This document shows, one piece after another, positions 1 to 64,000 of a DNA stretch of 64,000 bases. The stretch comes from an uncultured bacterium (GTDB lineage Bacteria > Eisenbacteria > RBG-16-71-46 > JABDJR01 > JAWXBZ01): the NCBI GenBank assembly GCA_964596775.1, contig CAZQVN010000012.1, positions 19,023 to 83,022 on the forward strand, written 5' to 3'. Every line of letters starts with the position of its first letter. Position 1 is the first letter of the stretch. The position numbers were made by a program, and so were the translations under genes. The notes under the pieces are model-generated. The model was given only the letters and a program-made list of their open reading frames with translations. It was not told the origin of the DNA and ran no database searches.

Positions 1-230
1 CGCACCGACTTCGACGCGGCGATCTTGATCGCCTCGCCGGTCTGGGGGTTGCGACCCGTGCGGGCCTTGCGCTTCGTGACCATGAACGAACCGAAACCGA
101 TCAACTGAACGCCGTCCTTCTTCACGCCCTTCTTGATGTTCGTGAGGATGGAGTCGACGGCCGCGGACGCGTCCTTCTTCGTGAGATCACAGTCCTTGGC
201 CAGGGCTTCAATCAGATCCTGTTTGTTCAT
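1..230 (-). CDS. hup: HU family nucleoid-associated DNA-binding protein (3' end cut by window edge)
   Basis: Minus-strand translation from ATG 230..228 reads MNKQDLIEALAKDCDLTKKDASAAVDSILTNIKKGVKKDGVQLIGFGSFMVTKRKARTGRNPQTGEAIKIAASKSV. The GFGSF...R.AR.GRNP.TGE.I.I arm motif is typical of HU/IHF. GGAGG lies 8 nt upstream of the ATG. The ORF runs off position 1. Confidence 0.8.
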   Translation of the reverse strand, partial: MNKQDLIEALAKDCDLTKKDASAAVDSILTNIKKGVKKDGVQLIGFGSFMVTKRKARTGRNPQTGEAIKIAASKSV

Positions 231-489
231 TCTTTGTACCTCCGTGTCCTGTGGGAGTCGGGAACCCGCATTCGGAGCACCCGCTTCATCACGCACTGTG
301 ATATCACCGGACAGGAAAAGCGTCAAGAGAAGAAACGCTGTGACCCTAGAAAAAATGCGGGTTTTCGGTGACTCGATCGCGGCATCCCCGGCGGGAAGCG
401 GGATCCCGGCTTTGGCTCCCGGCCATCACAGTGGGACAGCGGGTCGGCGGCGCCCCTGCGGGGCGCTCGAATCGGAAGGAGCAGGTGCC

Positions 490-3400
490 TCAGCGGTGGA
501 CGACGATCCGCTCGATCCGCGACAGCATCCGCCCGGACGCCGTCTCCACCGACAGCTTCCAGAGATAGACGCCGTTCGCCACCACGTCGCCGCGGCCGTC
601 CCTGAGATCCCAGTCGAGGCGGTTTCGGCCCAGTTCGACCGGGGCATCGAGGTTCCGCACCCGCCGGCCGCCGACGCTGAACACGGCGATCGTGGCCCGC
701 CTCGGGCGCTCTCCGGCCAGGTAGTTCAACTGGTAGGTGAAGAACGCGGTCCCCCCGCCCTCCCAGGGGTTCGGATAGAACCAGACCTCCTGGAGCGAGG
801 CTTCCGACTGCACGTTCAGCTGCACGGCCGCCCCGTCCGAACGGGCCGGCCGGCCGTCGATCCGGGTTTCCAGGCGCACGGTTCCGCCCGGGAGCGGCCC
901 GGAGTTCTCCGCGGTGAACACGCGCCCCGCCTCGTCCGCCTGGGTCACCGTGAACCGTCCCCCCTCGCCGTTCACGGTCACTTCGATCCGTTCGGCGGTG
1001 AGCGGCGCCGGGCTCTCGACCCGGACGGTGTAGGAGCCGTCCACCGGCACGTCCTGGCCGGGATCGACCCGGACGCCGTTGACCCGGTACTCCACGCCGA
1101 GCCTCACCGCCAGCGGAAAATCGAGCGGCCGCCCGAGCCAGTCCGTGGCCCTGAGCAGGATCACGTAGCTGGCCGGCTTCACCTCCGCGGTGTAGGTCAG
1201 CCGGGACGCGCGGCAGGCGCCCTCCCGGACCGGGGTGACGGTGATCGCCGAGGCGGGGACCGTCGTGCTGTCGTCCCGGATCGAGAACAGGCCGGTGGCC
1301 ACGTCGTCGTCCAGGCGCGCCGAGATCGTGAGCGACGAACCGCCCGGCTCGGCGACCACCGGCGAGCCCGCGGTGACCGGCTGCCCCCCGGCGGTCACGG
1401 ACAGGCGCGGGGGCGCCATGTCGATCGGCATCGTCGGATCCCCGAGAAGGATGTAGCTCTGGGGAAGGCTCCCGAACGTGGTGGTCCCGCTGTCGAACTC
1501 GAGGATCAGCCTCACGATCCCCATGTCCTTCCCCTCCCCGAGATACCGGCGCGGGCGCCCGGAATCGGGATCAACGGGCAGGTCGGTGAACATGGACCGG
1601 ACGAGGTACTGCTCCAGCGGGGCGTTGACGAAGATGTTCTCGTACGCCGTGCTGGCGATGGAGGCGATCGCTCCGGCGTTGGGAAGCAGCACCATCCGCT
1701 CGGCGATCGAGGCCTGCGTCCTCATCTCGTCGAAGTACTCGAATTCGTTCAGGTGGCAGGCCAGCCCGATGAAGATGAACGGCCGTCCGTTGTTCGCCAG
1801 CTGCTCGACGGTCCGGTTGCGCGGGTCCGAGAACTGGCCGATGAACTCGACCAGGTTTTCCGACGTCATGACCCCCTTGTTTCCGTGCCCGGAAAAGACC
1901 TGGAACAGGTGACCCCGGTTCGTCGCGGTCAACCAGAGCGAGCGGAGCGTGCTCACGGTGTAGGCCTGGGTGGCGGAGAGGTTCGCGCAGTCCCCCGGCA
2001 TCAGCGTGCGGGGCGCCGTCCGGAGGGTGTCCAGCCAGGCCGACATGCGGAACTCCTCCACGCTGAAGTCGGAGAGACAGGCGTTCCGTCCCAGTTCGAC
2101 GCGGGCGGAATCGGCCCCGCGCTCGAACGCCAGGTTGCGCGAGTCGTAGCAGTAGCTCGCTCCGCCGCGCACCGGATTGGAATAGATGTCGTCGCTGACG
2201 ATCAGGCCGCGGTTCCGCCACGTATCTCCCGGGGCGTACGTGTCGTAGGCGATCAGCTTGTCCACCACAACCCGGGCTTCCTCGACGCTCCCCACGGACA
2301 GTCGTCCCATGTGCATCTCGGGGAGGAGGTTCAGCTCGTTGTCGCCGGGAGCCAGCGCGCCGACGAAGTACCCCTCGCTCCCCACGAGTTCCCGGGGACC
2401 GAACACGTCCGGCGAAAACGCCATCTGCGTCGGCACCCAGTTCGTCTTCGAAGCCGGCCGGTCGTTCCGGTGGTCCTCGCTGGCATCGCCGAACAGGAGG
2501 AGATAGTCGGGCGCCGCCGCCCAGTTCCGGTACGTCCAGCGGAGCCACTCACGGAGCGCGGGCACGGACATGTCCCCGCCGGAAAACTGGTTCCAGATCG
2601 CCTGGGGCGAGACGACCTTGATCCGGCGCCCCTGCGCCTCCCGGTGCGCCACCCAGCGGTCGAGCTCGGCCCGGAACTGCGGGTGGCAGATGACCAGCAC
2701 GTCGGCGCCGGTGTCGAGCGCGGCGTCCTCCGGCTCATTGCGGACCAGCACCTTCGAGGTGATCGCGCGCGGGAACCGGTCGGGGCGGACCGCCTCCTCC
2801 AGGTCGGGGATTCCCGAGGCGGTATACAGTTCGTACGTCCGCGGAGCGGTGATGTCCGCCCGGAACCGCAGCCTGAATTTCGGCGACGGCGGCGGCGACA
2901 CCTGGGCGATCGAGGCGCCGGAGAGATCCACGGCGCGGGGGTTCAGCGAGTCGGTCACGTCGAAGACGTAGAGTTCGCGCTGGCCGAGACCGTCGATGGA
3001 AAACTCCACGTTTCCGGACGCGGTTCCCGAGTTGAATCGGAGCCGGCCGTTGACGGCCTCGTAACGGCGGCTGTAGCCGACGTCGAAGGAGTTGAAGAAC
3101 GCCCCGCTGCCCTGGCTGTTCGGATCGTTCGGATCGAATCCGTTCCCCTGGATCTTGAGCCGGTTGCAGCCGTCGGCCAGCCGCGCGGCCGGAATCGTGA
3201 TGCCGGAGTCGTAGTTGAGGCGGTTGATCCCGTCGAACGGGAACCGGTTCAGGAGCATCGTGTCCGACGGGGCGGCGCAGTTGCGCGTCAGCCACAGCGA
3301 GATGTAGTGCGTGCCTCCGGCTATTCCCTGCCAGCGCGCCCGGATCCGCGCCGACGTTCCGACAACCCGCCCCGGCGTATCGAAGGGCAGGCTGTCCCGG

Positions 3401-4683
3401 AACGCGGTCTGCGGAAGCCAGTAGTGCGTGTCGATCGGCGACGTCTGCCCGGAAATGGCCCCCTCGGAGGGGCCGTAGTAGATGTACTCGGCGTCCTCCT
3501 CGTAGTGCGTCGTCTGGTAGAACATCGCCGGCGTGGTGAAACCCGGGGCTTCGAACCAGCCGGGGGTCACGCTCATCCGGGCGCCACCGGCCTCGGACCA
3601 CGACACCCAGTACACGTGCAGCCGCGTGTAGCGGGCCTGCTCCACGCGCGGCTGAAAGCGGTCCATGAACCCCTGCCCGTACATGTAGAAGACGTCGTCC
3701 CCGTCGAAGATCCCGGCCTGGCCGGCGGCTCCCTCCTCGATCCGGATCGGGATCTCGCGGACAAGCGGGCTGGAGGGGTTCGCGGGGTTCAGCGACTTTT
3801 CGTACAGACGGATCCTGCCGACCGGAATGCCGGCGGGCCAGCCCTCCGCGGCGAGCCGGGCGTAGGTGACGGTGTAGATGCCGCTCCGTTCCACGTAGAC
3901 GCGGAACTCCGGTTCTCCGGCCGCCGCCTCGCCCGGCGCGCGCATCGCCGGCGCCCGCGGAACGGCCCGGGTGCGGAACCGTCGCGCCGCGTCGTAGTTG
4001 ACGAGCACGTTCCGGTACGTGTCCTCCCAGGCCGGCTCCTCGCCGAGCGGCACCAGCGGCACGGGCGAGGTCACCCGCGGCGACTCCGGCGCCGGTTCGA
4101 AGGTCACGCGGATCCGCGCCCGCACGATCCGCGTGACGGTTCCCCGGGCTCCGTCGTAGCGCAACGGCCGGACCGACACCTGGCCGACCCGGTAGTGACG
4201 GAGATGGCCGAGATCCCTGAGCACGACCGACTCGTCCGGGTAGCTTCCTCCGGCCCCGTAGAACGCCGGATCGGGCCGCGCCTCCTCGAGGCGGGCCGGC
4301 AGCGGACGGAGTCCGGGCAGGACGGTGGATTCGAGAATCTCCACGCTCATCCGCGGGCGGGTGCCGTCCGGCACCGCGAAGCCCGCGCCGCGGGCCGGAA
4401 GATTCGGCCGGCCGGGCTCCTCGAGATGGGCGTGGTCGGGCAGCGTCAGCGCCTGGAACATGCCGAACGGCGTATCCACGTCGTCGAGGACGGGCTCGGG
4501 CGAAGCATACTCGAGGACGATCCCGGCCGGCCCGCTCTCGAGGACGGTGAACGGCCCGGCCTCCGCGATCCCGTGGGCCGAAAGGAACAGCGCCGGAACG
4601 AGGAAAGCGGCGCACCGGGTGGCTCCGGACACGATTCTACTTGTGAACGACAATACGGTCCGTCCGGCTGAGTTTCTTGCCAT
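490..4683 (-). CDS. C25 family (gingipain-like) cysteine peptidase, ~1400 aa, with T9SS-type/FlgD-Ig-like C-terminal domain
   Basis: Track ORF 490..4818. It carries the clan-CD catalytic motifs QVFSGHGNKG (His) and FIFIGLACHLNEF (Cys; compare RgpB F-D-V-A-C-V-N-G). A signal peptide ...RCAAFLVPALFLSAHG precedes it. It is paralogous to the next gene over its whole length. It ends FYPNPWEGG...GVYLWKL...RIVVHR, a T9SS CTD-like tail. The start is uncertain: ATG at 4683 or GTG at 4632, since the track start 4818 overlaps the upstream gene by 180 nt. Confidence 0.75.
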   Translation of the reverse strand: MARNSAGRTVLSFTSRIVSGATRCAAFLVPALFLSAHGIAEAGPFTVLESGPAGIVLEYASPEPVLDDVDTPFGMFQALTLPDHAHLEEPGRPNLPARGAGFAVPDGTRPRMSVEILESTVLPGLRPLPARLEEARPDPAFYGAGGSYPDESVVLRDLGHLRHYRVGQVSVRPLRYDGARGTVTRIVRARIRVTFEPAPESPRVTSPVPLVPLGEEPAWEDTYRNVLVNYDAARRFRTRAVPRAPAMRAPGEAAAGEPEFRVYVERSGIYTVTYARLAAEGWPAGIPVGRIRLYEKSLNPANPSSPLVREIPIRIEEGAAGQAGIFDGDDVFYMYGQGFMDRFQPRVEQARYTRLHVYWVSWSEAGGARMSVTPGWFEAPGFTTPAMFYQTTHYEEDAEYIYYGPSEGAISGQTSPIDTHYWLPQTAFRDSLPFDTPGRVVGTSARIRARWQGIAGGTHYISLWLTRNCAAPSDTMLLNRFPFDGINRLNYDSGITIPAARLADGCNRLKIQGNGFDPNDPNSQGSGAFFNSFDVGYSRRYEAVNGRLRFNSGTASGNVEFSIDGLGQRELYVFDVTDSLNPRAVDLSGASIAQVSPPPSPKFRLRFRADITAPRTYELYTASGIPDLEEAVRPDRFPRAITSKVLVRNEPEDAALDTGADVLVICHPQFRAELDRWVAHREAQGRRIKVVSPQAIWNQFSGGDMSVPALREWLRWTYRNWAAAPDYLLLFGDASEDHRNDRPASKTNWVPTQMAFSPDVFGPRELVGSEGYFVGALAPGDNELNLLPEMHMGRLSVGSVEEARVVVDKLIAYDTYAPGDTWRNRGLIVSDDIYSNPVRGGASYCYDSRNLAFERGADSARVELGRNACLSDFSVEEFRMSAWLDTLRTAPRTLMPGDCANLSATQAYTVSTLRSLWLTATNRGHLFQVFSGHGNKGVMTSENLVEFIGQFSDPRNRTVEQLANNGRPFIFIGLACHLNEFEYFDEMRTQASIAERMVLLPNAGAIASIASTAYENIFVNAPLEQYLVRSMFTDLPVDPDSGRPRRYLGEGKDMGIVRLILEFDSGTTTFGSLPQSYILLGDPTMPIDMAPPRLSVTAGGQPVTAGSPVVAEPGGSSLTISARLDDDVATGLFSIRDDSTTVPASAITVTPVREGACRASRLTYTAEVKPASYVILLRATDWLGRPLDFPLAVRLGVEYRVNGVRVDPGQDVPVDGSYTVRVESPAPLTAERIEVTVNGEGGRFTVTQADEAGRVFTAENSGPLPGGTVRLETRIDGRPARSDGAAVQLNVQSEASLQEVWFYPNPWEGGGTAFFTYQLNYLAGERPRRATIAVFSVGGRRVRNLDAPVELGRNRLDWDLRDGRGDVVANGVYLWKLSVETASGRMLSRIERIVVHR

Positions 4684-7600
4684 CGGCAAGGTCGATCGTG
4701 AGCTTGTACAGGTACACACCATTGGCGAGTTCGTCCCCGCGGGCATCGCGCCCGTCCCAGTCGAGCCAGGTCCGTCCGCCGTCCGTGGGCGCGTCGAGCG
4801 TGACGACGCGCCGGCCACTCACCGTGAAGATCGTGACCGAGACCCGGTCGGGGCGGTCCCCCTCGCGGTAGCGGAGCTGGTAGGTGAATCGGGCCGGCGA
4901 GATGCCGTCCCAGGGGTTCGGATAGAAATAGATGTCGCTGAAATTCAGGTCGTCGCCCGCGGATACGCTGATGGCCCGCGCCTCGACGCCGCGGATCCGG
5001 GCGGAAATGTCGACGCGTCCGGCGGGAAGTTCCCGGACCAGCCGCCCGGTCCAGACCCGGTTGCCGGACTGGGGCTCGAGGGAAAAGTACCCGTCCTCGC
5101 CGTTGACGATCACGTCGATATCCGCCGCATCGAGCTCGACCGGGCTGCGGAAATCCACCTCGATCCCCGCGGAGCGCGGCACGAACTCCAGGTCGCCGAG
5201 AGGTCGACCGTCGATGCGGAACTGGATGTCGAACCGGACACTGAGCTGGAACGAGCGCTGGCGTCCGAGCCAGTCGGACAGCTTGAGATCGATCAGGTAT
5301 GTCTGCGGGCGGAGTTCCGGCTCATAGACAAGCGTCAGGCCGCGGCAGGCTCCCTCGCCCGACCCCTCGAACGGCGTCACCGTGTAGTCCTCCGGCGCCA
5401 CGACGCTGTCGCCGTCGGTGAGCACGAACCCCTCCTCGCGGTAGTCCACGTCGTCGGCGATCCGCGCCTCGATCCGGGCCCGCGAGGATCCCGCCGGCGC
5501 CGCGATTTCCGCGCCCGAGGTCACCGGCGCTCCGTTGACGGTCACGTCGAACCGGGGCGGGGCCATGTCGATGCGCATCGTGGGATCGCCGAGCAGACAG
5601 TAGCTGCGGAACGTGTTGAGGAATATGCCGCCTCCCCGCTCCGTGGCCATCCTGAGCAGCGCGTGGTGGATGCCGTCGCCGAGCACGCGGCGCGGGCGTC
5701 CCGTATCCGGATCCACGGGGTTGTCCACGAACACGCCGTTCATCATGTACACCTCGACCCAGAAGTTCGTCACCAGCCACTCGAAACCGGTGGAGGCCAT
5801 CGAGGCGATGGCGCCCGCGTTCGGGAGAAACAGCATGGCCTCGGCCAGCGCGTGCTTGGACACGAACTCCTCGGCGCTCTCGAACTCGTTCAGGTGACAG
5901 GCCACGCCGAAGTAGATGAACGGCTTGCCGAAGTTCGTCAGGCGGTCGGCGGTGCCCCGCCCGTTGAAATAGTCGACCCAGCTCTCGGTGGCCATCACGA
6001 ACCGGTTTCCGTGTCCCGAGTACATCTGGAACAGGTGGCCGCGGCTCGTCCGGTCCACCCAGATCGGCGCGCAGTTGACGTCCACGTAGCTGACGGTGGC
6101 CCCGAGGTTCGCATTGTGAAACGGCAGGATCGGGCACTCCCCGCGCGGGATGACCCTGCGACCCAGCGACTGCGCCACCAGGCTGTCGTTCAGGCAGTCG
6201 CCGAGGCGGAGGTCCTCGACCTCGAAGTCGGAAAAGCAGCCGCGTTTCGCGAACATCGAGAGAACCGAATCGGCGCCGGCCTCGAAGTCGCAGTCGTTGC
6301 GGGAGTAGGTGTAGGTGTTGCCGGATATCGGCAGGTTGTACTTGTCGTCGCTGGTGATCAGGCCGCGGTTCCGCCACGCGTCGCCGGGCGAGTAGTTGTC
6401 GTAGTTGACGAGCTTGCTGACCAGGATGTCGGCCTCCGCCGCGCTGCCGATCGGCATCCGGCCGATGTGCATGTCGGGAAGCAGGTCGAGCGGCGAATCG
6501 TTGACCCCCAGCGAGGCGATGAAATAGTGGTCCTGGCCGATGAGCTCGTAACGGTTGCCGTCCCCGACGACGGGGCCGAGGAGCATCATCGTCGGCACCC
6601 AGTCCGGATCCGACGACCCGAGGTCGCGCTTGTAGTCCTCCGAGGCGTCGCCGGCCAGCACCAGGTAGTCGGGAGGCTTCGCCCAGGTCCGGTAGATGGT
6701 GCGCAGCCATTCCCGGATCGCGGGAGGAGACTTGTCCCCCCCGGAATACTGGTTGTAGACCTCCTGCGGCGACACGACCTTGAGCCGGTGCCCCTGCGCT
6801 TCGCGAAGCGCCACCCACGGGGCCAGGTTTGCCTCGAACCCCGGATGGGTCAGGACGATGACGTCGGCGCCGGTGTCTTCGCTGACGTTCCGGGAACTGT
6901 CGCGGATCAGGTTCGTCGTTCCGAGTTCGCGGGGCAGACGCCCGGGCAACCGCATGTTTTCCGGGGTGTAGGCGGCGCGGTGCGAAGGGAGGGCCGCGTC
7001 CGTATAAAGGATGTACTTCCGCTCCCCGGTCGTCTGCGCCCGGAACCGGAGTTCGTACTCGCGGAACGGCGGCCCGGACAGCTGCGTGACCACGGCACCG
7101 GCAAGGTCGACCCAGCGGGGCGCGGCCGGGTCCGTCACGTCGACGAGGACGAGATCGGGCTGGGTCAGGCCGCGGACCGCCATTTCCACGTTGCCGGTGA
7201 CGCCTCCGGTGTTGAACTCGAGGAAGTCCCCGACGGCCACGTAACGGCGGTGGTAATCCACCTCGAACCAGTCGAAGTACGCCCCGCTTCCCTCGCTGTC
7301 CCGCCCCAGGTCGTCGAGACGGTTGCCGCTGAACTTGAACAGGTTTCTTCCGTCGGCGAGCCGGGTTCCCGGGAGGTCGCCGGAATCGAACGTGTAGACT
7401 TCCGGCTGCCCGAACTGGTGACGGAACACGAGCAGCGTGTCGTCCACGGCCGTGCCCCGTGTCTGCCAGATCGAGATCTGGTGCGAACGCAGGAAGAACC
7501 CCTGCCAGCGGGCCCGCAGCCGGAACGGCCGCGACGCGTCGCGGTGGACCGCGCTGAACTCGAGACTGTCGCGCGGCACCGAGGGCAGCCAGTACATCGT

Positions 7601-8872
7601 CTCCCAGTTCGGCTGCTCGAAGTACTGGACGAAGTTCGGATTGGGGCTGGGATAGATGTAGACGTTGTTCTGCTCGTAGTGCGTCGTCGCAGCGAAGCTC
7701 TGGGGCACCACGTATCCGCTTCCCTCGGCCCACCCCGCCTGCGTGTTCATGCGCGCTCCGCCGCCTTCGTCCCAGGTCAGCCAGTACACGTGAAAGTTCG
7801 TGAAGCGGTTGTCCTCGATCGACGGCTGGAAGCGGTCCCGGTAGTTCCGGGCGTGGAAGACGATCCCGTCGTCCTGGTCGAAGACGCCCGCCGTTCCCCC
7901 GTACTCCTGGACACGCACCGGGACCTCGGTGGTCAACGGGCTGGACGGGTCGTCCGGATTGCGGGATTTTTCAAAGAGCCGTATCCGGTCGACCGGTATC
8001 CCGGCCGGCCACCCCTGGGCCGTGAGATCGGCGAAACTCAGCCGGTACAGTCCGCTTCGCGAAACGTGAATCCGGAATTCCGGATTGACTCCGGCCGTGC
8101 GCGCCGGCGGTGACGCCGCCGCGCCGTGCCGCAGCGAACCGTCGAGCAGGACCGGCCGCACGCGAAACTGCCGGGCTGACTCGTAGTTGATCAGCGAGGA
8201 TTCGTAGAGACTCTCCCAAGCCTCCTCCCGCCCGACCGGAGCGAGCGTCCCGCCCGGCTTCGCCGCCCGCGGCCGGAAGTCGATCCGGATGCGCGCCCGT
8301 TTCAGGAAAGAGATGTCGCCGGTCCGGGGATCCCACTGCATCGGCGTCACGACGACCTGTCCGACGCGGTGGTGGCGGAGGTGGCCCATCTCCCGGAATT
8401 CCACGGACCGGACCGGCCACAACCCGCCGGCGTCGTAGAATTCCGCGTCGATGGCCGCGTTGTCCTTCCGGGTGACGCCCGGCGCCTCCGGATCGACGGG
8501 GCCGTCGGAAGCCGGAACGGGCCTGAGCCCGGGAAGGGACCGCGTTTCCAGCGGCTCGACGCTGATCTCCACGTCCGCGTGTTCCGGAATGCCCAGTCCG
8601 ACGCTCCGCACCGGAAGGGCCGGCCGACCGAGCACGGCCAGCGGATTGTGATCGGCCAGGGAGAGAACGTCGAACGTGCCGAGCGGCGAAACGTCCCGGG
8701 CAAGAGCCGGCTCGGGGGCCTCGTACTCGAGGGTCACACCCCGGCTGTCGGCGGTGATCATCCGGAACGGTCCGCTGGCGGGGGTCGCGTGGGCGGAAGA
8801 AACGAGGAGGATAAGGCCGAAAAGGACCAGCAGGCCGCGTGGAGCCGGCGGGGTGCATCGCAATTCGATCAT
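4637..8872 (-). CDS. C25 family (gingipain-like) cysteine peptidase paralog, 1411 aa, with T9SS-type C-terminal domain
   Basis: ATG at 8872 with signal peptide MIELRCTPPAPRGLLVLFGLILLVSSAHA. Motifs QMYSGHGNRF and FIYFGVACHLNEF are present. The C-terminus FYPNPWDG...GVYLYKL...RIVVHK matches the paralog. Balanced amino-acid composition contrasts with the R/G-rich antisense frame. Confidence 0.8.
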   Translation of the reverse strand: MIELRCTPPAPRGLLVLFGLILLVSSAHATPASGPFRMITADSRGVTLEYEAPEPALARDVSPLGTFDVLSLADHNPLAVLGRPALPVRSVGLGIPEHADVEISVEPLETRSLPGLRPVPASDGPVDPEAPGVTRKDNAAIDAEFYDAGGLWPVRSVEFREMGHLRHHRVGQVVVTPMQWDPRTGDISFLKRARIRIDFRPRAAKPGGTLAPVGREEAWESLYESSLINYESARQFRVRPVLLDGSLRHGAAASPPARTAGVNPEFRIHVSRSGLYRLSFADLTAQGWPAGIPVDRIRLFEKSRNPDDPSSPLTTEVPVRVQEYGGTAGVFDQDDGIVFHARNYRDRFQPSIEDNRFTNFHVYWLTWDEGGGARMNTQAGWAEGSGYVVPQSFAATTHYEQNNVYIYPSPNPNFVQYFEQPNWETMYWLPSVPRDSLEFSAVHRDASRPFRLRARWQGFFLRSHQISIWQTRGTAVDDTLLVFRHQFGQPEVYTFDSGDLPGTRLADGRNLFKFSGNRLDDLGRDSEGSGAYFDWFEVDYHRRYVAVGDFLEFNTGGVTGNVEMAVRGLTQPDLVLVDVTDPAAPRWVDLAGAVVTQLSGPPFREYELRFRAQTTGERKYILYTDAALPSHRAAYTPENMRLPGRLPRELGTTNLIRDSSRNVSEDTGADVIVLTHPGFEANLAPWVALREAQGHRLKVVSPQEVYNQYSGGDKSPPAIREWLRTIYRTWAKPPDYLVLAGDASEDYKRDLGSSDPDWVPTMMLLGPVVGDGNRYELIGQDHYFIASLGVNDSPLDLLPDMHIGRMPIGSAAEADILVSKLVNYDNYSPGDAWRNRGLITSDDKYNLPISGNTYTYSRNDCDFEAGADSVLSMFAKRGCFSDFEVEDLRLGDCLNDSLVAQSLGRRVIPRGECPILPFHNANLGATVSYVDVNCAPIWVDRTSRGHLFQMYSGHGNRFVMATESWVDYFNGRGTADRLTNFGKPFIYFGVACHLNEFESAEEFVSKHALAEAMLFLPNAGAIASMASTGFEWLVTNFWVEVYMMNGVFVDNPVDPDTGRPRRVLGDGIHHALLRMATERGGGIFLNTFRSYCLLGDPTMRIDMAPPRFDVTVNGAPVTSGAEIAAPAGSSRARIEARIADDVDYREEGFVLTDGDSVVAPEDYTVTPFEGSGEGACRGLTLVYEPELRPQTYLIDLKLSDWLGRQRSFQLSVRFDIQFRIDGRPLGDLEFVPRSAGIEVDFRSPVELDAADIDVIVNGEDGYFSLEPQSGNRVWTGRLVRELPAGRVDISARIRGVEARAISVSAGDDLNFSDIYFYPNPWDGISPARFTYQLRYREGDRPDRVSVTIFTVSGRRVVTLDAPTDGGRTWLDWDGRDARGDELANGVYLYKLTIDLADGKKLSRTDRIVVHK

Positions 8873-9042
8873 GAACAGAGGTCCCTCGCTTCAGTGTGGG
8901 TTGAAGAGTCGGGGGGAACGGCGATGTGCATCGGGACAGCCGTGTTGTGAACCCGGGGGATACTGTCGGGTTCCCCCGCCCCAAACCCCGTCGAAGCAAT
9001 CGATTGTTTGACGGCCACGCGAAGCGATGTTAACCTTACTCC

Positions 9043-9996
9043 TTGTCGCGGCGCAAGTTAGATTCCCGGCTGGAGGAACGACCCTCTTTGGTTTTCGACT
9101 CGAAACGCGTCTCTCTCTACTGGGAATTCGCCCGCCCGTTCACGCTCGTCGCCCCCGCCCTGGGGATCCTTTCCGGCGGCATCACGGCCTACGGCGCCCA
9201 TCCCCATGAGTCCTTCGCCTGGATTCATGTCCTCAACATCGGCATGGGAACGCTCATGGCCGCGGTTCTGAACGCGGCCAGCAACGGGCTGAACCAGATC
9301 TACGACCTCACGAACGACACCGTGAACAAGCCGGGCCGCGCCATCCCGTCCGGCCGGATGGGGGTCCGCGAGGCGTTCTGGTATTCGGGAATCCTGTTCG
9401 CTGTGGCCCTCGGACTGGCGGCGGCGGTCAACCTGCAGTGCTTTCTCCTGGCGCTGGCCGCCACGGTGTTCACGATTGCCTACTCCGCTCCACCTCTCCG
9501 CACGAAGAAGCGGGGCGTCTGGGCCAACATCACCATTGCGATTCCGCGGGGGTTGCTGCTCAAGGTGGCCGGCTGGTCCACCGTCAAGTCGGTCTGGGGC
9601 GCGGAACCGTGGTACATCGGGGCGATCTTCGGCCTGTTTCTCCTCGGAGCGTCCACCACCAAGGATTACTCCGACATCAAGGGAGACATGGCCGACGGCT
9701 GCCGCACCCTGCCCATCGTGTACGGAATCCGGAAGAGCGCGTGGATGATCGCGCCCTCCTTCGTCATTCCCTTTCTCCTGCTGCCGCTGGGCGCCCTCAC
9801 CGGGGTGATGACCGGAAACCGCGTGTTTCTCGTCATCATGGGACTCGCGCTCGCGGCCTGGGGCAGCTACGTCTGCTGGCTGATCCTCCGGCGCCCTGAA
9901 GATCTTGCCGCGACGGAAAACCACGTTTCCTGGACCCACATGTACTGGATGATGATCACGACGCAGCTCGGGTTCATGGCGGCCTACCTGCTGTGA
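9043..9996 (+). CDS. UbiA family aromatic/polyprenyl prenyltransferase (membrane)
   Basis: Multi-TM protein with the UbiA Asp-rich motif NQIYDLTNDTVNKPGRAIPSGRM and a second AxxDxxxD-like motif (DYSDIKGD). TTG start at 9043; a true start slightly downstream is possible. A possible sigma70 promoter TTGACG-17-TAACCT lies at 9007..9035. Confidence 0.75.
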   Translation: MSRRKLDSRLEERPSLVFDSKRVSLYWEFARPFTLVAPALGILSGGITAYGAHPHESFAWIHVLNIGMGTLMAAVLNAASNGLNQIYDLTNDTVNKPGRAIPSGRMGVREAFWYSGILFAVALGLAAAVNLQCFLLALAATVFTIAYSAPPLRTKKRGVWANITIAIPRGLLLKVAGWSTVKSVWGAEPWYIGAIFGLFLLGASTTKDYSDIKGDMADGCRTLPIVYGIRKSAWMIAPSFVIPFLLLPLGALTGVMTGNRVFLVIMGLALAAWGSYVCWLILRRPEDLAATENHVSWTHMYWMMITTQLGFMAAYLL

Positions 9997-10751
9997 TCGG
10001 CACCCGGCTGCTCGAGAAGGATGCAACGGCCGGACTCTTCCTGGCCCTGGCTTCGGTCCTGTCGGCAGGAGCCGGCATCGCGTCCGGGCAGCCGGCGGTC
10101 CTCCTGCTCTTGTCCTTCCCTCCCGCGTGGCTCGTGTTCCTGGACCGCGTGCGCGCGGAGCGGCGCGGATCAGCCCTCGGGCTGATGGTGTTCTGGGCCG
10201 CGGCATGGAGCGTGTCGGCGATCGTCTTCATCCAGCTGTTTCCGGAAGGCGCGGCCGCCGCGATACTCAACGGGACGGCCTACCGGGCCGAGATGTTCCA
10301 CTGGCTGGAAACCGGCCGCGGAAGCGAGGGGGACTGGCGCCTGTTCCTGCCGCAGCACGCCCTGCACTACGGAGCGTTCCTCCTCGTCTCGGCGCTGACC
10401 GCGGGCGCCGGCGGCCTGCTGCTCGGCGTGATCCTGCTCGGCTACATGAACTACTACGTGGCCGCCCTGTTCCTGGCGGATCCGGGGGGGCACCACACCC
10501 TTCCGCTGGCGCTCATGGGGTGGCATGTCTGGGCCGTGGTTCGGGTGATCGGATTCATCGCCGGGGCGGTGGCCATGGCGGATCTCACGCTGGCGCTCGT
10601 CGACCGGTTGAAGGACCGGCCCGGCCGATGGCCGGGCCGGAGCTCCCATTTCCTGTCTCTTTCCCTCGCCCTCGTCATCCTCGACGCCCTGCTGAAGGCG
10701 CTGCTCGCCCCGTACTGGCGGGAGCGGCTGTCGGGACTGGTCGGGTTCTAG
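9993..10751 (+). CDS. Polytopic membrane protein of unknown function, translationally coupled to UbiA gene
   Basis: GTG start overlaps the UbiA stop (GTGA). About 6 hydrophobic segments are visible. Coding-like composition. No recognisable motif. Confidence 0.5.
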   Translation: MIGTRLLEKDATAGLFLALASVLSAGAGIASGQPAVLLLLSFPPAWLVFLDRVRAERRGSALGLMVFWAAAWSVSAIVFIQLFPEGAAAAILNGTAYRAEMFHWLETGRGSEGDWRLFLPQHALHYGAFLLVSALTAGAGGLLLGVILLGYMNYYVAALFLADPGGHHTLPLALMGWHVWAVVRVIGFIAGAVAMADLTLALVDRLKDRPGRWPGRSSHFLSLSLALVILDALLKALLAPYWRERLSGLVGF

Positions 10752-10755
10752 GACG

Positions 10756-12510
10756 TCAGGCGTCGGTTTTCGTGTCGGCGCCGACCAGCATGGCGGGCGT
10801 GACCGCGTCGACCAGCTTCTGGTTGATCTTGACCGGGTGCTTTGCCCGGACCTCGTCGAGGTAGGTCTTGAGCGCGGCCTCGGCGGTGGCGGCGCGGGCC
10901 GCTTCGATCACGTGTTCCCGCGCCTCGTCGAACGTCATCAGGCGCTCCGGCTTGATCTCGTGCGCCTGGGCCACGACCCAGCGCTCCTCGCGCGGCGTCC
11001 CGTCGGGGTAGGTTCCGGCCGGAACCAGGAACGGTCCGACCACCGTGCCGGGATCGCTGGAATAGATGGCCTGCTCGACCGGGTCGTCGTCGATCCGCGG
11101 GATTTCGAACGTGCGGGCCACCGAGGCGAGATTCGGGTCCTGGCGCTTCGCCATGGCCTCGACTTCGGCAAACGGGCGCCCCCCCTTCCACATTTCGGCG
11201 ACCTTCCGGGCCAGTTCCTCGTTCTTCGTTTCGATGCGCGCCTGCTGCGAGCGCTCGACGATCTTGTAACCGGAGCGGTTCTTCTCGAAGTAGTCGCGGT
11301 AGTCCTTTTCCCCCAGCGTGATGCTTCCGGTGATGTGCGTGTAGTAAAGCGTGTTGACGCGGACCTCGTTTTCCTTCTTCTTCACCAGCGTCACGTACTC
11401 GGGATCCTTGTCCAGACCGAGCTTCATGGCCCTTTCCCGCATCAGCTTCGTCCGCAGCATCTGGCGGATGATGTCCTCCACCTCCGGCACGCCGTTGCCC
11501 TTCGGCCAGATGCCCGGGGCCATCCAGTTCAGCATCTCGAGAAAATCCTTGATCGTCATGTCCGGCCGGTCCGCGAACTTGACGACGGGGATGGCCATCT
11601 GCTCCGCGGTGAACGTGGGCAGGACCCGGGGCTCGTTGAGGATCGCGTAGGGATCGTCGGACTTGGGATTTGCGCTCTCGAAGTAGAACTTTTCGTTGAT
11701 GAGCAGGATGCCCGGCGTCTGGTTTTCCGGGGCGGCTTCCGCGAGCAGTTCGTTCTGGAACTCCTCCTGGCGGTCGAGCGACCTCTGCTGCAGCAGAGTG
11801 AGCTCCACCTTTTCCTTGACCTCCTCGAACGAGGGCTTTTCCACGCTGCGCACGGAATCCACCACGAGGAAGTGCGTTCCGAACCGCGTCTTGACCGGTC
11901 CGGTCACCGTGCCGATTTCGGCCTTGAACAGCGCGCGGTCGAACGGTTCCACCATCTGTCCGGCGGTGATCCAGCCCAGACTCCCCCCCTGCTCCGCCGA
12001 CCTCCAGTCCGTGGACTTGCTGATGAGGTCCTCGAACGGCACGCCCTTCGCCAGGGCCTCCTCGACCTCGTGCAGAACGGCTTCGTGCTCCACGAGGATA
12101 TGACGGGCCTTGATCTCGCGGTCGCTGCGGTTCCAGACCTCGCGGATGTCGCTTTCCGGCACCTGGGACTTGTCCTGGACTTCGACCTTCGTGAGGAGGG
12201 TCAGCAGCTGGCTTTCCGCGAAGCGGTGCAGACGGCGGCGCTGGCCGGCGTCCAGTTCCGGCTGGAATTCATAGGCGGCGATCTCGAGAAGATGCTTGTT
12301 GACCAGGTCGTTGATCAGGCGCTCCCGCCCGGCGGGATCGGCCGGATCGGGCCGCTCCGTCCCCGACAGCTTGGCGTAGGCGGCGATGAAGTCGCTCTGG
12401 GTGACCTTTCTGTCTCCCACCGTGGCCAGAACGGGATCATTCGACTTCCTGGCGCAGGAGACGAGCAGCGGCAGGACAAGCAGGGACAGCAGAACGGACC
12501 TCTTAGTCAT
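10756..12510 (-). CDS. SurA/PpiD-like lipoprotein peptidyl-prolyl cis-trans isomerase (parvulin/PpiC rotamase domain)
   Basis: ATG 12510 is preceded by AAGGAG 5 nt upstream. Lipoprotein signal MTKRSVLLSLLVLPLLVSC. Parvulin domain: IKARHILVEHE...GGSLGWITAGQMVEPFDRALF...GPVKTRFGTHFLVV. Confidence 0.75.
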   Translation of the reverse strand: MTKRSVLLSLLVLPLLVSCARKSNDPVLATVGDRKVTQSDFIAAYAKLSGTERPDPADPAGRERLINDLVNKHLLEIAAYEFQPELDAGQRRRLHRFAESQLLTLLTKVEVQDKSQVPESDIREVWNRSDREIKARHILVEHEAVLHEVEEALAKGVPFEDLISKSTDWRSAEQGGSLGWITAGQMVEPFDRALFKAEIGTVTGPVKTRFGTHFLVVDSVRSVEKPSFEEVKEKVELTLLQQRSLDRQEEFQNELLAEAAPENQTPGILLINEKFYFESANPKSDDPYAILNEPRVLPTFTAEQMAIPVVKFADRPDMTIKDFLEMLNWMAPGIWPKGNGVPEVEDIIRQMLRTKLMRERAMKLGLDKDPEYVTLVKKKENEVRVNTLYYTHITGSITLGEKDYRDYFEKNRSGYKIVERSQQARIETKNEELARKVAEMWKGGRPFAEVEAMAKRQDPNLASVARTFEIPRIDDDPVEQAIYSSDPGTVVGPFLVPAGTYPDGTPREERWVVAQAHEIKPERLMTFDEAREHVIEAARAATAEAALKTYLDEVRAKHPVKINQKLVDAVTPAMLVGADTKTDA

Positions 12511-12680
12511 CGAAACTCCTTTGGCCTTCGGCACAGAATGGATCAAGAAATCAGACGTAAAATTGTAGTCGACCGGGGAGCCGAGAACAAGGATTAGTGC
12601 AGGAATGGCTTGTCCGGCACCCGGCGGAATGCTAGACTTTTTGGCGACTTACCGCCCCGTACCCTGGAGTTCATGATCTC

Positions 12681-15600
12681 TTGACGAAACAGCCTTCCCC
12701 CCGCGAACGGTCGGCCCCGTCCCCATCCCGCGCCGACTTTCTGGTTCTCTGCCTCTTCTTTCTTTCCGGCGCCAGCGCCCTTGTCTACGAAGTTGTCTGG
12801 AGCCGCCTCCTCACGTTTGTCTTCGGGGGCACGGCGTTCGCCATCGCCACCGTCCTGGCCGCCTATATGGCCGGACTGGCCATCGGTTCCTGGACATTCG
12901 GGCGCCGGATCGACAAGGGGGGGCACCCGATCATCGTGTATGCCCTCCTCGAAGGAGGGATCGCGTTGTGGGCGCTGGTCTTACCGGCCATTCTCACCGC
13001 CCTCAACGGTTTCTACGGCGTCCTCTACCAGAGCCTGAACCCGGGCCCCAGTGTGCTGGCACTGATCCGGTTTCTCATCTGCTTCCTCGTCCTTCTCGTG
13101 CCCACGATCCTCATGGGCGGCACCCTGCCCGTCCTCTCCCGCCTTCTCGTCGGAGGGCGGAAAAGCCTGGGACTCAAGACCGGCATTCTCTACGGAACGA
13201 ACACGATCGGCGCCGTGGCCGGAACCGCGGCGGCCGGCTTCTTCCTGATCCCGAACCTCGGAATGCAGCTTTCGACCTGGGTGGCCATCGCCTTCAACGT
13301 GGCGGTCACGATTCTGGCCTTCGGGCTCAGACCGCTTCTCCCCTACGAGGAGCCCTCATCGAAGCCGGTGGCGGCCCCGGAGCCCGAGCCGGTTCCGGCC
13401 GATCATCGTCTCAAGAAAATCGTCCTGTTCGTCTACGCCTCGAGCGGCTTCGCCGCGCTGACCTACGAAGTGGCCTGGACCAAGGTCCTGTCCGGGGCGC
13501 TGGGAACGACCACCTACGCATTCTCGGCGATGCTCACCACGTTCCTGCTCGGGCTCGCGCTGGGCGCGTTCATCATGGCCCGGCTGGCCGACCGCCACAA
13601 TCCGGTTCTCCTGCTCGCCTGGTCCCAGCTCGGCGTGGCCGTTCTGGGTCTTCTCGCCCTGCCGGTCTTCGGCAACCTCCCCTACCTGTTCATCGAGGCG
13701 TACCGGCAGCTCGGACCGTCGTGGCAGGCCCAGACGCTCGCCAAGTTCGCGCTCTGCGCGGTCACGATGCTCCCGCCCACGCTCCTGATGGGAGGCGCGT
13801 TTCCGCTGGTCGCCCGCATTTACGCAGACGCCATGGGAAAACTCGGCCGGCAGGTGGGGACGCTCTACTCTTCCAACACGCTCGGCGCCATTCTCGGGTC
13901 GTTCTCGGCCGGGTTCATCCTCATCCCCCTCGTGGGCCGGCAGGGAACGATCCTTACGGCCGCGGCGGTCAACATCGTCTCCGCGAGCCTGCTCTACTGG
14001 ACGATCGGCCGAACTCTGAGCGGCCGGGCCAGGATCGTGGCCGCGCTGACCGCCCTGGCGATCCTTCCCGCCCTCTATTTCGGATCCCGTCCCTGGGATC
14101 CCTACGTCATGTCGAGCGGCGCCTACGTGTACGCGGAAACGTATGCCAGGGAACCAGACCTCAGGAAGTCGTTTCACGACTCGCGGCTTCTTTACTATGA
14201 AGAGGACACCGAGGCCATCATCGCGGTGTACCGGGCCCAGCACGTCCTGTCGCTCCGGACGAACGGGAAGGTGGAAGCCTCCTCGTCGGGAGACATGCTG
14301 ACGCAGAAGCTGATTTCCCACCTGCCGCTCCTTCATCATCCGAACCCCGCCGACGTCCTGATGATCGGGCTGGCCAGCGGAATATCCCTGGGGTCGGCGC
14401 TGGCCTATCCCCAGGTGCAGCAGGCGGATTGCGTGGAAATGCTCGAAGGAATGACGAACGTCACCGACTTCTTCCGGAAGTACAACCACGACTGCATGAA
14501 CGACCCGCGCACCCGGCTGATCATCAACGACGGGCGCAATCACCTGGCGCTGTCGGACAGGACGTACGACATCATCATATCCCAGCCCTCGAACCCGTGG
14601 ATCGCCGGCATCGGATCGCTGTTCACAAGGGAGTTCTTTGCCATCGGCGCGCGACGGCTGAAGCCGGACGGGATTTTCTGCCAGTGGGTCCAGATGTACC
14701 AGATGTCGCGCGAGGACTTCGGATCCGTGGTCAAGACGTTCCACGAAGCATGGCCGCACATGAGCATCTGGATGGGCTCCCCGGGCGACATCGTGCTTCT
14801 CGGCAGCCGTGTGCCGCTGGAACTCGACTACCGGAAGCTCTCTTCGGATCTCTCCATCGAATCCGTCACCGCCGACCTTCAGCAGGTCGGTGTGCGGGAC
14901 GTGTTCGGATTTCTCCAGTCGTACATCGGCGGCGACGATGCCGCCGCGGCGCTGACCCGCGGGGCCGGACGCACGATCACCGACGATAACCTGCTCCTCG
15001 AGTTTTCCATGCCCCGCTACCTCTACTCCTCGGACGTGGACATGATGATTCTCCCGGTGCTGGCGCCGCTGCGCCAGCCGTACACGAACGTGGTCGAGGT
15101 GCGTGGTCTCGAACCGGACAGCGCCCGCGCCGTTACGGACACCATGGAGCGTTATTACAGGGGGCGCAACAAGGCCATCGACGGAATCTACCTGGCCATC
15201 GGCAAGGAGCACGGTTCGGCGGTGACCATCCTCGAGGAGGCCCTGCAGCTCGCCCCCACCGACCCTCTGATCGGCCATTACATCTCCTCGAGCCGGAACG
15301 AGGTGGGCATCACGCTGCTTCAGGGCGGACAGGAAACCCAGGCCCTGAAGGAGTTCCGCCGATCCGCCGAGGTCGGGTCGGCGTCCGAGCGCGCGCTGGC
15401 CTACAACAACATCGGTCTCCACCATTACTCGGCGGGGATCGCGGACTCCGCGGCCTGGTACTGGAAAATGGCGGCGGATCTCGAACCGGAGAGCCCGATC
15501 ATCCGCTACAACCTCGGGCTCGTCTACGACGGACTCGGCCGGCGCGATCTCGCGGCCGCCGAGTACCGGGATGTCCTCAAGATCGAACCGGACAACGAAG

Positions 15601-15944
15601 TCGTCCTGAACAACCTGGCCTGGATTCTCGCCCAGAACCAGGCCGGCGCCGGAGAAGCCGTGGAACTGGCCCGGCGCGCGGTGGAGCTGAACCCGTCCTC
15701 CGGCAACCTCGATACGTTCGGCTTTGCGCTCGGCGAGGTGGGCAAGCTGTCCGAAGCGGAAGCCGTGCTGCGCAGGGCCCTGGCCGAAGGCGACGGGAAC
15801 GCGGAAACCGCGTTTCATCTCGGCCAGGTGCTGGCCCGCGCCGGCAAGCAGGACGAAGCCAGGGTGCTGTTCCGGAAAGCAGCCGACAGCGATCCTTCCG
15901 GCGATCTCGGAGCGCGCGCCCGCGCCGCGCTGGCGGGGCTCTGA
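12681..15944 (+). CDS. Fused polytopic-membrane / spermidine-synthase-like (aminopropyltransferase fold) protein with C-terminal TPR repeats, 1087 aa
   Basis: Two blocks of ~7 TM helices come first. Then a SpeE-like module: LMIGLASGISLGSALAYPQVQQADCVEMLEGMT...LIINDGRNHL...YDIIISQPSNPW. At least 6 TPR-like repeats follow at the C-terminus. This architecture matches proteins annotated as fused MFS/spermidine synthase. TTG start. Confidence 0.7.
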   Translation: MTKQPSPRERSAPSPSRADFLVLCLFFLSGASALVYEVVWSRLLTFVFGGTAFAIATVLAAYMAGLAIGSWTFGRRIDKGGHPIIVYALLEGGIALWALVLPAILTALNGFYGVLYQSLNPGPSVLALIRFLICFLVLLVPTILMGGTLPVLSRLLVGGRKSLGLKTGILYGTNTIGAVAGTAAAGFFLIPNLGMQLSTWVAIAFNVAVTILAFGLRPLLPYEEPSSKPVAAPEPEPVPADHRLKKIVLFVYASSGFAALTYEVAWTKVLSGALGTTTYAFSAMLTTFLLGLALGAFIMARLADRHNPVLLLAWSQLGVAVLGLLALPVFGNLPYLFIEAYRQLGPSWQAQTLAKFALCAVTMLPPTLLMGGAFPLVARIYADAMGKLGRQVGTLYSSNTLGAILGSFSAGFILIPLVGRQGTILTAAAVNIVSASLLYWTIGRTLSGRARIVAALTALAILPALYFGSRPWDPYVMSSGAYVYAETYAREPDLRKSFHDSRLLYYEEDTEAIIAVYRAQHVLSLRTNGKVEASSSGDMLTQKLISHLPLLHHPNPADVLMIGLASGISLGSALAYPQVQQADCVEMLEGMTNVTDFFRKYNHDCMNDPRTRLIINDGRNHLALSDRTYDIIISQPSNPWIAGIGSLFTREFFAIGARRLKPDGIFCQWVQMYQMSREDFGSVVKTFHEAWPHMSIWMGSPGDIVLLGSRVPLELDYRKLSSDLSIESVTADLQQVGVRDVFGFLQSYIGGDDAAAALTRGAGRTITDDNLLLEFSMPRYLYSSDVDMMILPVLAPLRQPYTNVVEVRGLEPDSARAVTDTMERYYRGRNKAIDGIYLAIGKEHGSAVTILEEALQLAPTDPLIGHYISSSRNEVGITLLQGGQETQALKEFRRSAEVGSASERALAYNNIGLHHYSAGIADSAAWYWKMAADLEPESPIIRYNLGLVYDGLGRRDLAAAEYRDVLKIEPDNEVVLNNLAWILAQNQAGAGEAVELARRAVELNPSSGNLDTFGFALGEVGKLSEAEAVLRRALAEGDGNAETAFHLGQVLARAGKQDEARVLFRKAADSDPSGDLGARARAALAGL

Positions 15945-18119
15945 TTGAAAAGGACACCCTCCCGGCCCGCCTCGTCCTGGCCCGCCCTGCTGATTCCGGC
16001 AATGCTCGGCGCCATGATCGCGCTGGGAGGGCTCACCGTTGCCGGCCAGGGCCCCGTCTTCCGTAACGCCACGGGGATCGAGATCCCCTGGGAAAACGCC
16101 ACCCGCAACCTTTCGACCCCGCCCCCGCGCGGCTCGGCCGTTCCGCCGGCGCCCCTCTACCCGCATGTCCTCAAGGGGCTGGGGCTGAACAGCGACCCCG
16201 CCCGGGCCCGCTCCACGCAGTTGATCCTGCTCGGATTCCTGCTTCCGTTCTTCGCCGCCCTGGCCGGGCTCCGCTGGAAGGGGACCGGTGCGGCATGGAG
16301 CGCCGGCTGCCTGGTTCTTCTGACCGGTTCCTTCCATGTCCATGCCGCATGGTTCGTGCCCGCCGCATGGCAGGCGGCCTGCGTGCTCGCCCTCCTGGCC
16401 CTGGTGGCCGGCCGGAAGACCGGACCGGTGACCGCCGTCGGCGCCGGCGTTCTCCTCGGAATCTCCGGTCTCTGCGGCAGCCTCTGGGCCGTTCCGGCCG
16501 CGCTGGGACTGGCCGCGGCATTCCTCGTGGACCGGAGACCTGCCCTTTCAGGACTGCTCGCCGCGGGATTCCTCGTGTTCCTCGCCGGGCCGACACTCGC
16601 CCCGGGAGGTGGAGGACCGGGGCTCCCCGCCACCACGACCGGCATCGACGCCGCGCTGGGATTTCATTCCGGCGCCTCCGGCCTGGATTCACGCCGGATC
16701 GACGCTCCCGGCTGGCGGTGGCTGAGCCCCGCGGACATCCTGACCCGGATGACCAGGGAGTCGGGAGAACCCCCGGACCCGCAGCGCGTCAACGCCGTCT
16801 TCGGCGCCTCCGCGCTGCGCTTCGTCGCCGCAAATCCCGTCGAGGCTCTCGGGCTCGTCGGGTGGAAACTGCTGCTGATGCTCCAGGCCTACGACCCTCC
16901 GTCGCCGGAAAGCGTGCTGTTCCGCGCTTCCGCCACGGTGCCCTGGGCGAAATGGCTCCTCCCGGTTGCCGCGCTGGTTCTCGGGTTCGGGGTGGCCGGA
17001 TTGATCTTCGGGAAGGACGGGCGGCGGCCCCTCCTCATTCTCGGCGCGTCCGTGCTGCTGGTCTCGGCCTTCGGCGTCGTCCGGTCCGGCGACCGGCTGG
17101 CGCTGCTCGCAGTGCTTGCCCTGCCGGCGGGGGCGGCGCTTGCCGTCCGGGACCGCCGGACGGTCGCCGCGGGCGTGGCGCTGACCGCACTGCTCGGCGC
17201 CTCGTGGTTCGTCCTTCCGGCGCGCTACGAGTCCCGGGCCGACGAGCACTATGCAATGGGAGTCGCCTTCGACCGCCTGAAGCGACCGGCGGAATCGATG
17301 GCGGAACTGGACCGGGCCGTGCGGCTCGATCCGCACCATGTCAGCGCCCGCGTGACCCTGGCCGCGGGGCTCGCCCGGGACGGCCTGCATGAACAGGCGG
17401 CGGAGGAGATCCAGCGGGCGCTCGAAGACGCGCCGGACCTGGTCCAGGGGTGGCGGTTCCTGGCCCGCATGCAGCAGGATGCCGGGCGTCTCGAGGACGC
17501 GGCGCGGTCCTGGATGGAAGTGGGGCGCCTCGACCCCCGAAACGCCGAGGCCCGCAACAATCTCGGAACCGTGTACGCCGCGCTCGGAAAGTACGACGAA
17601 GCCGTGGACGCGCTCGAGGAGGCGCTGGTCCTCGATCCGACGTACCGGGAGGCCGGAATCAACCTCACGGAGATCCGCCGGCGCGGACCCGAGGGGCTTA
17701 CCGGAGCGCGGCTGGAAACGCAGGGGCCAGGCAACGCAGTGCTGCAGATCCAGTCCGGCGTGGCCGAGGCCATGCAGAAGCTGCAGGCCGGCGATGCCGA
17801 GGGCGCGGCAGTGCGGATCCAGGAGTTGCGCGCCACTTACGGGGCCACACCCGACATCGACTTTGCCTCGGGCAACCTGGCGATGAACCGGGGCGAGTTC
17901 GAGCAGGCCATCGAACTGTACGAACGCAGCCGGACCCAGATATCCAACAATCCGGTACTGCTGTTGAACCTCGGGGCCGCCTACGCGCAGACGGGCAACC
18001 TGGAAAGAGCCGTGCCCCTCTGGGAAGAGGTGTTGCGCATCGATCCGTCCAGCGCGGTGGCCCGCCAGAACCTCGAGGCCGCCCGGGCTTCCGGGGCAGC
18101 GCCCTCTACGACCCCCTAG
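15945..18119 (+). CDS. Polytopic membrane protein with C-terminal TPR repeats
   Basis: N-terminal ~440 aa has many hydrophobic helices. The C-terminus has TPRs (YAMGVAFDRLKRP...AEARNNLGTVYAALGKYDEAVDALEEALVLDP...). The track start (TTG 15945) abuts the upstream stop. The first ATG is at 16002 (MLGAMIALGG), so the start is uncertain. Confidence 0.6.
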   Translation: MKRTPSRPASSWPALLIPAMLGAMIALGGLTVAGQGPVFRNATGIEIPWENATRNLSTPPPRGSAVPPAPLYPHVLKGLGLNSDPARARSTQLILLGFLLPFFAALAGLRWKGTGAAWSAGCLVLLTGSFHVHAAWFVPAAWQAACVLALLALVAGRKTGPVTAVGAGVLLGISGLCGSLWAVPAALGLAAAFLVDRRPALSGLLAAGFLVFLAGPTLAPGGGGPGLPATTTGIDAALGFHSGASGLDSRRIDAPGWRWLSPADILTRMTRESGEPPDPQRVNAVFGASALRFVAANPVEALGLVGWKLLLMLQAYDPPSPESVLFRASATVPWAKWLLPVAALVLGFGVAGLIFGKDGRRPLLILGASVLLVSAFGVVRSGDRLALLAVLALPAGAALAVRDRRTVAAGVALTALLGASWFVLPARYESRADEHYAMGVAFDRLKRPAESMAELDRAVRLDPHHVSARVTLAAGLARDGLHEQAAEEIQRALEDAPDLVQGWRFLARMQQDAGRLEDAARSWMEVGRLDPRNAEARNNLGTVYAALGKYDEAVDALEEALVLDPTYREAGINLTEIRRRGPEGLTGARLETQGPGNAVLQIQSGVAEAMQKLQAGDAEGAAVRIQELRATYGATPDIDFASGNLAMNRGEFEQAIELYERSRTQISNNPVLLLNLGAAYAQTGNLERAVPLWEEVLRIDPSSAVARQNLEAARASGAAPSTTP

Positions 18120-20035
18120 TCCGGACCGGCCTGTCCCGCGGCATTGAGCTCGCTCAATCGCGCACGGACCCGGTCCGCATCCCCTGGATAACGCAGCGCG
18201 CGGTTCCAGGTCTCGCGCGCCTCGCGCCGGCGCCCCATCCGGAGGTGAATCTCCGCCAGCGTGTCGAGCGTAGCGGCATCCGGCTGCAGCGCCACCGCCC
18301 GCTCGGCATGCGAGAGCGCTTCGTCGAGATCGCCGCCGGACAGCAGGAGGTACCAGGCCAGGCTGTTGTGCGCGTCGGCGTCCGCGGGGTTGAGCGCCGC
18401 CGCCCGGCGGAACGCGCGAACCGCGCCCGTCGTGTCGGCCACGCCGAGACGGGCCAGCCCCAGGTTGAACCAGGCCAGATCGATCGTGGAGTCCCTGGCC
18501 ACCGCCCGTTCCAGGAGCGCCACGGCCTCCCGGTGATTCCCGCTGTTCACTTCGAGCCCGCCCAGCGTGATCCACGCGCTGGAATAGGAGGAGTCGCTGG
18601 CGATGGCGGCCCGGAGGTCGCGGCGGGCCTCCTCCACTCTTCCGAGCGACATCCGGTAGCCGCCGAGATTCACCCATGCTTCGGTGTAGGTCGGATCCAG
18701 GGACACCGCCGTTTGCAGCGAGGCGATCGCCTCCTCGACCCTCCCCTGATCATGCAGATTCACGCCGAGATTGTAATGAGCCCGTCCGCTCCGCGGGGAA
18801 GACCGCACCGTGGCCCTGGCCAGGGTCGCGTCGTCCGCCCAGTCGCGGTTCCGGACCAGCGAGGTCGCGGTGCCGGCCACTCCGAGCAGAGCCACCACGG
18901 CGACCGCCGCGCGGCGGTCCGCGGCTCCCGATCGTCCGGCCAGCGCCATTCCCGCGCCGGCCACGGCAAGGAGAAAGCCGGCCGACGGCAGGTACAGCAG
19001 GCGCTCCGCCATGACCGTGCCGATCCGGATCACGAAGTTGGACACGGGGAACAGGGTGAGGCCGAACAGGCCGAGGCCGACGGCCATGGCCGACGCCGGG
19101 CCGCGGGGTTCCGCTCCCTCCCGTCGCGCGGCGCGGAATGCCCCGACGAAGGCAACGGCCAGCCCGAGGACGCACGCCGTGCCGAACCAGGCCCACGCGT
19201 CGCCCGGCGCGGCGGCGTCGATCTGGGGCCACGAATAGTCCGCCGACAGCCGCCACGGAAAGACGAGCAGCACGACGTAGCGCCCGAACACCGACAGCGC
19301 CGTCCACAGGGCGGACAGGAACGGGAGCGTGGCGATCACGTTGTCCATCCGGTAGAGAATCATCCCCTTCGGGTTCGTGAACGCCCCGAGGACGGCGTAC
19401 CGGGCGGCCAGGTAACCGACCAGGACGGCGGCGTAGAGGGCGTACGCCCGGAGGTCGATGCGGCGCCGCCGGAGCAGGTCGCGCAGCAGCAGCGCGGCCG
19501 GCAGCACCACGGCGATCTCCTTGGCCAGCAGACCGGCCGCGAACACCGTCGCCGCCGCGGTGCGGCGCCTGTCGTGAAGGAGCCATGCGGCGAGAAAACC
19601 GGCCGCCGCCAGGAGCTCGGCGCGCCCGACAAGGTTGGCCACCGCCTCGGTGTGAACCGGGTGCACGGCGAACAGGAGCGCGGCGGCCAGCGCACCCGCC
19701 GGGGAGAGAAACTCCAGGGCACAGAGAAACAGGAGGATCGACACGAGCGCGTGGAGCAGCACGTTGACGACGTGCCAGGCCAGGGGTTCCAGGGAGGCAA
19801 CCCGGTGGTTGAGGGCGAAGGAGAACACGGTCAGCGGCCGGTAGAGTCCGCCGGTGAGCCGCCCGCCCCAGTAGGGAGTCGTCCAGACCTCGGACATCCG
19901 CGCCGGATCCGTCACCCGCGGGTTGGCGACGATGATCTGCGCGTCGTCGTACACGAATCCGCCCGGCAGGCTCGTCGCGTACGCCGCGCACGCCGCGGCC
20001 AGAACGAGCAGCAGGGGGAGGATCCGGGAGCGCAT
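18116..20035 (-). CDS. TMTC/PMT_2-like GT-C membrane glycosyltransferase-like protein fused to TPR repeats
   Basis: ATG at 20035. N-terminal FVYDDAQIIVANPRV, YRPLTV and AVHPVHTEAVANLVGR are hallmark motifs of bacterial TMTC/DUF1736 (PMT_2 superfamily) proteins. C-terminal TPRs follow. It is convergent with, and overlaps the 3' end of, the previous gene by 4 nt. Confidence 0.7.
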   Translation of the reverse strand: MRSRILPLLLVLAAACAAYATSLPGGFVYDDAQIIVANPRVTDPARMSEVWTTPYWGGRLTGGLYRPLTVFSFALNHRVASLEPLAWHVVNVLLHALVSILLFLCALEFLSPAGALAAALLFAVHPVHTEAVANLVGRAELLAAAGFLAAWLLHDRRRTAAATVFAAGLLAKEIAVVLPAALLLRDLLRRRRIDLRAYALYAAVLVGYLAARYAVLGAFTNPKGMILYRMDNVIATLPFLSALWTALSVFGRYVVLLVFPWRLSADYSWPQIDAAAPGDAWAWFGTACVLGLAVAFVGAFRAARREGAEPRGPASAMAVGLGLFGLTLFPVSNFVIRIGTVMAERLLYLPSAGFLLAVAGAGMALAGRSGAADRRAAVAVVALLGVAGTATSLVRNRDWADDATLARATVRSSPRSGRAHYNLGVNLHDQGRVEEAIASLQTAVSLDPTYTEAWVNLGGYRMSLGRVEEARRDLRAAIASDSSYSSAWITLGGLEVNSGNHREAVALLERAVARDSTIDLAWFNLGLARLGVADTTGAVRAFRRAAALNPADADAHNSLAWYLLLSGGDLDEALSHAERAVALQPDAATLDTLAEIHLRMGRRREARETWNRALRYPGDADRVRARLSELNAAGQAGPD

Positions 20036-20090
20036 GTCAGGCGATCGCGGGATGGAGTGGGGAGAGTTTCCGGGAGCGCATTTCAGGGAA

Positions 20091-21620
20091 TCACTTGATG
20101 TAGGGAACGGCTTCGAGCTGGCGTTTTTCCTCGGGTGACAGGGTCCGCTCCGGCCGGTCGGTCAGGATCGTCGTGCCGTCGGAGTAGCAGGGCGGCCGCT
20201 TCTTCAGCGTTTCCGCGCCGAACACCGCGGTCAGCACCCGGCCGTCCATGTCCTGCGGCACGCACTCGCCCATCGTGTAGAGGATCGTCGGGGCCACGTC
20301 GACGAGCGAGGCGCCCGCCAGTTCGCCGCGATTGATCCCCGGGCCCTTGATGATGAAGATCCCGTTCGGGCGGTGGTAGCCCGAATAGGACGTGGAATGG
20401 AGGTCGGTGACCGTGTCCAGGTCCTTCGCGGGGTCGCCGGGTCCGATGTAGCACTCGGGCGCCTCGATCATCACGAGGTCGGGGGCCTTTTCGACCATCC
20501 GCCCGGAGTAGAGTTCCTCACGGCGCACGACCCGCTCGACCGGTTTCTTTCCCGTCAGCGGATCGACGATGGCGGTGGCCTGCTCCACGAACATGGAGCG
20601 GAACGTGTCGTACTCGGGCGACATCGGCCAGGTCGTTCCGAGCCGGTAACGGAAGATCCCGTTCGTGATGAAGACGTCCGGCACCTTGTGATTGCGCACG
20701 TAGTCGTTGAGCGACGACCGTCCGAACCAGTTCAATGCGTTCACCTCGCGGTAGATCGGCCCGAAACCGTGGTCGGAAATGACGATCACCACGGCGTCCT
20801 CGGGCAGCAGGGCGAGGATTTCGCCGAGGCGCTTGTCCATCCCCTTCCAGAACTCGTGAATCGCCTCGCCGAAGTCCTTTCCGAGCTGCTCCGTGTAGTA
20901 GGGATGCTGCGGATCCATCATCCCCCAGAAGAAGTGCTGGATGCGGTCGGTGGCGGTGAACACGGTCCAGGTGAAATCGTCGTTCCGCGTGCGCAGCCAG
21001 TCGCCGGTCACGCGGGCCACGTCGTCCCGCGACTTGACGATCGTGGCCAGCATCGCCGCCTCGGCGTCCCGGATGAGCGCCTCCCCCATCCGGTCGAGCG
21101 CGTAGTCCCCGAGGGAGGCCTGCAACTCCTTCGGATACGTGTAGGACAGGTTCGGGGCGTCGGGAAAGGGAAACCCGGACACCATGACCCCGTTCACCGG
21201 GTCGGGGGGCCACGTCATCGGAACATTGAGAATGCCGACGGTCCGCCCCGCGTCGGACAGGAGTTTCCAGACCGGAACCGCGCGGCGGCTTTCCGACGTG
21301 TACAGGAGCGACTTTCCCGGCTGGTCGGGATCGGGGCGCTCGAAGTCGAAGATGCCGTGCTTGCCGGGATTCACGCCGGTGGCCGCCGAGGTCCACGCCA
21401 CCGGGGAGAGGATCGGGTGCACGGAGTGGAGTTCGCCGTAGACGCCGCCGTCCATCAGGCTCTTCAGGTTCGGCAGCTCCCCCGCCGCGAGCCAGGGATC
21501 GAGGAGATCGAACGTGGCTCCGTCCAGCCCGATCACGAACACCTTCGGGCCCGTCGGCTTCCGGCCGCAGGAGAGCGCGGACAGCGCGAGGACGAGGGCC
21601 AGGGCGATGAAGGAGCGCAT
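20091..21620 (-). CDS. Alkaline phosphatase family protein (type I phosphodiesterase/nucleotide pyrophosphatase fold), lipoprotein
   Basis: VFVIGLDGATFDLLDPWLAAGELPNLKSLMDGG...SPVAWTSAATGVNPGKHGIFDF is typical of the AlkP/NPP superfamily. Lipobox LALSALSCG. ATG at 21620 (MRSFIALAL); an alternative GTG at 21662 exists. Confidence 0.75.
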   Translation of the reverse strand: MRSFIALALVLALSALSCGRKPTGPKVFVIGLDGATFDLLDPWLAAGELPNLKSLMDGGVYGELHSVHPILSPVAWTSAATGVNPGKHGIFDFERPDPDQPGKSLLYTSESRRAVPVWKLLSDAGRTVGILNVPMTWPPDPVNGVMVSGFPFPDAPNLSYTYPKELQASLGDYALDRMGEALIRDAEAAMLATIVKSRDDVARVTGDWLRTRNDDFTWTVFTATDRIQHFFWGMMDPQHPYYTEQLGKDFGEAIHEFWKGMDKRLGEILALLPEDAVVIVISDHGFGPIYREVNALNWFGRSSLNDYVRNHKVPDVFITNGIFRYRLGTTWPMSPEYDTFRSMFVEQATAIVDPLTGKKPVERVVRREELYSGRMVEKAPDLVMIEAPECYIGPGDPAKDLDTVTDLHSTSYSGYHRPNGIFIIKGPGINRGELAGASLVDVAPTILYTMGECVPQDMDGRVLTAVFGAETLKKRPPCYSDGTTILTDRPERTLSPEEKRQLEAVPYIK

Positions 21621-21674
21621 CAGCGGGACGCGGGCGCCGGGGGCGGATTTCGATACGGGCACGTGTGTCACTCC

Positions 21675-23210
21675 TCAGTGCATGTAGGGCAGGCTGCCGA
21701 CCTTCTGGTCCAGGGTGTCGGCGGCGGAATTGTCCTTCACGTCCTTCCGCTCCGAACGCACCGGGTTCTTCCTGACGTAGTCGGGCTGGAACAGCGCGGT
21801 CAGCACCCGGCCGTCGCAGTAGTTCGGAACGGGCTGTCCGAGCAGGTACAGGATCGTCGGGGTAATGTCCAGCAGCGTGGCGCCCGAGTCAAGGCGGCCG
21901 CGCACGAACGGTCCGCCGGTGGCGATCAGGATTCCTTCCATCTCGTGATGGCCGGAAAACGTGTAGGACGGCGTGCCCCACGGTTCGCGATAACCGCGGT
22001 CGTTGGAAATGTACACCTCCGGCGACGGGGTCATCACGATGTCCGGCCCCTTGTCCGCATAGCGGCCGATGTAGGCCTCCTCGCGGCGGTACGTGGCACG
22101 GGCCGGACCGAGCCCCGTCTCGGGGTCCCGCGTGCGCTTCAGCCGGTCGAGGACGTCGTTGCGGACCGCTTCGTAGTCGCTCTTCGAAACGACGCCATTC
22201 GGCTCGCGCCCTTCCACGTTCAGGTACAGCAGGGAACCGTTCGTTTCGAACGAATACGTGCAGCTCAGCGGCGGTTCGCCGGCGCCCGGGTTCCGCAGGA
22301 ACGACTGCATCCGGAACTCGCGGTGCACGCCTCCGAACCCGTGATCGGAGAGGACGACGATCGGCAGGTCCGCCCCCTTCCGGCGCCGGGCCGTTTCGAG
22401 GATCGTGCCGAGGTGCCCGTCCAGTTCCACCCACAGATCGTGGATGGCGGTGCCGTAGCGGGACGCCTTCTCCTCGTCGTACTTCGGCCACTGCGGGTCC
22501 ATGTACTGCCAGAAGAAGTGCTGGATCCGGTCCGTGGAGGTGAACACGACCCAGGCCATGTCCCACTCCTCGGTGTCCAGCAGCCGGTTCACGTTTTCCG
22601 CGCGGCTCCGCATCGTGGCCATGATGTCCTCGAGCAGGCGGTCCTCGGTGCCGTCCTCGATCGACAGGTCCATCCTGTCGATCCGGTAGCCGGTCAGTTG
22701 CGCCTCGAGTTCGGGCGGGTAGGTGTAACCGGTGATGCCGGTGTGGGGCATCCCGGAGATCATGAACCCGTTCACCGCATCGGGCGGGTCCGAAGCCGGC
22801 ACGTTGATCACGCCGACCTTGATCTTCGCGTCGGAGAGCAGCTGCCAGATGGCCGGAACACGCCGGCTCCGCGAGGTTTCGTTGACGAACGTCATCTCGT
22901 TGGGGAGGCGTTTCAGGAAGTCGAAGATGCCGTGCTTGCCCGGATTGACGCCGGTGACCGCCGAGGTCCAGGCCGGCGGCGAAAGAAAGGGGACGACGGA
23001 GGTCAGGTCGCCGGAGACGCCGGAATCCACCAGCGACTTGAGATGCGGCAGGTCCCCGGCCTCCATCCACGGGCGCAGGAGCTTCCAGGTGGCGCCGTCC
23101 AGGCCGATGACGAGGGCGCTACCGGCTCCGGGATGTTTCTTTCCGCAGGCGGGCGCGATGAGAACCAGGCCGAAGACGACCAGGGTTCGGATGAGGGACC
23201 CGATGGACAT
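21675..23210 (-). CDS. Alkaline phosphatase family protein paralog (NPP-type), lipoprotein
   Basis: ATG at 23210. MSIGSLIRTLVVFGLVLIAPACG lipobox. LVIGLDGATWKLLRPWMEAGDLPHLKSL...SPPAWTSAVTGVNPGKHGIFDF is colinear with the neighbouring paralog. Confidence 0.8.
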   Translation of the reverse strand: MSIGSLIRTLVVFGLVLIAPACGKKHPGAGSALVIGLDGATWKLLRPWMEAGDLPHLKSLVDSGVSGDLTSVVPFLSPPAWTSAVTGVNPGKHGIFDFLKRLPNEMTFVNETSRSRRVPAIWQLLSDAKIKVGVINVPASDPPDAVNGFMISGMPHTGITGYTYPPELEAQLTGYRIDRMDLSIEDGTEDRLLEDIMATMRSRAENVNRLLDTEEWDMAWVVFTSTDRIQHFFWQYMDPQWPKYDEEKASRYGTAIHDLWVELDGHLGTILETARRRKGADLPIVVLSDHGFGGVHREFRMQSFLRNPGAGEPPLSCTYSFETNGSLLYLNVEGREPNGVVSKSDYEAVRNDVLDRLKRTRDPETGLGPARATYRREEAYIGRYADKGPDIVMTPSPEVYISNDRGYREPWGTPSYTFSGHHEMEGILIATGGPFVRGRLDSGATLLDITPTILYLLGQPVPNYCDGRVLTALFQPDYVRKNPVRSERKDVKDNSAADTLDQKVGSLPYMH

Positions 23211-23265
23211 CCGCGGAGGCCGCCGCCCCTGGGGACGGGCGCGCCGTGGCGCCTCTTCGGGTCGC

Positions 23266-23985
23266 CTAATTGCCGTTCGGATTCGACTTCACTCCGCTCC
23301 AGGTCGTTTCCTGCACGGGACGGGCCTGGCCGCAGGGGTTGTACCCGTCTTCGGATGCTCCCTCGGAAAACGTGACGAACCCGAGATGGGGGCGCGGGAA
23401 TATCGGGGCTCCCGCACCGGCCACGAGCGTCTCGCGGGCGGCGCAATCGGCCACCTTGGCCGCGTTGTCCACCGGCCGGGGAATGACCTCGAATTTGTCC
23501 GCGGTGTAGGCGGTGATGTAGAAATAGCCGGCCACCCCGGTGACTCCCGTACCGACCCCTCCGGGCTCCGAACGCTGGCAGTTGTTTTCCGCGTCCCAGG
23601 TGATCTGGTTGCTTCCGCCGGGATTGGGCCAGCCGCCGAAGGGAAACTGGAGGGCCCCGCAGAGGGACCACTCGATGACGTCCACCCCGAGCCTCCGGGC
23701 ACCGTTGTAATCGATGCCGCACTGGAGACCGGCCAGCCCGATCGACGGGTTCGCGTCCGTGACCACGAGATAGGCGTAGTAGGGCTCGTTCAGCTTCCCC
23801 TTCGTGACCATGTCCTGGCAGGCCGGCCTGGCCTTGTTGCTCGAGCACTTGTTCCCGCCGACCGATCCGACCGGCACGATGTGTATCATGATCTTGGCGT
23901 ATTCGTTCTCGTCGGCCCGGACCGGTCCGGCCGCCAGGACGACGGCGAGGGCGGTCAGCGCCAGAAACTGCGCGGGATGCTTCAA
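23266..23985 (-). CDS. Secreted Cys-rich hypothetical protein (family A, copy 1)
   Basis: TTG start at 23985 is preceded by GGAG 6 nt upstream. Signal peptide MKHPAQFLALTALAVVLAAGPVRA. About 8 Cys are conserved with the paralog at 24175..24846 (AKIMIHI.../AKIAIHI..., ...GVAGYFY..., ...YNPCG...). No recognisable domain. Confidence 0.55.
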   Translation of the reverse strand: MKHPAQFLALTALAVVLAAGPVRADENEYAKIMIHIVPVGSVGGNKCSSNKARPACQDMVTKGKLNEPYYAYLVVTDANPSIGLAGLQCGIDYNGARRLGVDVIEWSLCGALQFPFGGWPNPGGSNQITWDAENNCQRSEPGGVGTGVTGVAGYFYITAYTADKFEVIPRPVDNAAKVADCAARETLVAGAGAPIFPRPHLGFVTFSEGASEDGYNPCGQARPVQETTWSGVKSNPNGN

Positions 23986-24039
23986 GACGGACTCCGTGAG
24001 GTCAGAGGGAACTCGACCGGGACCAGACCCCGGCACGGG

Positions 24040-24080
24040 CGGATACAATTATAGAGGATCGATGGACCGTTGTCGTCACC
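24040..24080 (-). promoter_or_regulatory. Candidate sigma70 promoter for the 23985 gene (perfect -10 TATAAT)
   Basis: Minus strand reads ...GTGACGAcaacggtccatcgatcctcTATAATtgtatcc.... TATAAT is at 24053..24048, about 55 nt upstream of the TTG start, with a GTGACG -35-like hexamer 19 nt further upstream. Confidence 0.35.
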
Positions 24081-24119
24081 CGCGAGGACCGAACCGGGTT
24101 CCCGCGCGGAGGCGGGAAC

Positions 24120-24165
24120 TAAAAAAAAAAGGGTGGCGCCGAAGCACCACCCTTTTCTTTACGCT
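24120..24165. terminator. Bidirectional rho-independent terminator (GC hairpin flanked by A10 and T-rich tract)
   Basis: Plus strand AAAAAAAAAA-GGGTGGCGCcgaaGCACCACCC-TTTTCTTT. The 9-bp stem has one mismatch and a 4-nt loop. On the minus strand the hairpin is followed by T10, directly downstream of the 24175 stop. Confidence 0.65.
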
Positions 24166-24174
24166 CAGGAAAGC

Positions 24175-24846
24175 TTAGTTCGAGTACGAACCCTTGATGT
24201 TCGACCAGGTCGTATTCTGAACCGGGGTCACGAGACCGCAGGGATTGTAGCCCGAGCCGGCGCCCGTTCCCCAGCACGCGCGGCCGTAGTGCGACGGCGT
24301 GCCGGTGATGATGTCTTCCACCGCGTTGCAGTTGGCCACCTTGCCGGCGTTGTCGACCGGACGGGGTCCGGCGCTCAGGCAATCGGGCGTGTAGGCACCG
24401 TTGTAGAAGTATCCGGCCACGGCCACGACGCCGGTACCGGCTCCGCCGGGCTCGGTGACCTGGCAGCCGTTCCAGGTGATCAGGTTACCGGAGCCGTTCT
24501 GTCCCCAGGCCGGGCCGGGGGAGATGAACTCCAGGGTGGCGCAGAGCGTCCACGCGAACTGTGCCAGACCGTTGCCCTTGGCAAGACCAAGCTGGCAGCC
24601 GGACACGCCTTCGGCGGCGCTGCCGTCCGTGACGAGCACATAGGTGTAGTAGGTGTTGGGCGGATAGAGTCCGCCCTGGGTGACGATGGCGTTACACGCC
24701 TTGAGGCCGGCGCCACAGGCGTTCTTCGTGGTCTTGGGGCCGATGTGGATCGCGATCTTGGCGTTGGCGTTACCGGCTGCGAACGACTCCGAAGAGAACG
24801 CGAGCAGCGCGACGCCGGCGAGCAGTGCGGTGGCAAAACGCTTCAT
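24175..24846 (-). CDS. Secreted Cys-rich hypothetical protein (family A, copy 2)
   Basis: ATG 24846 is preceded by AAGGAGG 8 nt upstream. Signal peptide MKRFATALLAGVALLAFSSESFA. Paralog of 23266..23985 with the same Cys spacing. Followed by a strong terminator. Confidence 0.6.
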   Translation of the reverse strand: MKRFATALLAGVALLAFSSESFAAGNANAKIAIHIGPKTTKNACGAGLKACNAIVTQGGLYPPNTYYTYVLVTDGSAAEGVSGCQLGLAKGNGLAQFAWTLCATLEFISPGPAWGQNGSGNLITWNGCQVTEPGGAGTGVVAVAGYFYNGAYTPDCLSAGPRPVDNAGKVANCNAVEDIITGTPSHYGRACWGTGAGSGYNPCGLVTPVQNTTWSNIKGSYSN

Positions 24847-24949
24847 GAGAGAGGGCCTCCTTTGCGATGTTGCAACTACTAGGGATGAGGTGTGCGGCCT
24901 CCTGGATCTGCCTGCTTCATTCGTCACCCTTGCGGGTGAACCGGAGGAG

Positions 24950-24975
24950 CCCCGCCCCCAGGCACGGGGCGGGGC
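24950..24975 (-). terminator. GC-rich hairpin (CCCCGCCCC-N7-GGGGCGGGG) downstream of the 24999 gene; possible terminator without U-tract
   Basis: Perfect 9-bp inverted repeat about 25 nt after the stop of the 24999..25676 gene. No T-run follows, so the call is weak. Confidence 0.3.
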
Positions 24976-24998
24976 CTCCGTATCACTATCGAACCAGA

Positions 24999-25676
24999 CT
25001 AGGGGCCGGCGTCGCCAGCGCAGGAAGCCGCGCCGGCAAGGAACGGCGTCAGGATGGTGGCATCAGACAGACCAACCGCGAGATCGCAGTTGATGTCGGT
25101 GCACCACTGATACACGCTCGTCGCCAGAGGCGTCGTGTGCTGAACGGCATCGGCAAGACCCGTGGCACAGGAACCAGCCGGGTTCCACACACCACCCGTG
25201 AAGGTGGTCGGGAGCTTTCCGGCCGAGTCCACCGCGTCCGGGGACACGGTGCCGTACTCCTGGAGCTTCACGCCATCGGCGAACACTTCGCCGGCGAACT
25301 TGAGCACGCCAGGGATTCCAGCCAGGTTGTACTGAATGCAACCGCCGGCGGTGATGTTGAACGTGGCAACACCGGAGCCGTTGGTAACACCACTGATGAC
25401 ACGGGGGCGGGGGCCAGGAACAGTATTGCACCAGCAGATCAGCGTGTCGCCGACCGTGGTGAACCGGAGATCAACCGCGGCCGCGGCGATAGGTCCGCCG
25501 GAGCCGACAACAGTCACCGAGTACCCGAGGGCACCGGTGGGGCTGATTCCGAGGCAATTCGGGACAGTGCTCAGCCCGGGAACAGGCACGTTGGCCATTG
25601 CGGGGGCGGCAAAAACCAACCCCATCACGGCCAGAGCACAACCCTTGCGCAACAAACTGCGCAGAAAACGGTCCAT
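24999..25676 (-). CDS. Secreted Cys-containing hypothetical protein (family B)
   Basis: ATG 25676 is preceded by GGAGG 7 nt upstream. Signal peptide MDRFLRSLLRKGCALAVMGLVFAAPAMA. Gly/Thr/Val-rich mature part with about 8 Cys. Unrelated to family A. Confidence 0.55.
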   Translation of the reverse strand: MDRFLRSLLRKGCALAVMGLVFAAPAMANVPVPGLSTVPNCLGISPTGALGYSVTVVGSGGPIAAAAVDLRFTTVGDTLICWCNTVPGPRPRVISGVTNGSGVATFNITAGGCIQYNLAGIPGVLKFAGEVFADGVKLQEYGTVSPDAVDSAGKLPTTFTGGVWNPAGSCATGLADAVQHTTPLATSVYQWCTDINCDLAVGLSDATILTPFLAGAASCAGDAGP

Positions 25677-26085
25677 CGTTACACCTCCTAAACGTTACCG
25701 AGAGCTAGGATGTCCGAGGTAAGTAGCAGCGTCGTATGCAACTCCCAGAATAAGGTGACAACACCCCCCTTCGCACACCCGGCACAGGCGTGGAAAAAAT
25801 GTCATACACTCACACGACAAGAGTTTAATGGAGAAATCGCCTGAGCGTCAAGAACAAAGACAGTTTACGAGCCTCGACCGGGGAGAGATGGCTCCCGGGA
25901 GACTCCCTGTGCGGGCCTCGTGACGAACGGTTGATTTCAAAGGTGCCTCGCGAAAGGTCACGGGTTCTGAAGAAGATTCAGATATACGGGACACCCTACG
26001 ACGGCGCGGGGAGGACGTCAATCCCGGTTCTGAGGCACCGGGATCGAATTCGGGGGGGGGCGCATCACGGGGCGTTTTCGGGGAC

Positions 26086-26161
26086 TGGTGGGCGAAACAG
26101 GGCTCGAACCTGTGACATCTTGCGTGTAAGGCAAGCGCTCTACCAACTGAGCTATTCGCCC
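26086..26161 (-). tRNA. tRNA-Val (anticodon TAC), CCA encoded
   Basis: Reverse complement GGGCGAATAGCTCAGTTGGTAGAGCGCTTGCCTTACACGCAAGATGTCACAGGTTCGAGCCCTGTTTCGCCCACCA. It folds into a canonical cloverleaf: acceptor GGGCGAA/TTCGCCC, D arm GCTC..GAGC, anticodon stem CTTGC/GCAAG with loop CTTACAC, T arm ACAGG-TTCGAGC-CCTGT. Confidence 0.85.
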
Positions 26162-26193
26162 GAACTGATTGTAAATAAGCAGGTTAGACTGGC

Positions 26194-26442
26194 TCAGTCT
26201 CTGGCCAGGATCGCGTAGGGCACGAGGACGCAGTATCCGAGGACCAGCAGGAGCGGGGCCAGAGTGATCGATCCGGAGGCCAGGGCGATGTATCCGGCAA
26301 TGATGACGCCGATCGCGCCCCCGAGGATCATCCAGTTCTTGCGGGACAGCCGGACCTCATCGCGGGGGTGTACGCCCCGCTGGGTGCGACCGGGTGCGGG
26401 ACGCTTTCTGCTGGCGGCACTCCCGCCGGATTTCATGGACAT
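26194..26442 (-). CDS. Small two-TM membrane protein (82 aa), coupled to mltG
   Basis: ATG 26442 lies 1 nt after the mltG stop, with GGAGG 8 nt upstream. MSMKSGGSAASRKRPAPG... then two hydrophobic helices. The track ORF extends upstream into R/C-rich non-coding-like sequence and was trimmed. Confidence 0.45.
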   Translation of the reverse strand: MSMKSGGSAASRKRPAPGRTQRGVHPRDEVRLSRKNWMILGGAIGVIIAGYIALASGSITLAPLLLVLGYCVLVPYAILARD

Positions 26443-26443
26443 T

Positions 26444-27460
26444 TCATTCTCCTCCCTGGCCGCTCCGCCGCCCCGCCGCCACCCGGCGGCGGGCTTCGTT
26501 GTGCGCCGCATTGGTTTCCGAAAACAGATGATGGCCGTCGCCGGTGGCCACGAAATAGAGATCGCGGCAGTCCGGCAGCGGGTCGAGCACGGCGCGGAGC
26601 GCCGACACCCCCGGAGAACAGATCGGGCCGGGCGGCAGGCCGTAAACGAGATACGTGTTATAGGGTGAGTCCACCGCCAGGTCCTTCTCGAAGATCCTGG
26701 ACGGGCGCACCCCGAGAGCATACGCCACCGTGGGGTCGGATTGCAGTTTCATTCCGAGCCGCAGCCGGTTCAGGAAGACCGCGGCGATCCGCGGCCTCTC
26801 CTCCGCCACGGCGGCCTCGGCCTCCACGAGACTGGCCAGGGTCAGGACACGGTGGCGATCCAGTCCGAGGGAATCCGAACGAGCGGCAAACGAAGCCCCG
26901 TACACCTCGAGGGTCCGGGTCACGAAACGGCGGACGAGATCCTCGCACCGCGTCCCGGGGATGACGTGATAGGTATCCGGAAAAAGATAGCCTTCCAGTG
27001 TGTTGCCCGGCAACCCCAGCTTCCGGACGAGCGTCGAGTCGCCGACCAGGGCCAGGAAGTCGGAGGCCCGGCACCCGGTCAACTCCGCGACCCGGGCGGC
27101 GATCTCCCGGCTGTTCCATCCTTCCGGAATCGTGAGGACGGTCTGGAGAACATCGCCGCGGACCATCCGGTCGAGAACACCCCAGATCGTTTCCGAAGGC
27201 CGGAACTCGTAGGGGCCGGCCCGCAGCCTCGAGGCCCGGCCGGACACCGCGGCGGCGATCCGGAACGCCGGCCCGGACCGGATCACGCCGGCCTCCTCCA
27301 GTTTCCGCCCGATGGCCGCGGAAGAGAGCCCGGGTTCCACGTTGACCCGGATCGACGCCGCGCCCGGCCCGAAATCGGCGGGAAGCACGTAGATGGCGGC
27401 GAGAAGCGCGAGTGTAATGAGAAACGCCAGCATGCCGAGCAGTCGCAGCGGTGATCTCAC
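26444..27460 (-). CDS. mltG: Endolytic murein transglycosylase MltG (YceG family)
   Basis: GTG 27460 (GGAG 8 nt upstream) overlaps the ruvX stop as GTGA. One N-terminal TM helix. The YceG-like domain runs through ...GYLFPDTYHV..., ...LVEAEAAVAEERPRIAAVFLNRL... and ...PYNTYLVYGLPPGPI.... Confidence 0.8.
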   Translation of the reverse strand: MRSPLRLLGMLAFLITLALLAAIYVLPADFGPGAASIRVNVEPGLSSAAIGRKLEEAGVIRSGPAFRIAAAVSGRASRLRAGPYEFRPSETIWGVLDRMVRGDVLQTVLTIPEGWNSREIAARVAELTGCRASDFLALVGDSTLVRKLGLPGNTLEGYLFPDTYHVIPGTRCEDLVRRFVTRTLEVYGASFAARSDSLGLDRHRVLTLASLVEAEAAVAEERPRIAAVFLNRLRLGMKLQSDPTVAYALGVRPSRIFEKDLAVDSPYNTYLVYGLPPGPICSPGVSALRAVLDPLPDCRDLYFVATGDGHHLFSETNAAHNEARRRVAAGRRSGQGGE

Positions 27461-27951
27461 GATCCGGACTCCGGTTCGTTCCAGAGGAGACGGGCCCGGC
27501 GGGCCGCCTCGTCCGCCATCCACGACTCCATGAGAATGACGGCCGCCAGGTCGTCGATGGCCCGCCCCTTTCTCGCGCGGCCGGCCCGGGAGAGGTCGCG
27601 GGCCGCCTCGGAGGTCAGCCGCTCGTCCACGAAAAACAGGGCGAGCCCGGCGGCGGTTTCGAGCCGGCGCCCGAAGGCCCTGGTCCGGCGGGCCGCGCGT
27701 CCCTCGGTGCCGTCCATGTTCAGGGGGAGACCGAGAAGGATGCGGGACACCCCCTCACGCCGGGCGATGTCCGCGACCTGCGCCTCGGGAGCCGCCCCCC
27801 CCGCATCGAGATGAAGGGTTTCCAGGGGCACCGCCTGCGACAGGGCGACATGCCCGACGGCCAGTCCGATCCGGCGCGAGCCGAAGTCCACGGCCAGTAT
27901 GCGTTCTTCAGTCTCCGCCGCCGGCCTCCGATTCCTGCGCGCCCCCTGCAT
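27457..27951 (-). CDS. ruvX: Holliday-junction resolvase-like RuvX (YqgF)
   Basis: ERILAVDFGSRRIGLAV...GLPLNMDGTEG...DERLTS is the classic YqgF fold. The start is ambiguous (ATG 27951 or GTG 27963). Either start overlaps the upstream RsbW-like gene end (27908) by at least 44 nt. Confidence 0.75.
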   Translation of the reverse strand: MQGARRNRRPAAETEERILAVDFGSRRIGLAVGHVALSQAVPLETLHLDAGGAAPEAQVADIARREGVSRILLGLPLNMDGTEGRAARRTRAFGRRLETAAGLALFFVDERLTSEAARDLSRAGRARKGRAIDDLAAVILMESWMADEAARRARLLWNEPESGS

Positions 27952-28390
27952 CAGCGGGCGCACCCGTCCGCCGCTTCTTGACGAGACGGCAGACCGTGCC
28001 TCTTTCGCTGAAGTCGTACAGGACCGCGTCCATCATGGACCGCATGATGAAAATGCCGCGGCCGCGCGCCTTGAGCAGGTTCTCGGGAGCCGAGGCGTCC
28101 TCGACGAGATCCAGGTTGAAACCCGTTCCGCGATCGGTGACGTCGACTTCGAGCGCGTCCACGGTCATCCTGAAGACGATCTCGACCGGGTCACCGGGCT
28201 TGCCGTGCTGGATGGCGTTCGTTCCGGCCTCGATCACCGAAATGGCGATCGCGTCCTTGTCGTCATCCTCGAACGACATCTGGTCGGCGATGCCGTCCAC
28301 AACCTTGTCGACGATGGACAGAAGCTCGAGCTGCCCTGGCAACTCGAGTCGTATCTCCTCCGTATCGCCCTCCGCTCGGGGTAGCGGCAT
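27908..28390 (-). CDS. Anti-sigma regulatory factor, RsbW/SpoIIAB-like serine protein kinase (HATPase_c)
   Basis: ATG 28390. Motifs IAISVIEAGTNAIQHG (N-box), DRGTGFN (G1) and RGRGIFIMRSMMDAV (G2) match GHKL anti-sigma kinases. It lies 3 nt downstream of the STAS gene. Confidence 0.7.
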   Translation of the reverse strand: MPLPRAEGDTEEIRLELPGQLELLSIVDKVVDGIADQMSFEDDDKDAIAISVIEAGTNAIQHGKPGDPVEIVFRMTVDALEVDVTDRGTGFNLDLVEDASAPENLLKARGRGIFIMRSMMDAVLYDFSERGTVCRLVKKRRTGAPADAGGAQESEAGGGD

Positions 28391-28393
28391 GGC

Positions 28394-28747
28394 CTATTCT
28401 CCTCCTCTTCCGAAACTGCCGACGACGGCCTCCTCGTCTGTATACGACTCGAAGACCGTACTCAGTTTGGTCACCTGGAGAATCTGTTCGATCCGGCGGG
28501 ACACGTTGAGAAGCTTGAGCCCGCCGCCGTTCTCCTTGAGCGATGTGTAGGCGGCGATCAGGAGACCGAGCCCCGAACTGTTGACCCAGGCCACGCCGGA
28601 CAGATCCACGACCACGTGCACCTGTCCCTGCCCGATCAGGTTCTTGATTTCCCGGGGGAAGTGGTCGGAATCGGGGCCGCCCATCAACCGGCCCCCGAGC
28701 TCCAGGATGGCCACTGTGCCGCGATCGCGGCGCGTTACTTTCAGCAT
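28394..28747 (-). CDS. STAS-domain anti-sigma factor antagonist (SpoIIAA/RsbV-like)
   Basis: 117 aa. ...VDLSGVAWVNSSGLGLLIAAY... carries the conserved phosphorylatable Ser context of STAS antagonists. Paired with the downstream kinase. Confidence 0.75.
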   Translation of the reverse strand: MLKVTRRDRGTVAILELGGRLMGGPDSDHFPREIKNLIGQGQVHVVVDLSGVAWVNSSGLGLLIAAYTSLKENGGGLKLLNVSRRIEQILQVTKLSTVFESYTDEEAVVGSFGRGGE

Positions 28748-28767
28748 CGAATCCGAACTCCTCTTTA

Positions 28768-29724
28768 TCAGGGCGACTCGAAAACCGCGTCCAGGAGCCG
28801 CTGCATGTCGGCCGGCGGAGGGGCGGTCAGATCCATGAATTCCCCCGTGACCGGATGATCGAACGTCAGGCGGGTGGCGTGCAAGGCCTGCCGGCGGATC
28901 AGGGACAACCAGTGTTTTGCCCGGGCCTTGTCCTCACCGACGAGTCCGGCCTGCCGCGACCGCCCGCCGTAGTCCGGATCCCCGAAAACGGGATGCCCCC
29001 GGTGCCGCCAGTGTACCCGGATCTGGTGCGTCCGTCCCGTGTCCAGTTCCAGGTCGAGCAGGGTGACCAGTCCGTGACGCCGCCGCACCCGGAAGCGCGT
29101 GCGCGCGGTCCGCCCCCCCTTGCGCACCACGGTCATCTTTCTCCGGTCCGACCGGCTGCGGGCGATGTCCCCCTCGATTTCGCCGGACTCCTCGCCGACC
29201 TCCCCCCAGACGAGCGCCACGTAGTGCCGGTGGATCTCGCGGGCCGCGATCGCTTTCTGGAGCGCCCGGAAGGCGACGTCCGTCCGGGCCACGATGAGCA
29301 GGCCCGAGGTGCTGCGATCCAGCCGGTGGATGATGCCGGGGCGGTCCGGCCCCCCGAGCGGCGCGAGCGAGATCCGGAGCCCCTTCAGCGCCGACACGAG
29401 CGTGCCGCTCCGGACCCCGGCCCCCGGATGAACGACGAGGCCGGGCGGCTTGTCCACGACGACGAGATCGTCGTCCCGGTACACGATCGGCACCGGGATG
29501 TCCTCGGCCTCCGGTCCGCGATCCGGGTCCGCTTCCGGGATCTCCCAGGCGACTTCGTCCCCTTCGCGGAGAGCGTGCCCGGCCCGGGCCACCGCACCGT
29601 TGACCGTCACCTTGTCCAGGTCGATCCACTTGCGGATCTGGGATCGGGTGACCGGCTCCAGTTCCTCGGCGAGGCGGACGTCGAGACGCCGGCCCGCGTC
29701 AGCCCGGCTCGCCAGGAAGCGCAT
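28768..29724 (-). CDS. rluD: RluA/RluD family 23S rRNA pseudouridine synthase
   Basis: N-terminal S4-like region. Catalytic motif HRLDRSTSGLLIVART. The track start overlaps the lspA 3' end by 26 nt; the true start may be slightly downstream. Confidence 0.8.
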   Translation of the reverse strand: MRFLASRADAGRRLDVRLAEELEPVTRSQIRKWIDLDKVTVNGAVARAGHALREGDEVAWEIPEADPDRGPEAEDIPVPIVYRDDDLVVVDKPPGLVVHPGAGVRSGTLVSALKGLRISLAPLGGPDRPGIIHRLDRSTSGLLIVARTDVAFRALQKAIAAREIHRHYVALVWGEVGEESGEIEGDIARSRSDRRKMTVVRKGGRTARTRFRVRRRHGLVTLLDLELDTGRTHQIRVHWRHRGHPVFGDPDYGGRSRQAGLVGEDKARAKHWLSLIRRQALHATRLTFDHPVTGEFMDLTAPPPADMQRLLDAVFESP

Positions 29725-30238
29725 TGTCGCGGGGCTCCTCTTCCCGGGGAAGCGGCGGCCCGGATCCGTCCTCCGGTGCGGGCGAATCCTCCTGCCCCTT
29801 GAAGTAGACGCCGAACGCCAGGATGGCCACGCCGATCGTCACCGCCGAATCGGCCACGTTGAAGACCGGCCAGCGCGGGCCGCCGGGAATGCCGACGTTG
29901 ATGAAATCGGTAACGCGGCCGACGAGGACCCGGTCGATCAGGTTGCCGATGGCGCCGCCGAGGATCAGGGCCAGGGGGAGGATCTTCGCACGGTCCCCGC
30001 GGGTCCGCACGGCCATGACGACGACGATGATCGAAGCCAGGATGGAGATGACGATCAGGGGGAGAATGCTGCCGGGAAACAGGCCGAACGCCGCCCCGGG
30101 GTTCTTGATGTGCGTGAGCATGACCCACTCGCCGAGAACGTGGATGTCGTGCCCGAGATCCATCGTCATGATGACGACATACTTCGTCAGGTGGTCCAGG
30201 GCGACGACGAGAACCGCGATCAGCAGGAAGAAGATCAC
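29699..30238 (-). CDS. lspA: Lipoprotein signal peptidase II
   Basis: Four TM segments. Conserved NLIDR and FNVADSAVTIG motifs of LspA. Confidence 0.85.
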   Translation of the reverse strand: MIFFLLIAVLVVALDHLTKYVVIMTMDLGHDIHVLGEWVMLTHIKNPGAAFGLFPGSILPLIVISILASIIVVVMAVRTRGDRAKILPLALILGGAIGNLIDRVLVGRVTDFINVGIPGGPRWPVFNVADSAVTIGVAILAFGVYFKGQEDSPAPEDGSGPPLPREEEPRDNALPGEPG

Positions 30239-30242
30239 CGGA

Positions 30243-30623
30243 TTATCGCCGCCCGGCCTTCTCTTGCTTCTCCTTGCAGGTCAGGCAGAAGGTCGTGTAG
30301 GGAACGGCCTCCAGCCGCTTCCGCGCTATGTCCCCGCCGCAGGCCTCGCATTTTCCGAACTCCCCCAGGAACAGGCGCCTCAGCGCCTCGTAGACTTCGA
30401 TCAACTGCCGGCCTTCCGTGGAGGCGGCCAGGAACGCCTTCTCGCGCTCCATGGAATCCGTTCCCTGGTCGGCCATGTGAAAGGAGTACGACGAGAGATC
30501 CCCGGTGGAGTCCTTGAGGCTCTTGTTGAGAATCGTGTCGTCGAGGTGCTTGAGTTCCTTGACCAGACGGGCGCGCTCTTCCTGAAGACGCGCTTCGAAG
30601 AATTCCAGGTCCTTCTTCTTCAC
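30243..30623 (-). CDS. DksA/TraR family C4 zinc-finger protein (YlyA-like)
   Basis: Coiled-coil N-terminus plus CEACGGDIARKRLEAVPYTTFCLTC zinc finger. It sits between ileS and lspA, as B. subtilis ylyA does. Confidence 0.75.
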   Translation of the reverse strand: MKKKDLEFFEARLQEERARLVKELKHLDDTILNKSLKDSTGDLSSYSFHMADQGTDSMEREKAFLAASTEGRQLIEVYEALRRLFLGEFGKCEACGGDIARKRLEAVPYTTFCLTCKEKQEKAGRR

Positions 30624-33600
30624 GAACGAGCCTCCTCCGCCGCTCTGGCGATGGACACCGCGAACGACTGCCCGTCGATCTCCCAGGCAGCCTGGAATGA
30701 GCCGCTTTCCGCCGCCCTCCCGGTCAGGGTCAGCGCCAGTGTTTCGGCGCGGACCAGGTCCGCGTGGGCGAGAAGAGCCTCACCCAGAGCCTGCGAAGCA
30801 TCGTATTCTACATGAATCCGGTCGGTGACGGCGAGTCCCTGGTCCTTGCGCAGCCCCTGCAGCCGGTGGACGAGTTCGCGGATCCGCCCCTCCGCGACGA
30901 GGGCTTCCGTGACCTCCGTGTCGAGGCCGATGGTCACGGCTCCCTGCTCCCCGGTGACGAGCCCGGACCGGGGTTTCCGCTCCACGTCGACCATCTCCGG
31001 CGTGACCGACGCCGGCCTGCCGTCGATCACGATCGTGACCGGCTCCCCGCGGGTCAGCGGGGCCGCCTCTTCCGGGGCGAGCGCCTTGATGGCTCCCGCC
31101 GCCTGGTTGACCGCCTTGCCGAATCCCGGGCCGAGGGCCTTGAAATTCGGCTTGACCATGAGGTCGAACAGCTCGGCCTGGTCCGCGCGGATCACCGACT
31201 TGACGTTCAGCTCGTCGGCGATCAGCTCGGCGAGTTCGCCGACCGCGCGATCCGCGGAGGCGCCGCCTCCGCAGACGAGGAGACGGGCCAGCGGCTGGCG
31301 CACCTTGAGGCCGGCGAGGTTCCGGGCGGCGCGTGCGGCTTCCACGATGTCCATGGCGGAGCGCATGGCCGCCTCCAGCGGCTCGTCCCTCCGGCCGGCC
31401 GGCGGCTTCGGAAAGTCCGTCCAGTGGACGCTGGCCGGGGCATCGGGGCGGGCCGGGCGGACGATCTTGCCGTGGATCTCCTCGGCGATGAACGGGGTGA
31501 ACGGGGCGATGAGCCCGCAGAGCACCGTGAGCGTTTCGTGAAGCGTGGCGTAGGCGCCGTTCTTGTCCGCCCCCGTTTCCCCCTTCCAGAACCGCCGCCG
31601 GTTCCGGCGGACGTACCAGTTGGACAGGTCGTCGAGGACGAAGTCCTGGATGGCCCGCGAGGCCCGCGTGACGTCGTACTGATCGAGGTCCCTGGCCACC
31701 TTCTCGGTGAGACCGTCGAGGCGGCTGATCAGCCAGCGGTCGATCAGCGGACGTCCGGCCACCGGCGGAGATTCGGCCGGCGTTCCGGACCAGCCGTCGA
31801 CGTTCGCGTACACGGCGAAGAACGAGGACACGTTGCGGAGCGTGGCCAGGAACTTGCGGGCCACCTCGGTCACGCCGTCCCTGCCGAAGCGCGTGTGGAC
31901 CCACGGGGGCGAATTGACGATCAGGTACCAGCGGACGGCGTCGGCGCCCACGCCGTTCACGAGCTCCCAGGGGTCGACCGTGTTCCCCTTGTGCTTGGAC
32001 ATCTTGGCCCCCGTGGCGTCGAGCACGAGGCCGTTGACGACGCAGCTCTTGTAGGACGACTCGTCCATGATGCAGGCGGAGATGGCCAGCAGCGAGTAGA
32101 ACCAGCCGCGGCACTGGTCGACGCCTTCCGAAATGAAATCGGCCGGGAAGAGCGACCGGAACCGCTCCCTGTTCTCGAACGGGTAGTGCCACTGCGCGAA
32201 CGGCATGGCCCCGGAGTCGAACCAGACGTCGATGACCTCGGGCACGCGCGACATCGGCTGCCCGCATTTTTCGCACGGGAACTGGATCCGGTCGACGTAG
32301 GGGCGGTGCAGGTCGAGATCCTCCGGCAGGTCGGCGCCCCTCTCCGCGAGATCGGCGCGGCTTTCCACCATCGTCGTGTGGGCGCAGCCGCCGCAGCGCC
32401 AGACCGGCAGCGGCGTGCCCCAGTAGCGGTCGCGGGAGATGGCCCAGTCGATGTTGTTCTCGAGCCAGTTGCCGAAACGGTTTTCGCCGACTTCCGGCGG
32501 CACCCAGCGGATCGACCGGTTCAGTTCGACCATCCGGTCGCGGAACGCGGTGGTCCTGAGATACCAGGAGTCGCGCGCGTAGTAGATGAGCGGCGAGTCG
32601 CAGCGCCAGCAGAACGGGTAGCTGTGGGTGATCGTCCCCGCCGTGTACAGCGCGCCGCTCTCGCGGAGGCGGTCGACGATCAGCGGGTCGGCCGTCTTGA
32701 CGAAGACGCCCAAGTAGTCGGACACGTCCCCGGTGAACGCGCCGCTGCGGTCGACCGGGCGGATCACCGGCAGATCGTGGGCCCGGCCGAGCTGGTAGTC
32801 GTCCTCGCCGAACGCGGGCGCGGAGTGAACGATGCCGGTGCCGTCCTCCATGGACACGTAGTCGGCGGTGAGGACGCGGAACGCGTTCTCTTCCGCGGCG
32901 AAGTACGGGAACAGCGGCCGGTACTTCCTCTCGTTGAGTTCCGAGCCGGGAAACTCCGCCTCGACTTCGCAGGGGCCGTACAGGGCGGACAGCCGCGCCT
33001 TGGCCAGGATCAGTTTCTGCCCGGCGTCGTGCCCCCTGTCCTCCTTCGGATTCCCGTCCTTGTCCAGCCGCGGCTTGAGCGCCACCCGGACGTACGTTTC
33101 CTTCGGGTGGACGGCCAGCGCCACGTTGGAGATGAGCGTCCACGGCGTCGTGGTCCAGGCCAGGAAGAACGTGCCGGGTTCGTCGACGCTCTCGAACTTG
33201 ACGAAGACGGACGGGTCTTCCGTGTCGGCGTAGCCCTGGCTGACCTCGTGGCTCGACAGCGGCGTCTCGCAGCGTGGACAGTACGGAAGGATCTTGAACC
33301 CCTCGTACACGAGCCCCTTCTTCCAGAACTGGTTGAGGCACCACCAGACGCTCTCGATGTAGTCGTTCTCGAGCGTCACGTAGGGGTGTTCGAGATCCAG
33401 CCAGAAGCCGATGCGCGCCGTGATCCGCTCCCACTCGTCCTTGTACGTGAACACGGACTCCCGGCACATCGCGTTGAACTTCTCGAGACCGTAGGCCTCG
33501 ATCTGCTCCTTCCCCTGGATGCCGAGCTTCTTCTCGACCTCGAGTTCCACGGGAAGGCCGTGGGTGTCCCAGCCGCTCTTCCGGTTGACGAGGCGGCCGT

Positions 33601-33829
33601 TCATGGCCTGGTAGCGGCAGACCATGTCCTTGACGGTGCGCCCGAGCACATGGTGGATGCCGGGGCGGCCGTTGGCCGTGGGGGGGCCTTCGTAGAAGAT
33701 GAACGGCGGCGCGTCCCTGCGGATTTCGAGCTGGCGCGCGAAGACGTCCTGCTCCTTCCAGAAGGCGAGCGTCTTTTCCTCCTCTTCGGCGAGGAGGATC
33801 GATTTCGAGAAGTCGATGAATCGGCTCAC
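30620..33829 (-). CDS. ileS: Isoleucine--tRNA ligase
   Basis: Class I aaRS HIGH motif (PTANGRPGIHHVLGRT) and KMSKS motif (KMSKHKGN). Editing (CP1) and anticodon-binding regions are recognisable. 1069 aa. Confidence 0.95.
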   Translation of the reverse strand: MSRFIDFSKSILLAEEEEKTLAFWKEQDVFARQLEIRRDAPPFIFYEGPPTANGRPGIHHVLGRTVKDMVCRYQAMNGRLVNRKSGWDTHGLPVELEVEKKLGIQGKEQIEAYGLEKFNAMCRESVFTYKDEWERITARIGFWLDLEHPYVTLENDYIESVWWCLNQFWKKGLVYEGFKILPYCPRCETPLSSHEVSQGYADTEDPSVFVKFESVDEPGTFFLAWTTTPWTLISNVALAVHPKETYVRVALKPRLDKDGNPKEDRGHDAGQKLILAKARLSALYGPCEVEAEFPGSELNERKYRPLFPYFAAEENAFRVLTADYVSMEDGTGIVHSAPAFGEDDYQLGRAHDLPVIRPVDRSGAFTGDVSDYLGVFVKTADPLIVDRLRESGALYTAGTITHSYPFCWRCDSPLIYYARDSWYLRTTAFRDRMVELNRSIRWVPPEVGENRFGNWLENNIDWAISRDRYWGTPLPVWRCGGCAHTTMVESRADLAERGADLPEDLDLHRPYVDRIQFPCEKCGQPMSRVPEVIDVWFDSGAMPFAQWHYPFENRERFRSLFPADFISEGVDQCRGWFYSLLAISACIMDESSYKSCVVNGLVLDATGAKMSKHKGNTVDPWELVNGVGADAVRWYLIVNSPPWVHTRFGRDGVTEVARKFLATLRNVSSFFAVYANVDGWSGTPAESPPVAGRPLIDRWLISRLDGLTEKVARDLDQYDVTRASRAIQDFVLDDLSNWYVRRNRRRFWKGETGADKNGAYATLHETLTVLCGLIAPFTPFIAEEIHGKIVRPARPDAPASVHWTDFPKPPAGRRDEPLEAAMRSAMDIVEAARAARNLAGLKVRQPLARLLVCGGGASADRAVGELAELIADELNVKSVIRADQAELFDLMVKPNFKALGPGFGKAVNQAAGAIKALAPEEAAPLTRGEPVTIVIDGRPASVTPEMVDVERKPRSGLVTGEQGAVTIGLDTEVTEALVAEGRIRELVHRLQGLRKDQGLAVTDRIHVEYDASQALGEALLAHADLVRAETLALTLTGRAAESGSFQAAWEIDGQSFAVSIARAAEEARS

Positions 33830-33850
33830 GGCTGGCGGACTCCCGGAGGT

Positions 33851-34690
33851 CTAGAGTTTTTCGAGGACCCGCTCCACGAGGCGCTTCAGGACCGGCTCGG
33901 TCCGGGCGGCCGTGGCCAGGATCTTTTCGATGTCCACGGGCTCGAGGGCATCGGGCAGGCAGGAGTCGGTGACGACGGAAAATGCGAGAACCTTCATGCC
34001 GCCGTGCACGGCCACGATGTTTTCGGGGATGAGGCTCATGCCGACGACGTCGCCCCCGATCTGGCGCAGGAACCGGTACTCGGCGCGCGTTTCGAGATTC
34101 GGCCCGGCCACGGCCACGAACACGCCCTTGTGGAGCTTTATCCTTTCATCGAGCGCCACCTTTTCGGCGGTGGCGATCAATGCCCGGTCGTACGGCTCGC
34201 TCATGTCGGGAAAGCGCGGCCCGAGTTCCTCGTCGTTCGGACCGATGAGCGGGTTGTCCCCCATGAGATTGATGTGATCGTGGATCACCACGATGTCGCC
34301 GGCGTCGTAGATCGGGTTCATGCCGCCCACGGCGTTGCTGGCGAGAAGGACTTCGGCGCCGAGCGCCCGCATCACCCGGATCGGGAACGTGACCTGGGCC
34401 ATCGTGTAGCCCTCGTAGTAGTGCACGCGCCCGTTCATGGCCACGACCGGCTTGCCGGAGAGCGTTCCGAGGATGAGTTCGCCGGAGTGGGAGACGACCG
34501 TCGACTTCGGGAAGTTCGGGATCTCGCCGTACGGAATGCGCACCGCGTCCCGGATGGCCCCGGAGGCATCCCCGAGCCCGGTGCCCAGGATGAGGCCGAA
34601 ACGGGGAGCGATCTTCGACTTCCCGCGGATGAACTGGACGGCCTCTTCGATCTGACGGCGCAAGTCGGACGACACGGTTTCCCCTTTCAC
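33851..34690 (-). CDS. Purine nucleoside phosphorylase (PNP/MTAP family, PunA-type)
   Basis: ...RFGLILGTGLG..., ...VSHSGELILG..., ...VAMNGRVHYYEGY..., ...GMSLIPENIVAVHGGM... match trimeric PNP. Confidence 0.85.
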   Translation of the reverse strand: MKGETVSSDLRRQIEEAVQFIRGKSKIAPRFGLILGTGLGDASGAIRDAVRIPYGEIPNFPKSTVVSHSGELILGTLSGKPVVAMNGRVHYYEGYTMAQVTFPIRVMRALGAEVLLASNAVGGMNPIYDAGDIVVIHDHINLMGDNPLIGPNDEELGPRFPDMSEPYDRALIATAEKVALDERIKLHKGVFVAVAGPNLETRAEYRFLRQIGGDVVGMSLIPENIVAVHGGMKVLAFSVVTDSCLPDALEPVDIEKILATAARTEPVLKRLVERVLEKL

Positions 34691-34971
34691 GAATCCAGGG
34701 CCTGTTCGACACGGGCCCTGGTGACGGCTTCTATTTCAACGGTCTTCGCCCGGCCGGTCCGGCCGGACACGACATGAATGCACGATCTGGGACACTTCAA
34801 TATCCGCGACAACCAGATGATCAGGGCATCGTTGGCCGCGCCTTCGACGGGGGGAGCGGCCACGCGCACCCTGAGACGCCCTTCCGGATCGAATCCCACC
34901 GCTTCCGTGCGGGAAGCGCGCGGCGTGACCCGGATGCGGAGTCGGACTCCCGAAGCGGTTTCCTCGATCAA
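34687..34971 (-). CDS. DUF167 (YggU-like) family protein
   Basis: 94 aa. ...RVAAPPVEGAANDALIIWLSRILKCPRSCIHVVSGRTGRAKTVEI is the conserved YggU core. 4-nt overlaps on both sides. Confidence 0.7.
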   Translation of the reverse strand: MIEETASGVRLRIRVTPRASRTEAVGFDPEGRLRVRVAAPPVEGAANDALIIWLSRILKCPRSCIHVVSGRTGRAKTVEIEAVTRARVEQALDS

Positions 34972-35546
34972 TCGTCTCCGGACACGGAGTGCACCGGTTC
35001 CGGCACGGATGCCAGGTTCGACGACGGCTTCTCGAAAGGCATGATCCGCGACGGCGCGTTTCCGCGGCTCGTGGAGTGCGCCTCGAGGATCGCCTTCTGG
35101 TCCTCGATGAGCGTCCGGAACTTGGCCAGCGTGTAGTTCCTCTGGCTTTCCAGCGCTTCCAGTTCCAGGATCAGCGACCGCCGCCGCGTTTCCGCGTCGG
35201 AGAGAATCTGGCGCCCCTTGCCTTCCGCCTCCCCGACGATGTTCCTGGCCTTCAGTTCCGCCTCCTGGACCATCGCTTCGGCCCGTCTCTGGGCGGAATC
35301 GCTGGCCTCCGTCGACATCTTCTCGGCCATCACGAAGGCGTCGCGGAGAGACTTTTCGATCTCCTTGAACTCCGCCAGCTGGGCCTCGAGAGCGACGATC
35401 CGCTCCGCGGTCTGCGTCTTCTCGTTGATCAGTGCCTCCACGTCGTCGGCAATGAGGTCGAGAAACGTGTCCACTTCCTCCGGGTCATAGCCCCGGAAGC
35501 GCTGCGGGAATTCCTGTCTACGAATGTCGAGCGGAGTCAGTCGCAT
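34968..35546 (-). CDS. divIVA: DivIVA domain cell-division protein
   Basis: ATG 35546 (GGGAG 9 nt upstream). MRLTPLDIRRQEFPQRFRGYDPEEVDTFLD is the canonical DivIVA N-terminus, followed by coiled-coil. Confidence 0.8.
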   Translation of the reverse strand: MRLTPLDIRRQEFPQRFRGYDPEEVDTFLDLIADDVEALINEKTQTAERIVALEAQLAEFKEIEKSLRDAFVMAEKMSTEASDSAQRRAEAMVQEAELKARNIVGEAEGKGRQILSDAETRRRSLILELEALESQRNYTLAKFRTLIEDQKAILEAHSTSRGNAPSRIMPFEKPSSNLASVPEPVHSVSGDD

Positions 35547-35682
35547 TATGGTGTCTCCCAAAGAGTTAGGAAAGCACCGCCCCCCCGGGCCGCAAAAAAC
35601 GCGAATCGGGGGTCACTATACGGAGGAACGGGCTTCAAGCGCAAGTGGAGAAAGTGCGGGTAACTCTTTTCAGGGGAAGTCC

Positions 35683-36450
35683 CTATGGATGGCGTTCCCC
35701 GAAGAGGGCCGTGCCGACCCGTATCAGGGTGGCGCCCTCGGCGATGGCGATCTCGAAATCGCCGGTCATTCCCATCGACAGTTCGGGGAGGACCCGGCCG
35801 AGATCCTCTTCGGAGTCGGACTTCAGCCGGACCAGTTCGCGGAACGCCGGGCGCGCGGTTTCCGGATCGTCCGAGAGCGGGCCGATCGTCATGAACCCCC
35901 GGAGATCGAGGTTCGAACAGGCTTCGACCGCCCGGCGGAGGGCCGGTACGTCGGCGGGGTCACAGCCGTTCTTCCGCGCCTCGCGGGAGCAGTTGACCTG
36001 GATCAGGACCGGCTGGACCTTTCCGATCCGTTCCGCGCGGCGGTTCACGTCGCCGGCCAGCGACTCCGAGTCGATGGAATGGATCAGGTCGAACACCTCC
36101 ACGGCCTTGCCCGCCTTGTTGGACTGGAGGTGGCCGATCAGGTGGAAGCGGACGGGCCGGGGCGGTCCGCCGGGCGGTACCGGCCCTGATGAACCGGAGG
36201 AGCCCGGTGCGGCCGGCGCTCCGCCCCCGCCGCGCGCCGCGCGGAGCCGTTCGATCTTGGGGATCGCTTCCTGCACGCGGTTCTCGCCGAACTCCGTGAG
36301 CCCCGCCGCGATCGCCTCCTCGATGGCCTCGACCGGACGCGTCTTGGACACGGCGACCAGGGTGACCGTGGACGGGTCGCGGCCGGCGGCCGCGCAGGCC
36401 GCGGCGATGCGCTCCCGGACGCGGGCGAGGTTTCCCTGGAAGTCGCTCAC
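35683..36450 (-). CDS. YggS/PLPBP family pyridoxal-phosphate homeostasis protein, with Gly/Pro-rich insertion
   Basis: ...LVAVSKTRPVEAIEEA...FGENRVQE...HLIGHLQSNK...SMGMTGDFEIAIAEGATLIRVGTALFG. An unusual ~30-aa insert RAARGGGGAPAAPGSSGSSGPVPPGGPPRP is present. Confidence 0.8.
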   Translation of the reverse strand: MSDFQGNLARVRERIAAACAAAGRDPSTVTLVAVSKTRPVEAIEEAIAAGLTEFGENRVQEAIPKIERLRAARGGGGAPAAPGSSGSSGPVPPGGPPRPVRFHLIGHLQSNKAGKAVEVFDLIHSIDSESLAGDVNRRAERIGKVQPVLIQVNCSREARKNGCDPADVPALRRAVEACSNLDLRGFMTIGPLSDDPETARPAFRELVRLKSDSEEDLGRVLPELSMGMTGDFEIAIAEGATLIRVGTALFGERHP

Positions 36451-38741
36451 GGGAGCCCCACCCTTTTCCTCAGGTCGGCGAACCGGGAATCGGACCGGAG
36501 CGAATCCAGCCGCGGATCCACATCGAGAAACGCGAGCCAGTGCTCCCGTTCGCGGAACGCCGTTTCCAGCGCGGAGAACGCCCCGTCCGTGTCGTCCAGC
36601 GCCAGGTGCAGCAGCGCGACGAGGAAGGCGGGAACGAATTCGTGCCGCGCCGTTTCACGGAGCTCTTCAAGGATCCCTCGCGCATCGTCGGACCGGCCGC
36701 CCAGCGCCGCCTCCATTCCGGAAAGGAACCGGCGGAGCGGCTCGTGGTCGAGTTGCCGCGCGGCCCGACCCATGGCCCGGGACGCCTCGTCGCGCCGCCC
36801 GGTGACCATCCAGGTCCAGCCGAGCCACTGGTGCGAGTAGGCAAAGTCGGGGGTGATCTCGAACGGCCGCTTCAGCTCGCGGACGGCCTCGTCGTAGTCG
36901 CGCCGGAAGAAGTGGGCCCATCCGGTCACGATGTTCGGGATGACGGACAGCGGATCGAGTTCGCGGCTCTTCCGGCCGTTGGCGATCGCCTCCTCGAACC
37001 GCCCGGTGACGACCAGGAGGTTCGTGTACCAGAGATACCCGGTGCCGTAGCTCGGCCTCGACTCGATCGCCGCGAGGAAGTCGCGCTCCGCCTGCGCCCA
37101 GTCCCAGTCGTAGTAAAGGCGCGCATAGCCGAGAGCCGCGTACGCCTCCCCGGCGGTCGGATCGAGTTCGAGCGCGCGCTGCGCGGCCGCCCGCGCCCGC
37201 GTGAACGAGGCCTCGGGCCGCATGATGTTCTGGAAACCGAGAAGACCGTACGCCTCGGCGAGACCGACGTAGGCGGGCGCGTAGGCCGGATCGCGGCCGA
37301 TCGCCGCCTGGAAATGGTCGACCGCCCGGCGGAGGCCGTCGGCGTTCCGCAGGCTCATCTGGTGTCGTCCGCGGAGTACCGCGTCGTACGCCTCGGGATC
37401 CATTCTCCGCGCCGTCGTGCGCGGATCCCGCGGTCCGGACAGCGCCCCCTCGATCTCTTGGGCCACCGCGGCCGCCACGTCGCTCTGCAGCATGAGGATG
37501 TCGGTCATGTCGCGCTCGTAGCGCTCCGACCACAGCAGGTTTTCCGAACCGGCGTCGCTGAGCTGGGCGGTGACCCGGACGCGGTCGCCGGAACGGATGA
37601 CGGTGCCCTCGAGGATTCCCTCCACGCCGAGTTCCGCCGCGATTTCCCGCAGCGGGCGCCGGACCCCCTTGAAACGCATGACCGAGGATCGGGAGATGAC
37701 CCGGAGCGCCTTGATGCGGGCCAGGTCGGAAATCAGCGCGTCGGTCATTCCATCCGCGAAGAATTCCTGGCCGGGGTCGCCGGAAAGGTTTTCCAGCGGG
37801 AGAACGGCGAGGGTACGGATCGCGCCGGCCCGGGGAGAAGGGGGCGCACTACCACCCGCTCCAGCTTCCGACCGCCGCGACCGGTCCGGCGCCCCCGCGT
37901 GTGACGGAGAGGAGGACTCCGCGCCCGCCCGGAGTTCGCGGAGGAGTTCGCGCGCGGACGGGAAGCGGTCGGCCGGATCGCGCTCGATGAGCCTCATGAC
38001 GATCCGGTCCGCGAATGCGGGGACATCGGGATTGAGCAGCGCCGGAGGGCGCGGCACATGGTTCGCGATCGCGTACATCAGGGCGAGGATCGTGTCCGCC
38101 TCGAACGGGCGGCGCCCGGTCGCGAGTTCGTAGAGAAGGACGCCGAGCGCGTAGAGATCGCTCCGTTCGTCGCCGGAACGGCCGTCGAGTGTTTCCGGGG
38201 CCATGTAGGCAAGCGTTCCGACTGCTGCGCCGTATTCCGTGGCGGTTGCCGTGGCTCCATCCGGGGCGGCGTAGAGATGGCGGGCCAGGCCGAAATCGAG
38301 GATCTTGAGGCGCCCGTCCGGCGTCACCCGGAGGTTGCCGGGCTTGAGATCGCGGTGGATGACGCCGCTCTCATGAGCCACGGTGAGCCCCTCGGCGGCC
38401 TGGACCGCGATCGACCGCCAGGTGTCCGGATCGACGCGACCCCGCGCGATGACCGCATCGAGGGTTTCGCCAGGAATCAGCTCCATCACCAGGAAGTCGA
38501 CGTCGTCCTGCGTGTCGAAATCGAAGATCGTGGCGATGTTCGGATGATTGAGGCGCGACAGCGCCAGCGCCTCCCTGCGGAAGCGCCGGCGCATCGCGTC
38601 GTCGGCGAGCAACCCCTTCCCGAGAACCTTGACGGCCACGTCACGCTCGAGGTGCTCGTCACGGGCCCGGTGAACGACGCCCATGCCGCCGGCGCCGATC
38701 GGATCGGCGATCCGGTAATGGGAGAGCCGGGTGCCCTTCAT
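36447..38741 (-). CDS. Hanks-type Ser/Thr protein kinase fused to TolB-N-like module and TPR repeats
   Basis: Kinase motifs GAGGMGVVHRA, VAVK, HRDLKPGNL, DFGLAR, APE. The middle segment has LAVLPLENLSGDPGQEFFADGMTDALISDLARI. C-terminal TPRs. The 3' end overlaps yggS by 4 nt. Confidence 0.8.
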   Translation of the reverse strand: MKGTRLSHYRIADPIGAGGMGVVHRARDEHLERDVAVKVLGKGLLADDAMRRRFRREALALSRLNHPNIATIFDFDTQDDVDFLVMELIPGETLDAVIARGRVDPDTWRSIAVQAAEGLTVAHESGVIHRDLKPGNLRVTPDGRLKILDFGLARHLYAAPDGATATATEYGAAVGTLAYMAPETLDGRSGDERSDLYALGVLLYELATGRRPFEADTILALMYAIANHVPRPPALLNPDVPAFADRIVMRLIERDPADRFPSARELLRELRAGAESSSPSHAGAPDRSRRSEAGAGGSAPPSPRAGAIRTLAVLPLENLSGDPGQEFFADGMTDALISDLARIKALRVISRSSVMRFKGVRRPLREIAAELGVEGILEGTVIRSGDRVRVTAQLSDAGSENLLWSERYERDMTDILMLQSDVAAAVAQEIEGALSGPRDPRTTARRMDPEAYDAVLRGRHQMSLRNADGLRRAVDHFQAAIGRDPAYAPAYVGLAEAYGLLGFQNIMRPEASFTRARAAAQRALELDPTAGEAYAALGYARLYYDWDWAQAERDFLAAIESRPSYGTGYLWYTNLLVVTGRFEEAIANGRKSRELDPLSVIPNIVTGWAHFFRRDYDEAVRELKRPFEITPDFAYSHQWLGWTWMVTGRRDEASRAMGRAARQLDHEPLRRFLSGMEAALGGRSDDARGILEELRETARHEFVPAFLVALLHLALDDTDGAFSALETAFREREHWLAFLDVDPRLDSLRSDSRFADLRKRVGLP

Positions 38742-38748
38742 CGCGGGA

Positions 38749-40311
38749 TCAGTCGCCGAACTTGAGACCCTGCGCCAGCGGCAGGTCGGTGCTCCAGTTG
38801 ATCGTGTTCGTCTGGCGGCGCATGTAGACCTTCCAGGAATCGGAGCCCGACTCGCGGCCGCCGCCGGTTTCCTTCTCGCCGCCGAACGCGCCGCCGATCT
38901 CGGCGCCCGAGGTGCCGATGTTCACGTTCGCGATCCCGCAGTCCGAACCGCGGTGCGACAGGAAGTACTCCGCCTCGCGCATGTTCTCGGTGAAGATCGC
39001 CGAGGAAAGCCCCTGCGGCACGCCGTTGTGGAGGGCCAGCGCCTCTTCGATCTCGCCCACCGCCTCCGCGGCGGATGCGCCCTTCTTTCCGTAGCCGATG
39101 ATGTAGAGGATCGGCGCGAACGTTTCGTCCTGGACGATCTGGTACTCGTTCTTCGCCAGGGCGATGCAGGGCTTAACGTAATGGCCGCCCGGATACTCCG
39201 GCCCGTCTAGGACTTCGCCTCCGCAGACGACCGTGCCCCCTTCCGCCTTGAGCTTCGTGATGGCGTCCTGCATGTCCTTGACGGCGCCGTGCGTGACGAG
39301 CGGCCCCATCAGCGTGTCGGGCTTGCGGGGGTCGCCGATCTGGATCCCCTCGTACGCCTTCTTGAGGCGCTGAACGAGCGTGTCCTTGATCGATTCATGC
39401 GCGATGATCCGCCGGGTCGACGTGCAGCGCTGGCCGGCCGTGCCGACCGCGCCGAACAGGATGGCCCGCAGCGCCAGGTCCATGTTCGCCGAAGGCGTGA
39501 CGATGATCGCGTTGTTGCCGCCGAGTTCGAGGATCGTCCGGCCGAGGCGCTTGTTGACGACTTCGGCCACCCGGTAGCCCATCGTGCAGCTGCCGGTGGC
39601 GGAGATCAGCGGGATCTTCCGGTCGTGCAGCATCCGGTCGCCCACGGTGGAGCCCTTGCCGATCGTCAGCGAGAAGACCGCCGGGTCGATGCCGTTCTCC
39701 CGGCAGACGGCTTCGGCGATCTTCGTGCAGGCGATGGCGGTGAGCGGCGTCTTGCTGGCCGGCTTCCAGACGACGGAATCGCCGCAGACGGCGGCGATCG
39801 CGGTGTTCCAGCTCCACACGGCCACCGGGAAGTTGAACGCCGAGATCACGCCGACGACGCCGAGCGGATGCCACTGCTCGTACATCCGGTGGTCCGGGCG
39901 CTCGGAGTGCATGGTCAGGCCGTAGAGCTGGCGCGACAGGCCGACGGAAAAGTCGCAGATGTCGATCATTTCCTGGACCTCCCCCTCCCCTTCCGCCGCG
40001 ATCTTCCCCATCTCCAGCGTGACGAGCTGGCCGAGCTCCGTCTTCAGATCGCGCAGGCGGTTGCCGAGCAGGCGGACGATCTCGCCGCGGCGCGGGGCCG
40101 GGAGCTTCCGCCACTCGAGGAACGCGGCGTGGGCGCGGGTCACGATCTGGTCGTACTCCTCTTCGGTGACCTGGGTGACGGAGCCGATCTTCGTGCCGTC
40201 GACGGGCGTGGTCACGTCGAGAACGGGGCCGGAACCGATCCACTCGCCGCCGAAGCCGCCGGGGTTCAGATCCTTGAGGCCGAGTTTTTTCATGAAATCG
40301 TGACTGGTCAT
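38749..40311 (-). CDS. Aldehyde dehydrogenase, ALDH7/piperideine-6-carboxylate dehydrogenase-like
   Basis: ATG 40311 (MTSHDFMKKLGLKD...NPGGFGGEW) resembles the antiquitin-type N-terminus. Catalytic region ELGGNNAIIV and the catalytic Cys context GQRCTSTRR are present. The 134-codon upstream extension in the track is R/G-rich and was discarded. Confidence 0.8.
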   Translation of the reverse strand: MTSHDFMKKLGLKDLNPGGFGGEWIGSGPVLDVTTPVDGTKIGSVTQVTEEEYDQIVTRAHAAFLEWRKLPAPRRGEIVRLLGNRLRDLKTELGQLVTLEMGKIAAEGEGEVQEMIDICDFSVGLSRQLYGLTMHSERPDHRMYEQWHPLGVVGVISAFNFPVAVWSWNTAIAAVCGDSVVWKPASKTPLTAIACTKIAEAVCRENGIDPAVFSLTIGKGSTVGDRMLHDRKIPLISATGSCTMGYRVAEVVNKRLGRTILELGGNNAIIVTPSANMDLALRAILFGAVGTAGQRCTSTRRIIAHESIKDTLVQRLKKAYEGIQIGDPRKPDTLMGPLVTHGAVKDMQDAITKLKAEGGTVVCGGEVLDGPEYPGGHYVKPCIALAKNEYQIVQDETFAPILYIIGYGKKGASAAEAVGEIEEALALHNGVPQGLSSAIFTENMREAEYFLSHRGSDCGIANVNIGTSGAEIGGAFGGEKETGGGRESGSDSWKVYMRRQTNTINWSTDLPLAQGLKFGD

Positions 40312-40453
40312 ATGAGTTCCATCGCTTTCAGGAGGAATGTCGTGTCGGGGGCCGAGGCCCCGGTGGAAAGAGCGCGGGAAGCTTAACACAGGAAGGGGCA
40401 CATTCCGGAAGCCCGGGGCGGGGACCGTCCTCCGGAAGCGGCGAAATGATGTT

Positions 40454-41659
40454 TCAGTCGCCGGTGCGGAACTCGATCCGCCGCGGCAGCGCCGGTCCCG
40501 TGGCATCCCCCGCCGGAACGTCGAACAACCGGTCGATGCGGTTCCCCGAAAGATCCTCGAGTTCCGGCCGGACCGCCACCGCGTACCGTCCGGGCTTCCA
40601 CGGTTCCGCCGGCCTGAAGAGCAGGACGGTGCCCCCGTCCGCCGATTCCACCCAGGCACTGACCAGCGAGCCGTCCTCCCGTTCCACGAGCACGAACCGG
40701 CTCGCCTGGGCAACGTCCACGACCTCGTTCAGCGTGATGCGGAGCGGGTCCGTGCTCCCGGCCGCGGGAGGGTCCAGCGTCCACGCGGCGGGATCCGGCG
40801 ATGTCCGGTCCGCGGCAACGGCACGGAAGACCTTCGTGAACGGCCGCCCGGTCAGGCCGCCGGTGGCGGTTCTCATCCCGGCATCGATCACCAGGCGATA
40901 GGCGCGCCCTTCCACCAGCGGAGCGCCGGCGCGGTCGTGCATCGCGAGCCCCTGCTTGATCCGGCCGGGATGCAGGAGCAGCGTCAGGCGGCGCATGGAG
41001 GGATCCCACAACTCCGGAGTCGTCTCCACGAAGGCCTGCTCGATCCGCGTTCCAGTGTCGTCCTCGAGACGGACATGGGCGGCCGCGTCGCCTCCCTGCA
41101 TCGGTTCGGAAAAGTGGACATAGAACCGGAGCAGGTTTTCCGGCAACCGATCCCCGCCGGGAAGCACCTCGAGCACCGAAGCGGTTTCCAGCGGCCGCAC
41201 CGGTGCGATCCGGAAGCGGGCCTCGATCGCGGTGCCCTCGAACCGGAACGCCACGCGGTAGGGAATGCCGGGCACGAACGGAAGAACCGGGCGGAACTCG
41301 ACGGCTCCGTCCGCCGGCGCGACCCGGCCGAAGACCGGCGGCAGCTCCCGGCCGCGATCCACGGTAACGGTGAGGATGTCCCCGGCGGCGGGGGCGGCCG
41401 CGATCCGCGCCGCGGTCCCGGGGGCGAGACCGGTCACGCGCACCGGATCGGTGGGCACCGCGGGCGTGACGATCCGGGGTGCGGGGGGTGCGGCGCGCGG
41501 GGCAACGGACGAATCCACGACCGTGGATGCGGATGCCGCGACCTGCGCGGACGAGGTCGCCGGAGCGGCCGAAGTCTCCGTGACCTCCGGAACCGTGACC
41601 AGCGCAGTCACGATCAAGGCCGCCGCGGTGCACCGGACCGCGAACACCCCTGTCGCCAC
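40454..41659 (-). CDS. Hypothetical exported protein (Pro/Ala-rich N-terminal linker, beta-rich C-terminal part)
   Basis: Coding-like composition, unlike the overlapping plus-strand 843-aa R/G-rich ORF. Hydrophobic N-terminus MATGVFAVRCTAAALIVTALVTV. The start abuts the upstream gene stop (41660). Confidence 0.5.
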   Translation of the reverse strand: MATGVFAVRCTAAALIVTALVTVPEVTETSAAPATSSAQVAASASTVVDSSVAPRAAPPAPRIVTPAVPTDPVRVTGLAPGTAARIAAAPAAGDILTVTVDRGRELPPVFGRVAPADGAVEFRPVLPFVPGIPYRVAFRFEGTAIEARFRIAPVRPLETASVLEVLPGGDRLPENLLRFYVHFSEPMQGGDAAAHVRLEDDTGTRIEQAFVETTPELWDPSMRRLTLLLHPGRIKQGLAMHDRAGAPLVEGRAYRLVIDAGMRTATGGLTGRPFTKVFRAVAADRTSPDPAAWTLDPPAAGSTDPLRITLNEVVDVAQASRFVLVEREDGSLVSAWVESADGGTVLLFRPAEPWKPGRYAVAVRPELEDLSGNRIDRLFDVPAGDATGPALPRRIEFRTGD

Positions 41660-42826
41660 CTAGAGCGCCATCCGCTCGATCGAGTAGAGAACGAGGTCGA
41701 GCCGGCCCGAGGGCATCCGCTGGAGGCCGGCCACCGCCTTGTCGCTGAAGTTGTCGATGTGCTGGACGCCGGTGCCGGCTCGGGCGGTGTACGGTACGCC
41801 CTCCGTGTACGTCGGCGTCTCGCGGGTGATCCCCGGCTTCTTCAGTTCCTCGCGCACCGCTTCCGGCGTGAACGTCATCAGAGGGAGCTGGCTGTTGGAC
41901 ATCACGAAGATGTCCCGGTCCTTCCAGCGGACCCGCAGCATGTCCATCGGGTAGTTGCCGGAGCCGAACTCGGCGATCGTGTGCCCCTTAACGTGTTCCC
42001 CCTCGCGGAGATCCGCGAGCGGAAACGCCACGAGCGGCGTGCAGAGATACGACGCCAGCATGTAGTCCGTTCCGTCCAGCGTGTACGGCAGGAACGTGCG
42101 GATCGGCGCGGAGGTTTCCCACTCGCCGTGCGCACCGTGATAGATCTCCACGGTGGTCCAGGCCGCGTCGCCGGTGGACGGGTCGATCTTCCAGAGCGCC
42201 GCGGAGAACTCCTCGTTGGACAGCCCCGACACATAGAGCGTTCCGTCGTGAACCGCCATGTCGGTGATGGCCTCGACGCGCATCGGCAGGTCCTTCTTCC
42301 ACGGGTGCTTCGCCTCCGTGCCGACCGGGTTCGGCAGCGTGATCCTCCGGTGGGGCACGTCGTCGAGGCTTACCAGCTCGAACTTTTCCTCGACCGTGAC
42401 CCGGAGCAGCACGTCCGCGTCGGCGAGATCGTTGGGGAGCGACCAGCGGTCGTTCCACTGGCGCCGGGCCCGCGAAACGGAAAAATAGGTGCTCCGGGAC
42501 ACCGGATTCACGGCCATGTCGTGGATCATGACGTCTTCCGCGGTCGTCCCGAGCACCGCGGCGATCTTCGCCTCGAGATCCTTGATGCCGAAGGTGTCGG
42601 GCGCTTCGGCCGGCGTCCGGTCGCCGGTGTCGACGGCGATCACGGCGCCCCCCCTGGAATCCCCGATGAACAGCACGCCGTCGGAACCGAACACGAGCGT
42701 TCCGATGGACCGGATGTCCGGGCGTCCCGGGGTCAGCCCGGGAAACGCGGCGGCGCGGCCGGCGGGCACGGCGGCGAGAAACGCGGCGAGACAGAGATAG
42801 GCGCGGACAGTCCTGCTCATCTTCAA
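41660..42826 (-). CDS. Hypothetical secreted protein
   Basis: Signal peptide MKMSRTVRAYLCLAAFLAAVPAGRAAA. 388 aa. No motif recognised. Same transcriptional direction as, and tightly linked to, its neighbours. Confidence 0.5.
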   Translation of the reverse strand: MKMSRTVRAYLCLAAFLAAVPAGRAAAFPGLTPGRPDIRSIGTLVFGSDGVLFIGDSRGGAVIAVDTGDRTPAEAPDTFGIKDLEAKIAAVLGTTAEDVMIHDMAVNPVSRSTYFSVSRARRQWNDRWSLPNDLADADVLLRVTVEEKFELVSLDDVPHRRITLPNPVGTEAKHPWKKDLPMRVEAITDMAVHDGTLYVSGLSNEEFSAALWKIDPSTGDAAWTTVEIYHGAHGEWETSAPIRTFLPYTLDGTDYMLASYLCTPLVAFPLADLREGEHVKGHTIAEFGSGNYPMDMLRVRWKDRDIFVMSNSQLPLMTFTPEAVREELKKPGITRETPTYTEGVPYTARAGTGVQHIDNFSDKAVAGLQRMPSGRLDLVLYSIERMAL

Positions 42827-42902
42827 TCCTCCTCGGTTTGCGGGGTCGGGTTTCCGATCCGAGTGTAGGACAGGAGCGCGGCGGGGTCCAGAATCGACGG
42901 GA

Positions 42903-45900
42903 TCAGCGACCGGCGGAAGGCAGGAGCGACCCGCGCGGAACCTCCACGTCGATCCGTGTGATGCCGCCGTCGCGACCCAGCAGAGAGGCGCTCTCGACGG
43001 GAGTGAGAGCGTCGCCGGGGCGTTCCGAGACGCCGTTCGTGCCGGTCACGCGGATGGACGGTCCCCTGCCCGTTCGTGTGTAAACGACCGGCACACCGGC
43101 GAACGTGAACGCCAGGGCACCTCCCGGCGGGAGGTCGATCCCCTGCTCCTCCCCCTCCAGGTCGACGTAGTCGAAGCGGTCTCCGCCCGCGGCAAACTCG
43201 CTGTCGCGGAGCAGCACCGGTCGAAAGCGGACGATCCCCCGGCTGACGAAGACGCCGAGTTCGCCGAACCGGGTGAGGATCTCCTCCTTGACCTGGCCGG
43301 TCATTCCCGGCTGCTGGGCCCCGGCGTGACCGGGCGTGTGCGAGTAAGGGTCGGTGGGAAACGCGCCGTACTCCGTCGGCGTCTTTTCGAATCCGAGGCC
43401 GGCGCGGATCCGGTAGTAGTACACGGCCAGCGTGTCGAACGCTTCGCCGGTTGCGCCCGAGTCCGCCGCGCGGAGCAGGATCTCCTGCACGGCGAGAAGC
43501 AGCTTGGCGACCATGTGCCAGTAGATGCAGCCGAGCCCCTCGTATCCGTACATCGTGCCGGAGCGGCCGGTCCACCTGTCGTGCCGGAACACCCGCTCGA
43601 ACAGGTCGAGGACCGGCTGTCGGTCCCTCGCCACGAGCGCCGCCCAGTTCGGCCGCTCGGCAATGCGGTCCAGCGCCAGCCCGACGTCGGCGGCGCGACC
43701 GATGTCCGGGGCGAAACGGACGACGTCCGCGGACTCCCGGACGACCAGCGTTTCGTCGCCCGAGTCGACGAGGCTGCGGAGGAGCGGGCTCGCCAGGACC
43801 GCGTCCGCGGCCATGCGGTTCTTCTCGAGAAAACCGGGGAGGTCGCGAAACGGATAGAGAAGGAAGCTCCCCTGGTCGGCCCGGTACATGCGGCTCGCGA
43901 ACAGCGCGGCGAGGATGTCCGCCGCCTCCTCCGGGGTCATGATTCCCGAACTCAGCACGGCCACCTGCCCCTCGAGCATCTCGTACAGGGGCTCAACGGA
44001 CAGCGACCGGCCGTCCGGCGCGAAGCGCAGCAGGGAGTAGGCCTGATACAGACCGTCGTCGCGCCGGGCGCCCCGGATCGTCGCATCGAGGTGCTCGAGG
44101 ACCCTCCGGCAGAAGGCGACGATCCCGTCGACCGGCACGTCGACGCGCCCGGACATCCCCCCGTCGTACACCCGGGTCCGGTACTCGTGATACACACCGC
44201 CGACCGCGTCGAGGAAACGCCGGCGCTTCGCGTCCGGATCGTCTTCCCCGCCGGGCTCCGCCGGCGCCCCGGGCGGACACGACATGGCGTCCGGGGAGTG
44301 CCCGGCGAATGCCTCCGCGATCCCCCGGTACCAGTCCGCCACCTCCGTACTCAGCGCGACGGAACTCCGCCCGGCCCCTGCGGCCAGGTCGGCCAGGCAT
44401 TCCATGTACCGGCGGAGATGGCAGAGCGTCACCATCGACACGCCGTTCCCCACCAGCGCGTTGTTCGCGTCGTTCCACTCCGGCCGCTGCGTGTTCATCC
44501 AGATGCCGCCGCCCGGAACATGATTGGACAGGCGCGCGAGGGCGGTGACGAGCAGCTTTTCGAACAGGCTGACGTGGTGCACCCGTCCGGCGGCATCGAG
44601 AACGAGCTTGCCGTCGGTGCCGAGTGCCGCGACCCGCTCATCGATCCGGGCGGCCAGCGCCGCGTCGAAATCGATCGTTTCGCGCGGATTCCGCACCATC
44701 TCCGCGTAGGAGCGGAGCCGGTAGGGCACGTTCGTGTAGCTGCAGATCTCGCGGAACAGGCTCGCGCCGAGCCCCTCGGGAGAAACGCGCCGCATCATCT
44801 CGATGAACCGGAGCAGGTACACGACCTGGTGATCCCCCCAGTAGCCGATGTGGCTCCAGGGATCGCGGGAGTCGGGGACCTCCCAGTCCACGCCGTCCCG
44901 GGTGACCCGGTACGGGTTGAAACCGTCCATCGTGGATGCGTTCACGAACCGGGCGATCATCCCCGGGAGAAAACCGGGATAGCCGAGGGCGAGCGCCTCC
45001 CAGTTCTGGAAGATGTCGCGCCAGTTCCCTTCGTAACCGAGGGCCCGCTCCCCCGCCGCGTTCTTCGTGCGGATCGCGAAGCGGTTCCACGGGCGGCTCG
45101 GGTCGCCGTGGCGGCGCCCGAACCAGAGCGGCAGGTACTCCCGGCAGAGGCGTTCGAGATCGGGATCCCCGACGGCCGCGGCGCGCCTCTCGAGGTCCGC
45201 CACCGACAGGAGCGGGGGCAGGGATTTCAGAAAGGACTCGTGGCGCCGGGCCGTGTCCCGGTTGCGCTCCCGGATCACGTCGCGGAGATCCGAGGCGGGA
45301 ATGTCATGGTTCCGCACGAAGGCACCGCCACGCATCGTGTTGAACAGCACGTTGGCACAGTGATGCGCGGACTCCTCGGCTCGGGCGGTGCACTGCAGGG
45401 CGTCGGCGGCGGCGATGATCTTCCGGAGCGATGCCCCGGCCGCGCGGATCCGGCCTTCCGTATCCCCGGCCGCATCGTCGCCGTCGAGAAGGCGGCGGGA
45501 CAGCTCCCCGATCTGCCGGGCATCCCGGCCGGTGTCCGCGACGATATGCCAGGTGGCGGACGCGCCCGGCGCGAGGCGCAGCGACGCGGCGGCAAGGTAG
45601 TGACCGCGGCGTCCGGTCACCAGCGTTTCCGGGGCCACGCTCCCTCCGGCCAGGAACGCGTCGATGGCCCCGGTCGACAGGGCCACCGTGGCCCCGGGCA
45701 ATCCGCGGACGTGCACCGTGGCGGCGCGCAGGACCTCGGCCGCCTCCACCCGGTCGGTGATCCGCGACGTCAGGGAGTAGATCGCGAGTCCCGTGCGGGG
45801 ATCGCACTCGGTGCGCTTGTACGCATCGACGAGGCAGCTGGACTGCTGGTACAGGGCGAGCGGCGCCCCGAACGGCAGTATGTTCCGGAGCCCGTCGAGC

Positions 45901-46424
45901 AGTTCGACACGCAGCGGGGTTTCCCCGGTGTTCTCGAGGACGGCGGTCCGAACGATGCCGAGGGCGTCACAGAGGGCCCAGCGGTAACGGAAGGACAGCC
46001 CGAGGCCGGGATGGATCGCCTCGAAGATCAGCTGCGTTCCGAAGATGTTCTTGTAGAGATTGCGCTTCACGGACTCGTCGCCCCACGCGCGTTCGGGAAA
46101 CGGCTGCCAGAGCGTCTCGCCGCCGGTCCCGCGTTTCACCCGGAGCAGCGTGATCGGCCCGGTATGGTGATGGCCGTCCATGAGGCGGTCCGCGGTTTCA
46201 TAGGGGAACAGGGCGCCGTCGGGTCCGACGCGACCGGCGGTGAGGCCGCCGCTCGACGCGACGAACATCCAGAGGTCGCTGTCCCCGGCCAGGGTCATCA
46301 GGAACGGCGGCATCCGGTCGTGACGGGAGATCCGGTAGAACAGCTCCCCGTCGATCTCCGTGAAGGCCCCGCGCGGGGCGTCGGCGGCGGCGCCCCGGTT
46401 CGCTTCGTGCGGAGAGCGGATCAC
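42903..46424 (-). CDS. Large cytoplasmic protein, candidate GH94/GH149/GH161-like (clan GH-Q) beta-glucan phosphorylase
   Basis: GTG 46424 overlaps the upstream stop as GTGA. About 1170 aa with no signal peptide. QRPEWNDANNALVGNG resembles the catalytic (G)DWND motif of GH94 phosphorylases. The size matches beta-1,3-glucan phosphorylases. The context is GH16, GH1 and an oligosaccharide importer. The 130-codon track extension was discarded. The family call is tentative. Confidence 0.5.
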   Translation of the reverse strand: MIRSPHEANRGAAADAPRGAFTEIDGELFYRISRHDRMPPFLMTLAGDSDLWMFVASSGGLTAGRVGPDGALFPYETADRLMDGHHHTGPITLLRVKRGTGGETLWQPFPERAWGDESVKRNLYKNIFGTQLIFEAIHPGLGLSFRYRWALCDALGIVRTAVLENTGETPLRVELLDGLRNILPFGAPLALYQQSSCLVDAYKRTECDPRTGLAIYSLTSRITDRVEAAEVLRAATVHVRGLPGATVALSTGAIDAFLAGGSVAPETLVTGRRGHYLAAASLRLAPGASATWHIVADTGRDARQIGELSRRLLDGDDAAGDTEGRIRAAGASLRKIIAAADALQCTARAEESAHHCANVLFNTMRGGAFVRNHDIPASDLRDVIRERNRDTARRHESFLKSLPPLLSVADLERRAAAVGDPDLERLCREYLPLWFGRRHGDPSRPWNRFAIRTKNAAGERALGYEGNWRDIFQNWEALALGYPGFLPGMIARFVNASTMDGFNPYRVTRDGVDWEVPDSRDPWSHIGYWGDHQVVYLLRFIEMMRRVSPEGLGASLFREICSYTNVPYRLRSYAEMVRNPRETIDFDAALAARIDERVAALGTDGKLVLDAAGRVHHVSLFEKLLVTALARLSNHVPGGGIWMNTQRPEWNDANNALVGNGVSMVTLCHLRRYMECLADLAAGAGRSSVALSTEVADWYRGIAEAFAGHSPDAMSCPPGAPAEPGGEDDPDAKRRRFLDAVGGVYHEYRTRVYDGGMSGRVDVPVDGIVAFCRRVLEHLDATIRGARRDDGLYQAYSLLRFAPDGRSLSVEPLYEMLEGQVAVLSSGIMTPEEAADILAALFASRMYRADQGSFLLYPFRDLPGFLEKNRMAADAVLASPLLRSLVDSGDETLVVRESADVVRFAPDIGRAADVGLALDRIAERPNWAALVARDRQPVLDLFERVFRHDRWTGRSGTMYGYEGLGCIYWHMVAKLLLAVQEILLRAADSGATGEAFDTLAVYYYRIRAGLGFEKTPTEYGAFPTDPYSHTPGHAGAQQPGMTGQVKEEILTRFGELGVFVSRGIVRFRPVLLRDSEFAAGGDRFDYVDLEGEEQGIDLPPGGALAFTFAGVPVVYTRTGRGPSIRVTGTNGVSERPGDALTPVESASLLGRDGGITRIDVEVPRGSLLPSAGR

Positions 46425-48037
46425 TTGAGAAGGACGATGCGCCGGGTTTCCACGGCCGGTCCCGACCGGAAGCGCAGCATGTAGATGCCGGAAGCGAGAC
46501 GGCGACCGGCATCGTCCCTGCCGTTCCAGACGGCTTCGTGCTCGCCGCGGTCGTACGGGCCGTCCGCGAGAACGCGAATCCGGCGCCCGGCGAGATCGTG
46601 GACGGTCACCTCGGCGTGCCCCGCCTCGCGCATCCGCCAGCGCAGCGTCGTGCCCGCGCTGAACGGGTTGGGACTGGGCGGGAGGAGCGCCGGGATGCGG
46701 CCGGCGGCCGGGGGTTCCTCGGGAACCGCCACGACGGAACCGTGCGGAATGAAGTTGAACCCGGAGAGGATCACTTCCTGGTTGGATGCCGGAGCCCCGG
46801 TGATGCGCCACAAGTTGATATGCACCCGCGGCTGTTCAGGGCGCGGGATGTGGGCTCCGGCATAAGTCCAGGAATGTATGAGCGAGCCCGGAGATTCGTC
46901 CCCGGGACCGCCGCGCCAGCTCCGGTACTCCACCTTGTCGGGGAGCCAGCGGAACGCGTGACTCGTGATCTCGCCGTTGCCGAACGTGGCGGCGAAGCGG
47001 CTGATGTTGGCCGGGCCGTCGAAAGGCTGGGCCACGAACTGGCCGATGCTGTTGGCCGGATTGCCCCAGCGGCTGAACTCCACGTCGATTTCGTTGAACG
47101 GGTTCCACCAGAGCCAGGCGGGATCCCAGCAGTGGCCGTACTGCCAGAGAAACAGGCCGAGAACGACCTGCGGGTCGATCAGGTCGAGGCGCCCTTCGGT
47201 CGTGAAGATGTAATCGCCGTAGCCGAGGGCGTCCACGAGCGCCACCTCGGTGCTGTACCAGGATCCGCCGATGTTCTTCACGGTGACGTGCAGGCGCCCC
47301 TGGGGGTCGACCCAGACGGAACCGGAGCCGTCGCTGAACAGGTTCGGGCCGGGACCGTAGTAGCCGGGACCCTTGACCCGCCACGTCCGGCCGCCGAACG
47401 ACAGCGTCCTGCCGCCCGGAAAATCGTTCCACTGGATGGCGGCCAGGGAGGGCGACGTCTTGTGAAATTCCGCGGTGTCGAAGTAGACGTCGGGCACGGA
47501 GGTCCCGGGAGCCTGCAGCACGCCGAGCATCAGGCGGACGGCCACCGTCCCCGACGGAGCCGGACCGCTGGTGACCGTGAATTCCTGGACCTGGCCGGTC
47601 GGCGTGGCCGCGCCTGCCACCGTGTGGGATTCGTAGCTGATGAGCACGCCGCTGGAATTCCGCCACTCGATGTTGAGGATGGCCGCCGACTGGCCGGTCA
47701 GCGGCCTGACGGCGGTATGCCAGCCGTCGACGGACGCGATCCAGCGGTCGCCGGGCACGGAGGCCAGCTGCTGCCAGTAACCGGACACATCCCATCCCCC
47801 GGCGTTCGGGCCGGTGAGGCGGGCGGCTTTCGACCCGTGAACGGCGTTCGGGGAGGACCCGACGCTGCCGAACTGGTTCCATCCGCCGAACACCGTGCCG
47901 GACCCGACGACTTCAAAGCTGGGATTGGCCAGCAGGCACTGCGCTGCGGCCCGCGGGGCGCCGGCCGCAGCAGACAGAACAAGGATCGCACTCAGCGCCG
48001 CGGCGAGGCGGACGATGCCCGGGTTCCCCCTCTTCAA
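46421..48037 (-). CDS. Secreted CBM4_9-like + GH16-like (ExDxE) module protein with T9SS-type C-terminal domain
   Basis: Signal peptide. N-terminal CLLANPSFEVVGSG...GGWN CBM4_9-like module. Central FNEIDVEFSRWG resembles the GH16/XET DEIDFEF active site. The C-terminal ~75 aa (HAEVTVHDLAGRRIRVLADG...GIYMLRF...RIVLLK) matches the tail of the C25 peptidases. Confidence 0.65.
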   Translation of the reverse strand: MKRGNPGIVRLAAALSAILVLSAAAGAPRAAAQCLLANPSFEVVGSGTVFGGWNQFGSVGSSPNAVHGSKAARLTGPNAGGWDVSGYWQQLASVPGDRWIASVDGWHTAVRPLTGQSAAILNIEWRNSSGVLISYESHTVAGAATPTGQVQEFTVTSGPAPSGTVAVRLMLGVLQAPGTSVPDVYFDTAEFHKTSPSLAAIQWNDFPGGRTLSFGGRTWRVKGPGYYGPGPNLFSDGSGSVWVDPQGRLHVTVKNIGGSWYSTEVALVDALGYGDYIFTTEGRLDLIDPQVVLGLFLWQYGHCWDPAWLWWNPFNEIDVEFSRWGNPANSIGQFVAQPFDGPANISRFAATFGNGEITSHAFRWLPDKVEYRSWRGGPGDESPGSLIHSWTYAGAHIPRPEQPRVHINLWRITGAPASNQEVILSGFNFIPHGSVVAVPEEPPAAGRIPALLPPSPNPFSAGTTLRWRMREAGHAEVTVHDLAGRRIRVLADGPYDRGEHEAVWNGRDDAGRRLASGIYMLRFRSGPAVETRRIVLLK

Positions 48038-49446
48038 TCGACCAGCACCATGGTGCGGGACAACCGGCCGCCGGACGTGGTCATGACGTAGCGGTAGATG
48101 CCCGCGGCCGCGCGCGACCCGGCGTCCGTTTCGCCGTTCCAGAGAACGGAGTGCGATCCGCCGTCCATCCGCCCGTCGAGCAGCGTGGCCACCCGGCGTC
48201 CGGCGACGTCGAACACGGAGAGGCGGACGTCATCGGCCCCGTCGAGGCTGAACTCGATCCGGGTGGACGGGCTGAACGGATTCGGACTGTTCTGGCCGAG
48301 CCGGAACGCCACCGGCGGCGTCGTGATCGGCGCGGCGGTGGGATCCACGGAACGGAACGAAAGATCATCCACCCAGACTGCTCCGCCCATCAGCGTCGGC
48401 GAGATGAACAGGATGAACGCCTCCACCGTGGCCGTGCCGGCCGGAGCGATCCCCTGGGTGGCGTGATGCGCCCATTTTCCGAGCGGCGCCTTGTTGTCGG
48501 CGACGACCGTCTCGACCGATCCGACCTCGTCCCCGATCCCGTTGCGGAACACGATGCGGGCCACGGCATAGTTGTCGTTCGTTCCGGCGATCGGGTCCTC
48601 GCGGCAGGTCACGAGCGCGTGCGCGTCCATCCGCCAGGCCGATCCGGGCGCCGCGGCAAACGACTGGAACAGGCCGGACGGCGCATCGGCGACGAACGTG
48701 GAAAACAGCTTGGCGCTTCCGGCCGGCGTCCGCACGGTGAAATTCCGCGCATCGTAGAACACGTTGCCGAACGTGGACCATCCGGACAGCCCGCCGCTGA
48801 AGGACGGGTTCGCGAGCACGTTGGGCAGCGAGGCCGGCAGCGTCTCGCAGAAATTCACGTCGTCGAGGTACACGGCTCCGGGGTCGCAGCCGGGCTGCAG
48901 GAAGAGAAACAGGGCCTCGACGCGCAGGGCGCCGGCCGGGACCGGCGCGGAAACCGTGAAGTGGTGCCACTTGTTGATCGGAGTCGAGTAGTCGCCGATG
49001 ACCACCTCGCTCGCGGAGATTTCCGATCCTCCCGAAGCCATGTTGAAGAAAACGATCTTGGCGATCATGCGGTTGCGGTTGCAGGTGTCCGTACCCGGGA
49101 TCGGATCGGCACCGGACACGAACGAGTAACCGCTCAGCTCGTAGACGCGACCGGACGTCGGCGTGAAGGCCTGCCCGAATCCGCCGACCCGGTAGCCGGG
49201 CGTTCCGGGGCATCCGGTGAACTCGCCGAACGTCTTGGACGCGGCGGTTCCGGAGCGGAAGATGTTGTCGCCGGGTGTGGGCAGGGACAGATTGGGGCCG
49301 CTGCCGAACTTGAACCAGCCGGTGTACGAACCTCCCCCGGTTTCAAACCCGGGATTGGCCAGGAGATTGACGCCGGCGGAAGCGGGCGCGGCCGCGAGGA
49401 ACGCCAGCACTGCGCCCATGCCGGCGGCGATAAGGAATCTCTTCAT
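48034..49446 (-). CDS. Secreted tandem CBM4_9-like carbohydrate-binding protein with T9SS-type C-terminal domain
   Basis: ATG 49446 (GGGAGG 7 nt upstream). MKRFLIAAGMGAVLAFLAAAPASA signal. Two repeats start NLLANPGFETGGGSYTGW and NVLANPSFSGGLSGW. C-terminal NPFSPSTRIEFSL...GIYRYVM...RTMVLVD tail. Confidence 0.65.
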   Translation of the reverse strand: MKRFLIAAGMGAVLAFLAAAPASAGVNLLANPGFETGGGSYTGWFKFGSGPNLSLPTPGDNIFRSGTAASKTFGEFTGCPGTPGYRVGGFGQAFTPTSGRVYELSGYSFVSGADPIPGTDTCNRNRMIAKIVFFNMASGGSEISASEVVIGDYSTPINKWHHFTVSAPVPAGALRVEALFLFLQPGCDPGAVYLDDVNFCETLPASLPNVLANPSFSGGLSGWSTFGNVFYDARNFTVRTPAGSAKLFSTFVADAPSGLFQSFAAAPGSAWRMDAHALVTCREDPIAGTNDNYAVARIVFRNGIGDEVGSVETVVADNKAPLGKWAHHATQGIAPAGTATVEAFILFISPTLMGGAVWVDDLSFRSVDPTAAPITTPPVAFRLGQNSPNPFSPSTRIEFSLDGADDVRLSVFDVAGRRVATLLDGRMDGGSHSVLWNGETDAGSRAAAGIYRYVMTTSGGRLSRTMVLVD

Positions 49447-49522
49447 GATGGGTCCTCCCGGAGTGTGAACCGGGGGCGGTACTCGGGGCCTCTTCGACTC
49501 CTGCCCCGCCCCCCGGCAGAGC

Positions 49523-49540
49523 CTCGAATATCTCGAATAT
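49523..49540. repeat. Tandem direct repeat CTCGAATAT x2 in divergent promoter region
   Basis: ctcgaatatctcgaatat at 49523..49540. On the minus strand it gives TATATTCGAGATATTCGAG, with a TATATT -10-like hexamer for the minus-strand CBM operon. Confidence 0.4.
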
Positions 49541-49552
49541 AGTGTGGTCGCC

Positions 49553-49582
49553 TTGACTTCTCCCATCATGATACACTATGTT
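49553..49582 (+). promoter_or_regulatory. Candidate sigma70 promoter (TTGACT-18-TATGTT) for the plus-strand ABC-ATPase/GH1/GH-fusion operon
   Basis: -35 TTGACT at 49553..49558 and -10 TATGTT at 49577..49582. This is about 45 nt upstream of the GTG at 49629. The -10 overlaps the palindromic operator. Confidence 0.45.
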
Positions 49583-49597
49583 CGGCAATCGAACAAA
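49577..49597. promoter_or_regulatory. Palindromic operator TGTTCG-gcaat-CGAACA (copy 1 of 2)
   Basis: tATGTTCGgcaatCGAACAAAg has 6-bp perfect arms (8 bp with one mismatch) and a 5-nt spacer. It overlaps the -10/TSS. The same half-sites recur at 63286..63308. Confidence 0.55.
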
Positions 49598-49628
49598 GTC
49601 GAAAATGGACCTGTCCGGGAGATGATCC

Positions 49629-50516
49629 GTGACCACCCACACTGGAGTCGACACTCCGCCGCTGCTCGAAGTCCGGGACCTCCGCAAGGAGTTCGTCTCG
49701 AAGGGGCTTTTCAAGCCGGAACGCCGGATTGTCGCCGCCGACAACGTGTCCTTCCGGATCGAGCGCGGCGAGGCCCTGGCCCTCGTGGGGGAGTCGGGCA
49801 GCGGCAAGAGCACGGTGGCCCGGATACTCCTCCGGCTGCTCGAACCGGACGGCGGCTCCATCCTGCTCGACGGAATCGACGTTCTGGCCCGGGAACCGCG
49901 GGGGGCCTCGCTCGGCTACCGCGGACGCGTCCAGATGGTGTTCCAGGACCCGTTCGGCTCGCTGAACTCCGTGCATACCATCCTGCACCACCTCGAGAGG
50001 CCGCTGATCCGGCACGGCCGGACCGGAGCCACGAACCCGTCGCAGACGGTGTCACGGCACGTGGAACGACCGATGAAGCGGCACGGTCGCGGCGCCTCCG
50101 CGGACATCCGGGCACGCGCGCTGGAACTGCTGTCCATCGTCGGCCTTGATCCCGCGGCCGAGTTCATCGACCGGTACCCCTACGAGCTGTCCGGCGGGCA
50201 GCGCCAGCGCGTGGCCATTGCGCGGGCCCTGGCCGTGGAACCCGACCTCCTCGTGGCCGACGAGCCCACTTCCATGCTCGATGTGTCCATCCGCATGGAC
50301 ATCCTGAACCTTCTCGCCCGGCTGAAACGGGACCGGGGGCTGGCCATACTGCTGATCACTCATGACCTGGCCTCGGCACGCTACCTCGCGGAGCGGATCA
50401 TGGTCCTCTACCGCGGACGGATCGTCGAGGAAGGCGCGGCCGCCTCCATCGTGAACGCACCCACCCACCCCTACACGGTGTCCCTTCTCGAGGCGATCGC
50501 CGGAGCGTCGGCGTGA
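49629..50516 (+). CDS. ABC transporter ATP-binding protein (OppF/DppF-like)
   Basis: GTG 49629 with GGGAG 7 nt upstream. Walker A GESGSGKST, signature LSGGQRQR, Walker B LLVADEPTSMLD, H-loop ITHDL. Confidence 0.85.
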   Translation: MTTHTGVDTPPLLEVRDLRKEFVSKGLFKPERRIVAADNVSFRIERGEALALVGESGSGKSTVARILLRLLEPDGGSILLDGIDVLAREPRGASLGYRGRVQMVFQDPFGSLNSVHTILHHLERPLIRHGRTGATNPSQTVSRHVERPMKRHGRGASADIRARALELLSIVGLDPAAEFIDRYPYELSGGQRQRVAIARALAVEPDLLVADEPTSMLDVSIRMDILNLLARLKRDRGLAILLITHDLASARYLAERIMVLYRGRIVEEGAAASIVNAPTHPYTVSLLEAIAGASA

Positions 50517-51919
50517 CCCGGCGCCGGTTTCCCGAGGGCTTTCTCTGGGGGGCGGCCACGTCCGCGCCGCAGATCGAAGGAAGTCCCGACGCCGGGGGGC
50601 GCGGCGAGTCGATCTGGGACCGGTTTGCCGCCACGCCCGGCCGCATCGAGGACGGTTCGGACGCCCGGGTCGCCTGCGATCACTACAACCGCTGGCGCGC
50701 CGACATCGGCCTGATGCGCTGGCTGGGGATCGGCGCGTACCGGTTCTCCATCGCCTGGCCGCGCGTCCTTCCGAACGGTGACGGCGCGGTCAACGAACGC
50801 GGGCTCGACTTCTACGACCAGCTCGTGGACGGCCTGCTCGAGGCCGGGATCGACCCGTTCGTGACGCTCTATCACTGGGATCTCCCCCAGGCACTCGAGG
50901 ACCGGGGGGGCTGGGGCAACCGCGACACCGTGGACGCCTTCACGGCGTATGCCGAGGCGGTCGTGGCCCGCCTCGGCGACCGGGTGCGGAACTGGACCAC
51001 CCACAACGAGCCGTGGTGCATTGCCGCGCTCGGACACGAGGAGGGGGTCCACGCGCCGGGGCACAAGGATCCGGCCCTTTCGCTCTCGGTGGCGCATCAC
51101 CTGCTGCTCTCGCACGGCCGCGCGGTCGAACTCATCCGGGCCCGCCGCCCCGACGCCCGCGCCGGAATCGTCCTGAACCTGACCCCGGCCCATCCGGAAA
51201 CGGAAGGCTCCGCGCGAGACATCGACGCGGCCCGCCAGTTCGACGGACTCTTCAACCGCTGGTACCTCGATCCCCTGTTTCACGGCCGCTACCCGGCGGA
51301 CGCCGTCAACGACCGGGTGCGTTACGGCCATCTCGAGGATCACGATCTTCCGTTCGTGCTGCCGGGAGACATGGACGAGATCCGGACTCCGCTCGATTTC
51401 CTCGGCATCAACTACTACAGCCGCGTCGTCGTCCGCGCCGGAGACGACGGACGCCCCCGGGCCGTTCCCGGAGCGCCGGCCGAGGAACTGACCGACATGG
51501 GCTGGGAGGTGTATCCGCAGGCGCTCGACCCCCTCCTCGTCCGGATCCACGAGGAGTACGGCCCTCCGGAGATCTGCATCACGGAAAACGGGGCCGCCTA
51601 CACCGACGCCCGCGACGAGCACGGGCGGGTCATCGACCGGCGCCGCATCGAGTACTTCCGCGGACACCTTGCCGCGGCGCACCGGGCGATCGAGGCCGGC
51701 GTGCCGCTGTCCGGATACTTTGCCTGGTCGCTGCTCGACAATTTCGAATGGGCGCACGGTTACGCAAGGCGGTTCGGCCTGTTCGACGTGAACTACAGCA
51801 CGCAGGAACGCGCGGCGAAGGAAAGCGCGTTCTGGTACCGCGACGTGATCGCCGGAAACGGGTTCGACGACCGACCCGCGTCCCGCCGCGCCGAACACTC
51901 TTCGAGGAGGTTCCCTTGA
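50513..51919 (+). CDS. GH1 family beta-glucosidase
   Basis: GTGA overlap with the upstream stop. N-terminal FPEGFLWGAATSAPQIEG. Acid/base TTHNEPW. Nucleophile ICITENGAAY. 468 aa. Confidence 0.9.
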   Translation: MTRRRFPEGFLWGAATSAPQIEGSPDAGGRGESIWDRFAATPGRIEDGSDARVACDHYNRWRADIGLMRWLGIGAYRFSIAWPRVLPNGDGAVNERGLDFYDQLVDGLLEAGIDPFVTLYHWDLPQALEDRGGWGNRDTVDAFTAYAEAVVARLGDRVRNWTTHNEPWCIAALGHEEGVHAPGHKDPALSLSVAHHLLLSHGRAVELIRARRPDARAGIVLNLTPAHPETEGSARDIDAARQFDGLFNRWYLDPLFHGRYPADAVNDRVRYGHLEDHDLPFVLPGDMDEIRTPLDFLGINYYSRVVVRAGDDGRPRAVPGAPAEELTDMGWEVYPQALDPLLVRIHEEYGPPEICITENGAAYTDARDEHGRVIDRRRIEYFRGHLAAAHRAIEAGVPLSGYFAWSLLDNFEWAHGYARRFGLFDVNYSTQERAAKESAFWYRDVIAGNGFDDRPASRRAEHSSRRFP

Positions 51920-54900
51920 GCTTCATCCGGACAGGATCTGCCGGCGGCCGCGCGATGCTGGCCGCCATGGTGATGACGACACTGCTGGCGGCGGCCCCGG
52001 CCTCCTCGGCCGAGGACAGCGCATCCGCCGCGGTTGCGAAGGTGGCGGTGGTCACCGACGGCCAGGGAAGCCGGATCCAGGTCGACGGCCGGGACATGAT
52101 GATCTACGGCATGAACTGGGACTGCTTCCCCGTCGGCACGAACTACACGTTCGACCTCTGGTCGCAGCCGGACGCGATCATCGAGGAGATGCTGGCCCGC
52201 GACATGCCGCTCCTCCGGGAAATGGGGGTCAACGCCATCCGGCTCTACGTGGGCGTCCCCCCCCGCTGGGTCCGGTTCATGTACGAGCGCTACGGCATCT
52301 ACACGATCCTCAACCACCCGATGGCCCGCTACGGCTTTCTCCTCGACGGCGTCTGGGTGGCATCGGTGGATTACGCGGACGAACGACTGCGCGAGGCGGT
52401 CAAGGCCGAGATCCTGGCGGTCGTCGAGGAGTTCCGGGACACGCCGGGCGTGCTGATGTGGCTGCTCGGCAACGAGAACAACTACGGGCTCACCTGGACG
52501 TCCGCGGAAACCGAGGCGCTTCCGGAAGGGGAGCGGGACGGAGCACGGGCCCGCAAGCTCTATTCGCTGTTCAACGAGGTGACGAAGGGGGTCAAGGCCC
52601 TCGACCCGAACCGCCCGGTGGCCATCGCCAACGGCGACGTCCAGTACATCGACATCATCGCCGAGGAGTGCACGGACATCGACGTCTTCGGCACGAACGT
52701 CTACCGCGGTCTCTCGGCGCGCGACCTCTTCCAGGTCGTCAAGGACAAGCTCGGCGTTCCGGTGTTGTTCACGGAGTTCGGAGCCGACGCGTTCAACGCC
52801 CGCGAGATGCGCGAAGACCAGGAGACGCAGTGCCGCTATCTCGTCGCCCAGTGGGAGGAGATCTACGAGCAGTCGAGCGGCAAGGGTCGGGTCGGCAACG
52901 CCGTCGGCGGCCTCGTCTTCCAGTGGACGGACGGCTGGTGGAAGTACAAGCAGGAGGAGCGGCTGGACGTGCACGACACGAACGCGTCCTGGCCGAATGC
53001 CGGTTACCCCGAGGACTACGTGGCCGGCGCGAACAACATGAACGAGGAGTGGTGGGGCATCACCGCGAAGGGGCCGACGGAGCTCAACGGCCTGTACAAG
53101 GTCTATCCGCGGGCCGCCTACTACGCGCTCAAGAGGGCGTTTTCCCTCCCGGCCTACGCGCCGGGCACGGACATCGAGGCGATCCGGGATCACTTCCGCA
53201 CGATCTCCGCCGCGGCGGCCGCTCTCGAGGCCCGCGGTGACCGCGCGGCCCTCGTGGCCGAGCAGCTGTCGCGCGTCCGCCTGTCCGGGCTCCGCCTCGA
53301 GTTCGAAACGTATTCGACCGGCGGCACCGGCATCACCACGCCCGAGGCATCGGGCGGCGCCGGCGGGGCCTACCCCTCGTTCCGGGGTTTCGACCAGATG
53401 CAGTCGTTTTATGCCGCACTCGAGGCGAAGCCGGCGGAAAACGTCACCGGGACGGTCACGATGAACGTGCTCGGCAGCGTCCCGGCCAATCCGATCGACG
53501 AGATCTTCTATGAAAACCGCGGGAGGCCGGTCAGCGTGGAAACCGGCGGGACGCAGGCGCTCGCGCTCGAGGACATCGAGCGGGTCAAGGTGTACCAGGC
53601 CGGCGTGTCCTGGGACGACACCCACTTCCTGCTCGACGGGTTCTACCGCACCGGTCACCTGCACTGGGCGTACGAAGGCGATTTCTTCGGCCTGTACCGC
53701 GAGGCGTACTACGGCGACAACATCGACATCTACAACGGCGTGGCCCCGGTCGGCCTGGAGTTGACCGGCAAGCGGCAGTTTTCGGGCCTCAAGCTGGCCA
53801 TGGGACCGGAGCTCTGGTGGGGCGCGAACCCGGCGGTGTTCCTGAAATACAACCGGCAGATCGGGTCGATCGCGGCCACCGGCATCTACCAGGAGGACAT
53901 CGCCGAGAAGTCGGGAGCGGCCAGCTCCACCGCCATTCCGGTGCCGCCGACGCGGAAGGCCACGCTGCAGCTGGCCACGCGGCGCGGCCTGTTCGGCCTC
54001 GAAGTCGGAGGCATCTGGTCCGGCCAGACGAAGGTCGGCGACCCGTTCGAGGTCGTCGACGACACCGGAGACGGCACCCTCCTGCTCCAGGACGAGGTGA
54101 AGGGCTCCGACGCCTTCGGAGCCAAGGCCAAGCTGACGTTCCAGAAGGGGCGCTGGAACTGGTACGGACAGGCCGCGTACATGGGCGTCGTGGCGGACGC
54201 GGGCCCGACGACGATTCCCACGTTCACCGGATGGACGCTCAAGGACTCGGGCTCCGGCAACCAGGCCAACGTCCTGACCGGCCTGGCCGTGAACATGGGC
54301 CATTTCCAGGTGGCGCCGAACTTTCTCTACCAGAAGCCGCTCGTCGGCCCGCTCCCCTTCGATCCGGACGGGCGGTTCTTCGCCCGCAACGTCATCGACG
54401 ATCCGTTCGCGGTGCGCGGCAACCGGGAAACCGTGGGCACGGAGCTCCTGTTCACGTTCGATCCGACGCCGGCCACCTGGTTCTGGATGTGGGACAATGA
54501 CGTGCGCGAGGACGCCCGTTTCGCGGCGAGCCTGGGCTGGACGCTGCGCCACCTGCCGACGACGCAGGACGGGGCGCTCTACGTGTCGGCGGACGGCATC
54601 ACGTTTCCGTTCCTGTCGGCCACGCCCCCGCGCGACCTCTGGGAGGTCAGGAGCCGCATCGTGTCCCGCATGAGCCCGACCACCCGCCTGGTGGCCCACA
54701 TCTACGGGGGGACCGCGGAGCCGAACGGCGACGACCCGCGGCTCCTCAAGCGGTTCGGCGCCGATGCGCGGCTGGCGGTCGAGTCGATCGCGTTCGAGAC
54801 GTTCGTCAAGATCAACGACTTCGGTCCGTACGACTACCATCGCGACTTCAACCTGACGTTTCCGGTCCAGCTGATGGGCGACCTCTCGCACACGCTCGGA

Positions 54901-55053
54901 AACCCGCGCTGGTTCAACTTCGCGCAGACGAAACTCGGCGTCCGGGGCACGTGGAGATCGCTCGACGATTTCTCGCCGCGCTACGCGCCGGAACTCGGCA
55001 CGACGAAGAGCAACGAGTGGGAGATCCGGACCTACCTGCACCTGGGGCTGTAG
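51916..55053 (+). CDS. Secreted clan GH-A TIM-barrel glycoside hydrolase fused to a ~700-aa C-terminal beta-rich domain (possible outer-membrane beta-barrel), 1046 aa
   Basis: TTG 51916 (AGGAGG 5 nt upstream) overlaps the GH1 stop as TTGA. Signal peptide MSFIRTGSAGGRAMLAAMVMTTLLAAAPASSA. Catalytic-pair pattern WLLGNENNYG (acid/base NE) and VLFTEFGADAF (nucleophile E). The C-terminal half is Gly/Tyr/Trp/Thr-rich with alternating hydrophobic patterns and ends ...WEIRTYLHLGL. The earlier part of the track ORF (51013..51915) is an out-of-frame overlap with the GH1 gene and was discarded. Confidence 0.6.
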   Translation: MSFIRTGSAGGRAMLAAMVMTTLLAAAPASSAEDSASAAVAKVAVVTDGQGSRIQVDGRDMMIYGMNWDCFPVGTNYTFDLWSQPDAIIEEMLARDMPLLREMGVNAIRLYVGVPPRWVRFMYERYGIYTILNHPMARYGFLLDGVWVASVDYADERLREAVKAEILAVVEEFRDTPGVLMWLLGNENNYGLTWTSAETEALPEGERDGARARKLYSLFNEVTKGVKALDPNRPVAIANGDVQYIDIIAEECTDIDVFGTNVYRGLSARDLFQVVKDKLGVPVLFTEFGADAFNAREMREDQETQCRYLVAQWEEIYEQSSGKGRVGNAVGGLVFQWTDGWWKYKQEERLDVHDTNASWPNAGYPEDYVAGANNMNEEWWGITAKGPTELNGLYKVYPRAAYYALKRAFSLPAYAPGTDIEAIRDHFRTISAAAAALEARGDRAALVAEQLSRVRLSGLRLEFETYSTGGTGITTPEASGGAGGAYPSFRGFDQMQSFYAALEAKPAENVTGTVTMNVLGSVPANPIDEIFYENRGRPVSVETGGTQALALEDIERVKVYQAGVSWDDTHFLLDGFYRTGHLHWAYEGDFFGLYREAYYGDNIDIYNGVAPVGLELTGKRQFSGLKLAMGPELWWGANPAVFLKYNRQIGSIAATGIYQEDIAEKSGAASSTAIPVPPTRKATLQLATRRGLFGLEVGGIWSGQTKVGDPFEVVDDTGDGTLLLQDEVKGSDAFGAKAKLTFQKGRWNWYGQAAYMGVVADAGPTTIPTFTGWTLKDSGSGNQANVLTGLAVNMGHFQVAPNFLYQKPLVGPLPFDPDGRFFARNVIDDPFAVRGNRETVGTELLFTFDPTPATWFWMWDNDVREDARFAASLGWTLRHLPTTQDGALYVSADGITFPFLSATPPRDLWEVRSRIVSRMSPTTRLVAHIYGGTAEPNGDDPRLLKRFGADARLAVESIAFETFVKINDFGPYDYHRDFNLTFPVQLMGDLSHTLGNPRWFNFAQTKLGVRGTWRSLDDFSPRYAPELGTTKSNEWEIRTYLHLGL

Positions 55054-55057
55054 GCGG

Positions 55058-55076
55058 TCCCGGGGCGCTTCCGGGA
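55058..55076. terminator. Hairpin TCCCGG-ggcgctt-CCGGGA between convergent genes (possible bidirectional terminator, no U-tract)
   Basis: 6-bp stem with 7-nt loop, centred in the 38-nt gap between the + gene ending at 55053 and the - gene ending at 55092. Confidence 0.3.
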
Positions 55077-55091
55077 GATTCCGCCCGCGGC

Positions 55092-56060
55092 TCAGCGCTC
55101 CGGCGCCTCCGCCACATGGCACGCCGCGGCGTGACCGGTACCGAACGTGCGCAGCTCCGGCCGCGACTCGCGGCAGCGCTCCTCGACCAGCGGGCAGCGC
55201 GGGTGAAAACGGCAGCCGGCCGGCGGGTTCACGAGCGACGGGGGTGAGCCGGGAATGCTCACCGGCACCACGTCTCCCTTGACCGAAGGAAACGCCTGGA
55301 GCAGTCCCTTCGTGTACGGGTGGTGCGGCTCCTTCCGGAGCGCCGCCACCGGCCCGACCTCCACGAGGCGGGCGGCGTAGAACACGGCCACCCGGTCCGA
55401 CACCGACAGCATCCGGGCCAGGTCGTGGGTGATGAACATCACCGCGAAGCCGACCTCCTTCTGCAGGGCGCGGATCCGGTTGAGGATGTCCCGCTCGACG
55501 ACGACGTCGAGCGCGGTGGTCGGCTCGTCGAGGATCACCAGCGACGGCCTGAGCGCCAGCGCCAGCGCGATCCCCACCCGCTGCCGCATCCCCCCCGACA
55601 GCTGGTGGGCGTACGCGTCCAGCCGGTCCACGGGGATGTCGACCATGTCCAGCAGTTCGCGGGCCCGGGCGCGGGCGGCGCCGCCGGACGACACTCCGTG
55701 CGCCTCCAGCGTGTCCACGATCTGTTCGCCGACGGTGATGACCGGGTTCAGCGCATCCATGGCGCTCTGGAAGACCATCGAGATCCGGTTCCAGCGGATG
55801 GCCCGGAGTCCCGCTTCATCGAGGTCGAGAATGTTCTTCCCCTCGAACCGCACCGTGCCGCCGGAGATCACCGCGGGCGGCGGAAGGATGCGCATCACCG
55901 CCTGGGCCAGCGTGGACTTTCCGCTCCCCGACTCCCCGGCCACGCCGAGGATCTCGCCGGGCAGGAGATCCAGCGACAGGTCGTCGATGGCGCGCACCGG
56001 CCCCCGGTCGGTGATGTAGTCCACGTTCAGCCCGCGGATCGACAGGAGCGGCTCAGCCAC
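55092..56060 (-). CDS. ABC transporter ATP-binding protein (OppD/DppD-like, with C-terminal oligopeptide-ABC extension)
   Basis: Walker A GESGSGKST, signature LSGGMRQR, Walker B LVILDEPTTALD, ITHDL. C-terminal CxxHPRC Cys motif typical of the OppD family. Confidence 0.85.
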   Translation of the reverse strand: MAEPLLSIRGLNVDYITDRGPVRAIDDLSLDLLPGEILGVAGESGSGKSTLAQAVMRILPPPAVISGGTVRFEGKNILDLDEAGLRAIRWNRISMVFQSAMDALNPVITVGEQIVDTLEAHGVSSGGAARARARELLDMVDIPVDRLDAYAHQLSGGMRQRVGIALALALRPSLVILDEPTTALDVVVERDILNRIRALQKEVGFAVMFITHDLARMLSVSDRVAVFYAARLVEVGPVAALRKEPHHPYTKGLLQAFPSVKGDVVPVSIPGSPPSLVNPPAGCRFHPRCPLVEERCRESRPELRTFGTGHAAACHVAEAPER

Positions 56061-56988
56061 GATCCACCACCACCGGCGTCGAGCGCGACGGCTCCTGCCC
56101 GCGCTTCCTGAGCCACGCTCCCCACGCCCGCTCCAGCTGCAGGCGCGGGTTCGTGATCTCGTCGAAACCCGAGTTCAGCATCGTCAGCGCGAACCCGACG
56201 AGCGCCACGCAGAACCCGGTCGGCGCGAACGTCCACCACGCGCCGGTCAGCAGCGCGGAATCGTTCTGCGCCCAGTAGAGATTCGTGCCCCAGGTCACCG
56301 AGGACACGTCGCCGAGGCCGAGATACTCGAGGCCGACCTGGGCGCCGATGGCGTACACGGTGCTGCCGATCACCTGGGCGACGATGAGGCTCGTCATCGT
56401 GGGGAGGATCTCGCGGGTGATGATGCGGAAGTTCGACTCCCCGGTGACGATCGCCGCGGCGACGAAATCGCGGCGCCGCTGGGCCAGCGTCTGGGCCCGC
56501 ATCACGCGGGCGTTCCAGGCCCAGCCGGTGACCACGAGAACGAGGCCGAGCGTCAGCGGCCCGGACGGCAGGTAGGCCGCGATCACGATGGCCAGGGGAA
56601 GGCCGGGAATGACCAGGAACACGTTGAACAGCAGCGACAGGAGCCCGTCGACCCGCCCGCCGAAGTATCCGGCGGCGACGCCGATGAGCGCCCCGATCAG
56701 GACCACGATCAGGCCGACGCTGAAGCCGAGCAGGAGCGACGTCCGGGTGCCGGCCACGAGCTGGGCCAGCACGTCCTGCCCCTGCCCGGTCGTGCCGAGC
56801 CAGTGCTCCGCGGACGGGGGCGACAGCGGAATGCCGACCAGCGCGCCGGGGTCGCCGACGAACAGCGGGCCGAACGCGGCGATCAGGACGAACACGAGGA
56901 GGATCGCGGCGCCGATCGACGCCTTCCGGTCGCGGCGGATCGCCTGCAGCCACGACCCGATGCCGGTGGCCTTCGCGGAGCCGGTCAT
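56053..56988 (-). CDS. ABC transporter permease (OppC/DppC-like)
   Basis: ATG 56988 overlaps the upstream stop as ATGA. About 6 TM segments. The ABC permease EAA-like region ...AAIVTGESNFRIITREILP... is present. The upstream part of the track ORF is R/G-rich and was trimmed. Confidence 0.8.
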   Translation of the reverse strand: MTGSAKATGIGSWLQAIRRDRKASIGAAILLVFVLIAAFGPLFVGDPGALVGIPLSPPSAEHWLGTTGQGQDVLAQLVAGTRTSLLLGFSVGLIVVLIGALIGVAAGYFGGRVDGLLSLLFNVFLVIPGLPLAIVIAAYLPSGPLTLGLVLVVTGWAWNARVMRAQTLAQRRRDFVAAAIVTGESNFRIITREILPTMTSLIVAQVIGSTVYAIGAQVGLEYLGLGDVSSVTWGTNLYWAQNDSALLTGAWWTFAPTGFCVALVGFALTMLNSGFDEITNPRLQLERAWGAWLRKRGQEPSRSTPVVVDRG

Positions 56989-57968
56989 TCGCCGGAATCC
57001 CGGGTGCGGGGATCGAGCCAGATGTAGACCATGTCGACGAGCCAGTTCGCGCCGAGCACCGCGAGCGTGATCACGAGGAAGATCCCCTGCATCAGCGGAT
57101 AGTCCTGGTTCCGCACCGCCTGGACCAGCAGGTAGCCCTGGCCGGGATAGGAAAAGACGATCTCGGTGAGCAGCGACCCGCCGAGCACGTAGCCGAGCGC
57201 CATGCCGAAGCCGGTGACGGAGGGAAGCAGCGCGTTCCGGGCCGCGTAGCGCAGGACGACCCGCGACGGGGACAGCCCCTTGGCCCGGGCCAGGTTCACG
57301 TAGTCGGCGGAGAGAACGGTGATCATCGTGTTGCGCATCGACAGGAGCCAGCCGCCCAGGGTGACGAGGACGACGGTGCCCACCGGGAGCGCGGCGTGGC
57401 GGACCACGTCGGCGAGGAACACCGCCGAGAACCCGGGCGTCAGGTCGTCGCCGTAGGCGTGGCCGAGCGGAAACCACCCGAGCGTGAAACCGAACACGTA
57501 GAGCGCCACCATCGCCAGCCAGAAGTAGGGAAACGCGCCGACGAACACGAGGACCGGGGGCAGCACCGTGTCCAGCCAGCCGCGCCGCCACCAGGCGGCG
57601 GCCACGCCGAGCAGCGTGCCGATCACGAAACTCAGCACGACCGCGGTGCCGGCCAGGAAGATCGTCCAGACGAGGCCCGACCCGATCACGTCGACCACCG
57701 GCGTCGGAAAGTAGGCCACCGAGATGCCGAGATCCCCCCTCAGCACATGGGCGAGATACTGGAAGTACTGTTTCCAGAGCGGAGCCTCGGTCAGGCCGAA
57801 TGTCTGCCGGAGGGCGTCCAGCGCCTCGGGCCCGAGGCGCCCCTTGAACCGCGCGAACAGCGCCGTGGCGGGGTCACCGGGCATGAGCCGCGGCAGGAAG
57901 AAGTTCAGGGTCAGCGCCGCCCAGGCGGCCACCAGGTAGAACCCGAGACGGCGGAGCAGAAACCTCAC
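56985..57968 (-). CDS. ABC transporter permease (OppB/DppB-like)
   Basis: GTG 57968 overlaps the SBP gene stop (GTGA). MRFLLRRLGFYLVAAWAALTLNFFLPRLMPGDP is the typical OppB N-terminus. Six TM segments. Confidence 0.8.
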   Translation of the reverse strand: MRFLLRRLGFYLVAAWAALTLNFFLPRLMPGDPATALFARFKGRLGPEALDALRQTFGLTEAPLWKQYFQYLAHVLRGDLGISVAYFPTPVVDVIGSGLVWTIFLAGTAVVLSFVIGTLLGVAAAWWRRGWLDTVLPPVLVFVGAFPYFWLAMVALYVFGFTLGWFPLGHAYGDDLTPGFSAVFLADVVRHAALPVGTVVLVTLGGWLLSMRNTMITVLSADYVNLARAKGLSPSRVVLRYAARNALLPSVTGFGMALGYVLGGSLLTEIVFSYPGQGYLLVQAVRNQDYPLMQGIFLVITLAVLGANWLVDMVYIWLDPRTRDSGE

Positions 57969-59646
57969 GGCGCCTCCGTCTTCGGCACGAGCGACGTGAG
58001 CACGAGCAGGCATTCCCCGCGGTCGAACTTGTTCGGGGACGGATCGGCGTACGGATTGTCGCGCGAGGGAAAGCCGTCGAACCGGCGCGTGTTGTACTCG
58101 GCCCACGACGGGTTCGGGTACAGCGGAATGGCCGGCACTTCGGCGGCGAAGACCGCCTGCAGGTTGTCGACGAGACGCCGCTGCTCCGCGGGGTCCGGCT
58201 CGCGCTCGAACGCCAGCAGCGCGGCATCCGCGGTCGGACTGCCGTAGCGGTGCCAGTTCGCGCCGGACACCTCGCCCGGCGGCTTGACCGTGGCGGTGGA
58301 CATCAGCGTGCGGTAGAAGATGTACGGCGTGGGGCCCTCGAAGGACCAGCCGAGCGTCAGGTCGAAGTTCCCCTCCTGGACGCGCTGGAACCAGGCGCCG
58401 AAGTCGTAGGTGCGGACGGTCGCGTCCACGCCCGCCTCCGCGAGGCCGCGGGCGATCACCTGCGCCGCGCGGACCCAGTCGGACCAGCCGGAGACGGTGA
58501 GGATTTCATACCGCCACGGCGTTCCGTCGGGCAGCGTGCGGAAACCGTCCGCCCCCCTCCGGTATCCCGCCGCGTCGAGGATCGCGTTGGCGCGCTCCAG
58601 ATCGTGACGCACCCAGTCCGCCGTATCCGCCACCGTCTCGTTCCGCCACGCGGAGTACGCGTCGGAGAGGGCCGTGGCATCGGCCGGCCGCGAGTAGCGG
58701 TAGCAGGCCACGTCGACGAGAAGGTCGCGGTCGATGGCCATGCTGAGCGCCTTGCGCACCTGGATGTCGTCGAACGGCGCCCGCGTCGTGTTCGCGTACA
58801 GGAAGACGGTGCTCCCGGTCAGCGGGAACCAGTAGTGGTGATCCTCGGGGTTGCGGTCGCGGTACACGCGCTCCACCGCGGGAATGAAGTTCCCGGCCCA
58901 GTCCACCTCGTCGAAGACGAGGGCGAGATTCGCCCGGTCGTTCGACGGGTAGGCCGGAAAGCGCAGCGCGTCGAAGCGCGGCACCCCGGGCTGCCAGTAG
59001 TGCGGATTGCGACCGAGCTCGAAGAACTGGTTCTTGAACACCCGGACTTCCGTGAACGGCCCGGTGGCCACCGGATTCTCGTTGGGGAAGGCCACCGGGT
59101 CCTCGATGAGGCTCCAGACGTGCTCCGGCACGATCTGCGAAGCAGCGACCTCGTCGAACCCGGGGATGTAGACCCGCTGGAACCGGAACTCCACGGTCGT
59201 GTCGTCGGGCGCCGAGACGCTCTCGAGAAAGCTCCACACGGCGCGGCGGTCCAGCGCCGGGTGCCGGCGCATCAGGTCGAACGTGAACGCCACGTCGGCG
59301 GCGCCGAACGCCTCCCCGTCCGACCAGCGAACGCCGCGGCGCGTCGTCAGGCGGAGCACCCGGTTGTCCTCCCGCCAGAGGTGCCCGGTGGCCAGCCAGG
59401 GCACCTGTTCCGAGGTGACGCTGTTGAAGACGAACAGCGGCTCGTACACGCCGGCCATGGTCGGCCAGCGCGCCGCCGAAGCGGTGGACAGCGGATTGAA
59501 GTTGCGGACCCAGGAGGCGTGCTGTTCCTGCGAGACGACCAGGACGCCCAGCGGAGGTTCCGGGGGCTTGCGCACGCAGGCCGGCCCGGCGAAGCCGAGC
59601 GCGATAAGGACGGCGAGAATCCGGCTCATTCCGCGGGCGGCCCGGT

Positions 59647-59650
<4 letters not shown>
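57965..59650 (-). CDS. ABC transporter substrate-binding lipoprotein, family 5 (Opp/Dpp-like; probable oligosaccharide binder by context)
   Basis: ATG 59650 overlaps the GH16 stop (ATGA). Lipobox LIALGFAGPAC. Family-5 SBP length (561 aa) and conserved ...YEPLF..., ...GTPWRYEIL... blocks. Confidence 0.8.
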
Positions 59651-60491
<841 letters not shown>

Positions 60492-60495
<4 letters not shown>

Positions 60496-61742
60496 CGAGC
60501 TCTCGCGCCCGCCGCGGCCGGAAACAGCGACGGGTCCGACAGCGCCGCCTCGAGCACGAGTGTGGCCGCGCCCACCGCGGAAGCCTGCGGGCCGAGCCGG
60601 CTGATGAGTATTTCCGCGGCGGCCACGGAACTGACCAGGGAGCGATGCTTCACGGTTTCCCGCAGGGGATCGAGCAGCGTATCGCCGAGTCGGGCCAGGC
60701 CGCCTCCGAGAATGACCCGGGCCGGATTCATGAGATTCAGGAGGCCGGCCACGGCGATACCGAGATGCTCCGCGGCCTCGCCGGTGAGCTTGAGGGCGAG
60801 CGGGTCGCCGGCCAGGGCGGCATCCTCGATCCCCGAGATCGTGACGGGTCGTCCGGCGAGGCGGCTTTCCGGAAACTCCGCCAGGAGCCGGCGGGCCCGC
60901 TCCTCCAGCGCCGGTGCGCCGACGAACGTGGCCAGGCATCCGCGGAGCCCGCAGAGACAGGGCCGCCCGCCCGGATCGATGGCCATGTGACCGATCTCGC
61001 CGGCCACTCCCGCGGAACCGCGGTAGACGTCGCCGCGGATGACGTGACCCGACCCGATTCCGGTGGCCAGCTTGATGTAGGCGAAGTCCTCGACGCCCTG
61101 CCCCGCGCCCCACCAGCGCTCGGCGAGGGCGCCGAGATTGGCGTCGTTGTCCACGAAGTGCGGAACGCCGTACCTTTGCGACAGGAGGCCGAGCCCGCTC
61201 TTCCCCTTCCACTCCGGCATCACGATTTCCGAAAGGTCGTCGGGGTGCAGCGGATCCACCGGGCTCGGCACCGCGACTCCGATTCCCACGAGGTTCTTCC
61301 GGGCCACCCGCGCCGAAGCAAGGACCGCGTCGCAGAGGTCGACGATCAGCCTGCGGGTTCCGTCCGGGTCGGAGCGGACGGGATGAGCGCGGAGTTCCCA
61401 GGCCACGACCTTGCCGCGAAGATTCGTGAGGGCCACGCCGACATGGGCCGCCCCCATCTCCACGCCGACGAGGAAACAGGCATCGTCCTGGAATTCGAGA
61501 ACGATCGGCCGCCGCCCCCCGCGCGACTCCCCCGCCCCGACTTCCGCCACGAGCCCGGTGGGAAGGAGGGCATCGATCACTCCGGAAACCGTGGAGCGGG
61601 ACAGGCCGGCGGCGCGGGCGATGTCGGCCCGGGAAATCCGCTGTTCCCCCCATATGAGCCGAAGGACCGGATGGATGAGCGGCGCCGGCCGGGAAAAGTC
61701 CTCGTGCCGGTCGTTGCCCCGGATGACCGAGGCCCCCTTCAT
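60492..61742 (-). CDS. ROK family transcriptional regulator (NagC/XylR-type: N-terminal HTH + sugar-kinase-like domain)
   Basis: HTH ISRADIARAAGLSRSTVSGVIDALLPTGLV. ROK glycine-rich region VGVEMGAAHVGVAL. Zn-binding motif HMAIDPGGRPCLCGLRGCLATF. The start is set at the internal ATG (MKGASVIRGND), about 61742 in the track frame. My manual count placed this ATG 1 nt higher (61743), so the start coordinate is +/-1. The 106-codon R-rich upstream extension was discarded. Confidence 0.75.
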
Positions 61743-61798
61743 GAGAGCGGTTCCCCGCGGTGATTCTTCCGGTTCATGCCGCGGACATCCTTTCGTCG

Positions 61799-63160
61799 TT
61801 ACCGGTGGAAGTAGATGTTGTCGACGAAGATCGTCTTTCCGTCGCCGGCGATGATAATCTGCGCCATGTGCCCCCGTGAAATCAGCCCGGTGAACGCCGT
61901 CAGCGGGATGTCCAGGGAAGCCCAGCGGCCCGAAGCATACGGCGGCGTGGACGCGGCATCCAGCGTCAGCTCGTGCTCGTGGTCGGGAGCCCCTCCGAAC
62001 GTGCCGTCCTCGCCGAAGTCGACGAGCTTGACCTTGAACACCGAACCCTCGGTGCCCCACACGTCGATGTGGAAATGGGTCATGGCCGACGCGTCGATCG
62101 TCGCGTTCCCGAACTCGATCCCGGCAAAGACGAGGTTCGTGTAGGCCTTCGTGTCGTTGCCGGCGATCTTCAGGTCGGCCACGTCGGCCTGGTCCCAGGT
62201 GGCCGACCAGGTGTCCACGGGCACGGCGGCATAGCTGTTGCTGTACAAGGCAATGACGTTACCCGCGGGGAGCGTGGGCGCCGGCGCCGCCGTCGGGGGC
62301 ACGGCGCTCGTGTTGAGCGTGACCGTGCCCGACACCGGCACGGCGCCGAGCAGCGCGGTGATCATGGCCGTTCCTCCGCCGACGACCTGGATCGACCCGT
62401 TCCGGACGACGGCCACGTCCTCGTTCGACGACAGGAACGTGAAGTATCCCGGCTGGTGCCCGATCGTCCGGTCGGTTCCGGCAACGCTGAACACCGTGCG
62501 CGTCCCCTCCACGGTTACGGTGGCCCCGACGAACCCTCCGGCCGTGCGGGTGGTCATGGACGGCCGCGGGTTGGAAATTATGGTTACGGTTTCGAACTGG
62601 ATCTCGTCGAACCAGATGTCGTACGACGCGGCGCCCTCCGGACCCTCGGCAAAGAAGAACAGGCCGCGCTCCGCGGACAGCCTCTCCGGCAGCGGGATGG
62701 GGATCACGTACTTTCGCCAGGTCGTGGTGAGCGCGATCGCGCTCTGGCTGGCCTCGTACTTCGATGTTCCGGTGTTGTCGTTTCCGAGCCCCGCGACATC
62801 GAGGACGGCCGCCTTGCCGGCCTTGGCCCAGAAGGTGAGCGCGTTGTAGGAGGACAGGTCGCGCGCCGGCCGGGTCGTGAACGCCCCCCCGGCATAGCCG
62901 CCGGTGGTGCTCCCCGGGGCGGGAACCGTCACCTTGAGCGATGCGGATCCCTGGTAGCGCTCGTTCGTGTCGATGGACACGGCATCCAGCCGTGACCCCT
63001 GGAACGCCTGGAAATCGAGCCCCCCTTCGAACGCGTCGAGAAAGACGACGGGATTCGAGTCGAGCGGCACGGGCTGGAGGCCGGAAATGTCCCGTTCGCA
63101 GCCGGCGACGCAGAGAATCGCCGCAACGGCGGCCGTTCCTGTCATGTGTCTACGATTCAT
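61799..63160 (-). CDS. Surface lipoprotein with two CBM-like beta-sandwich modules (candidate glycan-binding protein)
   Basis: ATG 63160 (GGAGG 4 nt upstream). MNRRHMTGTAAVAAILCVAGC lipobox. Two modules: ...ALTFWAKAGKAAVLDV...YDIWFDEIQFE and ...THFHIDVWGTEGSVFKVKLVDFG...IFVDNIYFH. The track's upstream 155 codons were discarded. Confidence 0.55.
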   Translation of the reverse strand: MNRRHMTGTAAVAAILCVAGCERDISGLQPVPLDSNPVVFLDAFEGGLDFQAFQGSRLDAVSIDTNERYQGSASLKVTVPAPGSTTGGYAGGAFTTRPARDLSSYNALTFWAKAGKAAVLDVAGLGNDNTGTSKYEASQSAIALTTTWRKYVIPIPLPERLSAERGLFFFAEGPEGAASYDIWFDEIQFETVTIISNPRPSMTTRTAGGFVGATVTVEGTRTVFSVAGTDRTIGHQPGYFTFLSSNEDVAVVRNGSIQVVGGGTAMITALLGAVPVSGTVTLNTSAVPPTAAPAPTLPAGNVIALYSNSYAAVPVDTWSATWDQADVADLKIAGNDTKAYTNLVFAGIEFGNATIDASAMTHFHIDVWGTEGSVFKVKLVDFGEDGTFGGAPDHEHELTLDAASTPPYASGRWASLDIPLTAFTGLISRGHMAQIIIAGDGKTIFVDNIYFHR

Positions 63161-63285
63161 CCCGCCTCCGGTGTTGAAGCGACGGCCCCCCGAAGGAGCC
63201 GGGCCTTTCGAAACCGCCCGTGCCCCCCTCGTCGCATCACCCATTCGCGACCCTTTGGCCGGGCACGCCGGACGGCTCCCGCCAT

Positions 63286-63308
63286 CTTTGTTCGATACAC
63301 GAACAAAG
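63286..63308. promoter_or_regulatory. Palindromic operator CTTTGTTCG-ataca-CGAACAAAG (copy 2 of 2)
   Basis: Perfect 9-bp inverted repeat with a 5-nt spacer, about 126 nt upstream of the 63160 start. It shares the TTGTTCG-N5-CGAACAA core with the site at 49577..49597. Confidence 0.55.
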
Positions 63309-63360
63309 TTAGGGGAACCGGGGAGATCTGTCAAGCGGACAGGATTGCGCCGATCGCGGG

Positions 63361-64000
63361 CTATTCCGTCATCCCCGCGCAGTAGCAGGACGCGTGGATC
63401 ACGATGTCCGACCGCTCCCAGGCCTTTTCGAACTGCGCACGGGTGTCGTCCGCCACCTTCGTGAGGCCCCGGCCGCGCTGGCAGCGTTCCAGGCCGAGCA
63501 GGGCCCAGCCGTTGGCCGGGTGCAGGACAAGATCGCGGCGGTACACCGACTCCGCCTCCTCGAAGTGCCCCTGTTCGACGAGGAGCGCGCCGAGCGCATG
63601 GCGGACCGGCTGCATCCACCCCCACGGCTCGTCGTAGCGGAGCGCATCATCCCGCCGGACCGCTTCCCGGAGGATCTCGAAGGCGTGATCCCGGTTGCCG
63701 CGGCGGTACTCCAGCTCCCCTTCGGCCATCAGCAGCCCGATCTTCATCACGTCGTTGAGGGGGTTGTTCCCCCAGAGGCGGGACTCCGGCACCTCGGCCG
63801 CGGCCTTCTGGAACGCGCCCCAGGATTCGGCGGCTTCGTCGAGGCGACCGAGCGACGAGAGCGCCACGGTCCGCCCGTAGTGCCAGAACGCCACGGAGCC
63901 GAACAGGTCGGCGGGAGGCTGCGGCTCCTTCAGCAGTTCCTCCCACATGCCGAACCGCACGAGGACGTGGATCGGCACGGACAGGAACGCGTCAAGGAAG
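63361..64000 (-). CDS. TPR-like hypothetical protein (5' end beyond window)
   Basis: Coding-like ORF reaching the window edge. TPR-like helices (...AFEILREAVRRDDALRYDEPWGW...GHFEEAESVYRRDLVLHP...). The track start GTG 63978 is probably not the true start. Confidence 0.35.
   Translation of the reverse strand, partial: FLDAFLSVPIHVLVRFGMWEELLKEPQPPADLFGSVAFWHYGRTVALSSLGRLDEAAESWGAFQKAAAEVPESRLWGNNPLNDVMKIGLLMAEGELEYRRGNRDHAFEILREAVRRDDALRYDEPWGWMQPVRHALGALLVEQGHFEEAESVYRRDLVLHPANGWALLGLERCQRGRGLTKVADDTRAQFEKAWERSDIVIHASCYCAGMTE

Follow-up and report, generated by a model that had tools for sequence, protein, structure and literature searches.

The question raised by this locus is whether two similar palindromes at two promoters of a glycan utilization locus are operators and, if they are, which protein reads them. 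The earlier note had placed one operator at both promoters and assigned it to the embedded ROK-family regulator. In the 64-kb stretch of DNA analyzed here (referred to as the window), both palindromes were found at the positions claimed, and we consider it probable that one sugar-responsive repressor uses both as operators, the ROK protein encoded at positions 60492 to 61742 being the most likely candidate.

The genes flanking the palindromes form two operons with a predicted role in beta-1,3-glucan use. The operon downstream of site 2, on the minus strand, has the gene order that the earlier note described, beginning with a lipoprotein with a weak CBM11-like domain (61799 to 63160; CBM lipoprotein) and continuing with the 416-amino-acid ROK-family transcriptional regulator that is the putative binder of both operators (60492 to 61742), a laminarinase-like GH16 endo-beta-glucanase lipoprotein (59647 to 60495), a family 5 (Opp/Dpp-type) solute-binding protein (57965 to 59650), two ABC permeases whose starts and stops overlap the adjoining genes (56985 to 57968 and 56053 to 56988), and an OppD-like ABC ATPase (55092 to 56060). 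The operon downstream of site 1, on the plus strand, encodes a second, OppF-like ABC ATPase (49629 to 50516), a GH1 beta-glucosidase (50513 to 51919; Pfam, 530 bits; TIGR03356, 606 bits, over the cutoff), and a secreted 1,045-amino-acid protein with a GH2_C-like TIM barrel (51916 to 55053). At 295 amino acids, the OppF-like ATPase is shorter than its homologues (335 to 375 amino acids). The two ATPases of one ABC transporter are thus split over the two operons, and co-regulation would therefore be functionally needed. A third, divergent operon on the minus strand (42903 to 49446) encodes two proteins with FlgD_ig/T9SS sorting tails (48034 to 49446 and 46421 to 48037) and a GH149 beta-1,3-glucan phosphorylase (42903 to ~46400; NF058639, 1389.8 bits against a cutoff of 1150). 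It is part of the glycan locus and at most a candidate for control from site 1. The ROK gene had been called the only regulator of the locus, and no second DNA-binding regulator was found among the open reading frames scanned between ~27 and 64 kb.

Site 1 is the 25-mer ACTATGTTCGGCAATCGAACAAAGT at 49575 to 49599 (23-bp core, 49576 to 49598; center, 49587), within which positions 49577 to 49598 read TATGTTCG-GCAAT-CGAACAAAG; the GTG start codon of the ABC ATPase lies 42 nt downstream. Site 2 spans 63285 to 63309, with ACTTTGTTCGTGTATCGAACAAAGA on the minus strand (23-bp core, 63286 to 63308; center, 63297), and reads CTTTGTTCG-ATACA-CGAACAAAG at 63286 to 63308, 137 nt upstream of the ATG of the CBM lipoprotein. 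The spacers are of equal length (5 nt), as claimed. In a search of both strands for TTGTTCGN5CGAACAA with up to 2 mismatches, the two sites were the sole matches in 64 kb (expected, 0.11), and none of 100 shuffles reached two matches. A 21-mer search allowing up to 3 mismatches again yielded these sites alone. The inner core GTTCG-N5-CGAAC was not enriched in the window (7 matches against 5.6 expected), and the signal is therefore the full-length palindrome. A 25-bp position weight matrix (PWM) made from orthologous sites scored sites 1 and 2 at 38.2 and 34.8 bits, respectively, with all other window positions below 12 bits and a maximum of 10.4 bits over 20 shuffled windows. Sites 1 and 2 are copies of one operator, on two promoters of one glycan locus. 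The palindrome itself, as first noted, is real, but the element is longer than was proposed, a palindrome of 23 to 25 bp (A-CTTTG-(T/A)T-CGG-N3-CCG-(A/T)A-CAAAG-T) with CTTTG/CAAAG as its invariant ends and CGG/CCG as its inner triplets. A dispersed repeat of the REP or MITE type was rejected, given just two copies in 64 kb, both at promoters; the promoter-free scatter that might have spoken against an operator was not seen in the window.

Both sites lie on core promoters. At site 1, a consensus scan recovered the promoter TTGACT-18-TATGTT of the ATPase-GH1-GH operon, in agreement with the earlier description, with the −35 box at 49553 to 49558 and the −10-like hexamer at 49577 to 49582, within the left arm of the operator; CACTAT at 49574 to 49579 is an alternative −10 hexamer. 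The block ATACACTATGTTCG in this promoter is invariant among orthologues. At site 2, the minus strand carries TTGACA (63329 to 63334), a 17-nt spacer, and TAACTT (63306 to 63311), which continues directly into the operator upstream of the CBM lipoprotein-ROK-GH16-ABC operon, the final four bases of the hexamer being the operator's first. The consensus scan did not report this second promoter because its −10 hexamer matches at just 3 of 6 positions. Exact TTGACA precedes 60 of 63 orthologous copies of site 2 (site A), in 48 cases with the same spacing. Of the orthologous regions of site 1 (site B), 21 of 22 have it with fixed spacing, and it also stands before the site in three Eisenbacteria-type loci (L081, L083, and L084). 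Site A orthologues have (C/G)ATACT at the −10 equivalent, with ACT as operator bases 1 to 3, while the promoter side of site B is always TATG, which makes the −10 hexamer, and never TTTG. The −10 hexamer thus overlaps the first operator bases at both promoters. Comparison of orthologues revealed no conserved minus-strand promoter at site 1 toward the FlgD-tail and GH149 operon.

Conservation was assessed in 80 loci (1.22 Mb) from Eisenbacteria and Krumholzibacteria metagenome-assembled genomes that contain a ROK orthologue (62 to 70% identity). Synteny is kept across these loci: a CBM-lipoprotein orthologue lies directly upstream of the ROK gene in most of them, the permeases contain the BPD_transp_1 domain, and the GH2_C-like protein adjoins GH1 in related loci too. 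The 80 loci held 101 motif matches, compared with ~1 in shuffles. The motif was present upstream of the CBM lipoprotein-ROK-GH16 operon in 63 of the 63 loci having that region, a count of 63 site calls to which L042 and L045 each contributed two, and upstream of the GH1 operon there were 23 site calls in 24 loci having that region. Krumholzibacteria-type loci with a site upstream of GH1 numbered 22 to 23, and in four Eisenbacteria-type loci (L081 to L084) the site precedes ATPase-GH1 with flanks identical to those in the window. Bases outside the search pattern were also conserved: 87% and 99% of sites have C/G at ±11, and 77% and 79% have G/C at ±2. The outer CTTTG/CAAAG bases were nearly invariant. 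Retention of both sites beside ROK orthologues in ~70 genomes strongly supports the dedicated regulon that had been suggested.

When metagenomes were scanned with the motif as the starting point, 49 matches scored 30 bits or more, and 33 of these lay no more than 3 kb from a homologue of one of the locus genes; among weaker matches, this held for 1 of 72. The other 16 high-scoring matches had no recognizable locus gene nearby, several of them lying inside unrelated genes on low-GC contigs, and the pattern alone is therefore not fully specific. The loose metagenome pattern also caught a REP-like 80-bp palindrome, an element separate from the operator.

The ROK protein has the sequence features of a ROK-family repressor. 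Its ROK domain (PF00480, 182.2 bits against a cutoff of 22.9) covers residues 92 to 398, phmmer matches it to ROK structures, and it has full-length similarity to the repressors Lmo0178, VC2007, and Mlc; among its more than 3,000 homologues, the nearest are from Eisenbacteria. The N-terminal winged helix-turn-helix (HTH) is the mark that separates ROK repressors from ROK kinases. In the window protein, an HTH was detected at residues 26 to 65 (MarR, 24.5 bits against a cutoff of 24.6, and HTH_24), and residues 24 to 114 align to the DNA-binding domains of Lmo0178, XylR (4IJA), and Mlc. The sequence CLCGLRGC at residues 262 to 269, invariant in orthologues, fits CxCGxxGC, which we take to be the zinc signature of the ROK domain, and the sugar-site motifs VDNDAN and GEIGH are present. 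The wing is SRGGRRP (residues 73 to 79), of which GGR is invariant in 30 orthologues, and a GGR or GRP wing motif is given as general to ROK repressors (PMC4288165). Orthologues show almost no variation in the recognition helix (LSRSTVSE) or in the wing (GGRRP); a test for covariation between this helix and the operator therefore lacks power. Altered promoter-side operator flanks were found in 11 of 13 orthologues with the wing variant GGRPP and in 13 of 51 with GGRRP (Fisher P = 1.6e-4, uncorrected for phylogeny). This association may come from shared ancestry or from promoter drift, the latter since the flank doubles as the −10 hexamer.

Taken together, the locus is best read as a laminarin regulon under an autoregulated ROK repressor that would be released by sugar. 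We infer ROK as the binder, from linkage and family precedent, and likewise infer its action as a repressor and the nature of its effector. A ROK dimer would bind the 23-bp palindrome CTTTG-NN-CG-N5-CG-NN-CAAAG, which at both promoters starts within the −10 hexamer and is predicted to span the transcription start, so that bound repressor would exclude RNA polymerase. A beta-1,3-glucan breakdown product, possibly glucose or laminaribiose or another laminari-oligosaccharide, would fill the sugar domain, and the loaded protein would leave the DNA, turning both operons on together. The site 2 promoter would then express the CBM lipoprotein, ROK, GH16, the binding protein, the permeases, and an ATPase, and the site 1 promoter would express the second transporter ATPase, the GH1 beta-glucosidase, and the large glycosidase. 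Since the ROK gene is in the site 2 operon, ROK would govern its own synthesis.

Among other explanations, the one with the largest remaining share, though unlikely, is that the operator is genuine but its binder belongs to another regulator family (for example, a global sugar regulator of the LacI, GntR, or CRP type) and is encoded elsewhere, with ROK as a co-regulated sensor or kinase-like protein. The operator lacks TT/AA at ±5 and ±6, positions that are invariant in NagC and Mlc sites and variable at sites of the window type, and our view of the genome is 64 kb, so a second regulator or more targets could lie elsewhere. Against this, a ROK protein with an N-terminal winged HTH is linked to the site in ~70 genomes, these loci contain no recurring alternative regulator gene, and the near-invariance of HTH and wing would be needless in a protein that does not bind DNA. 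The palindrome also has the size and symmetry expected of a ROK operator and is promoter proximal and conserved beside the ROK gene. Its length (23 bp) and its C/G at ±11, found together with a GGRR wing in the protein, agree with the ROK operators of NagC, Mlc, and Thermotoga regulators.

We regard it as improbable that ROK binds the site as an activator or dual regulator instead of a simple repressor. Relatives of the NagC and Mlc type can activate some promoters, and in a few loci (L025, L042, and L045) the operon is preceded by two sites with ~150 bp between them, but the overlap with the −10 hexamer and predicted start, downstream of a consensus −35 box (TTGACA), is a geometry of occlusion and not of recruitment. 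Least probable is that the inverted repeat is a hairpin, acting at site 2 as a terminator of the upstream TPR gene or, in the 5′ mRNA, as a stability or attenuation element. Site 2 does lie 53 nt past the stop codon of this same-strand upstream gene, and the repeat, if transcribed, folds into a stem of 9 bp closed by a loop of 5 nt. However, neither site is followed by a T-run, the terminator scan was empty, and no Rfam family matched. Site 1, moreover, is flanked by divergent genes, so that no upstream transcript there calls for a terminator, and the register between the element and the −35 box is constant. Across 82 distinct orthologous sites, arm changes were one-sided and compensatory changes absent, with complementarity falling to 55 to 59% at ±5 and ±6 (pairing lost in 41 to 45%; pairs such as TT, TC, and AA). 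An intrinsic terminator or structured RNA was rejected on these grounds, and the one-sided, uncompensated variation indicates that a protein recognizes the element in the DNA.

The preferred reading, a sugar-released ROK repressor, has precedents. Sites on two beta-1,3-glucan operon promoters, conserved beside a ROK gene, make this a sugar switch of an ordinary kind but with good support, defined here for the first time in the Eisenbacteria/Krumholzibacteria lineage. The literature searched contained no paper on this operator sequence in this lineage; the claim of a previously undescribed operator-regulator pair thus stands for the sequence and the lineage, to which novelty is limited, but not for the kind of system, which is known from Thermotoga BglR and from NagC and Mlc.

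ROK regulators bind 23-bp palindromes, and BglR (TM0032) of Thermotoga maritima is the ROK repressor of a laminarin and beta-glucoside operon; glucose and cellobiose relieve its operator binding, which was demonstrated by electrophoretic mobility shift assay (Kazanov et al. 2013, PMC3553997). As in the window, the regulator gene lies inside a beta-glucan operon, with autoregulation (predicted for the window ROK) and one 23-bp palindromic operator near the promoter; the likeness is one of function and arrangement. Presumably, the TM0032 operon also holds a GH16 laminarinase and an Opp-type ABC transporter. The operators are unrelated, AATTTCTTTCTGAGGAAGATAGA in BglR and CTTTGTTCGATACACGAACAAAG in the window, and identity with the BglR pair was rejected for want of common arm sequence. 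The phylum also differs, and the window has two controlled promoters (predicted), the split ATPase pair, the GH149 phosphorylase, and T9SS-tailed proteins.

NagC and Mlc of Escherichia coli likewise combine a winged HTH with a ROK domain and 23-bp quasi-palindromic operators reaching ±11, and the GGRR wing of NagC reads C/G at ±11 (Brechemier-Baey et al. 2015, PMC4288165), matching the SRGGRRP wing and the C/G at ±11 in the window. Although NagC and Mlc were the top NCBIfam models, both scored far under their cutoffs (206 bits against 650 and 160 against 530), and equivalog status was rejected. Where NagC and Mlc operators are invariant at ±5 and ±6, the invariant bases of window-type operators are CTTTG (±7 to ±11) and CG (±3 and ±4). 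The substrate also differs, and the window has no paired operators for looping. The XylR operator of Anaerocellum bescii (Firmicutes), tagtttgtttaataaacaaacta (PMC12285236), is also a 23-bp palindrome with TTTGTT/AACAAA arms, bound by a ROK repressor with sugar catabolic genes adjoining, but the TTTGTT arms are 4 bp closer (5 nt between them versus 9 nt here), the inner CGG/CCG triplets are missing, and the effector is xylose. The closest solved structure by sequence is Lmo0178 of Listeria monocytogenes (E = 1.3e-42 over residues 24 to 400; PDB 5F7P, 5F7Q, and 5F7R). This ROK repressor shares its N-terminal domain with the window protein and has an STGGRR wing, but it is a distant relative from another sugar pathway.

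The two copies of the palindromic operator that the earlier note had placed at promoters of the glycan locus lie where it put them. Site 1 reads TATGTTCG-GCAAT-CGAACAAAG at 49577-49598, and site 2 reads CTTTGTTCG-ATACA-CGAACAAAG at 63286-63308. A search of the 64-kb window for TTGTTCGN5CGAACAA with up to 2 mismatches returned these two sites as sole matches (0.11 expected), and two matches were reached in 0 of 100 shuffles; a 21-mer search with up to 3 mismatches again returned sites 1 and 2 alone. Since the inner GTTCG-N5-CGAAC by itself occurs at chance level in the window, the signal is carried by the full-length palindrome. Scored with a 25-bp position weight matrix from orthologous sites, site 1 has 38.2 bits and site 2 has 34.8 bits, while shuffled windows reach at most 10.4 bits. 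The window therefore has two copies, each at a promoter, and by the matrix no further position in it attains 12 bits.

Genes were called from third-position G+C, with a by-eye check of reading frame, in a window of ~68% G+C. Downstream of site 2, a minus-strand operon encodes a lipoprotein with a weak CBM11-like domain (61799-63160), the ROK (sugar-repressor-family) regulator (60492-61742), a GH16 glucanase (laminarinase; 59647-60495), a family-5 solute-binding protein (57965-59650), two permeases (56053-57968), and an ABC ATPase (55092-56060). The operon is compact, with start and stop codons overlapping at every junction but the first (lipoprotein-ROK), which is a 56-nt gap. The site-1 operon, on the plus strand, encodes a second, OppF-like ABC ATPase (49629-50516), a GH1 beta-glucosidase (50513-51919; TIGR03356, 606 bits), and GH-big, a 1,045-aa protein with a GH2_C-like barrel (51916-55053). 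Divergent from it, a minus-strand operon encodes two secreted proteins with FlgD_ig/T9SS type A sorting tails (46421-49446) and a GH149 beta-1,3-glucan phosphorylase (42903-46400), an ORF without any Pfam match whose family comes from NCBIfam NF058639 (1389.8 bits versus a cut-off of 1150). The phosphorylase fixes the locus substrate as beta-1,3-glucan, and the gene content of the three operons therefore indicates a beta-1,3-glucan (laminarin-type) utilisation system. The ATPases at 55092-56060 (-) and 49629-50516 (+) belong to a single Opp-type ABC transporter split over two operons, with an operator before each, which makes co-regulation of the two operons functionally necessary; the pair is split likewise in the related loci L081, L083, and L084. 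As had been claimed, ROK is the sole DNA-binding regulator among the ORFs scanned at ~27 to 64 kb, the remaining products being housekeeping proteins, a Ser/Thr kinase, and TPR proteins.

Several features of this gene complement were recorded in addition. The OppF-like ATPase is 295 aa long, versus 335 to 375 aa in its closest homologues, and is without most of the C-terminal oligo_HPY domain; its stop codon overlaps the GH1 start, and the gene may be truncated or rearranged. A GH17 gene lies in the divergent operon of L083 (2465-3529) and L084 (2003-3070) and is absent from that of the window; locus content is variable around a conserved core. The FlgD_ig/T9SS tails, in the window and in homologues from related loci, suggest that the lineage exports glucan-binding or -degrading proteins via the type IX secretion system. 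A tRNA gene (26089-26161, minus strand; Rfam, 75 bits) lies within ~2.4 kb (25.1 to 27.4 kb) that holds no ORF of coding-like third-position G+C.

ROK homologues number in the thousands, and the closest (65 to 76% identity) come from Candidatus Eisenbacteria/Eiseniibacteriota and related MAGs. One genome per species was scanned with an alignment of 30 ROK orthologues, giving 80 loci (1.22 Mb) labeled mostly Eisenbacteria and Krumholzibacteria, with some Gemmatimonadota, "Fibrobacteraceae," and unclassified. Synteny is strongly kept, comprising the CBM-lipoprotein, ROK, GH16, and transporter genes, convergent GH-big and GH1, and a divergent FlgD-tail protein, GH149, and FlgD-tail protein; Krumholzibacteria-type loci are without the transporter genes. 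With up to 3 mismatches allowed, the motif occurs 101 times in the 1.22 Mb, versus ~1 in shuffles, and 72 of the 80 loci are positive. Upstream of the CBM-lipoprotein operon (A sites) it was found in all 63 loci having that region (63 site calls, with two each in L042 and L045), and upstream of the GH1 operon (B sites) there were 23 site calls in 24 loci with the region available. Most of the other 15 matches also precede locus genes, such as ROK (where the lipoprotein gene is missing) or a FlgD-tail gene. In Eisenbacteria-type loci the 10-kb flanks end before site 1; four such loci were obtained through ATPase homologues instead, and all four carry ACTATGTTCG-N5-(C/T)(G/A)AACAAAGT before ATPase-GH1-GH-big, with the same TTGACA box. 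Comparative genomics thus supports the reading of one operator at two promoters and makes it considerably stronger.

The operators are closely joined to their promoters. The TTGACT-18-TATGTT promoter described previously is present, and site 1 overlaps its -10 hexamer. On the minus strand at site 2, TTGACA-17 nt-TAACTT passes straight into TGTTCG; the consensus promoter scan overlooked this promoter because its -10 agrees at just 3 of 6 positions. A conserved minus-strand promoter for the divergent FlgD-tail/GH149 operon was sought around site 1, and none was found. Across the related loci, 60 of 63 A sites have an exact TTGACA box before them, at one and the same distance in 48 cases, and the A-site cassette is TTGACA-17-(C/G)ATACT, in which ACT opens the operator. 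Of 22 B sites, 21 also follow an exact TTGACA, 20 of them at a single spacing; here the block TACACTATG is invariant and the promoter side is always TATG, never TTTG, for which the simplest account would be that the base in question forms part of the -10 hexamer (CACTAT or TATGTT). Together, the fixed -35 spacing and the -10 overlap indicate that operator and core promoter form one fused unit at both positions in ~70 genomes, which is the geometry expected for a repressor excluding RNA polymerase. Repression is probably exerted by promoter occlusion. In L042 (5371 and 5518), L045 (6938 and 7086), and L025 (~6763 and a weaker one), two operator-like sites lie ~150 bp apart, both in front of the CBM-lipoprotein gene, and the copy farther upstream is of the TATG type and is preceded by TTATAG. 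Such pairs could mark an additional promoter or double operators like those of NagC.

A palindrome in a leader might act as a hairpin in RNA or as a protein site in DNA, and the anatomy of the element bears on both. The operator consensus is A-CTTTG-(T/A)T-CGG-N3-CCG-(A/T)A-CAAAG-T, and positions outside the search pattern are conserved as well: C/G at ±11 from the palindrome centre (87% and 99%) and G/C at ±2 (77% and 79%). Among 82 distinct orthologous sites, differences between the arms are one-sided (TT, TC, and TG at ±5; AA and CA at ±6; TT at ±9; GG at ±11), there are no compensatory pairs, and arm complementarity falls to 55 to 59% at ±5 and ±6. The site-2 leader folds barely better than shuffles (z = -2.06), no T-run was seen after the sites, and an Rfam scan of the window returned the tRNA only, with no match at the operators. 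One-sided variation and the lack of a T-run or Rfam match make a structural role for the stem unlikely and argue that the sequence is read as DNA; the element is almost certainly a functional protein-binding operator. A site for LexA was also considered. The LexA Cheo box is CGAAC-N4-GTTCG; here the arms stand in reversed order with a 5-nt spacer, and that reading was rejected.

The likeliest protein to bind this operator is by far ROK itself. Its 416 aa include HTH matches at the N terminus and a ROK domain (182 bits). Over its full length it resembles three ROK repressors of solved structure (Lmo0178, VC2007, and Mlc), and its N-terminal domain aligns with theirs, including the wing STGGRR/SGGRKP. 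In Thermotoga, each of the seven ROK regulators binds a 23-bp palindrome (PMC3553997), and NagC/Mlc operators reach ±11, positions at which C/G is read by the GGRR wing of NagC (PMC4288165); the window operators are 23 bp with C/G at ±11, and the window ROK protein has GGRR. The recognition helix LSRSTVSE, the wing GGRRP, and the outer operator bases CTTTG/CAAAG are nearly invariant in orthologues, and because the helix is essentially invariant, a test of its covariation with the operator is powerless. A GGRPP wing accompanies an altered promoter-side flank in 11 of 13 cases, compared to 13 of 51 with GGRRP (Fisher P = 1.6e-4, uncorrected for phylogeny, with the flank doubling as the -10 box); as co-variation, this association is only suggestive. 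From these sequence correspondences, we infer that ROK probably binds both operators. The data support an autoregulated ROK repressor and a 23-bp palindromic operator through which an uncultured lineage controls its laminarin regulon. As the effector, glucose or laminaribiose can be put forward only tentatively.

Public metagenomes were scanned with the loose pattern CTTTGNNCGGNNNCCGNNCAAAG, and 120 matches were read and scored by the matrix. Of those with at least 30 bits, 33 of 49 lay within 3 kb of a locus-gene homologue, versus 1 of 72 weaker matches; the pattern also retrieved many chance or unrelated matches and is informative only at ≥30 bits. Unexplained high scorers were on short contigs, were chance matches within unrelated genes (low-GC contigs), or lay beside other genes. 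A 35-bit match, ACTTTGTACGGTGCCCGAACAAAGG, lies immediately upstream of a xylose-isomerase-like gene on contig L106 (2879-2903; 72% GC); a different ROK-type regulator from some other lineage may use a related operator there, or the match may be due to chance. A high-scoring match on contig L170, beside a weak ROK-domain ORF, was discarded, the ORF having neither an HTH nor similarity to the window ROK. A near-perfect palindrome of ~80 bp (...aatggggacagatctatttttcCTTTGGACGGnnnCCGTCCAAAGgaaaaatagatctgtcccc...), intergenic on contigs of ~63 to 65% GC (L095, L100, L104, L108, L113, L119, L128, L134, L155, and L173), is unrelated to the operator and looks like a REP-like repeat.

Eisenbacteria and Krumholzibacteriota are candidate phyla that have few cultured members, if any, and are known almost wholly from metagenomes. 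For them, the analysis offers a concrete, testable, predicted regulator-operator pair, and it ties ~20 kb into one predicted co-regulated laminarin system of GH16, GH1, GH149 (with site-1 control as a candidate), an Opp-type transporter, and T9SS-tailed binding proteins. Such loci and more regulon members can be spotted in metagenomes by means of the 25-bp motif, and the near-invariant cassette (TTGACA, 17 nt, and a -10 fused to the operator) is a compact candidate inducible element transferable to a host. A bolder and rather doubtful proposal is that the pair is a conserved beta-1,3-glucan master switch in both phyla, responsive to laminari-oligosaccharides and not glucose, with the wing co-evolving with the outer operator bases, which double as the -10 box. 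If true, Eisenbacteria/Krumholzibacteriota would gain their first defined transcription factor regulon, together with a sequence tag for finding laminarin loci of these lineages in metagenomes. The understanding of how ROK repressors act is unchanged by the finding.

Within the library that could be searched, no publication connects Eisenbacteria or Krumholzibacteria with this regulator or with the use of laminarin. The closest functional analogue is Thermotoga BglR (TM0032), a ROK repressor that autoregulates a beta-glucan/beta-glucoside operon through a single 23-bp palindrome, from which it is released by glucose and cellobiose (PMC3553997); its operator sequence is unrelated to that of the window. 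The Firmicute XylR operator (tagtttgtttaataaacaaacta) has TTTGTT/AACAAA arms in common with the window operators, but these lie 4 bp nearer each other. NagC/Mlc resemble the window system in operator geometry and in the principle that the wing reads ±11, whereas their TT/AA at ±5 and ±6 is invariant and these positions vary in window-type operators; the NCBIfam NagC/Mlc scores of the window ROK are far under the equivalog cut-offs.

Follow-up and report, generated by a model that had tools for sequence, protein, structure and literature searches.

In B. uniformis, 1,3GUL, the locus for using beta-1,3-glucan, encodes SusC/SusD, SGBP-B, GH16_3, GH158, and GH3 (PMC7157763), and marine laminarin polysaccharide utilization loci (PULs) comprise GH16_3, GH17, GH30, GH149, GH158, SusCD, and BguR (bioRxiv 10.64898/2026.01.10.698779). 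The GH158 enzymes are endo-acting or processive beta-1,3-glucanases, exemplified by BuGH158 (6PAL) and GH158(Pro) (9ORO/9P26) (PMC13195107). BuGH158 is a predicted cell-surface enzyme in which N136 and E137 are essential, E220 is the nucleophile, and a C-terminal Ig-like domain packs on helices alpha7 and alpha8 (PMC7157763).

In the window, meaning the whole stretch of 64,000 nucleotides analyzed here, one gene joins a GH158-like glycoside hydrolase domain to a large C-terminal barrel domain, a fusion that seems to have gone unstudied so far. With a probability of roughly two in three, we read its product as a Sec-exported outer-membrane glucan channel of ~24-26 strands carrying a tethered retaining GH-A glucanase and serving beta-1,3-glucan utilization. 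Within this reading, the substrate, the direction of transport, and the enzyme's side of the membrane are what we infer from the evidence below.

Gene content of the locus and conservation of the fusion

Judged from sequence matches, the window appears to hold a locus for the use of beta-1,3-glucan, comprising GH1, GH16, a CBM-like lipoprotein, GH149, and an Opp-type ABC importer, with the following features.

42903..46310, - strand: GH149 beta-1,3-oligosaccharide phosphorylase, predicted cytoplasmic (6hq6, E 3.9e-283, residues 2-1126)
49553..49582, + strand: weak candidate promoter, sigma-70-like (TTGACT-18-TATGTT, 9/12), upstream of the three-gene unit
49629..50516, + strand: ABC-transporter ATPase of the Opp/Dpp type, first gene of the + unit (ABC_tran E 2.6e-32; partial oligo_HPY)
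50513..51919, + strand: GH1 beta-glucosidase, translationally coupled to the fused gene (Glyco_hydro_1 E 3e-159)
51905..51910, + strand: Shine-Dalgarno AGGAGG, read directly from the sequence, 5 nt 5' of the TTG start
51916..55053, + strand: fused gene, 1045 aa (signal peptide, GH158-like GH-A domain, helical connector, predicted outer-membrane beta-barrel)
51916..52011, + strand: signal peptide of the Sec/SPase I type, ~aa 1-32 (n-region basic, core MLAAMVMTTLLAAAP, cleavage around ASSA|E)
55092..56060, - strand: another ABC ATPase, OppF-like, running convergently toward the fused gene (ABC_tran E 2e-28, oligo_HPY E 1e-17)
56053..58106, - strand: two ABC permeases, OppC-like and OppB-like (BPD_transp_1 in both; OppC_N, BPD_transp_1_N)
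57965..59650, - strand: family-5 solute-binding protein, a putative periplasmic oligosaccharide receptor (SBP_bac_5 E 2e-68)
59647..60495, - strand: GH16 laminarinase-type lipoprotein (Glyco_hydro_16 E 5e-23; lipobox LSGTGC; start M387 of the mechanical ORF)
61799..63160, - strand: CBM11-like lipoprotein, candidate glycan-binding partner (weak CBM_11 match; lipobox LCVAGC; start M156)

The promoter match is the only one within 49300-55300 (shuffled mean, 0.2). The stop of the Opp/Dpp-type ATPase overlaps the GH1 start (GTGA), and, as the preliminary description of this DNA had pointed out together with the AGGAGG ribosome-binding site, the GH1 stop overlaps the TTG start of the fused gene (TTGA). 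It had also called GH1 cytoplasmic, and the protein indeed has no signal peptide, its N-terminus leading directly into the GH1 fold. The mechanical ORFs of the two permeases overlap, so that their true starts lie further in. Among the window ORFs scanned with Pfam, none matched SusC/SusD-type families.

The fused reading frame, its coordinates as first given, is free of stops, and its signal peptide, likewise recognized before, is of the SPase I type visible in the sequence; it is not of the lipoprotein type, and a lipobox is missing in 49 of 50 homologues. The protein matches more than 4,546 protein clusters, over 4,500 of them alike in length and architecture, and the best 120 span 967-1084 aa with 91-100% query coverage and 60-68% identity. 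The preliminary description had considered that a stop or frameshift might split the ORF into two genes; instead, of 80 genomes representing species, 79 carry the hydrolase and barrel parts in one unbroken frame, with closed chromosomes and one cultured isolate among them. The single broken frame (locus L051) is what speaks for a sequencing or assembly artefact that fused two genes into a long ORF. Against it, the ~1050-aa architecture recurs in clusters from independent sources and as a single frame in all the other species genomes, and we regard this alternative as practically dismissed. The ORF is real and not an assembly artefact. Its domain architecture and the conservation of the fusion are established, and the architecture, although unusual, is widespread, occurring in hundreds of bacterial species as the core of beta-glucan feeding clusters.

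The neighborhood of the fusion recurs in other genomes as well. Within 10 kb of the fusion, GH16 is found in 47 of 49 long loci; a CBM-like gene is likewise present in 47 and a GH149 homologue in 19. GH1 lies next to the fusion in 17 of the 80 loci and in the Krumholzibacteria locus L001, which also contains GH17, GH16, ROK, and MFS genes. A relative with only ~30% identity also adjoins GH16, and the homologue of the CBM-like gene in locus L076 matches both CBM_11 and CBM30. In Foetidibacter, the fusion is followed in its operon by CBM, GH16, a gene homologous to the window GH149, and MFS_2, with a divergent BguR-like Reg_prop/Y_Y_Y regulator upstream; none of the 10 neighboring ORFs scanned with Pfam there matched a SusC/D-type family, and this minimal operon encodes no further candidate periplasmic glucanase. 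The fused form is established as syntenic with GH16, the CBM-like lipoprotein, GH149, and MFS or ABC importers.

The glycoside hydrolase domain and its connector

The N-terminal part of the protein and the stretch that links it to the barrel contain these features.

52042..53145, + strand: clan GH-A (beta/alpha)8 catalytic domain, aa ~43-410 (AF2 pattern; GH158 beta-1,3-glucanases closest)
52471..52476, + strand: N186-E187, predicted acid/base pair (NE motif), invariant in 50 homologues
52774..52776, + strand: E287, predicted catalytic nucleophile (FTEFGAD), invariant in 50 homologues
53173..53268, + strand: connector of two conserved helices, aa 420-428 and 432-451, leading from the enzyme to strand 1 (AF2)

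Strands and helices alternate across aa 43-410 in the AF2 model, with pLDDT mostly 85-96, and the domain extends to about aa 410, beyond the ~330 aa first assigned to it. Its best Foldseek matches are TIM barrels of GH158, GH2, and GH1, as in the clan GH-A fold. When the full model was compared with the PDB, BuGH158 (6pal) and GH158(Pro) (9p26/9oro) ranked at the top, followed by GH2 enzymes; the GH158 matches had E values of 4e-12 to 4e-11 and TM-scores of 0.54-0.57 on the target at 13-14% identity. The clan's catalytic pair, noticed from the start in LLGNENNYG and LFTEFGADAF, is present at N186-E187, which align with the GNE of GH158 6pal and of GH2, and at E287, which aligns with the ITEWG of 6pal. 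In clan GH-A, the acid/base pair follows strand 4 and the nucleophile strand 7. The predicted catalytic residues, an NE acid/base and a Glu nucleophile, are established in 50 of 50 homologues.

The sole Pfam match of the protein is Glyco_hydro_2_C (PF02836; aa 87-297, E 2e-9, 37.5 bits with a cut-off of 21), a partial match that covers profile positions 32-219 of 302; the GH2_N and GH2 Ig domains are absent by Pfam. GH2 membership was rejected because no sugar-binding or Ig-like domains precede the TIM barrel and the NCBIfam beta-galactosidase models score far under their cut-offs. Sequence similarity to GH158 is itself marginal (phmmer versus 9oro, E 7e-4 over aa 160-290; profile versus 6pal, E 1.8e-4), so that beta-1,3 specificity rests mainly on the structure ranking and gene context, which together suggest a GH158-like, laminarin-type beta-1,3-glucanase as the probable activity. 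The BuGH158-style C-terminal Ig-like domain is missing, and no beta-sandwich follows the TIM barrel in the AF2 model. An N-terminal CBM_4_9 is present in one family member, and a second member has a Pro-rich linker and an additional GH-like module; such additions are commoner in extracellular enzymes and count against a periplasmic location.

In the connector, A439 and R440 are invariant and D442, A444, and L446 at least 90% conserved among 50 homologues. Its pLDDT is high to about aa 440 and then falls at the junction with the barrel, suggesting a short tether; only ~10 residues lead from the confidently modeled helix to strand 1.

A large predicted C-terminal barrel and its standalone relatives

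The remainder of the protein contains these features.

53275..55050, + strand: predicted outer-membrane beta-barrel domain, aa 454-1045, ~24-26 predicted transmembrane strands (AF2, Foldseek, standalone homologues)
53650..53751, + strand: long connection of strands 5-6, aa 579-612 (conserved motif; low pLDDT in the models)
55009..55050, + strand: last strand, aa 1032-1045, SNEWEIRTYLHLGL, with polar/hydrophobic alternation and a hydrophobic end; candidate BAM beta-signal

The beta-rich part spans ~590 residues rather than the ~700 first estimated. Of the composition ascribed to it, Gly (11.2%) and Thr (8.3%) richness stands, whereas Tyr (3.7%) and Trp (2.7%) are unenriched relative to the GH domain (5.8% and 3.4%). 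In the AF2 model, it forms ~24-26 antiparallel strands of 8-18 residues with strictly next-neighbor pairing and no beta-sandwich array. When Foldseek was run with the C-terminal model, the 50 best matches listed were without exception outer-membrane barrels at probability 1.00, among them TonB-dependent transporters, AlgE, ScrY (1oh2/1a0t), chitoporin (7vtz), and MOMP, although at low TM-scores (0.24-0.39; ~0.35 for TonB-dependent transporters). A Sec signal peptide followed by a predicted meander of long antiparallel strands that match solved outer-membrane proteins is the general pattern of this class, and the early preference for a barrel over CBM or Ig modules is borne out. The models support, and at this level establish, the fold class, with no specific channel family: no Pfam or NCBIfam model covers aa 454-1045, NCBIfam yields no porin family match, and none of the known sugar or polysaccharide porin profiles (LamB, OprB, KdgM, and AlgE families) was matched by 15 fused or standalone members at Pfam E values up to 5. 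The domain is probably a previously undescribed large outer-membrane barrel. An identity as TonB-dependent transporter or SusC, proteins in which an N-terminal plug and a TonB box go with a 22-strand barrel, was rejected, since Plug and TonB_dep_Rec give no Pfam match at E up to 5 and the structural matches are generic, as was a type Va autotransporter, since PF03797 is not matched and ~590 aa with ~24-26 predicted strands stand against 12.

The preliminary description had also raised the question of separate hydrolase and barrel genes, and barrel-only homologues were found. They are 564-598 aa long, with their own signal peptides and a C-terminal ...Y-x-F, and occur in marine Gammaproteobacteria (Pseudomonadales, Oceanospirillaceae). 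In all four standalone clusters inspected, the barrel adjoins genes for SBP_bac_5, LacI, GH16, two permeases, and two ATPases; in three of them it opens the gene run, and GH1 is in view in two. The window solute-binding protein is 32-33% identical to those adjoining standalone barrels.

These homologues also bear on an alternative in which the C-terminal region would be the soluble, beta-rich part of a secreted enzyme (arrays of CBM or Ig modules, or a beta-solenoid) and the barrel an AlphaFold artefact. Model quality is modest (full-model pTM, 0.54; mean pLDDT of the C-terminal-only model, 67), similarity to solved outer-membrane proteins is low, and the dyad amphipathicity of the strands is no different from that of GH-domain strands (2.2 versus 1.9), as that alternative would have it. 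However, the region has zero CBM, Ig, or other Pfam matches, no soluble protein is among the 50 Foldseek matches listed, the long next-neighbor strands are joined by the alternation of tight turns and long loops typical of outer-membrane proteins, and the standalone forms, with signal peptide and Y-x-F end, lie at or inside importer gene runs. A soluble module is therefore very improbable.

Two parts of the predicted barrel stand out by conservation or position. The strand 5-6 connection holds most of HWxYEGDFFGLYR (aa 583-595), the best-conserved motif of the family, whose first residues (H581/H583) fall just beyond its border. In this motif, W584, G588, D589, and others are invariant in fused and standalone forms, and, used as a search pattern, it retrieved 580 genomes; the connection may turn inward to constrict the channel or to bind sugar. 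At the C-terminus, where the ending TYLHLGL read earlier is confirmed in the translation, the window protein closes with ...EWEIRTYLHLGL, an amphipathic strand with a hydrophobic end, as in a beta-signal. The final residue is M, W, I, or L in 59 of the 80 FCB loci and F in only 2, while standalone barrels that reach the C-terminus have F or Y at the aligned final position.

Transport role, membrane side, and comparison with known systems

Since the standalone barrel lies beside solute-binding protein and ABC importer genes and the fused form is syntenic with glucan genes and importers, the barrel looks like an uptake channel. We consider glycan uptake its most likely role, rather than the enzyme anchoring at the surface or the export first suggested, which gain no support from the importer and glycoside hydrolase neighbors of both forms or from the turn parity discussed below. 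Export would make the barrel a porin of synthase-dependent beta-glucan secretion (AlgE/BcsC/PgaA-like) and the hydrolase a "clearance" enzyme (BcsZ/PslG/AlgL-like). Synthase-dependent polysaccharide secretion does pair a porin with a periplasmic glycanase, and AlgE is among the Foldseek matches, but this match is no better than those to many unrelated outer-membrane proteins (TM-scores 0.24-0.28). Moreover, no glycosyltransferase or synthase gene adjoins any locus examined, and the neighbors are catabolic or import genes (GH1, GH16, GH17, GH149, solute-binding protein with ABC importer, MFS_2, and LacI, ROK, or BguR-like regulators), making export highly unlikely.

Whether the enzyme faces the periplasm or the cell exterior can be approached from the predicted strands. 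Even-to-odd connections are 2-3 residues long in 9 of 12 cases and odd-to-even connections at least 6 residues in 13 of 13, the alternation of short periplasmic turns and long external loops known from outer-membrane proteins. In this canonical pattern both termini are periplasmic, so that the N-terminus, and hence the enzyme, would be placed at the periplasmic mouth of the barrel. Two of the "periplasmic" connections, however, reach 20 and 12 residues; the longer of them, DPTPATWxWxWDNDVREDA, shows high conservation and does not suit a simple turn. The short tether and the lack of another periplasmic glucanase in the Foetidibacter minimal operon also favor periplasmic placement; the closest solved enzyme, BuGH158, is a predicted cell-surface enzyme (PMC7157763), which speaks against it.

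The competing possibility is surface display, with the hydrolase outside the cell and the barrel either an autotransporter-like anchor, helix 432-451 lying in its lumen, or an uptake pore whose outer mouth the enzyme caps; in either version, the polymer would be cut extracellularly and the products fed into the barrel. The order of signal peptide, passenger-like enzyme, 20-residue helix, and C-terminal barrel is type Va-like, BuGH158 offers a surface precedent (PMC7157763), and the N-terminal CBM_4_9 or the second GH-like module on a Pro-rich linker in some members is typical of polymer-facing enzymes. However, the barrel is far larger than 12 strands, with no Autotransporter or other outer-membrane protein Pfam match at E up to 5, and a passenger-free form exists in Gammaproteobacteria within a transport operon. 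The first half of the helix lies on the enzyme side (pLDDT 89-95), leaving ~10 residues for crossing the membrane. Furthermore, the operons already supply a candidate for the surface endo-enzyme in the GH16 lipoprotein and encode no further periplasmic glucanase. We hold surface display to be rather unlikely.

With the enzyme in the periplasm, a pathway can be proposed in which the GH16 and CBM-like lipoproteins would bind and nick the polymer extracellularly, and the barrel would pass chains or oligosaccharides, its long conserved aromatic- and acid-rich loops acting as a selective constriction. The hydrolase domain at the periplasmic mouth, where topology would place it, could then trim the emerging glucan to short laminari-oligosaccharides. 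These would enter the cytoplasm via the family-5 binding protein and ABC importer, or an MFS_2 transporter in other species, and GH1 and the GH149 phosphorylase would complete the breakdown. A bolder version, which we find quite doubtful, is that the fusion is a TonB-independent, "enzyme-driven" polysaccharide importer, whose GH158-like, possibly processive glucanase would be held where a wide channel opens into the periplasm and would catch and cleave the beta-1,3-glucan chain there, so that hydrolysis rectifies diffusion as a Brownian ratchet and blocks back-flow. If true, the FCB group would possess "selfish" laminarin uptake without SusC/SusD or TonB energy, and the barrel would represent a new family of outer-membrane glycan channels common to the FCB group and marine Gammaproteobacteria.

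Compared with Bacteroides 1,3GUL and the laminarin PULs, the locus shares the overall logic of binding, nicking, importing, and finishing inside, the enzyme set of GH16, GH158-like, and GH149 (plus GH17 in L001), glycan-binding lipoproteins, and, with the laminarin PULs, a BguR-like regulator in Foetidibacter. It differs from them in that Pfam scans of window and Foetidibacter ORFs gave no SusC/SusD match. The barrel differs from SusC in having no plug, no TonB box, and no Pfam model, and it forms one covalent chain with the GH158-like enzyme. Also unlike 1,3GUL, GH3 is absent, the inner membrane is served by an Opp-type ABC or MFS_2 transporter, and GH1 and GH149 are predicted to be cytoplasmic. 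The hydrolase domain resembles GH158 enzymes in its best structural match, its aligned catalytic residues, and its beta-1,3-glucan loci, but shares only low identity with them and, unlike BuGH158, has two helices and a membrane barrel in place of the Ig-like domain.

Among outer-membrane channels, LamB and ScrY are sugar porins, and in Vibrio the chitoporin ChiP goes with a chitobiose SBP_bac_5/ABC operon. The barrel, too, appears to be a channel specific for its substrate, and its standalone forms are, as with ChiP, genetically linked to an ABC importer with its family-5 binding protein and to cytoplasmic glycosidases, whereas it matches no such family, is predicted to have ~24-26 strands in ~590 aa versus 16-18, and is enzyme-fused in FCB lineages. 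EstA and PlpD are type Va/Vd autotransporter enzymes that likewise combine an N-terminal enzyme, a helix, and a C-terminal outer-membrane barrel in one polypeptide; here, the barrel exceeds theirs two- to threefold in size and lacks an Autotransporter Pfam match, passenger-free forms exist, and the context is nutrient import. LptD has a 26-strand barrel behind a periplasmic N-terminal domain, and PapC, BamA, and the TonB-dependent transporters also join such a domain to a barrel. The fusion resembles these proteins in its order of signal peptide, soluble N-terminal domain, probably periplasmic, and very large C-terminal barrel. It has no sequence or specific structural kinship with any of them, and where they carry a plug, POTRA, or jellyroll, its N-terminal domain is a catalytic glycoside hydrolase.

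The fused gene and its distribution

On the + strand of the window, an ABC ATPase gene, a GH1 gene and the fusion follow one another as a three-gene unit, in which the GH1 start overlaps the ATPase stop (GTGA) and the TTG start of the fusion shares TTGA with the TGA stop of GH1. The sole sigma-70-like match that a promoter search returned for the region precedes this unit.

Features of the three-gene unit
49629-50516, + strand: Opp-type ABC ATPase, in the unit with GH1 and the fusion
51905-51910, + strand: AGGAGG, preceding the TTG start of the fusion
51916-55053, + strand: fusion, 1045 codons in one open frame
55045-55050, + strand: C-terminal residues of the fusion, end of the barrel

A preliminary description had already noted the overlap with GH1 and the AGGAGG ribosome-binding site, both of which can be read in the sequence. 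The signal peptide that it proposed is of the Sec type without a lipobox, as it is in 49 of 50 homologues, and the motifs that it named as catalytic, LLGNENNYG and LFTEFGADAF, are present, with N186, E187 and E287 invariant across the 50 homologues. Its division of the protein into a hydrolase and a beta-rich part holds, whereas the limits shift: the hydrolase extends to about aa 410 and the beta-rich part spans aa 454-1045, with two helices modelled between them by AlphaFold2 (aa 420-451). As described, Gly and Thr are abundant in the latter part, but Tyr and Trp are not enriched. The only Pfam match on the fusion is Glyco_hydro_2_C (aa 87-297, E 2e-9), and its last 600-700 residues match no Pfam or NCBIfam model.

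Searching with the full-length fusion, we matched more than 4,546 protein clusters; lengths of 967-1084 aa, identities of 60-68% and query coverages of 91-100% characterize the best 120, whose named members come from Krumholzibacteria and Eisenbacteria MAGs and are labelled 'glycosidase'. When one genome per species was scanned, at least 580 species-representative genomes were found to encode a relative. The best 80 of these, which made up our locus survey, belong to Gemmatimonadota (including closed Longimicrobiales chromosomes), Krumholzibacteriota, Eisenbacteria, Ignavibacteria, Calditrichota, Fibrobacteraceae, Rhodothermales, Balneolales, Saprospiraceae and Chitinophagales, the last including the cultured Foetidibacter luteolus YG09, whose protein WP_153797730.1 carries the RefSeq name 'glycoside hydrolase family 2 TIM barrel-domain containing protein'. 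The preliminary description had considered that a frameshift or in-frame stop might split the ORF into two genes. This was not borne out, as GH domain and barrel share a single uninterrupted frame in 79 of the 80 loci, and it is unlikely that the fusion was created by misassembly. The one locus where they do not, in a Gemmatimonas MAG (L051, about 9107-9240), probably reflects an assembly error or a pseudogene. Two variants, P0125 and P0254, extend the architecture: one (1351 aa) has a degenerate second GH-like module on a Pro-rich linker ahead of GH and barrel, and the other (1218 aa) has an N-terminal CBM_4_9 in that position. Four other proteins of seemingly short or odd architecture (P0149, P0224, P0179 and P0225) were dismissed as truncated gene calls.

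The catalytic domain and the barrel

With 50 homologues, AlphaFold2 models aa 43-410 confidently as a (beta/alpha)8 barrel. The top Foldseek ranks for the full model are taken by the solved beta-1,3-glucanase BuGH158 (6pal) and by GH158(Pro) (9p26, 9oro, 9p25 and 9p2f), with E values of 4e-12 to 4e-11, TM scores of 0.54-0.57 on target length and 13-14% identity, and GH2 glucuronidases rank after them. Sequence comparison with GH158 gives borderline E values (7e-4 for 9oro and 1.8e-4 for the family profile against 6pal), and the alignment of the profile with 6pal pairs the NE and nucleophile Glu of the fusion with their GH158 counterparts. BuGH158 is an endo-laminarinase predicted at the cell surface, in which N136, E137 and E220 are essential and an Ig-like domain forms the C-terminus (PMC7157763), and GH158(Pro) is a processive, laminaribiose-releasing enzyme (PMC13195107). 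The Ig-like domain of BuGH158 is absent from the window GH domain. Given this absence, the marginal sequence similarity and the low identity, sequence and model together suggest a GH158-like clan GH-A enzyme rather than a demonstrated GH158 member.

The beta-rich part is predicted, in both full-length and C-terminal models, to form about 26 strands, 6-18 residues in length (8 or more in most), each paired with its neighbor. The preliminary description had read it as a possible large beta-barrel, and the 50 best PDB matches listed by Foldseek for the C-terminal model agree: all are outer-membrane barrels, including BtuB, PfeA/FepA, OprC, FrpB, ZnuD, AlgE, ScrY, chitoporin, MOMP and OccAB3, with a probability of 1.00 throughout but TM scores of only 0.24-0.39, and none of the 50 is a solved structure specifically similar to this barrel. 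The matches make the predicted fold class clear but do not assign the barrel to any known family. Dyad amphipathicity did not separate the barrel strands from those of the GH domain (2.2 versus 1.9), and Pfam searches of 15 barrel sequences with an E cut-off of 5 returned only scattered chance matches, such as DUF6882 and YvbH_ext. With outer-membrane barrels filling the listed matches, a soluble beta-rich module is an unlikely identity for this part of the protein.

Outer-membrane proteins usually have tight turns on the periplasmic side and long loops outside. In the model, 9 of the 12 even-to-odd strand connections have 2-3 residues and all 13 odd-to-even connections have 6-37, an alternation that would place both barrel termini in the periplasm. 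As the polar strands 12 and 13 may together be a loop hairpin in this model, we give the count as 24-26 strands. The most conserved motifs of the barrel, common to its standalone homologues, lie in or beside the long connections.

Conserved motifs of the barrel
HWxYEGDFFGLYR: start of the strand 5-6 connection
WWGANP: strand 7-8 connection
DPFAVRxNRE: strand 17-18 connection
DPTPATWxWxWDNDVREDA: strand 18-19 connection
GPYDYHRDFNLTFP: strand 23-24 connection and start of strand 24

We infer that the loops bearing these motifs fold inward and make up a selective constriction in the lumen. A plug role for the GH domain itself was rejected on geometry, since by our own estimate a TIM barrel of ~370 residues measures ~45-50 A and is too wide for the ~35-38 A of free lumen in a 26-stranded barrel.

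Gene neighborhoods of fused and standalone barrels

Convergent to the fusion unit, the - strand of the window encodes a CBM11-like lipoprotein, a GH16 lipoprotein, SBP_bac_5, two permeases and a second ATPase, and upstream of the unit lie two FlgD_ig proteins and a GH149 gene.

Other features of the window locus
40337-42868, + strand: adjoining 843-aa ORF, no Pfam match
42903-46310, - strand: cytoplasmic GH149 beta-1,3-oligosaccharide phosphorylase (6hq6, E 3.9e-283)
46421-48037 and 48034-49569, - strand: two secreted proteins with C-terminal FlgD_ig domains
55092-56060, - strand: Opp-type ABC ATPase, in the unit with SBP and permeases
59647-60495, - strand: GH16 lipoprotein, lipobox LSGTGC followed by acidic residues
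61799-63160, - strand: CBM11-like lipoprotein, lipobox LCVAGC followed by acidic residues

In this genome of 69% GC, longest-ORF calls add 386 (GH16) and 155 (CBM11-like) spurious N-terminal residues, and the mechanical ORF of GH149 (1302 aa), a gene that matches no Pfam model, extends too far upstream. The division of the two Opp-type ATPase genes between convergent transcription units recurs in five surveyed loci (L009, L012, L015, L044 and L062). Both FlgD_ig proteins have N-terminal CBM-like modules ('LLANPSFE...GW..FG'), and their C-terminal domain possibly acts as a sorting or T9SS-like tail. In Krumholzibacteria-type loci such as L001, L011 and L035, the fusion is flanked by homologues of these proteins.

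Other fused loci carry related gene sets. The Krumholzibacteria locus L001 contains GH17, FlgD_ig proteins, a homologue of the window GH149, GH1 overlapping the fusion, GH16, ROK and MFS, and GH16 also follows a relative that is only ~30% identical. Counting genes within 10 kb in the 49 species loci of at least 20 kb, we found GH16 in 47, a CBM-like gene in 47, GH149 in 19, GH1 in 11 and an ABC system in 5. Because the CBM-like gene is linked as tightly as GH16, the CBM11-like lipoprotein may act with the barrel as a SusD-like partner. A 1150-aa gene at locus L089 was considered as a GH149 and rejected. In Foetidibacter, the operon consists of the fusion, a CBM11/CBM30-like gene, GH16, a 1178-aa homologue of the window GH149 and MFS_2, with a divergent Reg_prop/Y_Y_Y regulator upstream and no SusC/SusD type among the 10 ORFs scanned. 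Marine laminarin PULs typically have a regulator of this type (BguR) and this set of enzymes (bioRxiv 10.64898/2026.01.10.698779). The BguR-like regulator of Foetidibacter luteolus (L076, 5549-8491, - strand) appears as two ORFs of 400 and 539 aa, which could mean that there are two genes or that a frameshift or sequencing error divides one.

The barrel also exists without the enzyme, as the preliminary description had suggested checking. In an exhaustive HMMER search, aa 440-1045 matched 463 representatives, among which proteins of 564-598 aa (P0189, P0192, P0207, P0221, P0237 and P0243) align end to end with the window barrel, with a signal peptide directly ahead of strand 1 and a C-terminal ...Y-x-F. 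Pseudomonadales and Oceanospirillaceae MAGs are the source of the named standalone barrels, which bear the annotation 'hypothetical'; HBD24246.1 is one example of a standalone barrel. The last residue is Phe/Tyr in those standalone barrels whose sequence runs to the C-terminus, and M, W, I or L (59/80) or a polar residue (19/80) in the FCB-group fusions, a difference that may reflect lineage-specific BAM beta-signals. All four standalone clusters inspected adjoin SBP_bac_5, two permeases, two ATPases, LacI and GH16, with GH1 also in view in two, and the ABC components of these clusters show 32-50% identity to their window counterparts. In Pseudomonadales MAGs (L005/L006), where a set of genes for type II secretion is found directly upstream, a 566-aa protein (10707-12407, + strand) comes after the standalone barrel. 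This protein has internal ~180-aa repeats ('GAYDxDADF..VFQVQPGWGWGGETSALAM'), matches no Pfam model and, on inspection at L005, is unrelated to both the GH-A domain and the barrel; it may be a glycan-binding protein.

Function of the barrel and placement of the enzyme

The most likely role of the barrel is that of an outer-membrane channel in a beta-1,3-glucan/laminari-oligosaccharide uptake pathway, with a GH158-like glucanase fused to its N-terminus in FCB-group bacteria; we assign this reading a probability of about two in three. The preliminary description had raised surface anchoring or export; the gene context points to an uptake channel instead, and a role as an export porin is unlikely.

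Within the uptake reading, we lean toward an enzyme at the periplasmic mouth of the barrel, since turn parity sets the start of strand 1 in the periplasm, only ~10 poorly modelled residues lie between strand 1 and the helix that is modelled with confidence, and the minimal Foetidibacter operon has no other periplasmic glucanase. There, the enzyme would shorten incoming chains for a binding protein/ABC or MFS importer. The main rival exposes the enzyme on the cell surface, as suggested by the autotransporter-like order of domains, the predicted surface location of BuGH158 and the relatives with an added CBM_4_9 or Pro-rich linker; we regard this placement as rather improbable.

Some of the largest fluxes of fixed carbon in the sea and in soils run through laminarin and related beta-1,3-glucans, whose uptake across the outer membrane is understood chiefly via SusC/SusD-type TonB-dependent systems. 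Our results suggest a second solution, a different barrel that has the glucanase itself attached to it and that occurs in at least 580 species-representative genomes. In marine Gammaproteobacteria, the free barrel beside presumed laminari-oligosaccharide ABC importer genes goes unrecognized by current annotation, and the labels that we met were 'hypothetical', 'glycosidase' and 'GH2 TIM barrel-domain protein'. We found no description of either the fusion or the free barrel in open-access papers and bioRxiv preprints. Recognizing the barrel would define a new outer-membrane protein family and improve the prediction of PULs and CAZyme clusters beyond classical Bacteroidota, and the fusion offers a simple system for studying the cooperation of enzyme and channel. 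Since Foetidibacter luteolus YG09 is a cultured carrier, these ideas are directly testable. The parts belong to known kinds, namely, a GH-A glucanase, an outer-membrane channel and a PUL-like locus; what is new is the covalent union of a glycoside hydrolase with a large predicted glycan channel, where SusC/SusD would be expected.
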